Assembly: GCF_963921235.1 (NCBI RefSeq)
Contig: NC_086107.1
Coordinates: forward strand, 86,366,001-86,430,000
DNA from: Mobula hypostoma
Lineage: Eukaryota
Direction: 5' to 3'
Length of the DNA stretch: 64,000 bases
The notes beneath the pieces are model-generated. The model did not search any database, was not told the origin of the DNA, and saw nothing but the letters and a program-made list of their open reading frames with translations. This document shows, piece after piece, positions 1-64,000 of this stretch. Every line of letters starts with the position of its first letter. Positions within the stretch are counted from its first letter, which is position 1. Made by a program: the position numbers and the translations under genes.

Positions 1-335
1 GCACTTAGCAGGGTTAAGAATCAAACTGTGTTGGCTTCAGTGCTCGAAAAATGTGCTTAGGTGAGATACGTGTTCCCGCATTTGGGTACATTGGTGACGA
101 GAACTGTATGTCATCCAGATCAACAAAAAGAAAATCTGAGTATTTTAATACAGAATCAATGCCATGGAGCATGTGGAGGCCTTCCAATATCCAGGCAGTC
201 TTTCTTTCTTTTTTTTCTTTTTCTTTTAGGTAGGGGTATGTATCGGGGGGAAGGGTTAAAGGGAGGGGGAGGGTAGATATTATTATTCTATGTAACCAAG
301 TTTGAAAGCTCAATTAAAAAATTGTAAAAAAATAG
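1..335 (+). mobile_element. Probable 3' end of an L1/Tx1-like LINE
   Basis: Reading ends ...WSMWRP, followed by a T-rich tract, a G-rich tract and an A-rich tail; no catalytic motif visible. Confidence 0.3.
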
Positions 336-341
336 AATCCA

Positions 342-2170
342 TCAGGCCAAACAACATGCACAGAAACTCAAAGAGGCTGGGGTTATCACAGCCATTTTGG
401 GAATGCCCTCCGAGCACACAGGCACCTGATGGCAGCCCCTAACTAGACCGCCTTGAGGAAAAAAATTAACTTTCCGGCTAAATGCGTCGAAAATTCCTGA
501 AAGTGTGGGATCGGGTAACAATTGGGTTGGTGGCCTCATTAAGGTGTCGGTAATTGCCACTTGGGCAGCAGCCACCAGTGGACTTAGAGACCACATGGCG
601 GGGCAAACCCAAGGGGCAATTCAACCGGCCTACAATGCCAAGTTTTTCCATGTTGGCAAACTTAGCCATCACGGTTGCCAACTTTTCTGGGTCCAGACTG
701 GGTGCGCGGGCATGGACTGGTGGGCTAGTTATGAGAATGTGGTGCTTGATCCCATGTTTTGTGACTGTAGTGGAGAATGTGGGCTTGGTGAGGTTTGGGA
801 ATTCGCCCAGCAGTCGAGTGAGCTCACATGCGGTGGTGCATATGTTTGACAGAGTCGTTGTGGGGAGCTTACTTGGTAATGACCCGAAGTCCTTGACATA
901 CACAAGCTGGCAGTTCTTAAGATCGACTAACAGTCCTTTGACACACAGGAAATCCGCACCAAGCAGTTGCAGCCACTTCAGCCAAGACGAAGTCCCACGT
1001 ATAATGTCGCCCACTGAAGCAGCCCATCACCTGTTGTGTCCCTTAGGTCTGGATCCTGCTGCCCTTGGCGGCCTCCAGCGAGATTTTGTCGCCGTTTGCC
1101 TTCTCTTCAATAGGCAATGCTGGCAGCACACTCACTTGAGCACCCGTGTCACATAAAAAGTGTTGCCCTGAAACCGTGCTCCGTGAAACCTGGCAGCTGG
1201 AATCCGTGATGTCCCCCGACCTCTGATGTCCCGAAGCAATGGCACTGTGGTAGCTGCAAGGCGGTTGACACTTCCTAGCGCTTGTACCAAAGCAACCGTG
1301 GTAAACACACAAGTGTTATCTGTTTCGCAGCCAAGGGCGTCCTTATGTTAGGGGCCTTGCTGGCTAAGCTTATTGAAGTAGAGAAAGGAGGAGGAATGAT
1401 GCTCCGCTGCCTAGCTGAGTGTAGACTAACAGCCATTTTAGCAAACTTCTTGGATGCATTAGCGAGGGCTACTCGAACTGGATCAGGAATCTGCTGCATG
1501 AAAACATGTAACTGTCATTCATTCTTTGGGGCAGCATTTCAGGATGTATGTTGTATACATTTCTCTGACATTGAATGTACCTTTGAAACCTTTTGTTTCA
1601 GATGGACAGCATGTGGTCCATTAGCTCTGAAGGCCTAGCATCGCCGAGACCAGGTAAGGAGAGAGGCTGTGTGGTGTGCTCAGACTCCGACAGTCCAAAA
1701 GTCTGCGAAAGGTGAGTTTTCAGCCATCTGTATTTATCATGTTCAGTGGACGCGCTACTCTCGCAGCTGTGGAGTTACTGAGCGATGCTACCACATAGAA
1801 ATGGTCTTGCCAGCGGTGATTTCTTGCAGCGCAAATTGAGCTTTGGCTTGTACGAACCGAGCAACGGCAGTTTGCTCCCAAAAATCCAGCAGTTTCTAGG
1901 CGACCGCGTCGGCCGACATTCTCAATAATTCTGGAATTGTCCTAGCGCATCGTGATCACCAATGCCAATTTTCACAAATAAAACTGCATTAGTATTTTAT
2001 GTATGAGAAAAATCATAGCAACTTATCTATCGAACAACAAAAACTGAACACGAAGCGCGGTAAAAATCCTTTACGTAACTACCTCAGCACGTCAGACCTG
2101 CCACTTAAGGGGAACCCCAACTCAATGTAGGTGGTTGCGAATTCTGTATGGATCCACCAGTTACACTACA
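342..2170 (-). mobile_element. Degenerate Gypsy LTR retrotransposon (LTR, PBS, gag, protease, start of RT)
   Basis: gag start MSADAVA*KLLDFWEQ..AQF near 1919; knuckle CVYHGCFGTSARKCQPPC; protease FLCDTGAQVS; RT GGCCPSGNYRHLNEAT; tRNA-Trp-like PBS TGGTGATCACGA at ~1950-1961; LTR ~1963-2170; frameshifted. Confidence 0.85.
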
Positions 2171-2878
2171 CCTGCCCATTCACCTCCTCCTTCACTTCCC
2201 TTCAGAGCCCAAAACACTACCTTCAGGGCGAGGCAACACCTCACCTGTTAATCTCTGAGGTCGGGTGCTCCCGATCGAGGTTCCTTTACACTGGTGAAAC
2301 CCGTCATAAACTGGGGCACTGCTTCGTCGAGCACCTCCGCTTCATCAGCCAAAAGTAGAATTTCGCGGTGACCAAACATCGTATGTAATTCCCATTCCCA
2401 TGCCTGTTCCGACATGTGGACCCGTGGCCTCCTTTCGTGCCAAAGTTGAGGCAACTATAGAGTGGAAGAGCAACACCTTATATTCCGTCTAGGTAGCCTC
2501 CAATCCGAGGGCATGTGAATCGATTTCGCCTTCCTGTAAAAGAATCTTTTCTTCCCCTCCTCTCTTCTATTCTCCACCCTGGCCTCTTACCTCTGCTCAC
2601 CTCCCCTGAGTTCCCTCCTCCTTCCCTTTTTCCTATGGTCCACTCTCTTCTCCTATCAGATTCCTCCTTCTCCAGCCCTTTTCCTTTCTAACCCATCTAG
2701 CTTCACCTATCACCTTCCAGCTTAGCTCCCCTTCCCCTCCTCCCCACCTTTTTATTCTATCATCTTCTGCCTCCCTTTTCAGTCCCGAAGAAGGGTCTCA
2801 GCCTGAAATGTTGACTGTTTATTAATTTCTATAGACGCTGCCTGACCTGTTGAGTTCCTCCAGCATTCTGTTTGTGAT
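2170..2878 (+). mobile_element. Penelope-like element 3' fragment (GIY-YIG, pyrimidine tract, degenerate hammerhead tail)
   Basis: CSRSRFLYTGETRHKLGHCFVEHL; tail CCGAAGAAGGGTCTCAGCCTGAAATG at ~2785-2810. Confidence 0.85.
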
Positions 2879-2879
2879 C

Positions 2880-3010
2880 CTTTGTAAGGAGTTTGTACAT
2901 CGTCCCCATGAAATTTGTGGGTTTCCTCCAGATCTTCCAGATTCCTCCCACAGTCCAATGATGTACTGGTTATGAAGTTAATTGATCATTATAAATTGTC
3001 CCATGACTGG
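2880..3010 (+). mobile_element. V-SINE/HE1-like SINE fragment
   Basis: Core TTGTACATCGTCCCC...GTGGGTTTCC...TTCCTCCCACAGTCCAA shared with 20735-21030 and 25855-26090. Confidence 0.55.
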
Positions 3011-4239
3011 TTGGCATCCGTCTGTCTCGAAGCACAATGGGTGATGATAATTACCATCACAAGCCTGGGCGGAAGGTATGGAGATCCTGAGATGCCCAGT
3101 TATCAAGATCCCCCTCTCGGCCTCACCAGTGTAGTCCAAAGGAAAGCTTATGAAGCAATACATTTGGCACCAGCTTGACTGTTGAAACTGCCAGAAAGAT
3201 GCTCAATGACAAACAGGTTCCTTAGGGGTTTCACTCCGGATGTGCTGTCTGGGTCTCCCCCGAGGCTGCCATGATTGGGCTAGGGTTAAATCAGTGGGTT
3301 GCTCGTTTCACAGCTTGAAGGCCAGGAAAAGTCATTACCAAGCTGTATCGCTAAATAAAATAAAATCATGTAAGGGCCAATTCGGTGATGGAGAGTTCAC
3401 CTTTAGTGTATAACAAATGTGTTCAAGAGTCCGATAGCAGCAGGATAGAAGCTGTCCTTGAGCCTGTCATATCAGCTGACTCCCAGGAAGGTTTGTCGTG
3501 GAAACACTAAGAACACCAGAGTGACTTCGAGTTTCGTTTTAAGTTTATTAACATGATATCACGGAGAGCCTGCGTCAGTCTAAACCGCCACCAGAGTTCT
3601 GATATTTAGGTTATACTACACTCAGATTTATAGAGCAAGACAAACAACTTCATATAACTTTGTTCAGTATCCCACAGTCAGTATATAATCAATCGTTTAA
3701 AAGACATGTTAATTATCTCTCAGCGAGGGTCTAATAGTCATCTTTGGTTCCTGTTATCAGGACTCATAATCTACCCCCAGACGCATCCTCCCTCCTGGCT
3801 CCAGGGCAATAGTTCCTGTTTACTGGAGTTCTTGGCACTGTGCTCATCATCCAAAGTTATTCTCGATGCGCATCAGCAGTCTTCTTTCCATCTGCCATCA
3901 GATTCTATAGGGTCCACAAACCTATAAACATGACTTCACAATTCCCCTATAACACAATTTATTTATTGTAACATATGCTTTTGGTCCTTGTAAGGACTTA
4001 AATTTGATTCCTCCTTGTCATAACCAAAATGTGCACCATAAACTGGAAGTTTGTAAGACAAAGTGGTGTTAATGTGGGATGTGGGAATGTGTACAAAGGA
4101 ACCAGCTGACAGCAATATTTTGGGAATTTAGTGTGAGCAGCAGCCTCCAGACTTGGGAATAGATAATGGTGAAAATGATGTACTGAAACCAGATGCTGGT
4201 GGGGGAAAGCGGTAGGTTTGGCGAGTACCTATGTTCAGT

Positions 4240-7234
4240 CTGCAGTGGCCTTACTTGAAATTAATCTCTTTCTTTCCCTTTCATGAATTTTAAAAACTCA
4301 TAAGGCAAACATAATAAGTATCTATTAAATAACTGGCTTAAGCCAAAATGGGATTTAATTTTTCTAAAAGTAGGTTTGGTAGATTTAATTTAAGGTTGTA
4401 AATTGATTTTATTTAATGCTATTTACAACATGAAAAAATATTGACAATGTTGAATAGTAAAATACTAAAAACCATTTTCTTACTAAGTGACATCATCAGG
4501 CTCAAATATAGGCCTAGCATGTGAAACCTGTGCTTGTCTTTTTACTGAACAAATACTGAGTTCTGGGTCGAATTTGAAATAAGCACACACAGATTTCACC
4601 TTCAACTGGAATGAGACAATCTCTAGCCTTGCTCTTGATGCTTGTTAATCAAGAAAAAGCTTGCTCACACATGTAAGAAGTTGAAAACTGCAGCAAAATG
4701 TTCATTGCTTTCCTATGAATAGGAATGTCAGGATACATTTCTTTCACAGAAATCCAAAACTTGTCCAGGCCCAGGTCAGTAAATCTCATCTTGAGTACAC
4801 AAGAACTGCATCTTACAAAGTTCTTTCTCTTCTTTCAAATGTAGGAAAATACTATTCAATTTTGTTTTGCAGTTCTTCCAGGTGGTTTTCAATAAGACTC
4901 GAGACTTTCTGATTCTTGCTTATTCTCAAGCCCAAGCAGCAGTGGAAACAATTCAAGATTTCCTTCTGCAACATGATTTTTCCAAAGATTCAGTTTCCTT
5001 TTAAATCCAATAATTTTTTTACAAAGTCAAACTATTTTCTTCAGGGCCTTGCACAGACTTGTCCAACTGGTTCATATGATGAAAATGTCTGCTAAGTAGG
5101 CTAGTTTCTGCAGCCATTCTTCATCTTCAAAGTACTCAGCAAAATCTGGCTTATTTTCTTCAAAGTACTCTTGCAATTCACCTTTCATCTCAAATACCCT
5201 GTTGAAAACTCTTCCTCTATTAAGCCAATGGATTTCTGTATGTGGCAGAAGATTGGTGTGCTCTTTGCTCAGGTTTTCAGTTTTTTTAAAACATTCTCGA
5301 TTGATCTGGTCTTTGTTTAATAAAGTCAACCATTTTTGTAGCATCATCCAGAACTTAGTTCATTTCATCTCCAAGAGTTTTTGACATCAGCACTTCTCTA
5401 TGAAGAAAGCAGTGTGTAGTGACACCCTCATGATTTTCTTTTTTTTTTTACAAGAGACAAAATCTCTCATGGAGCCAACCATTGATGGGGCACCATCAGT
5501 ACAGATGCCAACATAGTTCCTTCAAGATGTTTCCAGATATGAAGACAATACATTAAATATACCTTGGCCTTTTCTTGTTTTGGGCAGCTCTTTGCAACAG
5601 AAAATGTTTCTTTGAATTTCACTGTCATTTACAAACCTTACAAATGCTATGACATGACATTTATTGGTGAAGTCTGTTGACTCATCAACCTGGATAGAGA
5701 AACTGTTGTTTTTTTTTCTCCAGCTTATCACACAAAACTTCTTCAGCATCATATGACATGTCATCGATACGTTGACTTATCATATTGAGTGGCCGCCTTC
5801 TTGCCTGACCAAAAACCACGCAAGAGTCCATTCTTGAGCTACTATATTTCGATGACTGTGCTCTTCTCATGCAGAAGACGCGCTACAGGCTGCAGTCACA
5901 GTTTACCAAGGCTACAAGGGCTTTGAGATAGCAATCAGTCTGAAGAAAACAAAGATCCTCCCTCATGGCATTTCAACCTACCTTGGATCATCATTAATGA
6001 CGGCCCCCTCACCATGGTTGAGCAGTTCACCTACCGGGGCAGTGTAGTCTCCAACAGCACGACAGTTGTAAGGGATGTTGACAATCGACTCACCAGAGCT
6101 AGTAGTGCCTTCAGAAACGTGTGCGAAGAACCACCTGCTGTGTCTGTCCACAAAAATCCAGGTGTACAGGGCTGCCATTGCTACAACACTGCTGTACGGC
6201 TCTGAACCCTAGGTCTTGTACCGCAATCAGGTTGCACTTCTATCAGCATTGCCTCCGCTCAGATGGCAGGATCATGTCTCCAACAACGAGGTCCTGGAGA
6301 AGGCTCATCTTCCAAGCATTGAAGCCACTTTGCTCCTCAGGCAGCTCCGCTGGCCAGGACTCATCATCATTGAACATGAAACCTTTTCAATTTCTCGTAC
6401 TGCATTTTATGCACTGTAATTTTACATGCTGGTATCATTAGGTTCTCACTTTTCCTTTTCTGGGTAATAAGCATTGCTACTAAATAACTTGCTTCCTTTA
6501 TGCTTTTACTAACAGTAACTTTATTAACAAAAGTTTTGCTCTGTTTGCTTTAAGATTCAAATAGCCATTAAAAATAATCAGCACTTTTATGAGTCATAGG
6601 GCTGTAACTTGTAGTTAAGTGTCTTTTCAATGTTGCTGGAACCATTGCTGCATTTGTAAGTTGTTTACCACAGACTAGGCACAATGGAATAGGACAACTT
6701 GGATCACCAGTCCATGTAAAACCCACTGATAAGTAGCTTTCATTGTAGTCAGACTTTTTGTATCCATTGTTGCACTACTGTAGTGAAATGACTCAGAAGA
6801 TTGTAATTCAAAAATAGCTACTTCCGACTGTCAGACATGTCTGTAAAACATGGGTTAATAAAATATAAAAATGGGCGAGTCCATCCAATACTCGGACAAT
6901 GCACTTCATGTTCCTCATCAGCCTACCGTCCTCTCCTGTGTGCAATACAGCCCTCACCAATTATCAGCCTACTACCCTCCCCTCCGTGCAATACAGTGCT
7001 CACCAATTGTCAACAGCCTCCCTATCTCATCTCAAAAACTGAGAATGGACTCACCCACATAAATACGGTCCTACTGCACACTGCCTGACTGAGCTGAGAG
7101 ACCGCTAATGGGGCTGCTCGGTCATGGCCCACCACCACGAGCGCTCGCACCGCATGCTACATTAAGTTCAAAAACAGAATGTTTATTTTATTTTAATCAC
7201 GATCTCTCGCTGGAACCCCGGTTGAGAAACCCTG
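4240..7234 (-). mobile_element. Degenerate hAT (Buster/Charlie, ZBED5/SCAND3-like) DNA transposon
   Basis: BED-like GFTWTGDPSCPIPLCLVCGKQLTNAAMVPATLKRHL (~6610-6750); FSIQVDESTD; TEIHWLNRG; LAYLADIF; TIR CAGGGTTTCTCAAC at 7221-7234; many frameshifts; left end not seen. Confidence 0.85.
5790..6360 (+). mobile_element. RTE-clade LINE RT fragment nested in the hAT
   Basis: LLYFDDCAL (YADD-like), VEQFTYRGS, LYGSE, RWQDHVSNNEVLEKA...RQLRW. Confidence 0.85.
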
Positions 7235-7489
7235 GGCTAGAGTATAGAGTAGTATGTAATGTCATACACAAGAGATTCTGCAAATCCAGAATTACACATA
7301 CAAATTGCTGGAGGATCTCAGCAGGTCAGGTGGCATCTATGGAAAGGGATAAACAGTTGACGTTAAGGACTGGACATTCTGAAGGACTCGACATTATATC
7401 AAGAATGTAATGCTGAGGCTTTATAAGGCAATGATCAGATTGTACTTAGAATATTGAGAGCATTTTTAGACCCCTTATCTAAGAAATGA

Positions 7490-8350
7490 TAGAACATTCA
7501 ACAGTACAGCACAGCAACAGGCACTTCGGCCCGCAATGTTGTGCTGAACCAATTAGTGACCAAATGATCAACTACACTCATTTCTTTTGCTGACACGTCC
7601 ATATCCTCACACCCACGTGTCTACATAAATGTCTCTTAAAAGCCCCTCTTAAAGTGCCACTACCATCACTCCAGGCAGTGCGTTCCAGCCACCCACCACT
7701 CTCTGTATATAAAACTTGCCCCTTACCACCTCCCACTTTAAATGAATGCCCCCTGATATTAGACGTTTCAACCCTGGGAAAAATAAGCCTGTTTACTCTC
7801 TGATAATCTTATAAATCTCCATCAGATCTCCCCTCAGCCTCCGCTGTTCTAGAGAAAACAACCCAAGTTTGTCCAACTCCTTGTTTTAGCACATGCCCTC
7901 TAAGCCAGGCAGCATCCTGGGAAACCTTTTCTGCATCTTCTCCAAAGCCTCCACATCCCTCCTAAAATGGGGGTGACCAGGACTGTACACAACACTCCAG
8001 ATGTGGCCTAACTAGAGTTTTATAAAGCTGCAACACAACTTCCTGACGTTTGAACCCAATGTTTCATAAAAGCAGGTGCGCCATGAGCCTTCTAATCCAC
8101 CCTGTCAACCAATGCAGCCACTTTCAGGGAGCTATGAACTTGGACCCCAAAATCTCTCTCAACACTGCTGTGGGTCTTGCCATTAATAGTGTACTGCCTT
8201 TTTACATTTGACCCACTAAGCTGCAACACTTTACATTTGGCTAGGTTAAACTCCATTTGCCATTTCTCTGTTCATATCTGCAACTGATCTATATCCTGCT
8301 GTATTCTTTGCCAGCCTCCTGCACTATCCACAATGGCACCAATCTTCATA
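7490..8350 (-). mobile_element. CR1 LINE 3' fragment
   Basis: CR1-type RT C-terminus and 3' UTR, homologous to other CR1 pieces (45760-46790, 48400-49650). Confidence 0.75.
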
Positions 8351-8639
8351 TCCAATGTTCGCTGGTGGAAGGACAAGCTTGACAGCATGTGTACATTTGT
8401 CTGCAGATGACTGCTCGTTCTTGTCGGTAACACTCATGCACATTAGTTTACAGGAGATGTCTCTTAGGATCTTTAGCTACAGACACGTTCTTGTGTGACT
8501 GTATCTTTACTTGCTATCGCTTATGTGCTATATGTACCTTGGGCTGTGTATGACTGTTGGTAATGTGGCCCTGGAGGAACGCTGTTTTATTTGGCTACAT
8601 TCATGTATGGCTAAATGATGTTTAAACTTGAACTAAATT

Positions 8640-9200
8640 TATTTTTGACAGATCCACAATATTTAACTCCAGTCCAATTAAAGGTTAATGTCATCAGAAC
8701 AAGCCCGTGCCATGCCCAGTGACCAAGGTTCAGTTCCAGGTGTGATGAACAGCAGCAATAACTGCAGAATCTGACCCCAACAGTCACTCTTCAACTTGAA
8801 ACTGGATTCATCAAATGTGAAGGTTAAAAATTCAACAAAGAGTTTTTAAAACTGCCTCCCCTGTGTGAACTTGCTGGTATTTGAGCAGGTGAGATGATGG
8901 AGTAAACCTCTTTACTCATACAGGACAAGTGTGCAGTCTCTTGGTGTGAACTCACTATTGCCTCACAAGGTGGGATCACTGAGTGAATCCTTTCCCACAG
9001 TCTGAGCTGGTGTGAACTCACTGGTATGCCTGCAGGTGGGATGAACAAGAAATTCCTTCTCACACAACCAGCAGGTGAATGGCCTCTCCCCAGTGTGAAC
9101 TCTCTGATGTGTCAGTAGCCCAGATAACTGAATGAATCCCATCCCACAGATGGAGCAGGTGAACAGACTCTCCTCAGTATGAAATCTTGGGTGTCTCTGC
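8640..9200 (-). pseudogene. C2H2 ZNF relic with family 3' UTR
   Basis: [32 protein letters not shown] then frameshifted fingers; 8640-8800 matches the 3' UTR at 14080-14250. Confidence 0.85.
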
Positions 9201-9389
9201 AAAGTTCAAAAATCAAAGTAAATTTATTATGAACGTACATTTATATCACCATATAAAACCCTGAGATCGGTTATCTTGCGGGCATATACAGTAAATCCAA
9301 GAAACACAACAGAATCCACAAAACAGCTGACCGAATGAGACGGACAATAATCAACACGCAAAAGATAATAGAAAAGCATAATCATACTT

Positions 9390-10180
9390 CCTTGCAGCAA
9401 GACAGGACTAGTTAGTTAACACAAAAAATTATAAAATATACGTAATAAAAGATCAACAAATTCAAGATGATAAATGCAGAAAATGCCAAGAGAAGCCAGG
9501 TACAATCCAATACATAACAAGATCCTGCAGCAGTTTAACTCAATCTGATTACTTACACGGGTACAATCAAGTGGCAAATATCATTCACCAAAATCTTGCT
9601 TTAAAATACAAACTCATAGAAGGCACCATACCTTACTATCTCTCTCCGGTTGTCCATCGAAATCCAATGACAATGTCCACTCCTTTAACGGTGAGATCTT
9701 TGATGACTAAAGCCTAATCCAGTTTTAGAGTCAGGGCCCTACAAATTATATTACGACCTAGCTATTGTTACAGATAGGGCAATCCATAATACCAATCTAA
9801 ATATAATACTACAGGAAACACAAGCAAAGACAACTTACTTAATAGATTTAGCTGATCCAAACACACATAACATAAATAAATCAGTCGTGAAAAACTACCA
9901 GAAATATACTGAATTAAGAGCGAATTGAAACACTATGGAACATGAACAGGGTATACATTGTCCCAACAGTAATATATACAACTATCGTCCCATAGTCACT
10001 ACACAATAGCATTAAACAATCAGGCCACACAATATTTATGTAGATCCTCAGAAAGCTACAATACTAAACACCATTAGAATAGTCAAAAAGTTCCTAGCAA
10101 TTGAGAAATAAGCCACGTTCGGCTATGCATATACCTCAGTTTTAACCAGCTTGATGAGAAAAAAATAAAAGTATAATAAT
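9390..10180 (+). mobile_element. R4/Dong-clade LINE 3' part (CCHC and restriction-like endonuclease)
   Basis: DDKCRKCQEKPGTIQYITRSC..HGYNQVANIIHQ; TAA-type tail; paralogous to 13000-13390. Confidence 0.7.
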
Positions 10181-10182
10181 AC

Positions 10183-13100
10183 CTTGACACAGCTTCTACC
10201 CATGGACGATTTGAAACTACATGCTCCTTCATCAGTACAGCTAAAGCCATTAATTCAAACAGTACAACTGTTTTCTGAAGATATAAACATGAACTTTGGA
10301 CTAGCTCCACAGCTTGGGCTTAAGACTGTGAATCAGCAAGAGATGAGGAACAACCGTGTACTCATTCTCACGGGAACATGGCTTCAGGGCACCATTCTGG
10401 ATGTGGCCACCCAACGGGAAGGTTTCGGGTTGACGGGAATCTAGCGATCTCAGGCAAAACCCGCGGTGGCGGTATCTGTATTTACATAAATAAGAACTGG
10501 TGTATTTTGTGTTATCATCACAAAACACATTGTGATGCTGCCCTTACAGCTCTCAGGAAAGCAAGAACCGTGCTTTCTCGCTCCATCAAGGCGGCAAAAT
10601 GGAAGCATTCTCAGAGAATATAGTATACAACCACTTCTGCAATACCAGAGACACACTGCGCCTGCGGTGGGGAATTCAGAGGATTACGGAGTACGAGTTT
10701 ACCTTGCACATCGGTGACCAGGATATCTCACTCCACGACAGGCTAAATATTTTTCACGCCTGGTTTGATGCACAAAACAAAGTGCTGGTGAGGAAGGCCT
10801 CTCACCCCTTCCAAGGAAGCAGACACTCTGTTCGGCTGAAGCTGAGGTGAGGTCACAGTCAACCCATGCCAAGTCGTGGTGTCAGGTTCTGGAATACTGC
10901 ACAGCCCAGCTGACTGATGTGCAGACAGATATATTCAATACCTCTCTGCAACAGTCCATTGTCCCCTCAGTTTTCCAGGTGGCAACCATCATTCCAGTGC
11001 CAAAGAAGGTGACAATGATCTGTCTAAATGACTATCGTCTGGTGGCATTGACATCAACCATTATGAAATGCTTTGAGCGAATTATCATAGAGCACATTAA
11101 AGCCTTTCTCCCGGCTGCATTGGAACCTTTCCAGTTCGCCTATCACTCGAATTGATCCACTGATGTTGCAATAGCCTCTGCTCTCCACTCTGTCCTGTCT
11201 CACCTGGAAAATGGGGTCTCATATGTCAGACAGCTTTCTATAGACTTCATTTCAGTGTTCAGCAGCATCATACCCCAGAAACTGGTGGGGAAACCATCCT
11301 TGCTGAGTCTCAACACCTCCCTCTGCAACTGAATCCTGAACTTCACAGAAAAAGCACGATCCATGTAGTCAGCAATGTCCCTAGTCCCATTATGCTGAGC
11401 ACTGGCACTCCCCAAGGCTGTGAACTCAGCCCGCTGCTGATGCATGACTGTGTCGCAGGATTCAGCTCAAACCGTGTCAGTAAGTTTTCAGGTGATACAA
11501 CAGTGGATTGTTTTATCAACAACAATGATGAGTCAAAGTACACAGAGGAAGTGAGGCGGCTGATGGACTGTGTGAGAGAACAACCCAAGTCTGACCATGG
11601 AGAAGACCAAGGAAATCACTGTGGACTTCAGGAAGGTGCAGTTGAACCAACTCTGTCTGCAAACACTTGGCTTCTCCGTAGAGAGAGTTAAGTGCACCAA
11701 GTTCCTGGGAGTTTACGTCATGGGTGACCTCACCTGGTCCCTAAAAAGGTGTATAATTGCCTCCACTTCCTGAGGAGATTGAGGAAAGTGAGACTTCTCC
11801 CCCCCCCCTCCCCCCCCCACCATCTTAACTGCATTTTACAGGAGCACCATTGACAGCATCCTGACAAGCTGCATCTCCAACTGGTCTGGGAGCAGCGAGC
11901 ATCAAACCAGAAGCCCCTACAATGGACTGTGAGAACAGCTGAGAGGATCATAGGGGTCTCCTTACCATCCATCAGGGACATTTATTAGGATTGCTGTGTA
12001 TACAGGGCCCTTAATGTTATTCAGGATCCCACCCATATATCCAGAATCTCTCTGACTTTCTACCATCAGGCAGAAGACTGTGATGCATAAAGACAAGAAC
12101 GGTCAGGATGAGGAACAGTTTCTTCCCTCAGGCCGCTGGATTTCTGAACTCCCTGCTGCATCGTATTTGAAGTGTCACCGGTTAATCTGTTCTGTACTCA
12201 ATATTTAATTTATGCACTTTACTTTGTTTATTTATGCATAACTCATTTGCAGATTTTATCCTTGCTTTCCTAACTTATTGTGTGTTATGTGTACTACCAT
12301 GCTTTACACTCTAGTCCAGAGAAACGTCTTGTTTGACAGTATACATGCAAGTAGTTAAATGGCAATAAATTTGACTTGATGTGAATTGATACGTGCAGAA
12401 TTTTAAACACAAAGATCAGTGTAAGAGAGCTATTAGAATACAAAATAGAGCGACATGATACAATACAACCAATGGATGATTATAAAATTGATTTTAGTGC
12501 GATAAAGGGAAAACTCATGACAGAATTTACTTCAAGGCTTAAGAAAAGCTGCCAAACAGAGCTCAATTGTAAAAACTTAACAAAGGCAATAGACACGTTT
12601 GTTATACCCATATTAACATAAGATAAAATAAGGACTGAAATGACAAATTTTAAATAACATTGTACACTTGAATGCACTTGGATTAACACAACCTAGGACA
12701 GGAGGAGCAAGAAGAGTAACAGACATAGAAGTCAGAAAAAAATTATGAAGATATATTTTCATCAACGGAAACAGGAATCAGCGCTCCACACAAGTATGTA
12801 TTTCTGATAGGAAGTACACACCACAAAACTTAAGTGAAAGGAGAACCCAGAAAAATGAAGAAATTATCACTATAGAAGAAAATGTTAACCAACTGAAGAG
12901 CACGACCCTCCATGGAAGACATCCCAAGAATCTGAACAGACTAGGTGTCGACAAGAATGCCTGGCTCAGTGTTGGAAACCTCTTCCCAGAAACAGAAGGG
13001 TCCCTTGTGGCAATACAGAACCAGGTGGTTACCACAAAAAAAATATCAAATATACATAATAAAAGACCCACAAATTCAAGATAATAAATGCAGAAAATGC

Positions 13101-13390
13101 CAACAGAAACAATCTAACACATTACAGGATCCTGCAGCAGTTTAACTCAACCTGATTACTGACATAGGCACAATCAAGTTGCAAACATCATTCACTAAAA
13201 TCTTGCTTTAAAATACAAACTCATAAAAGACACCATAACTTACTATAAATATAAACCTGGTCCAGTTTTAGAGACAGTGCCTTACAAATTATATTACCAC
13301 CAATCTTTTGCTATAGAGATGACAACCATCCGGATTTAATATTACAGGATAAAGAAGCAAGAACAACTTACTTAACAGACATAGTCAATC
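10183..13390 (+). mobile_element. Second R4/Dong-clade LINE, split by a Rex1/Babar insertion
   Basis: PMDDLKL..FSEDINMNFGL at 10200-10300; resumes ~12390 with LFPETEG..AIQNQV, KCRKCQ and endonuclease region. Confidence 0.7.
10310..12385 (+). mobile_element. Rex1/Babar-type LINE, internally deleted
   Basis: GKTRGGGICIYINKNWC (APE), NDYRLVALTSTIMKCFER, STGTPQGCELSPLL, KFSGDTTV; AATAAA plus TTGAC-type tail at ~12365. Confidence 0.85.
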
Positions 13391-14079
13391 AAAGCATAGG
13401 AGTTTCTCAACCAGTCGAAAGCCTCACAAACAGGTACTGTATGTGTCAACAAAGTCAATCTAATTTTTTTCTCTATCAATCAGCTTCCAAATGTTGCTAC
13501 CCAGTCATTCGTTGCCGCGCCCCTGCTGTTCATCACATGCTCTTACCATTACCTCTGTCCAGAGCCCCAAGCCCTGCCCTGCGCTGACCTGTCTCTGGTT
13601 TCTGACCCTGCTTCATTGAACATCCAGCTATCATTCTCCATTCTGTTTTCAGACTTTACATGATGGTGGTATATTCTAACAACCCAGCTGCGAGAGACAC
13701 AGTTCTTCAGAAGCAGTGAAAATGCTGCATAACACTGAAATGAGCCGAAAAAAGAGATTAACTACCAGTGTCATTCTTCCTCAGCTCAGAGATTTGAGGG
13801 CAAAGAACATGTCAGACATAACTGCAGTCAGCTCCTCATCTTTTTCAGTCTGGAGAAAGTCCTGCAGGAAATGCAAGGGAAACCACATCATCCACAGAGT
13901 GACTGCTTGGAACCCACTGCCACAGGAAGAGCAGGAGGTGAACTGCAGGGATGGATTTAGAAGGACTGTCATCGAACAGAGACACTGGTAGGGAACAGCT
14001 GGGCTGAGTTGACCTTACTCTACATTAGGTGTGTTGTAGATTCACTTGGTACCTGAGGCAGAGTTTGAAATAGAACTGA

Positions 14080-14085
14080 TTTATT
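14080..14085 (-). terminator. Poly(A) signal of ZNF gene A
   Basis: AATAAA ~180 nt after the stop, in a UTR block also kept in relics at ~41115 and ~57760. Confidence 0.6.
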
Positions 14086-14265
14086 TGTCAGAGATCCAGA
14101 ATATTAAACTCCAGTCCCATTAAAGGTGAACATCAGCAGCAGAAACTCCTCCCATGCCCAGTGACCAGGGTGCAGGATTGGGTGTGATGAGCAGCAGCAA
14201 TAATTACAGAGTTTGACACCAACAGTCAGTTTTGAACTTGCCTCTGGATCCAGCATGCAGCTTAT

Positions 14266-15030
14266 TTAAACTTTTTCCCCAGTGTGAACTCGGTAGTGTG
14301 CCACGAGGTTGGATGAGTGAGTGAATCCCTTCCCGCATTCGGAGCAGGTGAACGGCCTCTCTCCAGTGTGAACTCGGTAGTGGACCACAAGGGTAGATGA
14401 CTGAGTGAATCCCTTCCCACATTCAGAGCAGGTGAACGGCCGCTCCCCTGTGTGAATTCGCTGATGTAGCTTCAATTGAAATGATCGAGGAAATCCCTTC
14501 CCACAGTCTGAGCAGATGAAAGGCATCTCTCCAGTGTGAACTGACTGGTGTGCCAGTAGGTCAGATGACCGAGAGAATCCCTTCCCACAGTCCAAGCAGG
14601 TGAATGGCCTCTCCCCAGTGTGAACTTGCTGATGTACCTTCAGATGAGATGACCGTGTGAATCTTTTTCCACAGTCTGAGCAGATGAATGGTTTCTCCTC
14701 AGTGTGAACTGACTGGTGTGCCAGTAGGTGAGATGACCGAGAGAATCCCTTCTCACAATCTGAGCAGGTGAATGGCCTCTCTCCAGTGTGAACTGACTGA
14801 TGTGCATGTAGATTGCTTAACTGAGTGAATCTCTTCCCACACACAGAACAGGTGAATGGCCTCTCCCCAGTGTGCACTTGCTGGTGTCTCTGTAGGTGGG
14901 ATGACTGAGTAAATCTCTTCCCACAGTCTGAGCAGGTGAATGGTCTCTCCCCGGTGTGAACTCGCTGATGTACCCTCAGTTGAGATGAGTGAGGAAATCC
15001 CTTCCCACAGTCTGAGCAGGTAAACGGCAT
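14266..15030 (-). CDS. C2H2 zinc-finger protein A, 9 tandem fingers, no KRAB/SCAN/BTB
   Basis: 254 aa ORF with 9 CxxC..HxxxH units and TGERPF linkers; the upstream finger has C>R and an in-frame TGA, so the start codon is uncertain. Confidence 0.8.
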
Positions 15031-15955
15031 CTCCTCAGTGTGAACTGACTGGTGTGTCTGTCAGTGGGATGACTGCGTAAATCCCTTCCCACAATCTGAG
15101 CGGGTGAACAACCTCTCCCCAGTGTGAAATCGCATTTGATCAGGAGATCAAATGACCAAGTAAATAGCTTCCCACACGCAACAGCTGAAGTGTCTCTTTC
15201 CCTTGTAAACTCTGCAGGTGGGCTGACTGAGCGAATCTCGTCCCACATATGGAACAGGCGAACAGTCTCTCAATGGAGTGGATTTTCTGATGTGTCTTCA
15301 GCATGAATGACCCAATGATTCGCTTCCCACCATCTTGTCTTGTCCATACTGCACCAACCGCTGCCACTGGGCTATAAACGTGCAGGAGCAATGTGTGGTT
15401 AAGTGCCTTGCTCAAGGACACAACACGGTGCCTCAGCTGAGGCTCAAACTCGCGACCTTCAGATTACTAGTCCAATGCCTTAACCACTTGGCCACGCGCC
15501 AATACATCAGAACAGGTGAACCCTCTCACTTTTGATGTACCTTCAGGCTGGATGAGTAAGTAAATCCTCTCTCACACACAGAGTAGGCGAATGGCATCTG
15601 CACACTAAACTCCCTGGAGTGACTGTGGGTAGACTGGGTGAGTGAATCCCTTCCCAGACACACAACAGGTGAATGGCTTCTGTCCCCACAGTGAAGTCAC
15701 TAGCGTGTCTGCTGGTCAGTTGAGTGAGTGAATTTCTTCCCAGACAGGTAACAGGTAACTGGCCTCTCCCATGGTGAATTCATTGGTGTGTCTGTAGTTT
15801 GGCTGAGTGAGTGAATCTCTTCCCAGACACAGAATAAGTGAATGGTCTCTCTCCCCACAATGAACTCACTGCTGGGTCTGTGGGTCAGCTGAGTGAGCGA
15901 ATCCCTTGTTGTTGTGCTTGAAATTCCCGTGCACAAATTCTTTGCAGTTTCTAAC
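15031..15955 (-). other. 5' part of ZNF A exon 2, made of decayed fingers; acceptor TACAG|GTTAG at 15956/15955
   Basis: Disabled finger repeats; acceptor context matches gene B at 28903/28904. Confidence 0.7.
15335..15500 (-). mobile_element. tRNA-derived SINE inserted in the ZNF A 5' region
   Basis: A-box TGGCCAAGTGG, B-box-like GAGTTTGAGCC, core GTGTCCTTGAGCAAGGCACTTAACC. Confidence 0.75.
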
Positions 15956-16924
15956 CTGTAGAAAGATTTACAAAAGACATCAGTGGGTGAAGGACAGCAT
16001 TTTGGATGAGATCATTTTAGTCTCGATGATGAGATCTGACATCACACTGTTACAAGGTTCAACCCACACTAGAGGAACAACTCCATCTTCTAAATGGGCC
16101 CTGATCAGGCGTCCAGACTGACCATCAAATTCTCTATTTTCCTGTCTATATCACAATGGGACATCTCTACCCACTCCCAATCTGTGATGTCACTCAGTTT
16201 GTCTCTCTGCATTTGTATTATTTCAAGTTCTAGTCACGTCCCACAGCGGTACAAAGAGCACATGGCTGATCCTGGAGACTTTCTCATTACTCTGACCCCT
16301 TGCCCCCTCAGGTGATTGACGGTGGTGAACTCATCGATGGCAATGCCAATGAATATGAAGGGGAGGGCAGCAGTCTTTCTCATTGGAGTGTAGCACTATT
16401 GTCATGTGAAAGCTACAGGTCACTTGTTACCCAGGACAAGATAATTGATATCATTATGTACCCAGAGAGAATGGGACAACACATGTCCTCACAGGTACAA
16501 AGGTCCAGAGCAAGAGGAGGTGGAACACACTTGATTTTCTCAAGAACTAAATCTGATGGAAGGATTTTGTGCTTGTTTCCCATGCAACACTAATTGCCAT
16601 TTTCATTGACTGAATGGTAGACTCTTCACTTGAGACTAACTCAGAGATACATTTCTGTCCAGTTCCTAATCCTTGAATTAAATAACCGGAGCTCAGCAGT
16701 GTCTGAGATCCATCCACTCCTATTCCCCCTGCCTGCACTTCCAAACACACCCTATGGACTGACAGTGAATGCCGTGGTAGTGTCAACAACAGTTGCCTCT
16801 GTACTAGAACTGCCTGTGAACAACTCTACCAAAAGTGAAGTCCACAAGATGGGTCATGAAGCAAGTCCCTTCATTTCCTATCAGATGTGATTCTGCTACC
16901 ATTGGAGCCTGTTATTTACATTCT

Positions 16925-18330
16925 GATGGTGTGTCCTTCAAAGATACACTTAATGTCAGAGAAATGTATACAATATACATCCTGAAATGCTTTTTCTTCA
17001 CAACCATCTACAAAAGCAGAGGAGCGCCCCCAAAGAGTGAATGACAGTTAAATGTTAGAACCCCAAAGTCCCCCAGGCTCCCCTCCCTCCCGTGTGTAAG
17101 CAGCAGCGACCCCCCCTTCCCCATCAGCAAAAAAAAAATCAGCACCCACCACCAAGCACTCAAGCGTACAGCAAAGACACAGACTTGCAGTACCCCAAGG
17201 ACTACTCATTCACCCAGTATTCGACATACCATCTAACAAGGGAGAAAGGGGTGTCCCCGTTTCACAGCGAGAGGGGAGACATAACAAACAACTTGCTGGT
17301 TTATGATGTTAAAAGTCTGTTGCTTTGCTTTTTCTGAGCTCTGTGTCCAAAGATCTCAGGTCTCTGGGCACACAGCCACAGATCTTCCGACTCCCATGAT
17401 CTCCTGCCGGGACACCGACCTTCGATCCGCCTGTCTCCAGAGCCAGGAGATCTTGGACATACGAAGGCGAGCAAAGCTCTCAGGCCGCCGCCTTGGTGTG
17501 TCAAATAACAGCCAGTCATGAAACTCCAAGAGCGGGTCCCATTCTCTCAAAGAACTAAAGTCAGCATGTAACTGCAGGTCAGGGTCTTCAAAAGTACCTT
17601 GAAAGAAGAAAATAGAGATATTAAAGATAGAAATAGAGCTGTTTTCGAAGATGCAAGCAAAGGATTCACCGTTTAGCGCCATCCACAAGGTGATCTGGGC
17701 GATCTAGCACTTTGCTGCCTCTTAGGGAGTTGGCTGAAGTCTCCAGCGAAGTGTACAGCCTGGAGTCAGGGCGTGGACCCATGACTGACTCCATCTCCCA
17801 CTGATTAACGCACTGAGATAGATTATAATCATTGAAGTGGACGCAGAGGGCGAGCGAGTGTTCAGCACCATCTATCTTTGGCTGCTGCCAAAGGAAGGTC
17901 TCTCTCTCTCTCTTTATGCACCAGAGGGAAGGTCCTTGCATTTGAATGACCTCTGTCCCTCGATGCTGTCAGAAGACGGTGCTGGAGCAAGGTTTAATCA
18001 ATGCAGTTTGTGGACTTTGGACTCTAATTCATGTATGATGTGTTTCTAGCTTTTCTGGTTGCCCCTTTTTGTTGCTAGTTTGGGCAATTTCGAAGCTGAG
18101 TGGCCTGCAGATAATGAACACTGAGCTGAACTGAACTATGGCTTTTAATTCTGTTTCCCAGCTCGTTATGTTGCTTTTTGCACGATTCGTTGTTTCTTTT
18201 TCGCGTGGGTGGAGTGGGCTTGATGTTTTTTTTCTTTGAATGGGTTCGATGGTTATCGTGGGGAAGAATCTCAGAGTTGTATACTGCATGCATTCTTTGA
18301 TAATAAATGTACTTTGAATAAGAAACAAAA
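16925..18330. repeat. Intronic LINE 3'-UTR-derived repeats in both orientations
   Basis: Tail motifs shared with ~1540-1595, 9200-9380 and 22160-22400; absent from the paralogous gene B intron. Confidence 0.5.
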
Positions 18331-18339
18331 GTCAGTCCC

Positions 18340-18845
18340 AGCAATACGCATGCGCTGCAGAAATGGCGCCAGCAGCTTCGCTCATCAGCGGAAAGCTCCC
18401 CGGGGCCCGGGTACGGATCTTGAGGCTGAGAGAGGAAAAAGGACCAGGACTCTCCCGGGTTTGCAGGGCCACGGTGTGTTCGGAGATCGCAACAATTGTC
18501 CCCCAGTCGCGGTGCGAACGCCAGTGCCAACTGAACCATCGCCCGGAACCTCGCCCTTACCTGCGGTGGATCCTCCTGAGCCTGGTGGCCACTGAGCGCA
18601 TGCGCGACATTCGGGAATGTATCGACCCTGACGCTTGCGTATTAGATCGAAGGTGAATTCTGAAGCGCGGAGGTTCTTGGGTAAACAAGATGCCATTAAT
18701 AGTGCCCGCAAGCACCTGTTCCACGCCGCACGCCTCAAGAACAGTCAATGCTTTTATGAAGAAAACTCAGCAGCTACTTTAACGCAGCAAGGTCCCACAA
18801 ACAATATACTCAATATCAACAGGTATTCTGTGTGTCAACTGTCAA
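18340..18845 (-). promoter_or_regulatory. CpG-rich promoter and non-coding exon 1 of ZNF A
   Basis: CGCATGCG (NRF1-type) at 18347-18354 and 18597-18604; donor CAG|GTAAG with intron starting at 18560; homologous to 27575-28050. Confidence 0.75.
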
Positions 18846-18875
18846 TGCGGACCCTACTTACAAACGCAGATATAA

Positions 18876-19095
18876 AACACGAGATTCCGCAGATTCTCGA
18901 AACATTAAGTGACACACAAATTCAGGAGGAACTCAGCAGGTTGTGCAGCATCGATGCCGAAGAATAAACAGCCGAGGCTCAATCCGAACCCTTTCACCAG
19001 TCACCAACATGTTGAAGGAAAGGTCTTGACCCAAACCTTCGACTGTTTATTCTTCTCCATTGATGCTGCCTGACCCACCGAGTTCCTCCAGCGTT
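18876..19095. mobile_element. Inverted pair of Penelope tails
   Basis: Minus tail 18876-19000 followed by plus tail 19010-19095, imperfect inverted repeat. Confidence 0.65.
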
Positions 19096-19149
19096 TCTTC
19101 AAAAATAAACAACCTTTTTTATTTCTTTCCAGCCGTTTCCACGTGCTGA

Positions 19150-20290
19150 TCCATGCCCTGAGCTCATCTGCCTTTCATACGATACTTCTTGCATTGAAGA
19201 TACGCAGCTCAGGACATTAGACGCATAATACTCAATCTTTTGATTCCTGACTTTGTCTAAGGTTTGTGTCTCCACAACCTCTACACTATCTGTTTTAGCA
19301 CACTGGTTCCCATCCCCTGCAACTCTAGTTGAACCCCCGCAACCTGTGCAGCACTAGCAAACATTCTCACTAGGATGTTAGCCCGACTCCAGTTTAAATT
19401 TCAGATGCAAACCACCTCTCCTGTACAGGTCCCATTTTCCCCGGGGTGAGAGCCCAGTGATCCAAAAATCTGACACCTTCCCTTCTACACCAAACCCTCA
19501 GCCACGTATTAAAGTGTATAACCTTCCTACTTCCGGCCTCACTAGCATGCGGCATGGGTAGCAATCGTGCAACTACAGCCCTAGAGGTCCTGCCCTTTAA
19601 CTTAGCACCAAACTCTCTGAACTCATTTTACAGAACCTTGTCATTCTCTCTACCAATGTCATTGGTACCTACATGGACAACAACCTCCGACTGTTAATCC
19701 TCCCACTTAAGAATGCTGAGGACTCGACTGGCGATGTCTTGGACCTTCCACATGGTAACAACGTACCATCCAGGAACCTCATTCTCATCTAGAAAACCTC
19801 CTTTCTGATCTCCTAACTAATTTATACCCTATCACTACAGCTCACCTCTTCTCCCCCCCTCCCTTCACACTGAGTCACAGAACAATATTCGGTGCCAGAG
19901 ACATGACTGCTGTGACTTTCCTCTGATAGGTCATTTCTGCCCCAACCCCTCCTCATCCCCCCCCCCCACAAACCTATCCGGATTGGTACACCTGTTACTA
20001 AGGAGGATGACCACTGTGTAACTTTGCACTGGCTTTTAACCCTTTCCCCTTCCTATCACCCAGTGTCTTGTGTCCTGCATCTTGGGTGTAACTACCTCTT
20101 TGCAATCTATAACCCATCAGCCTCGCAAATGATCTGGAGTTCATCCAGTTTCAGCTCCAATTCCCTGACAGAGTGCTAGAAGCTGCAGTTGAATATACTC
20201 CTCACAGGTGTAGTCGTCCGGGACACTGGAGGTCTCCCTGTCTTCCCACATAACACTATCCTGCCTGGCATCTCTACTGTTCTATCTGTG
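19150..20290 (-). mobile_element. CR1 LINE ORF1 region (SGNH esterase), decayed
   Basis: VHVGTNDIG at ~19652-19678 on the minus strand. Confidence 0.75.
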
Positions 20291-20413
20291 CATACATAAA
20301 AAAGGAAAAAAAAATAACAAGAAATAAGCTGTGGGGAGAAAGTCTACCTGCAGCTTTTCACTTTCTCTCACTCAAGCCTATCCTTGCTGAAGCCTTGAAG
20401 AGCCAAAGGGTTG

Positions 20414-20575
20414 GAACCCTTCGTCAGGACTGAAGAGGGAAGGGGCAGAGGACCTATAAAGAAGGTGGGGTCTCTGCCCCTTCCCTCTTCAGTCCTGACG
20501 AAGGGTTCTGGCCCAAAACATCAACTGATCGTTTCCACGGATGCTGCCCGACCTGCTGAGTTCCTCCAGCATGTT
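20414..20575 (+). mobile_element. Penelope tail with a perfect 37 bp inverted repeat
   Basis: 20414-20450 is the exact reverse complement of 20472-20508. Confidence 0.8.
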
Positions 20576-20734
20576 GTGGGATTTTCCTTGTACTCTCTAC
20601 AGTAAGACTGATACAGAACATCTGTTTATCCCTCTGCACCTCCCTTTATTTTCACTTAGAATGCAGTACCCACAGACAAACTTACAGTATGTTTTACATT
20701 TCCAGCTGATTTGTGATTTTTTTCCCCTTCCTAA

Positions 20735-21030
20735 TTGGTGGCCTAATAGCGTAGCAGTTAGTGTGATGCTATTAAAGCTTATGGTGGCAGAGTTCAATTC
20801 TGGTGTCCACTGTAAGCAAGTCTGTACATTCCTGCCCGTGTGTGTGTGTGTTTCCTCTGGGTGCTATGGTTTCCTCCCGCAGTCCAAAGACATCCTCGTT
20901 GGTAGTTGGTTATTTGTTCATTGTAAACTCTCCTGTGGTTAGGCTAAGGTTAAATCTGTGGGTTGCTGGCAGTGCAGCTCGAAGGCCAGAAGGGCCTATT
21001 CTGCGATGTATTTCTAAAATGTAGTAAAAT
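20735..21030 (+). mobile_element. V-SINE/HE1-like SINE
   Basis: Degenerate tRNA-like head, GTTTCCTCTGGGTGCTATGGTTTCCTCCCGCAGTCCAAAGAC core, CR1-like tail. Confidence 0.6.
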
Positions 21031-21199
21031 AATCTCTTAGTCATTCTTTGCAGTATTTATTCCTGGGTTCTGACCTGTCACTATTTATATCTTATATTCT
21101 TTTTGTTAAATGTTATATGAACATTTTTGATCATAAGTGATGCAACCTCCTCTTTTACAATCTGGACTTGTGGTGCTGTACTGGAGTCTTGCCTCCAAT

Positions 21200-22140
21200 C
21201 TTCTTCTTCTTCATGTGCCTTGTGTGTTACATGCTTGGGTGATCATGGCTTTCCACGTCGAATGATCCCATGCAGTGTCAATGATATCTCACACACTTAG
21301 ATCCATTAGTTCTTTCACAGTGTCCATATATTTTCTTCTCTGTGGATTGTCACCTTGTTGCGGTGGAGAAGCTCGTGTGGTCCTGAGATCCCGAGAGCGA
21401 TGCCGTCTGGAGCTATGCTCCTGGTAGGGTCACCCATGGCGGTAAGGTCGAGGGTGAGGTCCCTGACAAAGAACAATCCAACCAAGACCTCAACGGTGGA
21501 ACAGGCAGGCGAAGTTACTTCGAACTCAATGGCTGTGAAGGCGGATGAAGGCTACAACAAATCCATCAGCTCCAATTGTTGTGGTTTCCATGTCATTGGA
21601 ATCAGTTGGTTGATTTGTGAAATATCGTGTGCTTCTTGGAGTGCAACATCAAGTACACATTAAACAAATACATGCACAGGCATCTTCGCTCTGTACGGAA
21701 TGAAGACCATCATCCCCGACCTCGAGGGATAGCCACAACAACAATATTTTCTTCTTTGCCTTCCTCTTCCGCGTTTCCCAGGTATACAGCCTTATAACGT
21801 AAGGCATTCTATTTCTCCCTTTCTGATGACATGGCCCAGGAATCTAAGTTTCCTCTCACTTGATGTTCTCATTAAAGATCTTTTTGTATGGGCACGTTGG
21901 AGTCTCATTAGTTACCCTATCTCTATATGATATTTTCACCATTCTTCTAAGAAGCTACATTTCTGTTGCTTCTAAGTTTCTTTGGAGTTCTGGTGTTATA
22001 GTCCATGTCTCGGAAGCACACAGCAAGATTGACCAGATGTAACATATTATGTGACAGGCCTCCAATATTAACTTGTTTAAATTTGTAGTGCAGCAGGGTC
22101 CCACTGAATCCCTTTTTACATGGTAAATTCCAAGTCATAA
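21200..22140 (-). mobile_element. RTE-like LINE 3' fragment with (GAA)n tail
   Basis: KLRFLGHVIRK-type C-terminal reading; (TTC)n at ~21200-21212. Confidence 0.6.
21340..21743 (+). mobile_element. Complete ~400 bp non-autonomous RTE-derived retroposon
   Basis: 12 bp TSD ATATTTTCTTCT at 21328-21339 and 21744-21755; RTE/Expander-like 5' end; (CAA)n tail. Confidence 0.75.
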
Positions 22141-22919
22141 TACTTTGTCACAAAGTGCTCTTACCAAAGATTCAAAGTACATTTATTATCAAATTACGTT
22201 TACAGAATACAACTCTGAGGTTCGTCCTCCTGCAGGTAGCCACGAATACCATGGAAACTATTGAAGAAAACATCAAATACCCAACTCGTGAAAAAGAATA
22301 AATTGTGCAAATGGCAAAAAGCAAGCAGATAACACATAGAGTTTCAAATGTTAAACCAGGAGTTCTATAGTATTCTGTTTAGTTCGGTTCAGCATCATGC
22401 CACGGGCCGAATGCAGGTCTTACGGCTTTTGTCTGTACCTATCGCCCCAATCAAACTGCTCAAAAACAGCAAAAAAAATAACCAGAATTCAGGGAAAAAT
22501 GTAACATGAGCACCCATGTCCCCCAAAATGAGTCCACTGCCTCTCTGGTCAATTGCTGCAACATGGATTTCAAGACTCCCACACTTTCCTTCGACAGCAG
22601 CTGGCAAGGGGGAGAGGAAAGCTGGTCAGATGCTAGCAGACGGCACTGAACACCCATTCCTCCTCGTCAGCTTCAACCTCGCTTGATGCCTCAGTCAGAG
22701 AGAAGCAATGCAGCCCATCATGGGTTTGTGCCCCGTCTCTAAGCTAACAGGCCTCCAGGCCACAAACTCCACTCCGAATTCTCACTGAACTCCCTCGGAG
22801 ACGTCGAAGCAACAGAACACTCAACCAGTCTAAAAACACACCATTAAAATGTAAATTACAGGTCTCAATCATACACAGCTTAGTAGCAGAATCATATCTG
22901 AAAGAAGAACTAAAAGAAC

Positions 22920-23910
22920 AATACGCACAATGTACCGGAGGAGCTCAGCAGGTCAGATGCCATCTATGGATGGGAATAAACAGTGACGTTTCAGGCCAAG
23001 ACAATTCGTCAAGACTGGAAAGGAAGGGAGAAGTCAAAATAGGAATGTGGGAGGAGGGGACGAAGAAGTACAAGGTGACCGGTGATGGGCGAAATTGGGA
23101 GAGGAGGAGGGGTGAATTAAAGTCAAGTCAAATCAAGTCAAATTTATTTATAAAGCACATTTGAAATAACCCATGTTGACCAAAGTGCTGTACAATCCAT
23201 AACAGGTAGCTAAAATCACAAATACAAGAAACAGATATAAACAAGAAGGAACACAGCTTATGGGTACAAGCCAAAATTCAGCCACATCAGGAAGATTCAA
23301 ATGCCAGTGAATAAAGTAAGTTTTGAGCCTGGACTTAAAAGAGTCAAGGGAGGGGGCAGATCTGATAGGGAGGGGAATGCTGTTCCACTTACATTTAGAT
23401 CGCGGGACAGCCAGGAGCCCCAAGTCAGCCGACCTAAGGGACTTGGAAGTAGAGTAAGTGGTCAGAAGGTCTGTGATATAAGGGGGAGCCAGCCCATTTA
23501 GGGCTTTAAAAACAAACAGGAGAACCTTAAGATCAATTCTAAACCGTACTAGCCAGTGGAGAGAGGCCAGGATAGAAGTAATATTGTCCCTCTTCCGGGC
23601 GTTGATTGGTGGAAGTAATATGATCCTTCTTCCTGGGAGTTGATTGGTGGAAGAGCTAGAAGGCTGGAGAAGGGGGAATCTGATAGAAGAGGACAAAAGA
23701 CCATGGAAGAAAGGGAAAGGGGAGGAGCACTGAAGGGAGGTGATGGGCAGGTGAGAAGAGAATGTGTGACATGGAAACAAGAATGGGAAATAGTGAAGGA
23801 AAGGAGGGGAGTAATTTCCAGAAGTTCGAGAAATCGATGTTCATCCCATCAGGTTGGAGGTTACCTAGTTGGAATACAACCCCTCTTCTCCTTCACCATT
23901 CCCCATTCCC
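22920..23910 (-). mobile_element. Penelope tail split by an L2 insertion
   Basis: Degenerate hammerhead at ~22981-23015; purine tract; MNIDFSNF at ~23820-23845. Confidence 0.75.
23118..23600 (-). mobile_element. L2 LINE 3' fragment
   Basis: DNITSILASLHWLVRFRIDLKVLLFVFKALNGLAPPY...FKSRLKTY; AATAAA plus (TTGAC)-type tail. Confidence 0.85.
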
Positions 23911-24740
23911 AAACTTGGCCACAAAGGCATCAATTCTATCATCCAAATTGTTGACATATAACATAGAGTGGTCACGACACGGACCCCTGTGGAATACTAT
24001 AAATCACCAGTAGCCAACTAGAAAAGCCTCCTATTATTAACACTCTTTGCCTCTTGCCAATCAGCCAATGCTCTATCCATGCTAGGACCTTTACTGAAAT
24101 ACCATGGACCTTTAACTTATTCAGTAGCCTCATATGTGGCACTTTGTCTGAAGATCCAAGTACACAAATTATGAGCGTACAACAGTTATTGTTTGTCTAT
24201 CCTGCTTGTTATTTCTTCAAAGATGTGTCAGACAAGATTTTCTTTGGAGAAAACTATGTGACTTTGGCCCATGTTATCATCTCCCTCCAAGTACCCTGAA
24301 ACATCATTCTTAACAATTGACTCCAATATCTTCCCAACCACTGACTTCAGGCCAAATTGGCCCATAATTTCCTTTCTCCTGCCTCTCTCCCTTTTTGGAG
24401 AGACATTTGCAATTTCCCTGTGATCTGGACAACGCCAGAATCCATTGATTCTCAAAAGTTCATTTACTAGTGCTTCCACAATCTCTTCAGCCATCTCTTT
24501 TGGAACCCTGGGGCGCAGACCCTTCCCAAGCAGCTTCTCTCTAATAATGGCAACTTTGCTCACTTCTGCCTTGACACTTTCGAACTTCAGGCATACTGCT
24601 AGTGTCTTCTACCATGAAGACTGATGCAAAATACTCACAGTATTCAGCTCATCCACCATTTCCTCATTCATTACTACCTCTCCAGAATTATGTTTTAGTG
24701 GTCTGACATCGACATTTGACTCTCTTTTACTGTTTAAAAT
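23910..24740 (-). mobile_element. CR1 LINE RT fragment
   Basis: PRVPKEMAEEIVEALV...IANVSP...SVVGKILESIVK. Confidence 0.8.
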
Positions 24741-25854
24741 CTGAAGAAACATGACTTTCAATACAACTTATTTGAGTCAACCATTGTTTCATACGTTCTA
24801 TGAAAGCAGTACTAAGGCTAAAAATGTTTGAAAAACAACTATTTTGCTTTCACCTGTTTGTCCCTGGGAAATAATGGGATTAGCATGTGATGTTGCTTAA
24901 CAACAGCTTCACAGTGACTGGTCAAATCCCCAAGTCAAGTTAGCACTTGTAAGTTGTTTTCCTTATTTCCCATAAAATCCTTAATTAGTGATTTTCATCC
25001 TTTAATTTTGTTCACATTTGTTTTACATGTATACTCTTTTTGAAGACTTTTGATTCTATTTGCTAAAGCTTTCAAATTAAGTTTAACTTCTCTTTTGCAA
25101 ACCCCAACTTCAAGGTCACTGACGACAGTTTCACACTTCTATGCACTCATGTTACTTTCTCCCTATTGAGCCTCTTGCAATTAACTCTTTGTTCACCTGC
25201 AGCGCATCTGCAAAACACACCAGCGATATCCTGTTCAATAAACCTAGGAATCAGACTGATCGCGCATCCACAGAGTTTAAACCAGGGCAAACAAACAGTG
25301 TTTATTTCAAATATCGGCAACCAGGACCAGGTTTCAGCACTTCAATACAGCGAAGCAACAAAATCCTCAGGCAAACTCCGTGCAATCGAGCAACGGTCCC
25401 CAATGGACAGGCAGCGCTGACCAATCAAAACTGTGTTCAAACCATGAATACACAGCATGAACGAACAAAAGTCTGAGGAACATCTGAAAGCAAGCTGCTC
25501 CAGTTGCTGGCATTCAGTCTTCCCAGTGTTGTGATTCCAATTTCTCCAACGGGTCCGGGGCAATCGTTTGCCAGAGACTGGTATTCATTTGGAATAACTA
25601 CGTGCTGCGGTTACTTGAAAACAAACCAAAACAGCTGAGACGGTGTACAGGAGTTGGCACTGTGTGACGTGCTCCCAGTTCGCTGAGTTCCAAGTCAAAA
25701 AAGGTATGATCGATCCTTTGTTATCAAACCAGCCAAAATGAGCAATCTGCAGTGACAAAAACTAACAAAACTAAAATTAATGACGTGTCCCAATTAGTAT
25801 AATTAAGTGAAAGTAATAAATAAGCGTACTTAGCAGAGAACAAAAATAAACTTT

Positions 25855-26090
25855 TTTTTATTGAGATTCAGTGTGGATTAGCCCCTCTGGCCCTTTGAGC
25901 TGCCTTGCCCAGCAATCCCACAATTTAATCCTCGCCTAATCTCGGGACAATTTACAATGGGCAATTAACCTACCAACTGGTACGGCTTTGACTGTGGGAG
26001 GGAACCGGAGCACCCAGGGTGAAACCACGCAACCACAGGGAGAACGTACAACCTCCGTACAGTCAGTGGGGGGACCATTCCCCGGTTGCC
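25855..26090 (-). mobile_element. V-SINE/HE1-like SINE
   Basis: TGTGGGAGGGAACCGGAGCACCC...GGGAGAACGTACA. Confidence 0.65.
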
Positions 26091-26329
26091 TCTAACTCTC
26101 AACTAGACTAAACTGACTACCTGAGAGAAAGCAAGAATATGAAACTATACTCATTTGCTTCTATCGCACCCCAACCCACGTGACAAATGCCCATAAAAAA
26201 ACACGCAACACAAAATACAATACAGACAGACAGAAATTAACCTCCATGGCTCCTACAGTTGTCGATCCTTGGAACAGAAGTCAAATCTCATCCCAGCTGG
26301 AAACATGCATCTGCTTTCATCCAAGCAGA

Positions 26330-26715
26330 AACACCAGCAAGTTTGCAATGGGGGGAGGCCGTTCACCTGCTTCATGTAGGTAGGGATTCATCCCAGCATC
26401 TGACCTGCAAAAGCACCAGACAGTTCACATTTGTGAGGCTTCAGTGAGTCAGCAATAAGTAGAGGCAACACTTCTGTGAGTGAGCAAAGAGATTTACTCA
26501 TTCGTCCCACCAGCAACTTCACACCAGGGAGAAAGTTCAAATAATATGCATGTTAACATTTTTAACCACCATAGTGACTGAATTCACTTGCAAGTTCCTG
26601 ACCGATCGTTAATGTCAGATTCTGCAGGCTGCTTATCACATCCAGGACTGAACCCCGGTCACTGAGCATTGGAGGGGTTTGCTCTGCTGATGTCAGGCTT
26701 AAATTAACCTGGTGC
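26330..26715 (+). pseudogene. C2H2 ZNF relic with family 3' UTR
   Basis: GGRPFTCFM*VGIH-like decayed finger; UTR motif CATCCAGGACTGAACCCCGGTCACTGAGCATTGG as in other copies. Confidence 0.65.
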
Positions 26716-27124
26716 TTACTGTCTGTCTCTTGTCACACACCCATTGTGCGGTAGAGGGGCCACTCAGTCCAACTGGTCACTGTCTGTGTTTCTGTTCCAT
26801 AACAGTACTTTCAAACCCACCCCTGCTGTTCACCTCTCACTCTCCCTGTGATGACAGGTTACAACTGGTCTCCACTCTGTTGGTTTCCCTAAAGTTTCCT
26901 CTATGACTTTCTGCAGAGAGCAGAAAACAATTTCACTGGGGTTTTGTCTCAAATATTCCTCTTCCCTCAGGGCGAAGGGACAATATCCTGGGTGGTTCAA
27001 CTTCTTCCCTGCTCTCCTCGATGTTATGGGTTGTTTTCACTGATTTCAAAGGGTTGTACTTCACACAGCTGGTTTGTTCTAAACCACTCTCCTCTAAATT
27101 ATAAGAACAGATGACAATGCTATC

Positions 27125-27572
27125 AGGTTGGAGGAGAAACATCTTACTTACTATCTGGTTAGTCTCCAAACTGATGGCAAGAGCATGGATTTCTCGAACT
27201 TTGGGTATCTGCCCCCCCCTTCTCTTTCACTTCCCCATTCCTGTTTCCCTCTCACACCTTATGTCCTTACTTGCCCATCATCTCCTTCTGGTGTTCCTCT
27301 CTCTTCCTTTTCCTCCATGGTCGTCAGTCCTCTCCTACCAGATCCCCCCCCCCCGCCCTTTCCAGCCCTTTATCTCTTTCACCAATCAACTTCCCAGCTC
27401 TTCACTTCACCCCGGTTCCACCTATCTCCTTTCCAGTCGCGATAAGGGATCTCAGCGCGAAACGTCGGCTGTTTACTCTATTTTCCATAGAATCTGTCGG
27501 CCCTGCTGATTTCCTCCAGCATTTTGTATGTGTTGCTTTGGATTTCTAGCATCTGCAGATTTTCTCGTGCTT
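27125..27572 (+). mobile_element. Penelope tail with partial hammerhead
   Basis: LEEKHLTYYLVSLQTDGKSMDFSNF; ...CGCGAAACGTCGGCTG at ~27456-27471. Confidence 0.8.
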
Positions 27573-27574
27573 GT

Positions 27575-28050
27575 GACACACGGAATGCCTGTTGATGTTG
27601 ACTGTAGGACTGTGGGAGCTTGCTGTATTAAAGTAACAGTTTTGACTGTGTTTGAAGCGTGCGGCATGGAGCCGTTGCTTGTAGACACTATTATCAACTC
27701 AGCCCCCTCCACGTTTAGAGTTGACCATCAGTGGCCCCTCGACTGCGCAAGCGTGCAGGTCGCTGATATCGCCGAATATCGCGCATGCGCGTAGTGGAAA
27801 ACAGGCTTTGGCGCATCGGCAGCAGGTAGGAGCGGGGCTCCGGTGCGTGTTCATTGGAGCCGGCGTCCGCACCGTGACTGAGGGTCAATTGTCGTGAGCT
27901 GTGGACACCAAGTGGCACCGCAAATCCTCGACAGTCGTGGTCTTTTTGCTCTCTGTCAGCCCCACGATCCGTACTCGGGCCCTGGGGAGGTTTTCTGCTG
28001 ATAGGCTAAAGCGCTCGCGTCATGGCTGTGGCGCATGCGCATCGCCGGTA
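27575..28050 (+). promoter_or_regulatory. CpG-rich promoter and non-coding exon 1 of ZNF B
   Basis: CGCATGCG at 27782-27789 and 28032-28039; donor CAG|GTAGG with intron starting at 27826. Confidence 0.75.
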
Positions 28051-28903
28051 CATTGATGGATAGATGGGGTTCTCGTTCGTGGGGGTTTCTGGGTATAGAA
28101 GCAGCCATGGGTGACACTCCCAACGCTTTCCCCGCTAGTCTGAAGTGTAGATTGGAAACGTGCAGGTGGATCTATCAGGCACTACAAAGCTCCAGCAATC
28201 TAAATCCAAGAATTATAGAATTCGGAACAAAAATATAGTTCCGAGTTAATTTTGGATGAAGAGTCCACCTTCCAGTCAATGAAAACGCCAATTAGTGCTG
28301 CATGGGAAAAAGAAAATCTTCCCAACAGTTTCAGTTCTTGAGAAAATCACCTTTGTCCGACCTTCTCTTGTTCTGGTCCTTTCTACCTATGAGAGCATGT
28401 TTTGTCTCATTCTTTCTGGGTACCTATTGATATCAAACACCTTTGTCCTGGGTAACAAGTAACCTGTAGCTTTGACATCACAGAAGTGCCACACTCCAAT
28501 GAGAAAGGCCTCTACCCTCCCCTTCATATTCATTGGCATTGCCATCGATGAATTCACCACCATCAATCACCTGAGAGGCCAGGGGGTCAGAGTAATGAGA
28601 AAGTCACCAGGATCAACCATGTGCTCTTTGCAGCGTTGTGGGACATGACTAGATCTTGAAATAATATTAATGGAGGGAGCCAAACTTAGCCACGTTATGG
28701 ATTGAAGGTGGGTAGAAATGTCCCATTGTGATGCAGACAAAATAGAGAATTTGATGGTTAGTCCAAATCCCTGATCCAGGCCCAGTTAGAAGATGGAGTT
28801 GTTCCTCCAACTTGTTGTAATGGTGTGATGTCAGAGATCATAGAATGATCTTGTCTGAAATTCTGACTTCACCCATTGATGTCTTTTGTAATTCTTTTTA
28901 CAG

Positions 28904-29330
28904 GTTAGAAACAACAAAAAAAAATTATGTACAGGAGTTTCAAGCACAACAAGGGATTTACTCACTCAGCTGACGCACAGACCCAGCAGTGAGTTCACCG
29001 TGGGGAGAGAGGCCGCTTACCTGTTGTGTGTCTGGGAGGAGATTCACTCAGTCATCCTACGCGCAGACACACCAGTGAGTTGACAAGGGAGAGAGACCGT
29101 GCATGTGTTGTGTGTGTGGGAAAAAATTCACTGGTCATCTCACCTACAGACACACTTGTGAGTTCCACAAGGGAGAGAACATTCATCTGTTGCCTGTGTG
29201 GGAAGAGATTAATTTGGTCATCTGATCTGTTGACACACAGGAAGTTCACACTAGGGAGAGGCTGTACATCTCAGACTGTGGGAAGAGATTCACTCAGTCA
29301 GCCCGCCTGCAGACTCACCAGTGAGTTCAC
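28904..29330 (+). other. 5' part of ZNF B exon 2, made of decayed fingers
   Basis: Acceptor TTCTTTTTACAG|GTTAG at 28903/28904; about four to five disabled finger units before the ATG. Confidence 0.7.
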
Positions 29331-30524
29331 ATGGGAGAGAGACACTTCGACTGTTCCACATGTGGGAAGAGGTTCACTCGGTCATCTGATTTGCTGAAAC
29401 ACCAGCGAGTTCACACAGGGGAGAGGCCGTACACCTGTTCCGAATGTGGGAAGGGATTTACTCAGTCGACCCACCTACTGACACATCAGCGAGTTCACAC
29501 TGGGGAGAAGGCATTCACCTGCTCAGACTGTGGGAAGGGATTCACTTGGTCATCTCAATTAAAGGTACATCAACGACTTCACACTGGGGATAGGCCATTC
29601 ATCTGCTCAGACTGTGGGAAGGGATTTACTCTGTCATCCCACCTACTGGCACACCAGCGAGTTCACACTGGGGAGAGGCCGTTCACCTGCTCAGACTGCG
29701 GGAAGGGATTCACTCGGTCATCTAATCTGAAAGTACATCAACGAGTTCACACTGGGGACATGCCGTTCACCTGCTCAGACTGTGGGAAGGGATTCACTCA
29801 GTCCTCACACCTGAAGGTACATCAGCGAGTTCACACTGGGGAGAGGCCGTATATCTGCTCAGACTGTGGGAAGGGATTCACTCTGTCATCCCATCTACAG
29901 ACACATCAGCGATTTCACACAGGAGAAAGGCCGTACGTCTGCTCAGATTGTGGGAAGCGATTCACTCAGTCATCCCAACTGAAGGTACACCAGCGAGTTC
30001 ACTCTGGGGAGAAGCCTTTCACCTGCTCAGACTGTGGGAAGAGATTCACTTGGTCATCTCACCTACGGACACACCAGTCAGTTCACACAGGGGAGAAGCC
30101 GTTCACCTGCTCAGAATGTGGGAAGGGATTCACACAGTCATCTCAACTGAAGGATCATCAGCGTGTTCACACTGGGGAGAGGCCGTTCACCTGCTCGGAA
30201 TGTGGGAAAGGATTTACTGTGTTGTCCAACCTACAGACACACCAGCGAGTTCACACTGGGGAGAGGCCATTCACTTGTTCTGTGTGTAGGAAGGGATTCT
30301 CTCAGTTATGCACCCTACATGCACACCAGTCAATTCACAGTGGGGAGAGGCCATTCACCTGCTCAGACTGTGGGAAGGGATTCAGTCGGTCATCTCAACT
30401 GAAGCTACATCAGAGAATTCACACTGGGGAGAGGCCGTTTACCTGCTCTGAATGTGGGAAGGGATTCACTCGGTCATCCACCCTTGTGGCTCACTACCGA
30501 GTTCACACTGGGGAAAATGTTTAA
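29331..30524 (+). CDS. C2H2 zinc-finger protein B, 14 tandem fingers, no effector domain
   Basis: 397 aa intact ORF, 14 canonical fingers with TGE(R/K)PF linkers. Confidence 0.92.
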
Positions 30525-30989
30525 ACAAGCAGCTGGATATTTAAACATCACAGTTGCTGAATCCAGAGGAAAGTTCAAAAGTGACTATTGGTTGGATTTC
30601 CTGCTGACTGAAGAAGCCAAACTGACTGCAGGTATGTCTGACATGTTCTTCATCCCTCGTGTGTCTGTGCTGAGAAAGAATGACATTGGTAGTTCATCTC
30701 CTATTCCCTGCAAATATCAATGTTATAGGTCGTTGTCACTGCTTCCAATGAGCTGGGTTGTTAGAACACACCACTGCCCTCTAAAGTCTGAAAGGAGAAC
30801 CACTAGTTGGATGTTGTGTGGAGCAGGGTCAGAAACCAGTGATGAGTGGCAGAGAGCAGAGTTCGGGGCTCTGGACAGGAGCATGTGATCAGGAACAGCC
30901 AATCAGAGCAAGGGGTGGGGTGGATGGCGATGAATGACAGAGTAGCAGTATTTGGAAGCTGAATGACAGAAAAAACAATTGGGTTGACT

Positions 30990-31200
30990 TTGACTGTTGA
31001 CACACAAACACAACGCCTGTTTACATTGAGGATACTCCTTTTGGGAGCTTGCTGTGTTAAACTGGCTACTCAATTCTCATAAAATATGTTGACTGGGGAG
31101 GCAATGCTTGTAAACACTTTCAGTGGCACTGTTCTTACCCAGAAATCTGAGCTTCAGAATGCATTATCTCTGTGGATCGAGTGCACAGGGCCTGAGAGTC
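30990..31200 (+). promoter_or_regulatory. Decayed upstream/promoter block of the next ZNF cassette
   Basis: Matches 27575-27690 and the reverse complement of 18655-18845; cut by the LTR at 31201. Confidence 0.6.
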
Positions 31201-31656
31201 TGTTGGATCCAACTGTTAAATTTTAATGGTCATTTTCTTTGCAGTTTAACAATTCATTATCTGCTTGTATTTTAAGTAGTCTTTATGTGCATAGGAGTTT
31301 AATATTCCTCTTGTGGCTGTACAAACTATAACTCTGAAGCTTGTACTTTATTAAATGAGTGTTTTCTTATTGGTTAATTTTAACTGCAGTTTTGATCAAG
31401 TGATTTCTAACAGGTTTATTATTATCTATAGATTTGAATGGAATTTTTCTTATCTCTGGATATAAAAAGTAGCTGTTTTATGCTAGGTGCCATATTTAGT
31501 TTCTCTCTCTTCTTCAAGTAACAGACCCCTGTCTTTGTTCTATCAACTTTGAATAAAACCATCGTGAAGCAACAAGTTTTATGCCTCGTTCCTGACTCCT
31601 AAAAGAACTTTGGATTTAAACACCAAAATCCGTCATTTGGTGTAGTTGGCAGGATT
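31201..31656 (+). mobile_element. LTR (31201-31635) with tRNA-Ser primer-binding site
   Basis: TG...CA ends; TATAAAA ~31461; AATAAA 31552-31557; PBS TGGTGTAGTTGGCAGGATT 31638-31656 versus tRNA-Ser complement TGGCGTAGTCGGCAGGATT; decayed internal sequence probably follows. Confidence 0.75.
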
Positions 31657-32717
31657 TACAGCTTGGAACAACCCAAGAGAGAGAGAATATTCAGTGTGCA
31701 ACAAAAGTTGTAAGAACTTAATTTTATGTTCCAAATTGTCTGAGGAACAAAAAGCAGTTCTGAGTTTTTCATCATCAGATGGAAATCAGGATTGATTACT
31801 GCTTCCCTTGCTATTTTTAAAAACAGATTTGTAGAGCCACATACAAAACAGTAGAGCGCAAGTTAAATATGCAAGTCAGTAGACGGTCAAAAAATAACTT
31901 CGTACAACCAGTTGAGCATGGATTAATTTATAATAAATTTGTGTGAGCCAGTGGAGTGCGTGAGAAAACTTGAATATAAGCTAGCAGAGGAATGGGGAAA
32001 AACATAAATTTGAGTTGCAAGAAACCTGTTAAAATTTCAGTTTCAAACTTAAAATTTTGAGATTGCAGTCAAAGTAATAAAAAGTAGGTACCAATCAAGA
32101 TAGAATCAAGGAAATGGCTAAGGTCATAAAACCTACAAAGAACTTTTACCTAAATAAACATTTAAGTTTGATAAATGATTGAAAAAGTCCATTGAGTAAT
32201 ACTAAAAATGTTAAGTTTATTAACAATAAGAATGCATGTTAAAAATAGAAATTGGCTGCTGTTGATTTAATGGAATGTGAGTGAGTTAACGGAATGGGGG
32301 AAGTATTTTACTGAAGAAACACTACAAAAACAGCATGATGGAGACAGTACAAAGTCTAAAGAGTAAATCTTCACATTAACCTGATGAGTGAAAAAACAAG
32401 ACGGTGATTCAATCAGTCATACACACAAAATGCTGGAGGAACTTTTTGTGTTTTGCTTGGGATTTCCAGCATCTGCAAAATCTCTTGTGTTTTTAAATCA
32501 ATAGTTGTGCATTATTCGGGGCTCAGAAACAAACTGAAACAATGTCAGGAAGTTTGCTATGTGCTGCTTTGCATTTTCCAGCTTCTGCAGACTTCCTCGT
32601 GTATGTAATGTCAGAACGTGTAGCTGCGACCAAGTCCTGCTTGAGATGCTTACCTGGCGCTCCACCCAGGGAAACAGCTGCTTCTAAAACCCTGCCCCAG
32701 GAACTAAAGCTAACATT

Positions 32718-33776
32718 ACAACACACACAAAATGCTGGTGGAACACAGCAGGCCAGACAGCATCCATAGGAAGAAGCACAGTGACGTTTCGGGCCGAGAC
32801 CCTTCGTCAGGACTAACTGAAAGAAGAGATAGTAAGAGATTTGAAAGTGGGAGGGGGAGAAGATCTGAAATGATAGGAGAGGACAGGAGGGGGAGGGATG
32901 AAGCTAAGAGTTGGAAAGTTGATAGGCAAAAAGGGATACTAGGCTGGAGAAGGGAGATGATCATGGGACGGGAGGTCTAGGGAGAAAGAAAGGGGGAGGG
33001 GAGCAGTAGACGAAGATGGAGAGCAGGCAAGGAGTTATTGTGAGAGGGACAGAGAGAGACAAAAAAAGGGGCAAAATAAATAGCGGATGGGGTAAGAAGG
33101 GGAGGTGGGGCATTAACGGAAGTTAGAGAAGTCAATGTTCATGCCATCAGGTTGAAGGCTACCCAGACGGAATATAAGGTGTTGTTCCTCCAACCTGAGT
33201 GTGGCTTCATCTTTACAGTAGAGGAGGCCGTGGATAGACATATCAGGATGGGAATGGGACGTGGAATTAAAATGTGTGGCCATTGGGAGATCCTGCTTTC
33301 TCTGGCAGACAGAGCGTAGGTGTTCAGCGAAACAATCTCCCAATCTGCGTCGGGTCTCACCAATATATAGAAGGCCACACCGGGAGCACCGGACGCAGTA
33401 TATCACCCCAGCCGACTCACAGGTGAAGTGTCGCCTCACCTGGAAGGACTGTTTGGGGCCCTGAATGGTGTTGAGGGAGGAAGTGTAAGGGCAAGTGTAG
33501 CACTTGTTCCGCTTACAAGGATAAGTGCTGGAGGGAGATCGGTGGGAAGGGATGGGGGGACGAATGGACAAGGGAATCACGTAGGGAGTGATCCCTGCGG
33601 AAAGCAGAAAGGGGGGTGGGTGGGAAAGATGTGCTTGGTGTTGGGATCCTGTTGGAGGTGGCGGAAGTTATGGAGAATTATATGTTGGACCCGGAGGCTG
33701 GTGGGGTGGTAGGTGAGGACAAGGGGAAACCTATCCCTAGTGGGGTGGCGGGAGGATGGGGTGCGTGAAATGGGAG
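32718..33776 (-). mobile_element. Penelope-like element, 5'-truncated, with 10 bp TSD
   Basis: GIY-YIG ORF 33113-33580 (VIYCVRCSRCGLLYIGETRRRLGDCFAEHL); AGCTAACATT at 32708-32717 and 33777-33786. Confidence 0.92.
32779..32814 (-). ncRNA. Minimal type I hammerhead ribozyme motif
   Basis: AGUC-CUGACGA-A-GGGUCUCGGCCC-GAAAC-GUC-ACUG; core intact. Confidence 0.7.
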
Positions 33777-33929
33777 AGCTAACATTGAACAGTCTCCCTG
33801 TACAGCGCCACAACTGAACTCCAGAGAATTACAACCTATATTAGACTGTCTGAGACAGCGACACCATCCAAAGAATTGCTCACATGAGGAAAGGATTTTC
33901 TTTGCTAACTCCAAAGAATTGCCAACACA

Positions 33930-34430
33930 AGAAAGTCTGAAAATTCTGGAAATCTAATACAAAACACACAAAATGCTGGACGAACTCAGCAGGCCAGGAA
34001 GAATATATTTAAAAGAGTAGACAGTAGACGTTTTGGGCTGAGACCCATCATCAGGACAGGAAAGGAATAGAGGTCAGAGTAAGAAGGTGGGGGGAGGGGA
34101 GGAAGAAGTACATGGTAGTAGGTGATAGTTGAAACCAGGTGAGGGGGAGAAGTAAAGAGCCGGGAGAGGACTGAAGACCACGGAAAAAAGAACAGGGGGA
34201 GGAGCGTCAGAGGGTGATGAGGGCAGGTAAGGAGATAAGGTGGGAGAGGGAAACAGGAATGGGGAATGGTGAAGGAGAGGAGAGGGGTAGCAATAACAGG
34301 AAGTTCGAGAAAACGATGTTCATGCCATCAGGTTATAGGCTACTTATACGGAATATGAGGTGTTACTCATGCAACCTGAGTGTGGCCCATTCATGGCAGT
34401 AGAGGAGGCCATGGACTGACATATTGAATT
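33930..34430 (-). mobile_element. Penelope tail fragment
   Basis: Same tail and GIY-YIG C-terminus; degenerate hammerhead at ~34022-34057. Confidence 0.75.
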
Positions 34431-35164
34431 GGGTGGTGTTCCAAGGAATTACAGCCGACATTGGACTGTCCGAGACAGAGACACGAGAACTGCAGCATGT
34501 ACATGCATGGACTCTGCAGCGACCTCTAGTGTCTCAAGTGAGGACGACAGTGATGAAATAATATACCGCACGCATCAAAATATTCACTAGTGCTGGGCCT
34601 TTAATGTGTGGGCTTCCTGACGATCCAGAACAAACATTTGCCCCCTTTATTAGACATTCCAGAAATGATAATGGAAACATTATACCTGTGATTCACTGTT
34701 TATTAATTTCCATAGATGCTGTTTGATCTCCAGTGCATTGCTTTGGATTTCCAGCACCTGCAGAATTTCTTGTATTTATAAATATACAATGATCACGCTC
34801 CCTCATATCGTATTAAACAGGATCATTTATGTAAATATAATCAGCGTGATTGAGGGAATATCATATCTGACCTGATTCATGTCTTACCCTGTGATATGCC
34901 ACATCTAATGTTCATGACAAAGCTGTTAAATCTTTTCATATGTTTACTATTTAAGCGACAACTTGCTTGAGTTCAGAAGCTACCATTCCAGTAGGGAATA
35001 GTTTGTGCAATTACACGTCATAATGTCCTAAATGGGGTAGTCATTCTGGAATTTTTATTGAAAAATTAGTAAAATATTACAATTCAATAAAGCTCCTTGT
35101 CAAGTAATATGAAATGGTCTAAGTTCATGGAACAATACCTAATTTGTGAGGGAATAGAGCCTTC

Positions 35165-35484
35165 ACCCCTTCTACCCTAGTCCACTAACTTATCAATCAC
35201 CCCTGGTGAGTTATTAACCTTAAACTTTCTGCATAATCACTCAAAGAGTTAAACTGCATGTGCATGTAACTAGAGCTGTATAACTCATCTCCTACCTTAG
35301 GCCACAAACTTATCAATCACCCCTGCTGTGGACACTTTCTGGAGGTCCAAGATTCGTATGCTCCACGACTGCTGGACTAAGTGTGTAAATGTAGGAGGGG
35401 ACTATGTTGAAAAATAAATGTGCTGGGTTTTCTAAAATTGACTCCTTCTACCTTAGGCCATGAACTTATCAATTACCCCTCGTA
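35165..35484. mobile_element. Mariner-type MITE remnant
   Basis: AACTTATCAATCACCCCT-like motif three times; ends CCCCTCG-TA followed by a TA/TAGA microsatellite. Confidence 0.6.
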
Positions 35485-35798
35485 TATATAGATAGATAGA
35501 GCTTGGAGGCCCAAGACTTTTGCCCAGTACTGTAGTAATTTTATATATTGCACTGCATTGCTGCTGCAAAAAAAGATTTCATGGCATACACTAGTGATGA
35601 TAAAACTGATTCTGATATTTGTCTCTATTGGAATGAAATTATCTTACCTGGAGTCTCAGGAACCAAGTGAGTTTGCAGCCGATGCCAAGCTTCGTCCCTG
35701 GCACTCCTCCTCTGCCACCTGTCCCACACCAACTCCTGCAGCACTCCACCTTCCCTATTCCCAACATCCCTTGCTCCCACTCTACATTGACAAATAAA

Positions 35799-35994
35799 GC
35801 ACTGTGCAATAGTCTTAGGGCGCCCTAGCTTTATAAAGGGTTTCGGCCCAAAACATCAGCTGTACTCTTTTCCATAGATGCTGCCTGGCCTGCTGAGTTC
35901 CTCCAGCATTTGGTGTGTTGTTCAGATTTCCAGCATCTGCAGATTTTCTCTTGTTTAAGAGCTTAAATATGTGCTTAAGACTTTTGCACAGTGC
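35799..35994. mobile_element. Tc1-like MITE containing a Penelope tail
   Basis: TIRs GCACTGTGCAATAGTCTTA / TAAGACTTTTGCACAGTGC. Confidence 0.65.
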
Positions 35995-36469
35995 TATACC
36001 TGACGAGTCTGAAGACAAACTGTAAATAATTTGGCTGATCATTCGTAAAGAATCAGTTGAAAATACATCTGTGTGCACAGTTTCTTTTTTTTTTGCACAC
36101 AGGTTGTCTGCCCTGCTGGTGTTGTCTGTCCTTGATTCTATTATGGTTATTGGATTTATTTCGTATGCCTGCAAGAAAATCAATCTGAGTTGTATATGGT
36201 GACAAAAATGTACTTTGATAATAATTTAACTTTGAATTTTGAAGTGATGGATGGGATTTCTTTGTTTGGATTCATTTTTAAGTCTTGGAAACCAGGGTCA
36301 TTCAATATTATGTCATATTATTTACACTAATATAATCTTTTTGTAATTTACATCTTTATTTTTTGTTTAAAGGCAACCATTAACAGAATAGTTCAAACTC
36401 AGGTGTGCCTACTAATTTGCCTAACTATGGCATAATCCTATGACTGAAGAATATATACACTTTGATATT

Positions 36470-37112
36470 TCATATATTGGTGAGACCCGACGCAGACTGG
36501 GAGACTGTTTTGCTGAACACCTACGCTCTGTCCGCCATAGAAAGCAGGATCTCCCAGTGGTGACACATTTTAATTCCACGTCCCATTCCTATTCTGATAT
36601 GTCTTCAAGATGAAGCCACACTCAGGCTGGAGGAACAACACCTTATATTCTGTCTGGGTAGCCTCCAACATGATGGCATGAACATTGACCTCTAACTTCT
36701 GTTAATGCCCCTCCTCCTGTTCTTACGCCATCCCTTATTTATTCATTTATTATTATTTTTTCCTCTTTTTCTCTCTCTGTCCCTCTCACAATAACTCCTT
36801 GCCTGCTCTTCATCTTCCTCTGTTGCTCCCCTCCCCCTTTCTTTCTCCCTATGCCTCCCGTCCCATGATCCTCTCCCTTCTCCAGCCTTGTATCCCTTTT
36901 TGCCAATCAACTTTCCAGCTCTTAGCTCCATCCCTCCCCCTCCTGTCCTCTCCTATCATTTCGGATTTCCCCCTCCCCCTCTCAAATCTCTTACTCTCTC
37001 TCTTTCAGTTAGTCCTGACGAAGGGTCTTGGCTCAAAACGTCGACTGTGCTTTTTCCTATGGATGCTGTCTGGCCTGCTGCATTCCACCAGCATTTTGTG
37101 TGTGTGTTGCTT
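36470..37112 (+). mobile_element. Penelope-like 3' fragment with hammerhead tail
   Basis: YIGETRRRLGDCFAEHL; AGTCCTGACGAAGGGTCTTGGCTCAAAACGTCGACT at 37011-37046 (G12>A). Confidence 0.88.
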
Positions 37113-37852
37113 GTTTTTTGATTATTTTAATTTGTAGCGCAGATATCACAAGTTTTTGTTGAGGGGGCGAGTTTTCAACTTTCTGCATCATTGTGATCTC
37201 TTCTGGGGAGGGTATGACCTGTGCCAAAATGAGGACAGGTCACACCTGAACCTAAATGAGACCAATTTCCTTGCAGGCAGATTGCTAAAGCTCTTGGGTA
37301 GGGTTTAAACTAATTTTGCAGGGGTTGGAAACCAGAGTGATATGGCTGAGGATGGGGAGGGTGGTATGCAATTAGATGCAGTGTGCAGTGAGGTAACGAT
37401 GGGGTAAATTGGAAGTCAGTGGGATGAGTTGAAGTGTAACATGGGGGCAAAGTCAAAAAGGGTGATGAATACAGGACTGAAGTTATTATATTTGAATGCA
37501 CACACTATACAGAATAAGGTGGATGATCTAATACTGCAGTTAGAGATTAGCAGGTGTGACATTATGGTCATTACTGAGTCATGGCAGAAAAAAGATCATA
37601 ATTGGGAGCTTCACATCCAAGGATACACATTGTATCAAAAGAAGAGTCAGTTGGGCGGAGGGGGTGGCATGGCTCTATGCTAAAAAGATGAAATCAAATT
37701 CTTAGAAAGAGGTGACATAGGATTGGAAGATGTAGAATCATTGTGGGTAGAGTTAAGAAACTACAAGGATAAAAGTTGGGAGTTATATACAGTAGTCACG
37801 ATGTGGATTACAAATTAAGATATGATGTAGAGAAGATGTGGAAAGGTCATGT

Positions 37853-38921
37853 TGTCATAGTCCGGTCCGTGAAGTCCGTATTCCGGTTCACGGTCCAGTC
37901 CATCGACCCTTGCTCCAGGTTTTCCTATCTACCTTGTTTCTGTCCTTGTGGAGCTAATTGAGGCAGCTGATGCTCGTTGGGGCTGGCTGCATAAATACCT
38001 CCAGAGACCAGGGCATGGTCGCTGGATTGTTCTTGTTCTTACTCCTGGGATCCCTTCCTCTGCCTTCTGTTTCCTTACCTGAAGCCGTGCCTTGTCTTGC
38101 CGGTAACTCTCGCCTCGCCTGAAGTTTTGTCTCACCTTACTTTGCCAGAAGGCCTGCCTTCTCTTGCTGTCTGGTCCTGGAGCCACCCTGTACCTAGCTC
38201 CTTTCTTGTCTCTTGCCTCTGCCCAGGTAAGCCAGGCCGTCTTGCCGTTACCTGGGGTTGGTTCTGTCCCTTGCCTCTGCCCAGGTAAGTGAGGCCGTCT
38301 TGCCGTTACCTGGGTTGGTTCTGTCCCTTGCCTCCACCCAGGTAAGCCAGGCCATCTTGCCGTTACCTGGGGTTGGTTCTGTCCCTTGCCTCCGCCCAGG
38401 TAAGCCAGGTCATCTTGCTGTTACATGGGGTTGGTTCTGTCCCTTGCCTCTGTCGGGTGGTGATCCGCACCCTGCCCAGGTGGAGACTGCCTCACCTCAA
38501 GTCTCCTGCCTCCTGAGAAGCCTCACCTCTAGTCTCAAGTCTCCAGCCTCCTGCCAAACCTCGAGCCTGTAAACTCCAGCCTCTAGCCAAGCCAAGTCTC
38601 TAGCCTCTTGCCAAGCCAAGCCAAGTCTCTAGCCCCTAGCTTCTAGCCTGAAGAGTCCAGCCTCGTCCTGCCTGCCTGCCAAGCCTGGTCCTTGCCTAGT
38701 TCTGGGGTCCAAGCCAGAGGCAAGACCCAGGTACTGGGTCCTTGTACAGTCTCTGGCTCGGAGTCCAAGCCCGGGCTCCTAACTCTCTTGTTTAGTCCTC
38801 TTCCAGGTTCCTGGTTTTCCTGTCCATGTCCTTGCCATCGCCCTGTATCCTAGTCCTGTCCCTAGTACTTCAGTGTCTGTGTCTTGCACTTGGGTCCATT
38901 CCCAGCAACCACCTTATGACA
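37853..38921 (+). mobile_element. Solo LTR (1069 bp) inserted in CR1
   Basis: TGTCATA...TATGACA ends; 5 bp TSD CATGT (37848-37852, 38922-38926); CATAAATA at ~37990. Confidence 0.85.
38212..38452 (+). repeat. 4 x ~58 bp tandem repeat within the solo LTR
   Basis: CCCAGGTAA at 38222, 38280, 38337, 38395. Confidence 0.9.
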
Positions 38922-40683
38922 CATGTATGGAAGTCATGGAGGATTTCAATATGTATGTAGAGTGGCAAAATCAGATTGGTGCCGGATCACAACAGGGAAA
39001 TTTCTAGAATGCCTGCAAGATGGCTTTTTAGAGCAGCTTGTGGTTGATTCCTCTAGGGGATCAACTATTCTGGATTGGGTGTTGTGCAATGAGCTGAACT
39101 TGATAAAGGAGCTTAACACAAGGAACTCTCAGGAGCCAGTGATCAAAATACGATAGAGTTCACCCTGCTGTTTCAGAAGCTAAAATCAGATGTATCAGCA
39201 TTACAGTGAGTAAAGGGAATAATAGGGGCATGAGAGAGGAGCTGGCCAAAGCTGCTTTCCCCTTCCAATCAATAGGGTTATGGCAGAGCAGCAATAGCTG
39301 GAATTTCTCTGAACAGTTCACAAAGTGCAGAATAGCTTCATCTGAAGAAATAGTAGGTTGAAGGAAGGATGAGGCAATCGTAGCTGGCAAGGGAAGTCAA
39401 AGACAATAAAAGCAAAAGAGAGGGCATGTAATGGAGGAAAATAGTGGGAAAGTAAAGGACAGAGAGGCTTTTAAAAAGCAACAGAAGGCAACTAGAGAGC
39501 AATAATGAAGATGGAAGATAAACTAGCCAATAATACAGAGAAAGCACACCAAAAGTCCCCCCCCCACCAAAGAAATATCAAGAGTAAATAAGAGGCAAGA
39601 GAGGATATCAGACTGCTGAAAAATGATGCTGTAGAGGTAGCAACGGGACAAGGAAATGGTGGGTGAACTTAAGTATTTTGTGTCATTGTTCACCGTAGAA
39701 GTCACTAAGAGTATTGCTGAAACTGCTGGGGGCAGAAGTAGACAAGCCACCTGGACCAGATGGACTACTACGCAGGGTACTGAAACAGGAAGCTGAAGAG
39801 ATTGTGGAGGCATTAGTAATGATCTCTCAAGAATCACTGCATTCTGGTATGATTCTGGAGGACTGGAAAATTGCAAATTTTACTCCACTTTTTAAGAAAG
39901 GAGGGAGGCAAAAGAAAGGAAAATATAGTTCAGTTAGAGTTTCAGGGGGGTGGAGGTGTAGCAGACTTGTGGGTGGGGCTGATGGATTATTCCAGAGTTG
40001 GGGTGGTGGTGGATAGTTTGTGTCCAGAGGAACTTAATGAGAATGATTCTGGGACTGAAAGGGCCAATGTACAAGGAGTGCTTGATGACCCTGTGCTTGT
40101 AGCTGCTGGAGCATAGAAGAATGAGAAGGATCTAGGATATTGAAAGACCTCGATAGAATGGATGTTTCCGTACTGGAGAGTGTCCAAGGCCAGAGGGCAC
40201 AGCCTTTGGAACTGAGATGTGGAATTTCTTTAGCCAGTGGGTGGTGAATCTGTGATATTCTTTGCTATAGGTGGCCATGGAGGCCATGTCATTGGATATA
40301 TTTAAAGTGGAGGTTGATAGGTTCTTGATTAGGAAGGGTGTCAAAGGTTACTGGGAGAGGACAGGAGAATGGTGTCAAGGATACCAAATCAGCCATGATG
40401 GATTGGCAGAACAGGCTCAATGGGCTGAATGGCCTAATTCTGCTCCTGTATCTTATAGTCTTGTGGTTATTCACACAATTGTCACTGATCCCAGCTCCTG
40501 TACCTGTTCCTATAACCCCCAGTTCCTCAATTCCTTAAATATTTATCTATCTCTGCCTGACATATACCCAGACATGAGGCCTCCCCACTCACAGGGACAG
40601 AGAATCCCAGAGACTGTACACACAGACATAGAATTCCAGAAGTTTCCACACATCTCCGTTTGAAATGCGTGGCCCCTATTTAG

Positions 40684-41180
40684 CAGCTCAGACTGTAGGG
40701 GAAGGGGTACACTCACTGATCCCACCTACCGACCACACCAGTCACCTCACACTGAGGAGAGAGTGATCACATGCTCTGATTGTGGAAAGGTGCTCACTTT
40801 GTTACGCACCCTACATGGACACCAGTCAGTTCACACCGAGGAGAGACCATTCACCTGCCCAGACCGCCAGAACCGATTCACTCTGTCACCCAACCTTGTG
40901 ACACACAAGCAAGCTCGCACTGGGGAAAATGTTTAAATAAGCTGCATGCTGAATCCAGAGGCAAGTTCACAATTGACTGTTGGTGTCGAACTCTGCAATT
41001 ATTGCTGCTGCTTACCACATCCAGTTCTGCACCCTGGTCACTGGGACTGGGAGGTGCTTCTTCTAAAGTTTATCTTTAATGGGACAGGAGTTTGATGTTC
41101 TGGATCTCTGACAAATAAATCAGTTCTATTTCAAACTCTGTCTCAGGTATCTAGAGAATTTACAACACACCTTGTGTGCA
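40684..41180 (+). pseudogene. C2H2 ZNF relic (about 3 decayed fingers plus 3' UTR)
   Basis: Ends ..HTGENV* like gene B; UTR matches gene A including AATAAA. Confidence 0.8.
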
Positions 41181-41187
41181 GTCAGGA

Positions 41188-41224
<37 letters not shown>
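41188..41224. repeat. (TA)n microsatellite
   Basis: Direct reading; the paralog at ~57840-57927 is compound. Confidence 0.95.
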
Positions 41225-41229
<5 letters not shown>

Positions 41230-42471
41230 TCAGCCGAGTTGGTCCTTGCTACCGTTTCTGTTTCACAACAGCTACTTTAAATCCATCCCTGCTGTTCCCC
41301 TCTCGCTCTCCGTGGTGGGGTCCAAAGAGACACCATTCTGTGGGTGAAGTGGTTTCTCCTCAATTTTCTGCCTGTGGAACACATGAGCAGGATGCATTAA
41401 ATTCGAGAGTGTCAGGGAGCAGAAGTGCGTGCAATTGCTATTACTAGGGAGGAGATACTTAGGAAACTGGAAGAGGAGAAAGTAGACAGGGCCGGCTGGC
41501 ATGAGTAATGATCTTTCAGGAATCAATGGATTCTGCCCTGGTTCTGGAGGACTAGAAATTTGCAAATGTCACTCCACTCTTCAAGAATGGAGAGAGGAAG
41601 AAAGGAAATTATAGGCCAGTTAGTTTGACCTCAGTTGTTGAGCATCGATTGTTAAGGACGTGGTTTCGGGATATTTGGAGACTCATGACTAAATAGGCCA
41701 GGGTGGGTGGTATCGGGCCTTGAGCACCCGATACATGAAGGGTCTGCAGGTGAAATTCCCATTCACTGCTGACGAGCCCAGTAAGCCAATCAGAGAGCTG
41801 CCTTATTCACCAATGAACAGAGAGCAGAAAGGAAAGCGCCGAAAGTAACCGCCAGTTCTCCCGAAATTTGAAAAGCCCGCCGAAAGTTATTTATTGATCT
41901 GTAGGCTGGAAAAGTATGGATTGAATCACTAATTCGGTGAAGATTTATTTTACATTAACAACCCGGGCGTTATTTTACTTACCAATATGAATGTTTCTAG
42001 TTATTGAGCTTCGAAAAGTCGATCCACAGTCTATATTGGCGGTCGGTCCGTGTATACCGGTCTCTTCTCAAACTGCGGGCGAAGGCGAGGTTCCAACGAG
42101 ACTATTTTCCTTCTGTGAAAAAACCGGAATTCCAGCATCTGCAGACTTGTGTCCCCGTGAACCTATCATGGACTCGGTCAGAAATGGGACTGGTTACCAA
42201 ATGGAAGAACTGCATGTATTAAAACCCATTCTCCAGCCCCAAATACCTGGAAACCTTGCCCACAACAACCAACTGTACACGGATGGGGTGCGGGACAGGG
42301 ATACACTAACAGCTGACTCGAGTTAATCCAGCTGCACCGAACGACTGATTCTGTGTTGAGGGGAGTCAGCCGTGTGTGTGTGGGGGGTTTGTGAGAAGCT
42401 GTAATGTCTTATTGATCAAAACTCCCACAGGGAATGGCGTGATTAACAAAAGGGTAGTGAACAGGAATTGA

Positions 42472-42512
42472 CAGCCCTTTTCTCTGCCGGATTAGTGGCT
42501 CTGAAAAGAGCC
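42472..42512 (-). terminator. Histone 3' stem-loop and HDE (H3 copy 1)
   Basis: GGCTCTTTTCAGAGCC at 42497-42512; AAAAGGGCTG at 42472-42481. Confidence 0.95.
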
Positions 42513-42541
42513 TTTTGTTGTGTTTGGTGCCGAGGTCGGGT

Positions 42542-42958
<417 letters not shown>

Positions 42959-43019
42959 TCAGCAGTGCGATTACAGCCTGAAATATCAGGATTGAAGTGT
43001 CAGAGCAGACGCTGGGTCT

Positions 43020-43260
43020 GGCTTTTAAAGAGTTGATGAAGGGCCGCCCAGCTCCCTCTGATTGGTTGGAATGGAGATGTCCATCATAGGGTCCCAGCGA
43101 TGCGATTGGATGTCTTTGCTTAATCAGTTTGAAGCTGGCCGACGGTGGGGGCGGGGAATAGTATCTGTGACCAAATATGGAAATTGGCGCCTGAGGGTCA
43201 CTATTCAGCCAATCCGACAGCAGGTTGGATCCCCGGTCAATTTCAAATCGCCCGCCAATT
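43020..43260 (-). promoter_or_regulatory. H3 promoter
   Basis: TTTAAAA ~43023-43029; CCAAT at 43061-43065 and 43105-43109; GGCGG-N4-TTTGAA (CDE/CHR-like) at 43242-43256. Confidence 0.75.
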
Positions 43261-43862
43261 TCTAAAGCAGCCGGAGCTAGTTTCTTACAATAACTAGAAA
43301 TCATGAATTATCAAATTTTACTTTCATTGAAAGAATCGTTTTTACTTCTCTCAATTAGTTATATGAATGTTTGCATATTAACCGAATAGCTTCTCGAGGT
43401 GAGTGCATTCGCTTCTGCCGGAAACAGGAGGACAGGTAGAGGGTTGAGATCAATTTTATTTATTGCATTTACAAACTAGTTTTTGGAGAAAATAAAGCCC
43501 CGAAAGGATTGCATGAACCCACGCTGAACTGAAATATTTACAGAATCATATGGATAATTGCAAACATATAATTTCATTCTTAATCTCGTCCCGCTCCAAG
43601 TCCCTGCAAACTGATGCGACCTGACCTGCCGGAGAGAGGAGTGTCGAACATAGAATTGAAATACAGCGCTCCGCGCAATCCTTCAGAAGCGCGAGTTCTT
43701 TATTCAATCAGAATCAGGTTTAATATTACGGGCATATATCGTGAAATTTATTAATTTAGCGGCAGCAGTACTATGCAATATAGGAAATGATAATATAGGA
43801 AAAGTAAATAGTTCGTACTGACATCTAAACCGACTAGGATCTGGAATCGCGCGATTCTGGAT

Positions 43863-43903
43863 CAGCTCTTATCTGGGAAATGTGGGTGGCTCTTAAAAGA
43901 GCC
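43863..43903 (-). terminator. Histone 3' stem-loop and HDE (H1)
   Basis: GGCTCTTTTAAGAGCC at 43888-43903; AAGAGCTG at 43863-43870. Confidence 0.95.
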
Positions 43904-43927
43904 TTTGGTTTCGGGTCTTTACGGCAT

Positions 43928-44551
43928 TTACTTTTTGGCCGCTGCCTTCTTGGCTTTCACAGATTTTGCCTTCGGCTTGGGTTTTGCCGACTTCTTGGCC
44001 ACCTTGGGGGCTGCGACTTTCTTCGGACTCTTGGGTTTCTGCGCGGTCTTCTTGGTCGCTGTTTTCTTAGCTGCCGCTTTTTTAACCGCAGTTTTCTTAA
44101 CCCCTTTGGTCTTGGCGGGAGATTTCTTGGCACCTGTTTTCCTGGCCACAGATTTCTTGGTCACTGCCTTCTTGGTCTTAGATGCCTTGGCCGCTGGTTT
44201 CTTCGCTTTTTTCACGACTTTCCCGGTATGTTCTTTTTTAGCGGCCCTCAAGGAGCCGGAGGCACCTGCGCCCTTAGTGTGAACCAGGGTGCCTTTATCC
44301 ACTTTCCTTTTAATGGTCAACCTGATCTGACCTTTCAGCTTTTGTACATCGACGCCGCTGCTGGCCAAATTCTTCTTTATCGCGGCTACGGACACCCCTC
44401 GCTGACTGCGGCAATCGGCCACAATCTTGTCGATTAGATCGCCCAGTTTGGGACCGGCTGACTTTGTCCGGACGGCCGCCTTCTTCTTCTTGGCAGCCTT
44501 GGGTGTGGTGGCGGGTGCCGCTGGTGGAGCCACTTCTGCGGTCTCGGTCAT
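43928..44551 (-). CDS. H1: Replication-dependent linker histone H1
   Basis: 207 aa; MTETA..AP N-tail, winged-helix globular domain ending KGAGASGS, K/A/P-rich tail with SPKK motifs; stem-loop. Confidence 0.96.
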   Translation of the reverse strand: MTETAEVAPPAAPATTPKAAKKKKAAVRTKSAGPKLGDLIDKIVADCRSQRGVSVAAIKKNLASSGVDVQKLKGQIRLTIKRKVDKGTLVHTKGAGASGSLRAAKKEHTGKVVKKAKKPAAKASKTKKAVTKKSVARKTGAKKSPAKTKGVKKTAVKKAAAKKTATKKTAQKPKSPKKVAAPKVAKKSAKPKPKAKSVKAKKAAAKK

Positions 44552-44624
44552 GGTCAGAAACTCTGCACAAATTCTCTCGAACTCTGAAGTGTGTGAGAAA
44601 TGAAGCGAGAGGCGGCGGTGCTGA

Positions 44625-45053
44625 GCAATTTAAAGGCAGCGAGCGGACGGGGCGGAGACATCCTGCAGTCAGCTCCCGGCCGCTCCGTCTCTCTGTGTTT
44701 CTCTCTCCCGAAAAACTCTCCGATTCCGATTAAAATAGGACATCCCCAAGACCCAGACCGCTCTCTGTCTGTGCCCGAGGCCGGATTCTCTGCTGGAAAG
44801 AAAGTTTGGTCCGAATTAAACGCAGCAGTTTCTTTATCAACCCGTTTCACTGCTGCACTGACCTCATTCTTCCCCGGGATCGGGACATTTTCTCTGTTTC
44901 CCGACTGAAATATTGAAATCAACTAAAAAATCGCGGTTATTTCCCACTTCAGGACTGAGCTGGGGAGCTGTACTATCCCGGAGCAGGGAAATTGCTTTAT
45001 TTTCTCTCGGTGGGGATGAAAAATCCAGCGATGTGTCCGGACTCACAAACACA
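44625..45053 (-). promoter_or_regulatory. H1 promoter with H1 box and upstream TG box
   Basis: TTTAAA ~44629-44634; GC box 44649-44655; AAACACA 44694-44700; TGTGTTT 45047-45053. Confidence 0.75.
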
Positions 45054-45759
45054 GTGATACCAGTCTAAGCCGTCAGGCCTCTTAGCACACTCTCCCTGAC
45101 ACACCGTTCAGATCTGTACATTCACAGCACCAACTGTTGGCCCGGTGCACCGTTCCCAGCGCAGGTTTTCCTCTCCGCTCGACCTGCTCTCCGGATTATC
45201 GGGTGTTATTTGTAGATTCCCAGATCAGTAATACCCAGAGGCCGGCGCTCCTCACCACCCTGATCCCTTGGTTTGGGTTGGATTCATCTCCTCTTTACGT
45301 GGGCTGCACGTTCAGTTTAAATAGGAGATGAAGACCATTTGCTGTGTCCTGAGATTTCCCTGTAATCATCTTCACTATCAAAAATACTTCCTTATTTTGT
45401 GTCCTCCACAAACTTACTGGTAAAAACCTTGTGTGTTTGTAATATAGCGTTTATATTACAAAAGAATAACAAGGGTGCCAACACTGACACCCGTGGTACA
45501 TCACGAGTCCCCAGCCTCGATTCCTCACACACGCAAAGCTATGCCAACTACTCACAATCAGACTCCATCTGTGCAAATACTGGTAGATTCTGTCCTCACA
45601 ATCCCCTCCAGTAAATGCCCCACTCCTGATGTCAGTCTGAGTGGCCTGTCGTTCCCTGGCTTATCCTTGCTGCACTTTTTAAACAATTGAATGACAACAG
45701 CACATTCTGGTCTTCAGCATCTTCAGCAGTGGCTAATGATGAAGCCAGTGTCTCCACAA

Positions 45760-48700
45760 GAGAGGTGGGTGAGTGGGAGGACACTTAGTAAATTGAGTTT
45801 AATGTGGGAAAATGTGAGGTTATGCCCCGTGTAGGAGGAATCAAAAGAGAGACTATAATTTATGTGGAGCGAGACTGCACATGAGTGAAGTACATAGGGT
45901 CTGGGTGTTAAGTTACATACAAACAGCAGACAGGTACAGTGAGTGGCCAATGGTGAATGGTGCATTGATGTTGATTGTTGGGTGGTTGGTGCAGAGAAAC
46001 AGAGAACTGTTGTTACAGTGTCAGACAAGTGAAGAGATAGATTTTGGGAAGTTAAAACAGGCCAGGGCATACACAGTGAATGTCATGGTCTGGGAGAGTG
46101 TGAATGAACAGTAAGCTCTTTGGATACTGATATTGTACTCGGTTCACTGAAAGTAGCAACATCGGGAGACAAGGTAGTGATGAAGGTACACAGCATGTTT
46201 ACTTTCATGGGCAAAGGCTGTGAGAGGAGTTGGGACATCATATTGTACAAATCATTCACTGGGCCACACCCAGAGTTCCCTGTGCAGTTCCAACACCACA
46301 CTAATGGAAGGATGTGATTAAACTGGAAAGATGCAGAAAACACTCACAGAAATATTGCCTGTGCTGGAGGGCTTGAGTTACAAGGAAAGATTGGATGGAC
46401 TGGGACTGTTTTCCCTGAAGCGAAAGAAGCTGAAGAAATCTGATAGAAATTTATAAAACTATGAGGGGTCTAGATAGGATAGAGAATCAGGATCATTTTC
46501 CCAGGGTGGAAATATCAAACATGAGAAGACATTGCTTTAAGATCACAGGGTGAGAAGTTAAAGGAGGTCTGCAGGGTAAGTAATAGTTTGGTTTTATTTA
46601 CAGAGTGGTACGGCCTGCCATGGGGAGTGGTGAAAGCAGATATGATTATGACATTTCAGAGGCTTTTAGACAGGAAATGGAAAGATATGAATCACATGCA
46701 GACAGAAGAGATTCAGTTTCCTTTGGCATTGTGTTCAGCACAGACGTTGTGGGAAGAAGGGCCTGTTCCTCTGCTGTACTGTTCTGTGCTCTGGGTGAGC
46801 AACAGTGACAGAAAACTCTTTAGCTGGAGGCACAGCACAGGTATATCTGTGGAAATGAGTGGGGCCCTCAAGGGTATTGAAGAATTCATCTCTGTTTTAA
46901 ATCGATGTCCCCATATTCTGAGGCATGCCCTCTGGTCCAAGTCTGCCCGACTATTGAAACATCCTTTCCACAACCACTCTAAGCCTTTCAATATTCAAAA
47001 GTTTTCTATGAGACCCCCTCATTCTTCTAAACTCCACGGAATACAGGCCCAGAGCCATCAAATGCTCCTCATATGTTAACACTTTAAATCCCGGGATAAT
47101 TTCTGTGAACCTCCTCTTGATCCTCTCTAGTGCCCAGCACATCTTTTCTTGGATAAGTGAGGCACCAGAGGACTGGAGGGTAGCCAGCGTTCTTCCTATG
47201 TTTAAGAAAGGTTCTGAAAATAAAACAGGAATTACAGGCCAGTGAGCCAGACGTCAATTCAAGTTTCATTGTCCTCAACCATACATGAATTCTCATGAAT
47301 ACAGTCAAACAAGACAGCGTTACTGCAGGTCAAGGTGCTAAAAACACATTAACAACAGTCACATACAAAATCTCATTCACGGAATAAAAGAATCCCAAGG
47401 TCCCCACACCCACAACATTGCAGCTTGATGCCCATGCCTGGCATATACAAATCAACAAACTCGTTTAGAATATCAGTAAAATATGATGCAGATTACGCAT
47501 GTATATAGTCCAGACCCCACAGCCCCTCAGTATCATCTGTCAATCTGCCCCAATACCCACTAGGTGTTACTGTGGGTTAGAGGACCACTCCTGGCATCTA
47601 CAGGCACATATAGAAGATTAGTAAAAATACAACAATACAGAATATGTATGTATATAATCCAGACCTCCAAGTCCTCTGAGATCATCTCTCGACTGGCACA
47701 ATGCCTGACGCCCAATACAACCAGACAAATATATCTGTATATAGTCCAGACCCCGCACTCCAATTGAAATCTTCAGCTGACCACATCTGCGCTACTCTTC
47801 CACCTGTAGCGCATGCCCCCAGTGGCTGAAAATCAAGTGACTTTGCAGCTTGAGGCCCAATTCCATTGAGTGATGCCAGCAAATCTGCAGCAGACCTCAA
47901 CAGAGCTTGTCTTCTGCTGAGTAAAGCCCTGGGAGGGCAGTGCCAACTCCATTCTGGATCCCATGCCACACCACCCGCGGTGAAGCACCGTGGCTTTGTC
48001 CCTTCACTCCTGTGGCTGCAAACAGGTGACACCATGGCTTCAGCCCGAGTCCTCGCTGCGACCGAGGTCAGCAAGATTCCCTGCCTCCGCCCCTGCTCTC
48101 ATCCAATAAATCAGCGAACTGAACTTGCGGTGTACCAGATTAACAATGTCAAAAGGGAAGGGGTCTTGTGATCACAAGAAAATCGACCATAACGGCCACT
48201 CGCTATTTGACTGTGAGCCTCCATCGACTTGGGCAGCAGCTCCTTCATTATCTCCACCAATGAGCAACTCGCTGATGCTGCACACCTGAGCTACTTTGAG
48301 ATCTCAACATTTAGCAATATCTTGTGATCATTTGAAGTAGGTTTAAGTAGAACATTAGCACCTTTTGTTGACCCCGTAGAAGATGCTGCAACCAGTCACA
48401 CCAGCATCTTGCCAGAAGTAGTGCGAAGATTATTGAAAGGTATTCTAAGGGACCAGATATACGAGTATTTGACTGGACATGGACTGATTAAGGAGAACCA
48501 GCATCACTTCATGCATACCTTCTTCAGGAAGTAGCAGGAAATTAGGTTAAAGCAGTGGATGTTGTCTACCTGGATTTTAGCAAGGCATTTGACAAGGACC
48601 AGCATGGGAGGCTGGTCAGGAAGGTTCAGTCACTTGGCAATCAAGATGAGGTAGTAAGTTGGATTAGACATTGGTTTTGTGGGAGAAGCCAGAGAGTGGT

Positions 48701-50834
48701 AGTAGACGGTTGCCTCTCTGACTGCAGGCCTGTGACTAATGATGTGCTGCAGGGATTGATGATGGGTCTGATGCTGTTTGTCATCTCTATCAATGATCTG
48801 GATGAACGTGTTTAACTGGAATAGCAGATTTGCAGATGACACCAAGACTGGGGGTGTAGTGGACTGTGAGGAAGACTTTCAGAGCTTGCAGCGGAATCTG
48901 GACCAGCTGGAAAAATGGGCTGAAAAGTGTGGTAGAACAAAGAGATCTGGGAATACAGGTTTATAATTCATTGAAATTGGTATCATATTTTAGATAGGAT
49001 TGTACAGAAAACTTTTGGCATATTGGCCTTCATAAACCAAAGTATTGAGTACAGGAGATGGGATGTTTTGTTGAAGTTGTAGAAGTCATTGGTGGGGCCT
49101 AATTTGGAGTATTGCATACAGTTTTGGTCACCTATGTTCAGGAAAAACGTAAATAAGGTTGAAAGAGTTCAAAGAAAAATTTACAAGGATGGTGCTGGGT
49201 CTTCAGGACCTGAGTTAAAGGAAAGATTGAATAGGTTAGAACTTCATTCCTTGGAACATAGAAGAATGAGGGGAGATGTGATAGAGATATACCAAATTGT
49301 GAGGGGTAAAGACTGAATAAATGCAAGCAGGATTTTTCCACTGAGGTTGGGTGGGATTACAACTAGGGGTCATGGATTAGGGTGAAAGGTGAAAAGTTTA
49401 ATGGCAACATGAGGAGGAACCTCTTCACTCAGAGGGTCGGAAGAGTGGGGATTGAGATGCAAGTGCAAGTAGTGCTTGCGAGCTTGATTTCAATGTTTAA
49501 GAGAGGTTTGGATAGGTACATGAATGGTAGGGGTATGAAGGTCTATGGTCCCAACGCAGGTCGATCAGAATAAGCTGTTTAACTGGTTTCAGCACAGGCT
49601 AGGATGGGCCAATGGGCCTGTTTCTGCGCTGTACTTTTCTATGACTTTATAAGGGGTCAAAAATGCTCAAAATACTCCAAGTGCAACCTAACCAATGCAT
49701 TATAAAGCCTCAGAATTATATCCTTGCTTTTATATACTAGTCCACTTGAAATGAATACGAACGTTGCATTTGCCTTCCTTACCACCAACTCAACCTGCAT
49801 GTTAACCTTTCGGGAATCCTGCACAAGGACTACCAAGTCTCTATGTACCTTTGATTTTTGAACTTTCTCTCCATTTAGGAAATAGTCTACACCTTTATTC
49901 CTTCTCCCAAAGTGCATGAGCATGCACTTCCCTGCACTATATTACATCTGCCACTCCTTTGCTCCTTCTTCCAAATTGTCCAAACCCTTCTACAGACTCT
50001 CTGCTTCCTCAGCACTTACTGCTCCTCCACTTATCTTTGTACTGTCTGCAAACGTAGCCACTAAGCAATCAATACTGTCATCTTAATCATTGACCTATAA
50101 CGTGAAATGTAGTGATCTTAATACTGAACCCTGTGGAACATCACTAGACATCAGCAGCCAAAGGACCTCCTTTATTCTGCCTGTCAACCAATCTTCAGAA
50201 CTCTGGGGTGTTGTCCATCAAATTGGTTGATTTATCTACCTTTAGACGTTTCAACATTCCAAGTACCTTCCCCTTAGTCATAGCAACTACCCTCACTCTG
50301 CCTCCAACACTCTTGAATTTCTGGCACACTGTTTCTGACTTCTAGTTGTCTATAACAGTGAGGACTAACACAAAATATTGATTAAGTTCATCTCCCATTT
50401 CTTTGTCACCCATTACTAACTCTCCTGTGTCTTTTTCCCATCGAGCAATATCCTCTCTCATCTCTTAAATCGAGCACCAACCTGATTTTCCCACTTGCTC
50501 TGCAGATTGAAATTCCATATGACTATTGTAACATTGCCCTTAATACATGCCTTTCCTATCTCCCGGTGTAATTTGTATCCCACATCTTGACTACCGTTCG
50601 GAGGTCTGTCTAAAACTCCCATCAGGGTATTTTAACCCCTGTAGTTTCTTAATTCTACCTACAAAGACTCTACATCTTCCAATTCTATGTGCCCTCTTTC
50701 TAGGATTTAATTTAATTTATTACCAATAGAGCCACCCCAACCTCTCTGCCTAACTGCCCCTCCTTTCGATACAATGTCTATCTTTGGATTTTAAGCTCCC
50801 AACTATGATCTTCTTTTAGCCACGACTCAGTGAG
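45760..50834. mobile_element. Stack of CR1 fragments (+ 45760-46790, - 46870-47160, + 47200/48420-49650, - 49655-50830)
   Basis: VDVVYLDFSKAFDK, SRFADDTK, LEYCIQFWSP, LTESWLKEDHSWEL. Confidence 0.8.
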
Positions 50835-51391
50835 ACTAACTAGGAATATGCCAGAAACTGTTGGGGGCAGAAGTAGACAAGTCACCTGGACCAGATGTAC
50901 TGAAACAGGAAGCTGAAGAGATTGTGGAGGCATTAGTAATGATCTCTCAAGAATCACTGCATTCTGGTATGATTCTGGAGGACTGTAAAACTGCAAATTT
51001 TATTCCACTTTTTAAGAAAGGAGAGAGGCAAAAGAAAGGAAAATATAGTTCAGTTAGAGTTTCAGGGGGTGGAGACATAGCAGACTTGGGGGTGGGGTTG
51101 ATGGACTATTCCAGATTTGTGGTGGTGGTAGATAGTATGAGGATCCAGAGGAACCTAATGAGAATGATTCTGGGACTGAAAGGTTCAATGTACAAGGAGT
51201 GCTTGATGGCCCTGGGCATGTATCTGCTGGAGCTTAGAAGAATGAGAAGGACCTTGAATATTGAAAGTCCTCAATAGAATGGATGTTTCCCTACAGGTGA
51301 GAGTCCAGGACAAGAGGGCACAGCCTATGGAACTGAGATGTGGAATTTCTTTAGCCAGTGGGTGGTGAATCTGTGATATTCTTTGCTACAG

Positions 51392-54300
51392 TTTATTAGT
51401 AACTATACAATACAGAAATATAAATTCAGATATATCAAACAGGTTAGTGATGATTATATATGTGGAAATATATAAAAGCCAAGCTTCTTCAAGCTTAGGA
51501 GGTAAATGGATACAGTCTTACAATGGTTGGTAAATGAAATCAGTTCAGTTTGTGGTATTGAGTTGAGTAGTGTTGAAGACAGAGAGAGAGAGAGGTGTCT
51601 AGTTCTTCAGGTGAGCTGATGCTGTCAATCTTCCCATTGTCCTCTGAGACTTCTAAGTTAGCCAAACTTGACCAACTTAAGAGCACCATCTTCAAGTGAT
51701 AATCTACCAATGCAGGCAAAGGTTAGACACTCGGGTAGACTCCACTGGGTCGCTCTTTCACGCACTAATAATCACAGATTGATCCCTCAAAATCAATCCT
51801 CAGTCCCACACTCGTGGGTACCTGAACAGGATAGTGGTAACTTCACCACACCTTAGTGTGTCTGCGTATCCTGTGAAACAGGCAATTACGCTGGTTTAAA
51901 TACTGTTGTGCTGAACACCAGCTGTCCATCAAGTAGCTCCTCCCTTCTCTCTGTAGGAATTCAGAAGATGGCAGTGTCCTTGCAGAAATCACAAACTGTG
52001 AGCTGCCTTCGCCTCTCGCTTTCTCTCAATTACAAGTTATTTGTGCTGTAGAGCTGCACGCTCGCTCTCTCTCTCTTTTTAAAAGCACAGTCCATAATAA
52101 ATAATTCCGGATATCATCACACCTCCCTCCTTTTGGGAAAAATTTTGATCAAGGAGCAAAAGTTTTGGTTTAACTGTAGATTACAATGTTTGAAACGATA
52201 CATGTACAATTATCAGATAACAGAGTAAAACGTGTGCAACTTCTAACTCAGCATCTGGATAACCAATCAGCTCTAATGTTGTCAGTACCTTTCACATGTT
52301 TTATTTTCAGGTTGTATTCTTGCAAGATCAGACTCCAGTTTAACAAACTTCTATTCTTATCCTTCATCTTAGTTAGAAACACTAACGGATTGTGATCCGT
52401 GTAAATCACCAATGGTTTCTGGGCAGGACAAACAGACTTCAAAATGTTGTAAAGCCAGAATAAGTGATAGCAACTCCTTTTCAACAGTGGAATAATTTTT
52501 CTGATGCACATTAAACTTCTTCGAGAAATATGCTACAGGATGTTCAATGTCATCCTCACTCTTCTGTAACAATACTGATCCAGCAGCTTCATCACTAGCG
52601 TCTGTCACTATAGAGAATGGTTTTGAAAAATCAGGTGCTTTTAGCACATATTGGTAACACAGAATAGTTTTTAGTCGTTAAAAGGCTTCCTGGCAAAGCT
52701 CACTCCATACAAATCTTTCACTTTTCCCAAGTATTTAGATTATGAGAACACTCAGTCCTCTTTTTATTGTCATTTAGAAATGCATACATGCATTAAGAAA
52801 TGATACAATGTTTCTCTGGAGTGACATCACAGAAAACAGGACAAACCAAAGACCAACACTGACAGAACCACATAATTATAACATATAGTTACAGCAGTGC
52901 AAAGCAATACCATAATTTAATGAAGTACAGACCATGGGCACAGTAAAAAACAGTCTCAAAGTCCCGAGTTGATTGTCTCCTGAGTCCCCGATAGCAGGCG
53001 GCAAAAGGGAGAAACTCCCTGCCATAAACCTCCAGGCACCGTCAACTTGCCGATGCCTTAGAAGCAGCTGACACTGAGTCCATCCATCCGAAAACTTCAA
53101 GCTTCCGACAGGCGTCTCCGATACAGCCTCCTGAGCACCATCCTCTGCTGAGCGCCTGTAAGGATGCTGTTTGATCAACTCGGCTGAGCCTACAATGACA
53201 TCATGCACTGCAGCTGTGCACCGTCTGGGGCCATCAAACAACAAATCCTCACAATTGCCAATTAATTCTTTCAATTGTTTTTGCTGTGCAGGCTCCAAAT
53301 GATGAACTTTGTTATTAATATTTTTCAAGACAATTGAATTCTCGAGCCTGGTTGCGACTATATTCAGCTTGTTAAAATTACCTGGTATCTGATTACCAGC
53401 CTCCACGACTCCATTTGTTCTCATAACAGTACTCACAGGTGCTATCTCCGAGTCATAATAATAAGGCTTTACTATGTTTACATGTACCACTTGAGTAGCT
53501 TTCCTCCAGTCAGGAGTCTCAACAACATAATTCAGAGTGTCAATATTCTTAATAATCTGGTACGGTCCATGAAATTGCACTTGGAGGGATTGGTCAAAAG
53601 GGGAAACAAAACCAAGAATTTATCTCCAAGCTGAAACACCTGTTCACTCGCTTTCGGATCATACCAGAGCTTCATCTTAATTTGAGAGTGTTGCAAATTC
53701 TGCTTTGTCACAAGCCTTGTTAAGCCTATCCCAAAACTCCAAAACATAATCCAGCACACTGACACATACCTTCGGATCAGACCACTGTTCTGTGAGCAAG
53801 GTCAAAGGTCCTCTGGGCCTGTGATGAAAAACAAGCTCAAACGGACTAAACCCTAATGATTCTTGAATTGAGTCTCTAACAACAAAGAGAAATAAGTATA
53901 TACCTTCATCCCAGTCCCTGTTATTCTCATAACAGTAGGTTTTAATCATTGTCTTTAAAGTGGAATGGAACCGTTCCAAGGCTCCTTGGGACTCCAGGTG
54001 GCATGTAGATGACACAATTTGTTTAGCCTCCAGCTCAGAAACTATATGGTGGAATACTCCCGATGTAAAGTTACTGTCCTGATGTGACTGGATTTCTTTA
54101 AGCAAACCAACCATGGGAAAAAAACTTGAGGAGAGCCTTCACCACTGTTTTAGTCTAATATTTCGAAAAGAAACTGCCTCGGGGAACCTAGAAGTGGCAC
54201 ACATTTTAGTTAACACATACTGATGGCCAGCTGCAGTTCTTGGCTGTGGGCCAATACAATCCACTATGATTCGGGAATACGGTTCACTAAAAGTAGGTAT

Positions 54301-57082
54301 TGGCCAAAATGGAGCTTTTGGGATGGCCACCACCTGGCACATACGGCAAATTTTGCAATTATTCACAGTATCCTTCCTCATATTGGGCCAATAAAATTCC
54401 CTCATAATCCTGTGCACTGTCTTCTTTAGTCCAAAATGTCCACCTAAAGGGTTATTATGGGCTAGGTTTAAAATTTCAGTCCTGTAAACTTTTGGGACCA
54501 CAACTTGGTTCACAATAGCCCAATCCTCAATTTCAAGCACAGTGGTTGGTCTCCACTTCCTCATTAACACCCCATCTTTAAGGTAGTATCCCACTGACTC
54601 TTTCTGAATTTCATCATCAGAGAGGGATGTCTCCTTTAAAGCCACAACTTCAGAATCTCGCTTCTGTTCGTCTATGAATTCCTTTCTAGATAAGGACAAG
54701 CCTTTCTCATCAGCCTTACTACCCTCTAAGTCCTATTGGAATAGGGATGGCAGGAAAGTCTCTGATAAATCATCATGAGCATCAGCAGACTTTTTTGACA
54801 TGCTTCGAGTTACTGCGTGTGCGGGGTGAACATCAGTATCCATGGCTGGGTCCTCAGCAGCAGGCTTGCTCGTTAGCTGCACTGCTGAATAAAAATCACC
54901 CTGGATAGCCGTCAACCTACCCCCAATGTTTACTAAACTCAGCACTATCACCAGACTTACGAAAACCATATGTATATTGTGAAAATTCCAAACAATCCAT
55001 TTATTCCATTGTTACAACCTTCAGCTCAATCCGTCTCCATAGTAACCTCTTCAAATGGCCTTTCAAAACCAAAACAATCCTTTTTCTCCACATCACAATC
55101 GTGAAAAGCAACTCCACAACTTTGAAGGTGTTTACATCCAAATGTTAAACCAAAATTCAGCAGAGTGGCACATACTTCTTCAGCAGGCCGCTGTCCGGAA
55201 TGCAGGGTCAAAGGTCATGAAATCAATCCAAACTTCACAAGTACTTTATTCAAAAGTCCAGAAACAACACTTTCTTCAATATCTTCAGTAACATTTACCT
55301 TTTCATCTCCTCACCAACTTTTAGAACACTGTCTATTACAAGTGACTGTGAATACTCAATTTCCACTGGTATCAAGGTTAACCCCTTATTCACTGAACCA
55401 AGACCATCTGACACAAAAGGTCTGCATTCCTTGTCAACTGAGTCAGACACCACAGACCTTAACTGAGCTTTAACACAAAATTCAGTACCCTGTGGATCCA
55501 CAAGTACTTCAACAACTTGAACACAGGCAATCGGGACAGCTGCCTCTTCTAGGCTGTCATCAATTGTCCCAGTTTCAAGTTCAAGTTTACCCTGAACCTC
55601 CCAGCTACTCTCTGGGAAACCCTCACCTGGAGTAAACTCAACCTTGTGGGTTAAAACAACCTCATCTGCTGTCTTAGCAGACCCCCGCAGGGTGTCGGCA
55701 CCCTCTTCATCTTGGTATGCCTTTACATCATCAGGGACACACTTCTTAAATTCTTCAATCAACACAAGCTCTTTCAAGCTGTAAAAATCATTAGGGTCCA
55801 ACACTGGACCTCCCAGCTGTCACATCTCTCTCTCGAACTGTCTCTGTTTTGCTGCCTCCCTAGCCTCAAGCCCTTCTAATTGAAATCCATGCTCCATCTT
55901 TAATTTTGCCAACTGAAGCTGAACCTCAGCCTTAGTAGGTTTACCTTGCGCGAACATTTTCAACGCATCCTCAGTAAATTGCTTTGTCAAAATATAATAT
56001 TCAACTACTTTTCTTTGAATTTCTACCTTAGCCGTACCCTTCTTGACCTCCTTAAGTTCGAGTTCCTCAACAATTTTCCACAACTCATCCTTTTTAGCTC
56101 TCTTCAAAACCACAGGGTCTGGCCCTGCCAGAAAATCCTGATCATCCATGTCTGCCGTTTTTCCACACGACCAATCAAAAGGGATTTTCCCCAATCATCT
56201 CAAATAAGCCCCCAAACAATTTGTTTAAATCCTGGACGCAGGCCACAATTTTTGTAATGTACCCTGTAACAGGTTAACATACCAGCAGTAATGGAAAACA
56301 CCTTGGAGTCTGGTATTGCTGTTAACTAATGCTCATTTATTAGTAACTACACAATACAGTAATATAAATTCAGATCTATCAAACAGGTCAGCAACGATTT
56401 TATATATATATATATATGTGGAAATATATAAAAGCCAAGCTTCTTCAAGGTTAGGAGGTAAATGGATACAGACTTACGATGATTGGTAAATGAAATCAGT
56501 TCCGTTCGTGGTATTGTTGGGGGGGGGGAGGAGAGAGAAAGAGAATGAGAGAGAGAGAGAGAGAGAGAGATCTAGTTCTTCAGGTGAGTTGATGCCATCA
56601 ATCTTCCCATTACCCTCCGAGACTTCCAAGTTAGCCAAACTTGATCAACTTAAGAGCACCATCTTCAAGTGATAATCTACCAATGCAGGTAAAGGTTAGA
56701 CACTCGGGTAGACTCCACAGGGTCGTTCTTTCATGCACTAATAATCACAGTTGATCCCTCAAAATCGATCCTCAGTCCCACACTCGTGGGTACCTGAACA
56801 GGATAGTGGTAACCTCACCACACCTTAGTGTGTCTGCGTGTCCTGTGAAACAGGCAATTACGCTGGTTTAAATACTGTTGTGCTGAACACCAGCTGTCCA
56901 TCAAGTAGCTCCTCCCTTCTCTCTGTAGGAACTCAGAAGCTGGCAGTGTCCTTGCAGAAATCCCAGACAAACTGTGAGCAGCCTTTTCCTCTCTGTCTCT
57001 CTCAATAATAAGCTGTTTGTGCTGTACAGCGGCACGCTCTCTATCTCTTTTTAGAAGCACAGTCCATAATGAATAACTCCGG
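51392..57082 (-). mobile_element. Gmr1-type Gypsy LTR retrotransposon (gag-INT-RT-RH order), degenerate
   Basis: LTRs 51392-52121 and 56253-57082; PPT 52122-52134; tRNA-Pro-like PBS ~56231-56248; gag LKELVLIEEFKKCVP; integrase HHCC, IVDCIGP, ESQGALERFH upstream of QHPYR and RNase H TDASD..YSTVEKE..YTDHNPL; most of RT replaced by a repeat at ~52735-53155. Confidence 0.9.
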
Positions 57083-57413
57083 GAGAAGACAGGAGAATGG
57101 TGTCAATAAGGATGCCAAATCAGCCATGGTGTATTGGCAGAACAGGCTCAATGGGCTGAATGGCCTAATTCTGCTCCTGTATCTTATAGTCTTGTGGTTA
57201 TTCACACAATTGTCACTGATCCCAGCTCCTATACCTGTTCCTATAACCCCCAGTTCCTCAATTCCTTAAATATTTATTTATCTCTGTCTGACATATACCT
57301 AGACATGAGGCCTCCCCACTCACAGGGGTAGAGAATCCCAGAGACTGTACACTCAGACATAGAATTCCAGAAATTTCCACACGTCTCTGTTTGAAATGAG
57401 CGGCCCTTATTTA

Positions 57414-57830
57414 GCAGCTCAGACTGTGGGGGAAAGGATACACTCACTGATCCCACCTACCGACCACACCAGTCAGTTCACACCGAGGAGAGACCATTCA
57501 CCTGCCCAGACTGCCCAAACCGATTCACTCTGTCATCCAACCTTGTGACACACAAGCAAGCTCGCACTGGGGACAATGTTTAAATAAGCTGCATGCTGAA
57601 TCCAGAGGCAAGTTCACAATTGACTGTTGGTGTCGAACTCTGCAATTATTGCTGCTGCTCACCACATCCAGTTCTGCACCCTGGTCACTGGGACTGGGAG
57701 GTGTTTCTACTAAAGTTCACCTGTAATGGGACAAGAGTTTGATGTTCTGGATCTCTGACAAATAAATCAGTTCTATTTCAAACTCTGTCTCAGGTACCTA
57801 GTGAATTTACAACACACCCTGTGTGCAGTC
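57414..57830 (+). pseudogene. C2H2 ZNF relic, copy 2
   Basis: Paralog of 40684-41180, lacking one 84 bp finger. Confidence 0.8.
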
Positions 57831-59497
57831 AGGAGATAGAAATATATATATATATATGTCTATATATCTATCTCTCTCTCTCTCTATATATATATATATG
57901 TGTGTGTCTATATATCTATATCTATATAAATCAGCTGAGCTGGTCCTTGCTACCGTTTCTGTTTCACAACAGCCATTTTAAATCCATCCCTGCTGTTCCC
58001 CTCTCGCTCTCCGTGGTGGGGTCCAAAGAGACACCATTCTGTGGGTGAAGTGGTTTCTCCTCAATTTTCTGCCTGTGGAACTCATGAGCAGGATGCATTA
58101 AATTCCAGAGTGTCAGGGAGCAGAAGTGCGTGCAATTGCTATTACTATGGTGGAAGTACTTAGGAAACTGAAAGAGGAGAAGGTAGACAGGGCCAGCTGG
58201 CATGAGTAATGATCTTTCAGGAATCAATGGATTCTGCCATGGTTCTGGAGGACTGGAAAATTGCAAATGTCTCTCCAGTCTTCAAGAAGGGAGAGAGGAA
58301 GAAAGGAAATTATAGGGGAGACGACTGGAGTTTTGCCTGCAGTGTTTTGCTTTGGATTTTTGCTGGTGTTTCGGAGGACGATGGTGGTTGGCTAAACAAC
58401 TAGACTGTGAATGGACAGATGATGGCAGGAGGAAGTAACAATTCGGGAAGTGAGTTAGAGATGGAAGATGGCGGGAAAGAGGAATGGAGTGTAAAGAGTA
58501 AGAAAAGAAAACAGAGGTATGAGCAGCCAAATTCTGAGGGGCCAGGGGATGATTGAAAAGAATGGAAGAAGATGAGACTAAAGCAATTATAAAACTGAGT
58601 GAAGACAGAGCATCTTTCGGGGATTGGAACCCAATTCATTTGATGAAAGTAATCAACAAATATACAGGTGAAGTTAAAAGAACCAAGGTATTACAAAATG
58701 GATTGCTATTAGTGATATGTCGGGATAGCGCTCAGCAAGGCAAAGTGATAAGATTAAATAAAATAGACCGCAAAATAGTACAATGTTCAATACTCGACAA
58801 TAGAAAGTGGACTAGAGGAGTTATTTCAGAGATAGCAACAAAAGTTACTATGGATGAGATTAAATAGAACATAAAAGGAGCAAAGGTTATTGAGACCAAA
58901 CATTTGAAAGTTACAAGAGATGGAAAAAAGTATGATAGTTTATCGGTGATGATTAACTTTGATGAAGAGAGATTGTTTAGGGTATATGTGTTATGAGGTC
59001 AAAATATATATATACACCACTGCCTTTAAGATGTTTTAAATGTCAGAAATTTGGGCATATTGCAGCGGTCTGCAGAGGGAAACAAAGATGTGGGAGATGT
59101 GCTGGAGAACATGAATACGGAAAGTGTGAGGCGGGAGCTAGGCTGAAATGTTGCAATTGTGGTGAGGAACACAGTGCAGCTTATCGAGGGTGCATTATTA
59201 GCAAGAAGGCAGCTGAGATACAATATGTTAAAGTAACTCAAGGGATTAGTTACGCTGAGGCAGTGAAAGGTTTCGCTGAAAAGGAGAAAGCTACTAAGCA
59301 AACAAATACAGGGAATAATAAACTAGTGAACTGTGAGGGCTGTAATATGATAAATAAGGACACACTAATAATAAAAAGAAAAGATTTTGTACTGTTTATG
59401 GTAGATGCAATTAACTGTTCAGTGCAAGCAGACAAAAGAACAGAAAAAAATTAAAATTATAGACAAGTCTGCAGAGAAATATCTTGGTATTACAGGG

Positions 59498-61035
59498 AAC
59501 ACACGTCAAAGTTGCTGGTGAACGCAGCAGGCCAGGCAGCGTCTCTAGGAAGCGGTACTGTCGACGTTTCGGGTCAAGACCCTTCATCAGGACTAACTGA
59601 AAGAAGGGATAGTAAGAGATTTGAAAGTGGGTGGGGGAGCGGGGGGATCCAAAATGATAGGAGAAGACAGGAGGGGGAGGGATGGAGCCAAGAGCTGGAC
59701 AGGTGATTGGCAAAAGGGATATGAGAGGATCATGGGACAGGAGGCCCAGGGAGAAGGAAAAGGGTGGGGCGGGAACCCAGAGGATGGGCAAGGGGTATAG
59801 TGAGAGGGACAGAGGGAGAAAAAGGAGAGAGAGAAAAAGAATGAGTGTATATAAATAAATAACGGATGGGGTACGAGGGGGAGGTGGGGCATTAGTGGAA
59901 GTTTGAGAAGTCAATGTTCATGTCATCAGGTTGGAGGCTACCCAGATGGAATATAAGGTGTTGTTCCTCCAACCTTAGTGTGGCTTCATCTTTACATTAG
60001 AGGACGCAGTGGATAGACATATCAGAATGGGAATGGGACGTGGAATTAAAATGTGTGGCCACTGGGAGATCCTGCTTTCTCTGGCGGACAGAGCATAGGT
60101 GTTCAGCGAAACGATCTCCCAGTCTGCATCGGGTCTCGCCAATATATAGAAGGCCACATCGGGAGCACCGGACGCAGTATATCACCCCAGCTGACTCACA
60201 GGTGAAGTGTCACCTCACCTGGAAGGACTGTCTGGGGCCCTGAATGGTGGTAAGGGAGGAAGTGTAAGGGCATGTGTAGCACTTGTTCCGCTTACAAGGA
60301 TAAGTGCCAGGAAGGAGATCAGTGGGGAGGGATGGGGGTGAAGAATGGATAAGGGAGTCGCATAGGGAGCGATCCCTATGGAAAGCAGGGGTGGGAGGGA
60401 AAGATGTGCTTATTGGTGGGATCCTGGTGGAGGTGGCAGAAGTTACGGACAATATGTTGGACCCGGAGGCTGGTGGGGTGGTAGGTGAGGACCAGGGGAA
60501 CCCTATTCCTAGGGTTGCGGGAGGATGGAGTGAGATTGTGCGTGCAATGGGGGAGATGCATTTGAGAGCAGAGTTCATGGCGGAGGAAGGGAAGCCCCTT
60601 TCTTTAAAAAAGGAGGACATCTTCTTCGTCCTGGAATGAAAAGCCTCATCCTGAGAGCAGATGCAGCGGAGACGGAGGAATTGCGAGAAGGGGATGGCAT
60701 TTTTGCAAGAGACAGGGTGAGAAGAGGAATAGCCCAGATAGCTGTGAGAGTCAGTAGGCTTATAGTAGACATCAGTAGATAAGCTGTCTCCAGAGATGGA
60801 GACAGAAAAATCTAGAAAGGGGAGGGAGGTGTCGGAAATGGACCAAGTAAACTTGAGGGCAGGGTGAAAGTTGGAGGCAAAGTTAATGAAGTCAACGAGC
60901 TCGGCATGCGTGCAGGAAGCAGCACCAATGCAGTCGTTGATGTAGCGAAGGAAAAGTGGGGGACAGATACCAGAATAGGTTTGAAACATAGATTGTTCCA
61001 CAAAGCCAACAAAAAGGCAGGCATAGCTAGGATCC
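59498..61035 (-). mobile_element. Penelope-like element (RT C-half, GIY-YIG, tail) nested in the Nimb element
   Basis: PSYACLFVG, FLRYINDCIG, LKFT, LPFLD, VYYKPTD; LYIGET; frameshifts. Confidence 0.92.
59560..59594 (-). ncRNA. Minimal type I hammerhead ribozyme motif (best copy)
   Basis: GUC-CUGAUGA-A-GGGUC-UU-GACCC-GAAAC-GUC-GAC; core, stem I and stem II intact. Confidence 0.75.
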
Positions 61036-61873
61036 AGGAGACATGGCAGAAGCATTGCGATGAGAATGAAACAGGGAGACAACTGTACAAAATACAGAGG
61101 CAAGTCAGATACAAAAGATTGTCAAGTGGATATAGAAAGACAGAAGTGATCATCAGTCGTTTGAGAATTGGGCACACTAATCTTAATTACACATTACACA
61201 AAATAGGGAAACATCCAACTGGGTTATGTGAATACTATAATCAACCAGAAACAGTTGAACATGTATTGATAACATGTAAGAAGTTTCAAAAAGAAAGAGT
61301 GAACATGATAGGAGCGCTAAAGATAAACAAAAAAACTGATGTGGGTATAGAAGACATTTTAAGTGGGAATTCAAGAGAAATACAGATCCGTATCATGAAG
61401 TATCTGAAAGACTCAGGTTTATTATATAGAACATAGGGAATGCAATTATTTTCCCTTCTCCTATTTATCCAACAATCCACACTCCAGTCTAGCAGGTGGC
61501 GGTAATGCACCTAAAACTGGTTTGCCAACCTTCATAAACAACACAAGAAGAAAAGAAGAAAAAGGAAATTATAGGCCAGTTAGTTTGACCTCAGTTGTTG
61601 AGCATCGATTGTTAAGGACGTGGTTTCGGGATATTTGGATACTCATGACTAAATAGACCAGGGTGGGTGGTATCGGGCCTTGAGCACCCGATACATGAAG
61701 GGTCTGAAGGTGAAATTCCGATTCACTGCTGACGAGCCCAGTAAGCCAATCAGAGAGCTGCCTTATTCACCAATGAACAGAGAGCAGAAAGAAAAGCGCC
61801 GAAAGTAACCGCCAGTTCCCCGGAAATGTGAAAATCCCGCCGAAAGTTATTTATTGATCTGTAGTCTGGAAAA

Positions 61874-62240
61874 CTAGAGCAGCTAGTTTAAATAACGTTA
61901 GCTATGCTAACGAACGAATGACAGCTGTTAAACTCACCTCAACTTGTCTTTTACATTTTAACCCACCATAGACAATAGAAAAGTCACTGTTGCAAACAGT
62001 GCAACGAGCAACACTCATTATTTTTGACCCCTATTAGGCAGGGGTACACTTTAGTGTAGTCTGGGGTGACGTACATTTTATATTTTCCTTTTTTTGGAAC
62101 ACTCCGCCATGACGCGCTCTCTCTCTCTCGTAGTCGCTCTCAAAAAAATGATTTCGGGAATATTGTATATAATTTGTGGGCATCAGGGAGCGACTATTAT
62201 AATGCAGGAGACTCCCGGAACTTCCGGAGAGGTGGGATGT
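61874..62240. mobile_element. ~370 bp insertion, probably a non-autonomous DNA transposon piece
   Basis: Absent from copy 1; CTGGAAAA direct repeat at 61866-61873 and 62241-62248. Confidence 0.65.
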
Positions 62241-62836
62241 CTGGAAAAGTATGCATTGAATCACTAATTCGGTGAAGATTTATTTTACAAGAACAACCCG
62301 GACGTTATTTTACTTACCAATTTGAATGTTTCTAGTTATTGAACTTCGAAAAGTCGATATTGGCGGTCGGTCTGTGTGTACCGGTCTCTTCTCAAACTGC
62401 GGTCTAAGGCGAGTTTCCAACGACACTTTTTTCCCTTCTGTGAAAAACCCGGAATTCCAGCATCTGCAGACTTGCGTCCCCGTGAACCTATTATGGACTC
62501 GGTCAGAAATGGGACTGGTTACCAAATGGAAGAACTGCATTTATTAAGACTCATTCTCGAGCCCCAAATACCTGGAAAACTTGCCCACAATAACCAACCC
62601 TACACGGATGGGGTGTGGGACAGGAATACACTAACAGCTGACTCCCGTTAATCCAGCTGCACCGAACTACTGATTATGTGTTGAGGGGAGTCGGCCGTGT
62701 GTGTGTGTGTGTGTGGTGGTGGGGGGTTGGAGGAGGGGTTTGTGAGAAGCTGTAATGTCTTATTCAATAAAACTCCCACGGGGAAAGGACAGAAGAGAAT
62801 GGCGTGATTAACAAAGGGGTAGTGAACAGGAATTGA

Positions 62837-62877
62837 CAGCCCTTTTCTCTGCCGGATTAGTGGCTCTGAAAAGAGCC
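62837..62877 (-). terminator. Histone 3' stem-loop and HDE (H3 copy 2)
   Basis: GGCTCTTTTCAGAGCC at 62862-62877. Confidence 0.95.
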
Positions 62878-62906
62878 TTTTGTTGTGCTTGGTGCCGAGG
62901 TCGGGT

Positions 62907-63323
<417 letters not shown>

Positions 63324-63384
63324 TCAGCAGTGCGATTACAGCCTGAAATATCAGGATTGAAGTGTCAGAGCAGACGCTGGGTCT

Positions 63385-63630
63385 GGCTTTTAAAGAGTTG
63401 ATGAAGGGCCGCCCCGCTCCCCTTCTGATTGGTTGGAATGGAGATGTCCATCATAGGGTCTCAGCAGTGCGATTGGCTGTCTTTCTTTAATCAGTTTGAA
63501 GCTGTCCGGCGTGGGGGTTGAGGAATAGTATCTGTGACCAAATATGGAAACTAGTGACTGAGGGTCAGAATCCAGCCAATCCGACTGCAGGGATTGGATG
63601 TCCGGTCAATTTCAAATCGCCCGCCAATTT
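63385..63630 (-). promoter_or_regulatory. H3 copy 2 promoter
   Basis: TTTAAAA, two CCAAT boxes and GGCGG-N4-TTTGAA retained. Confidence 0.72.
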
Positions 63631-64000
63631 CTAAAGCAGCCGGAGCTAGTTTCTTACAATGAATAGAAATCATGAATTATCAAATTTTACTTTCATTGAA
63701 AGAATCGTTTTTACTTCTCTCAATTAGAGAAATGAATGTTTGCATATTCAGCGAATAGCTTCTCGAGGTGAGTGCATTCGCTTCTGCCGGAAACGGGAGG
63801 ACAGGCAGGGGATTGAGATCAATTTTATTTATTGCATTTACAAAATAGTTTTTGGAGAAAACAAAGCCGCAAAAGGATTGCATGAACAACACGCTGAACT
63901 GAAATATTTGTAGAAACATATAAATAATTGCAAACAAATAATTACATTCTTTATCTCGTCTCGCACCAAGTCCCTGCAAACTGATGCGACCTGACCTGCC

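What the first reader, a model, noticed from the sequence alone, without database searches (positions are those of the whole stretch)
13420..31200. Effector-less ZNF genes are units of a ~3.4 kb self-contained head-to-tail cassette
Seen: genes A (-) and B (+) share an upstream block, CpG promoter, tiny non-coding exon 1, intron, acceptor (TACAG|GTTAGAAAC), terminal fingers (LKLHQRIH..SSTLVxHYRVH..TGExV*) and 3' flank. The upstream block recurs downstream of each gene (27575-27690 again at 30990-31200; 18700-18845 again at ~13420-13470), so each gene is bracketed by direct repeats. Four further relics carry the same 3' UTR (8640, 26330, 40684, 57414). Established: large vertebrate ZNF arrays usually carry an effector such as KRAB or SCAN and often target transposons. 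Inference: a birth-and-death family of finger-only proteins amplified as a complete transcription unit, possibly a KRAB-independent transposon-recognition system in this lineage.
Basis: partly seen in the sequence, partly recalled or inferred. Interest (0 to 1): 0.7.

Follow-up and report, generated by a model that had tools for sequence, protein, structure and literature searches.

The report
Tandemly duplicated finger-only zinc-finger genes
This is an ordinary cluster of duplicated zinc-finger genes in a shark or ray genome: one copy looks alive, one is eroding and four are wrecks, the proteins are DNA-binding fingers with no attached effector domain, and any role against transposons is untested.

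Summary
Genes A (-) and B (+) are paralogous copies of one gene unit. The unit has an upstream block, a CpG-island promoter with two GCGCATGCGC palindromes 250 bp apart, a GT donor, an intron, the same acceptor, one finger exon and a 3' flank.

The 3' flank runs straight into an upstream block at B's end. It does so behind relic 26316-27131 too, across a repeat insertion. Downstream of A the repeat is only about 31 nt and not significant. All four relics are real.

The best reading is unequal crossing-over and segmental duplication of a whole gene, followed by decay. It is not a mobile cassette.

- **B:** a 14-finger ORF. Its exon 2 appears in transcriptome-like assemblies of two species, one contig breaking at the predicted acceptor. 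A roughly 354-nt deletion removed the family's AATAAA, so B's transcripts run past the 3.4-kb unit.
- **A:** a SINE-like insert, nine decayed fingers and a 9-finger ORF.
- **Both:** ORFs start at linker Met codons behind decayed fingers. dN/dS is 0.26 (framework 0.17, contact residues 0.82). No effector domain was found.

The transposon-surveillance idea is untested and already published in general form. Other readers of this scan noted similar KRAB-less clusters elsewhere in this genome.

The parts
27567..27732 (+). Unit B: upstream block, the first part of the repeat unit
   Evidence: The nhmmer profile of the upstream block scores E 1e-46 here. It aligns to A 18837-18600.
27700..28060 (+). 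Unit B: CpG-island promoter with GCGCATGCGC at 27781-27790 and 28031-28040
   Evidence: GC is 0.60 and CpG o/e 1.04, against 0.41 for the window. The palindromes give 5 matches against 0.29 expected by chance.
27781..27825 (+). Unit B: putative short non-coding leader exon. Its 5' end is not mapped. The donor CAG|GTAGGA follows 27825.
   Evidence: The donor is conserved in A. No ORF is conserved across the junction (read). The junction itself was not seen in the RNA data.
27826..28903 (+). Unit B: intron
   Evidence: Its 3' 737 nt are 82% identical to A 16708-15956. Depth is nil at 28555-28751 in all four transcriptome-like runs and patchy over the rest of the intron.
28904..29330 (+). Unit B: 5' part of exon 2 with five decayed fingers (28951-29342) and two uORFs
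   Evidence: Finger-profile hits carry stops, frameshifts and lost Cys codons. Contigs cover 28916-29299 in X1-X3 and 28901-29299 in X5.
29331..30524 (+). Unit B: ORF of 397 aa, 14 intact C2H2 fingers, with its stop at the end
   Evidence: ORF list, Pfam, all zinc ligands intact, dN/dS 0.26.
30525..31006 (+). Unit B: 3' flank with a deletion of about 354 nt (at 30594) that removed the family's AATAAA
   Evidence: nhmmer places A-flank positions 11-50 and 404-826 here. No AATAAA or ATTAAA occurs before 31350.
30976..31171 (+). Start of the next unit: an upstream-block copy abutting B's 3' flank, with the promoter missing
   Evidence: nhmmer E 2e-53. It aligns over 205 nt to A's upstream block, z = 27.
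18640..18859 (-). Unit A: upstream block
   Evidence: nhmmer E 8e-70.
18330..18700 (-). Unit A: CpG-island promoter with palindromes at 18596-18605 and 18346-18355. The leader exon ends at 18561.
   Evidence: CpG o/e 0.95. Palindromes. Donor.
15956..18560 (-). Unit A: intron, carrying about 1.6 kb (16713-18334) that is absent from B
   Evidence: BLAST blocks. nhmmer finds intron homology only at 16708-15956.
15026..15955 (-). Unit A: 5' part of exon 2 with nine decayed fingers, split by a tRNA-like SINE-type insert at about 15335-15516
   Evidence: Finger-profile hits and their alignment. Insert sequence. ARAGORN finds no tRNA there.
14266..15030 (-). Unit A: ORF of 254 aa, nine intact fingers
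13431..14265 (-). Unit A: 3'UTR (AATAAA at 14085) and spacer
13427..13457 (-). Possible remnant of an upstream block behind unit A; not significant
   Evidence: E 0.42. Score 17 against a shuffle maximum of 16.
8620..9204 (-). Relic: 4.5 decayed fingers plus a 3'UTR with AATAAA
26316..27131 (+). Relic: 2.5 decayed fingers plus 3' flank. A repeat insertion (27123-27572) follows, then B's upstream block. This is a head-to-tail junction.
40679..41374 (+). Relic: three decayed fingers plus 3' flank, next to histone H3
57410..58082 (+). Relic: two decayed fingers plus 3' flank. A recent duplicate of the relic at 40679 (0.97 in the 3'UTR).

Best explanation
This is a local family of Krüppel-type C2H2 zinc-finger genes in an elasmobranch genome. 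It grew by duplication of the whole gene unit and is now partly decaying.

**The unit.** It was about 3.8 kb originally and is made of:
- an upstream block;
- a CpG-island promoter with two NRF1-type palindromes 250 bp apart;
- a short non-coding leader exon;
- an intron of about 1.1 kb;
- one exon holding all the fingers;
- a 3'UTR with AATAAA about 180 nt after the stop;
- a spacer of about 650 nt that runs into the next unit's upstream block.

**How it spread (inferred).** Unequal crossing-over made head-to-tail arrays. Inversion and larger segmental duplications scattered copies, one of them carried along with histone genes.

**State of the copies.**
- Gene B is the live copy. It is transcribed, probably spliced at 28904, and encodes 14 fingers and nothing else.
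- Gene A is eroding from its 5' end.
- Four copies are 5'-truncated relics.

**The protein.** It is a sequence-specific DNA binder. Selection holds the zinc-binding framework while the base-contacting residues vary. Translation starts at a Met codon created in a finger linker, behind fingers that had already died. This start is inferred, not shown. What the protein does once bound is not shown either. My best guess is occupancy or partner recruitment through the fingers themselves.
For: **One shared unit.**
- Homologous blocks run in the same order in A and B.
- The flank-to-upstream-block junction is clear at B and behind relic 26316-27131, and weak at A.
- The upstream block, promoter and intron occur nowhere else in the 64 kb.

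**Several rounds of duplication.** 3'UTR identity between copies ranges from 0.97 to 0.60.

**Both promoters look live.** CpG islands are kept in both, the palindromes are conserved, and so are the GT-AG sites.

**Selection on the ORFs.**
- Pfam finds only C2H2 families, in 14 and 9 fingers.
- All 92 zinc ligands are intact. Variability is concentrated at helix positions -1, +3, +5 and +6.
- dN/dS over five orthologous finger pairs is 0.26. It is 0.17 for the framework and 0.82 for the contact positions. Fisher P = 3e-6.
- In simulation an unselected ORF escapes stop codons with P = 0.007 (B) and 0.06 (A) at d = 0.10. The intron shows 8 indel events in 730 nt, while the ORFs show none.
- A has 4-5 disabling lesions of its own in the 168 nt homologous to B's fingers 1-2, and none in the next 765 nt.

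**Transcription.**
- Small, transcriptome-like assemblies X1-X4 hold 0.36-0.54 of the words of B's unit; X1-X3 and X5 were laid on it.
- X1 and X3 hold only 0.12-0.13 of A's intron and promoter, while true DNA runs hold 0.67-0.75 of it.
- Their contigs cover 28916-29299 and 30485 to at least 31500. Depth is nil at 28555-28751 in all four runs and patchy over the rest of the intron.
- The X5 contig matches from 28901 and carries 13 foreign letters in front. That fits an upstream exon ending in CAG spliced to 28904.
Against: **Transcript structure is not proven.**
- The 27825^28904 junction was not seen directly. Only contigs were available, not raw reads.
- The runs are RNA only by guess.
- One contig (27538-28189) runs unspliced across the donor.
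- X2 has some depth inside the intron.

**Doubts about translation.**
- Neither start codon is canonical, and the two are not homologous. B's ATG aligns with AAG in A.
- B's 5'UTR holds two uORFs. A's 961-nt leader holds nine upstream ATGs.
- Neither ORF is in the 15-billion-protein collection as an exact sequence.

**Limits of the selection test.**
- Finger orthology was assigned by best identity.
- dN/dS rests on only 138 codons.
- Gene conversion from working paralogues elsewhere could mimic constraint.

**Not examined.** Genome-wide copy number and the distribution of the upstream block could not be checked.
Confidence: 0.78

Rival explanations
1. Both A and B are pseudogenes. They would be decaying copies of a gene whose original 5' coding part, and perhaps an N-terminal domain, was lost. 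On this view the finger-only look is an artefact of decay.
For: - Five (B) and nine (A) 5' fingers carry stops, frameshifts and lost cysteines.
- Both ORFs start at chance-looking linker Met codons.
- A has a SINE-like insert and nine upstream ATGs.
- The exact ORFs are not in the protein collection.
Against: - dN/dS is 0.26, with the framework at 0.17.
- Chance survival of the open frames is improbable. By multiplying the stop and indel figures I get about 1e-5 for B and 1e-3 for A.
- Lesions cluster strictly 5' of the ORFs instead of being spread out.
- CpG islands are retained.
- Transcript-like contigs exist for B.
- An annotated shark protein also starts inside a linker and has no recognised domain other than fingers (P0122).

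For gene A alone I put this reading at about 0.4.
Confidence: 0.12
2. The 3.4-kb unit is a mobile or transduced cassette, a captured gene moved by a transposon. The bracketing direct repeats would then be its termini.
For: - Direct repeats of the upstream block flank B.
- The region is dense in repeats, and a repeat sits at the junction 27123-27572.
- Relics lie up to about 30 kb from genes A and B.
Against: - A tandem junction gives the same picture. The 3' flank simply continues into the next unit's upstream block.
- The repeat behind A is not significant.
- The unit encodes no transposition protein.
- Relic flanks stop at different points (about 203, 412 and 646 nt), so there is no fixed terminus.
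- Two of the distant relics moved inside a large duplicated segment that also carries histone H3.
- A and B keep their intron, and relic flanks extend past the poly(A) site, so retroposition is excluded.
Confidence: 0.04
3. The genes do have an effector. It would be encoded by a distant upstream exon that is spliced to the acceptor at 28904 or 15955 in place of the local leader exon.
For: - The 13 unmatched letters at the 5' end of the X5 contig show only that some exon ending in CAG is joined there.
- The local junction was never seen directly.
Against: - A CpG island and a donor conserved between A and B lie about 1.1 kb upstream in B and 2.6 kb upstream in A.
- Any reading frame entering exon 2 meets stops in all three frames before the intact fingers, so an upstream domain could not be fused to them.
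- No domain-bearing ORF was found in the units.
Confidence: 0.04

Closest known systems
Tandemly duplicated KRAB zinc-finger gene clusters of tetrapods, such as those on human chromosome 19 (from established knowledge)
   Same: - Whole-gene tandem and segmental duplication.
- Birth-and-death turnover with pseudogene relics.
- All fingers in one exon.
- A conserved zinc-binding framework with variable contact residues.
- Gain and loss of fingers inside the array.
   Different: - There is no KRAB, SCAN or other Pfam effector domain. KRAB is reported lost or absent in cartilaginous fishes (PMC8455134).
- The first exon is non-coding.
- The ORF begins inside the finger array.
FiNZ zinc-finger genes of cyprinid fish (Wells et al. 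2023, PMC10547256)
   Same: A lineage-specific, KRAB-independent expansion of poly-zinc-finger genes in a non-tetrapod vertebrate. That paper argues that such families co-evolve with transposons across animals.
   Different: - FiNZ genes encode a conserved 28-residue N-terminal domain. Here the protein has no residues before the first finger.
- Transposon repression was tested in zebrafish. Nothing of the kind is tested here.
An annotated shark finger-only protein (Pristiophorus japonicus 'ZFP2-like', P0122)
   Same: - 75% identity to B's last fingers.
- The protein starts at a Met in a linker-like position, directly at the first finger.
- Pfam lists only zinc-finger families for it.
   Different: - It belongs to a different subfamily, with a first finger of the MEKPWKCGDCGKGF type that A and B lack.
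- It is an automatic gene model with a long non-finger C-terminal tail and has not been studied.
Conserved non-coding leader exon of several hundred zinc-finger genes in this same genome (earlier scan finding s1-142176)
   Same: The same gene plan: a non-coding first exon with a conserved promoter and leader, followed by a finger exon.
   Different: I could not compare sequences, so whether A and B carry that particular 113-base block is unknown (a sequence look-up returned nothing).

Membership tests
Krüppel-type C2H2 poly-zinc-finger genes | Tandem C2H2 fingers joined by TGEKP-type linkers | tested here: met
   Pfam zf-C2H2 scores 6.8e-94 (B, 13 stretches) and 9.5e-65 (A, 9 stretches). Regular 28-residue units are seen.
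Krüppel-type C2H2 poly-zinc-finger genes | Intact Cys2His2 ligands, with variability focused on the helix contact positions | tested here: met
   C, C, H and H are invariant in 23 of 23 fingers. Entropy is 2.2-2.4 bits at -1, +3, +5 and +6, and at most 1.4 bits elsewhere.
KRAB zinc-finger proteins | N-terminal KRAB domain (PF01352) | tested here: not met
   There is no KRAB hit in either ORF or in ten sense-strand ORFs upstream of the fingers. Both ORFs start in a linker.
KRAB zinc-finger proteins | Recruitment of TRIM28/KAP1 and silencing of transposons | not testable with these tools
   This needs ChIP-seq or reporter assays.
SCAN, BTB or SET (PRDM9-like) zinc-finger proteins | The corresponding N-terminal domain | tested here: not met
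   No such Pfam family appears.
FiNZ zinc-finger proteins | A conserved 28-residue Glu-rich N-terminal sequence before the fingers | tested here: not met
   The ORFs have 5 (B) and 2 (A) residues before the first finger unit. The family is also restricted to cyprinids (PMC10547256).
Tandem gene array under birth-and-death evolution | Head-to-tail junctions between units | tested here: met
   The flank runs into an upstream block at 31004/30976. Behind relic 26316-27131 it does so with a repeat in between. Behind A the junction is only weak.
Tandem gene array under birth-and-death evolution | Copies of different ages, including pseudogenes | tested here: met
   Pairwise 3'UTR identity runs from 0.60 to 0.97. 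Four copies are truncated relics with stops.
Transposable element or mobile cassette | Own transposition protein or defined termini with target-site duplications | tested here: not met
   The unit has no such coding capacity, and relic ends vary. Target-site duplications were not searched systematically, and no genome-wide copies were available.
Processed retrocopy | Intronless copy that ends at the poly(A) site with an A tail | tested here: not met
   A and B keep the intron. Relic flanks extend about 20 to 460 nt past the AATAAA.

The most novel reading that the evidence does not exclude
Finger-only genes of this family may die by steps rather than at once.
- With no N-terminal domain to keep, a disabling hit in the 5' fingers could be rescued by a new Met codon arising in a downstream linker. 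The array would then erode from the 5' end while the remainder stays under selection.
- Five shared dead fingers, four more in A, and Met codons at linker positions fit this picture.

Taken together with the similar clusters noted elsewhere in this genome, the family could be the elasmobranch counterpart of the KRAB or FiNZ transposon-surveillance systems, acting without any known effector domain.
Probability: 0.15. Interest if true: 0.6.

Novelty: new member of a known kind. Interest (0 to 1): 0.3.

Why it matters
- It adds a dissected example of how a KRAB-less vertebrate lineage builds and loses poly-zinc-finger genes. The promoter, leader exon, finger exon, poly(A) signal and spacer are duplicated together as one unit.
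- If such clusters prove to be numerous and to target transposons in sharks and rays, they would extend the ZNF-transposon arms race to cartilaginous fishes. They would also raise the question of how a finger-only protein silences anything.
- As it stands, this is ordinary gene-family evolution.

Tried and rejected
- **Protein homology searches.** Generic tetrapod KRAB zinc-finger proteins swamped the results, because hits are ranked by summed finger score. The only useful outcome was shark hits (sawshark, cat shark) at 70-75% identity, which are not the same subfamily.
- **Exact look-up of both ORFs.** Neither is in the collection.
- **The scan's own index, by sequence and by relatives.**
- **Direct splice junction.** The contig laying listed no 27825^28904 joint. 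The finger array is a tangle of multi-copy contigs whose joints are uninformative.
- **The SINE-like insert in A.** ARAGORN found no tRNA in it. Rfam found no family at gathering score in 13000-32000.
- **Depletion of upstream ATGs as a sign of a selected 5'UTR.** Rejected, because the ATG density of B's leader (2 in 427 nt) is not clearly below that of the ORF itself (10 in 1194 nt).
- **An ORF running from the ATG inside the first palindrome through the donor into exon 2.** It is open in both genes up to the donor, but it ends after 23 codons in B and is not conserved (read).
- **Literature search on elasmobranch C2H2 expansions.** Nothing specific turned up.

Full report
**Setting.** The window is vertebrate DNA. 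It holds histone H3 and H1 genes, many retroelement fragments and C2H2 zinc-finger sequence. The proteins nearest to the last fingers of gene B come from sharks: Pristiophorus japonicus at 72-75% and Scyliorhinus torazame at 70%. I did not verify the species.

**Is the shared architecture real?** Yes. BLAST and nhmmer show the same ordered blocks in unit B (+) and unit A (-):
- B 27574-28051 matches A 18837-18335 at 69%. This covers the upstream block, the promoter, the leader exon and the first part of the intron.
- B 28167-28950 matches A 16712-15911 at 79.5%, or 82% in a global alignment. This is the 3' part of the intron.
- The finger arrays are about 78% identical.
- The 3' flank, B 30622-31004 against A 13831-13442, is 71% identical.

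Other features of the architecture:
- Both promoters are CpG islands, with o/e 1.04 and 0.95 against 0.41 for the window and 0.2-0.3 in the introns.
- Each promoter carries two GCGCATGCGC palindromes 250 bp apart. That gives 5 matches in the window against 0.29 expected.
- A's intron holds an extra 1.6 kb (16713-18334).
- A's finger exon holds an insert of about 180 nt with tRNA-like box A and box B motifs. ARAGORN does not call a tRNA there.

**Is each gene bracketed by direct repeats?**
- For B, yes. The stretch 30976-31171, which abuts the end of B's 3' flank, matches a profile of the upstream block at E 2e-53. It aligns over 205 nt to A's upstream block (z = 27) and over 58 nt to B's own (z = 10).
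- For A, no. The supposed copy is 31 nt, with E 0.42 and a score no better than the best shuffle.
The relic at 26316-27131 carries 630 nt of the family's 3' flank. A repeat insertion follows at 27123-27572 (multi-copy in the window, with very high depth), and then B's upstream block begins at 27567.

So wherever the far end of the 3' flank survives, the next thing is an upstream block. That is what a head-to-tail tandem array looks like. Within the 64 kb, the upstream block, the promoter and the intron occur nowhere apart from these units.

**The relics.** All four are real. Each keeps two to five decayed fingers, the characteristic ending and the 3'UTR, and each lacks everything 5' of that. 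Pairwise 3'UTR identities are:

| Pair | Identity |
|---|---|
| 40679 relic vs 57410 relic | 0.97 |
| A vs the 40679 and 57410 relics | 0.89-0.90 |
| 8620 relic vs the others | 0.65-0.75 |
| 26316 relic vs the others | 0.60-0.65 |

- These values point to several rounds of duplication at different times.
- The two youngest relics lie inside a duplicated segment, 40353-43630 matching 57081-64000 at 90-95%, that also carries histone H3.
- Relic flanks end at different points and run past the poly(A) signal, so they are neither retrocopies nor elements with fixed ends.

**The unit is not quite self-contained in B.**
- A and three relics share AATAAA about 180-220 nt after the stop.
- B lacks about 354 nt of the 3'UTR, corresponding to A 14215-13862, and that stretch includes this signal.
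- B's next signals are ATTAAA at 31350 and AATAAA at 31552.
- In keeping with this, transcript-like contigs run without a break from 30485 to at least 31500.

**Are the genes alive?** The finger exon has two very different halves. Scanning with a DNA profile of the intact fingers finds 19 units in B and 18 in A.

*Decayed half.*
- B's first five units and A's first nine carry stops, frameshifts or lost cysteines.
- Units d1-d4 match one-to-one between A and B. They share the same TGA at the Arg position of HQRVH in at least the first three, and d2 shares the same lost cysteine. These lesions most likely predate the A/B split.
- CGA-to-TGA is a CpG hotspot, so some of these stops could be parallel changes.
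- A's d7, d8 and d9 correspond to B's d5, F1 and F2. In the 168 nt that match B's intact F1-F2, A has two frameshifts, two stops and a Cys-to-Arg change of its own. In the next 765 nt it has none.

*Intact half.*
- The remaining 14 (B) and 9 (A) fingers have every zinc ligand intact. Variability is concentrated at helix positions -1, +3, +5 and +6.
- Over five orthologous finger pairs, dS is 0.345 and dN 0.088, so dN/dS is 0.26. It is 0.17 for framework codons and 0.82 for the four canonical contact positions. The excess of synonymous change is significant, Fisher P = 3e-6.
- In simulation an unselected ORF of B's length escapes stop codons with P = 0.007 at 10% divergence per lineage. For A the figure is 0.06.
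- The intron shows 8 indel events in 730 aligned nt, while neither ORF has one.

I conclude that both open frames were held by selection for most of the time since the two copies split. B looks like a working gene. A has extra dead fingers, the insert, and a 961-nt leader with nine upstream ATGs, so it is truncated at best and may be dying.

**Where does the protein start?**
- Both ORFs begin at Met codons in finger linkers. B reads H-M-G-E-R, where the family has H-T-G-E-R. A reads T-E-E-M-P-F, where the family has T-G-E-K-P-F.
- The two sites are not homologous, and B's ATG aligns with AAG in A.
- B's leader has two short uORFs of 21 and 40 codons.
- No reading frame from the leader exon survives into the intact fingers, because all three frames hit stops. 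An upstream domain therefore could not be fused to them.
- Pfam finds no domain in ten sense-strand ORFs between the upstream blocks and the fingers, and only C2H2 families in the ORFs.
- An annotated sawshark protein also starts directly at a finger and has no other recognised domain (P0122).

The finger-only reading is therefore supported. Translation from these start codons is inferred, not shown.

**RNA evidence.** Only assembled contigs were available.
- Study P1's X1-X4 and study P2's X5 are small assemblies (0.11-0.17 Gb of contigs), labelled "RNA?" by guess. X1-X4 hold 0.36-0.54 of the words of B's unit, and exon 2 makes up about 57% of that unit.
- X1 and X3 hold only 0.12-0.13 of A's intron and promoter. 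Large DNA assemblies of the same organism (2.2-2.8 Gb) hold 0.67-0.75 of it. The small runs therefore behave like transcriptomes.
- Their contigs cover the unique parts of B's exon 2, at 28916-29299 and from 30485 onward, at depth 8-22. Scattered intergenic pieces reach only 2.4-4.3. Intron bin 28555-28751 is empty in all four runs.
- The X5 contig comes from a second, related organism. It matches from 28901 and has 13 unmatched letters in front. That is what is expected if an exon ending in CAG, as the local leader exon does, is spliced to 28904, because the intron also ends in CAG.

Against a clean picture:
- No 27825^28904 joint was listed.
- One contig (27538-28189) crosses the donor unspliced.
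- X2 has some depth inside the intron.
- The tool itself warns that holes in coverage prove nothing.

**What it is.** This is an ordinary tandem and segmental gene family under birth-and-death evolution. Its members encode effector-less Krüppel-type DNA-binding proteins. It resembles tetrapod KRAB-ZNF clusters and cyprinid FiNZ genes in its dynamics, but it fails their defining test, which is an N-terminal domain. KRAB is reported as lost or absent in cartilaginous fishes (PMC8455134). The general claim that zinc-finger families co-evolve with transposons across animals is published (PMC10547256). Nothing here tests transposon targeting.

**Related notes in this scan.** Other readers noted similar KRAB-less clusters on other pieces of this genome (s1-142677, s1-143424, s1-144487; all unchecked). 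A follow-up reported a non-coding leader exon shared by several hundred zinc-finger genes (s1-142176). I could not test any of these.

**Unexplained.**
- The 3' part of the intron and the dead fingers d1-d4 are less diverged (JC about 0.20) than synonymous sites (0.345) and than the promoter and 3' flank (69-71% identity).
- A gene-conversion tract or some constraint on the leader could explain this. If it was conversion, the shared lesions are younger than the rest of the unit.
- The strict 5' clustering of lesions, together with linker Met codons just behind the last stop in both genes, suggests stepwise 5' erosion with new start codons. I rate that as a possibility, not a finding.

Noticed in passing
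window 40353-43630 and 57081-64000: A segmental duplication (90-95% identity) carries a zinc-finger relic and a histone H3 gene (42542-42952 and 62907-63317, both on the - strand). The H1 gene at 43928-44551 (-) lies just past the aligned part, which is cut off by the end of the window. A sawshark gene model (P0130) fuses histone-fold domains to zinc fingers, so the ZNF-histone neighbourhood may be shared among sharks.
   Followed up: partly
window 27781-27790, 28031-28040, 18596-18605, 18346-18355: Two GCGCATGCGC (NRF1-type) palindromes lie exactly 250 bp apart in both promoters, one just before the donor and one inside the intron. There are 5 matches in the window against 0.29 expected. This is the subject of earlier finding s1-144640.
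   Followed up: partly
window 28167-29260 versus 16712-15600: The 3' part of the intron and the dead 5' fingers are less diverged between A and B (JC about 0.20) than synonymous sites of the intact fingers (0.345) and than the promoter and 3' flank (69-71% identity). This could be a gene-conversion tract or a constrained leader.
   Followed up: no
window 13003-13379 and 9390-9846: A block of 250-380 nt (73-85% identical) lies just downstream of unit A and again just upstream of the fingers of the relic at 8620-9204. Its nature is unknown. It has no match to the intron of A or B.
   Followed up: no
window 15335-15516 (-): A tRNA-like SINE-type insert sits inside A's finger exon. It has box A and box B-like motifs and a conserved core. 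ARAGORN calls no tRNA and Rfam finds no family.
   Followed up: partly
window 52876-54699 (-): Remnants of an LTR-retrotransposon integrase (Pfam Integrase_H2C2 at 1.5e-18 and Integrase_p58_C at 2.3e-7). Further repeat-like ORFs at 33113-33580, 60210-61103 and 23148-23780 gave no Pfam hit.
   Followed up: partly
window 30625-30635: A good donor-like site, CTGCAG|GTATGT, lies in B's 3'UTR. The laid contigs run through it unspliced.
   Followed up: partly
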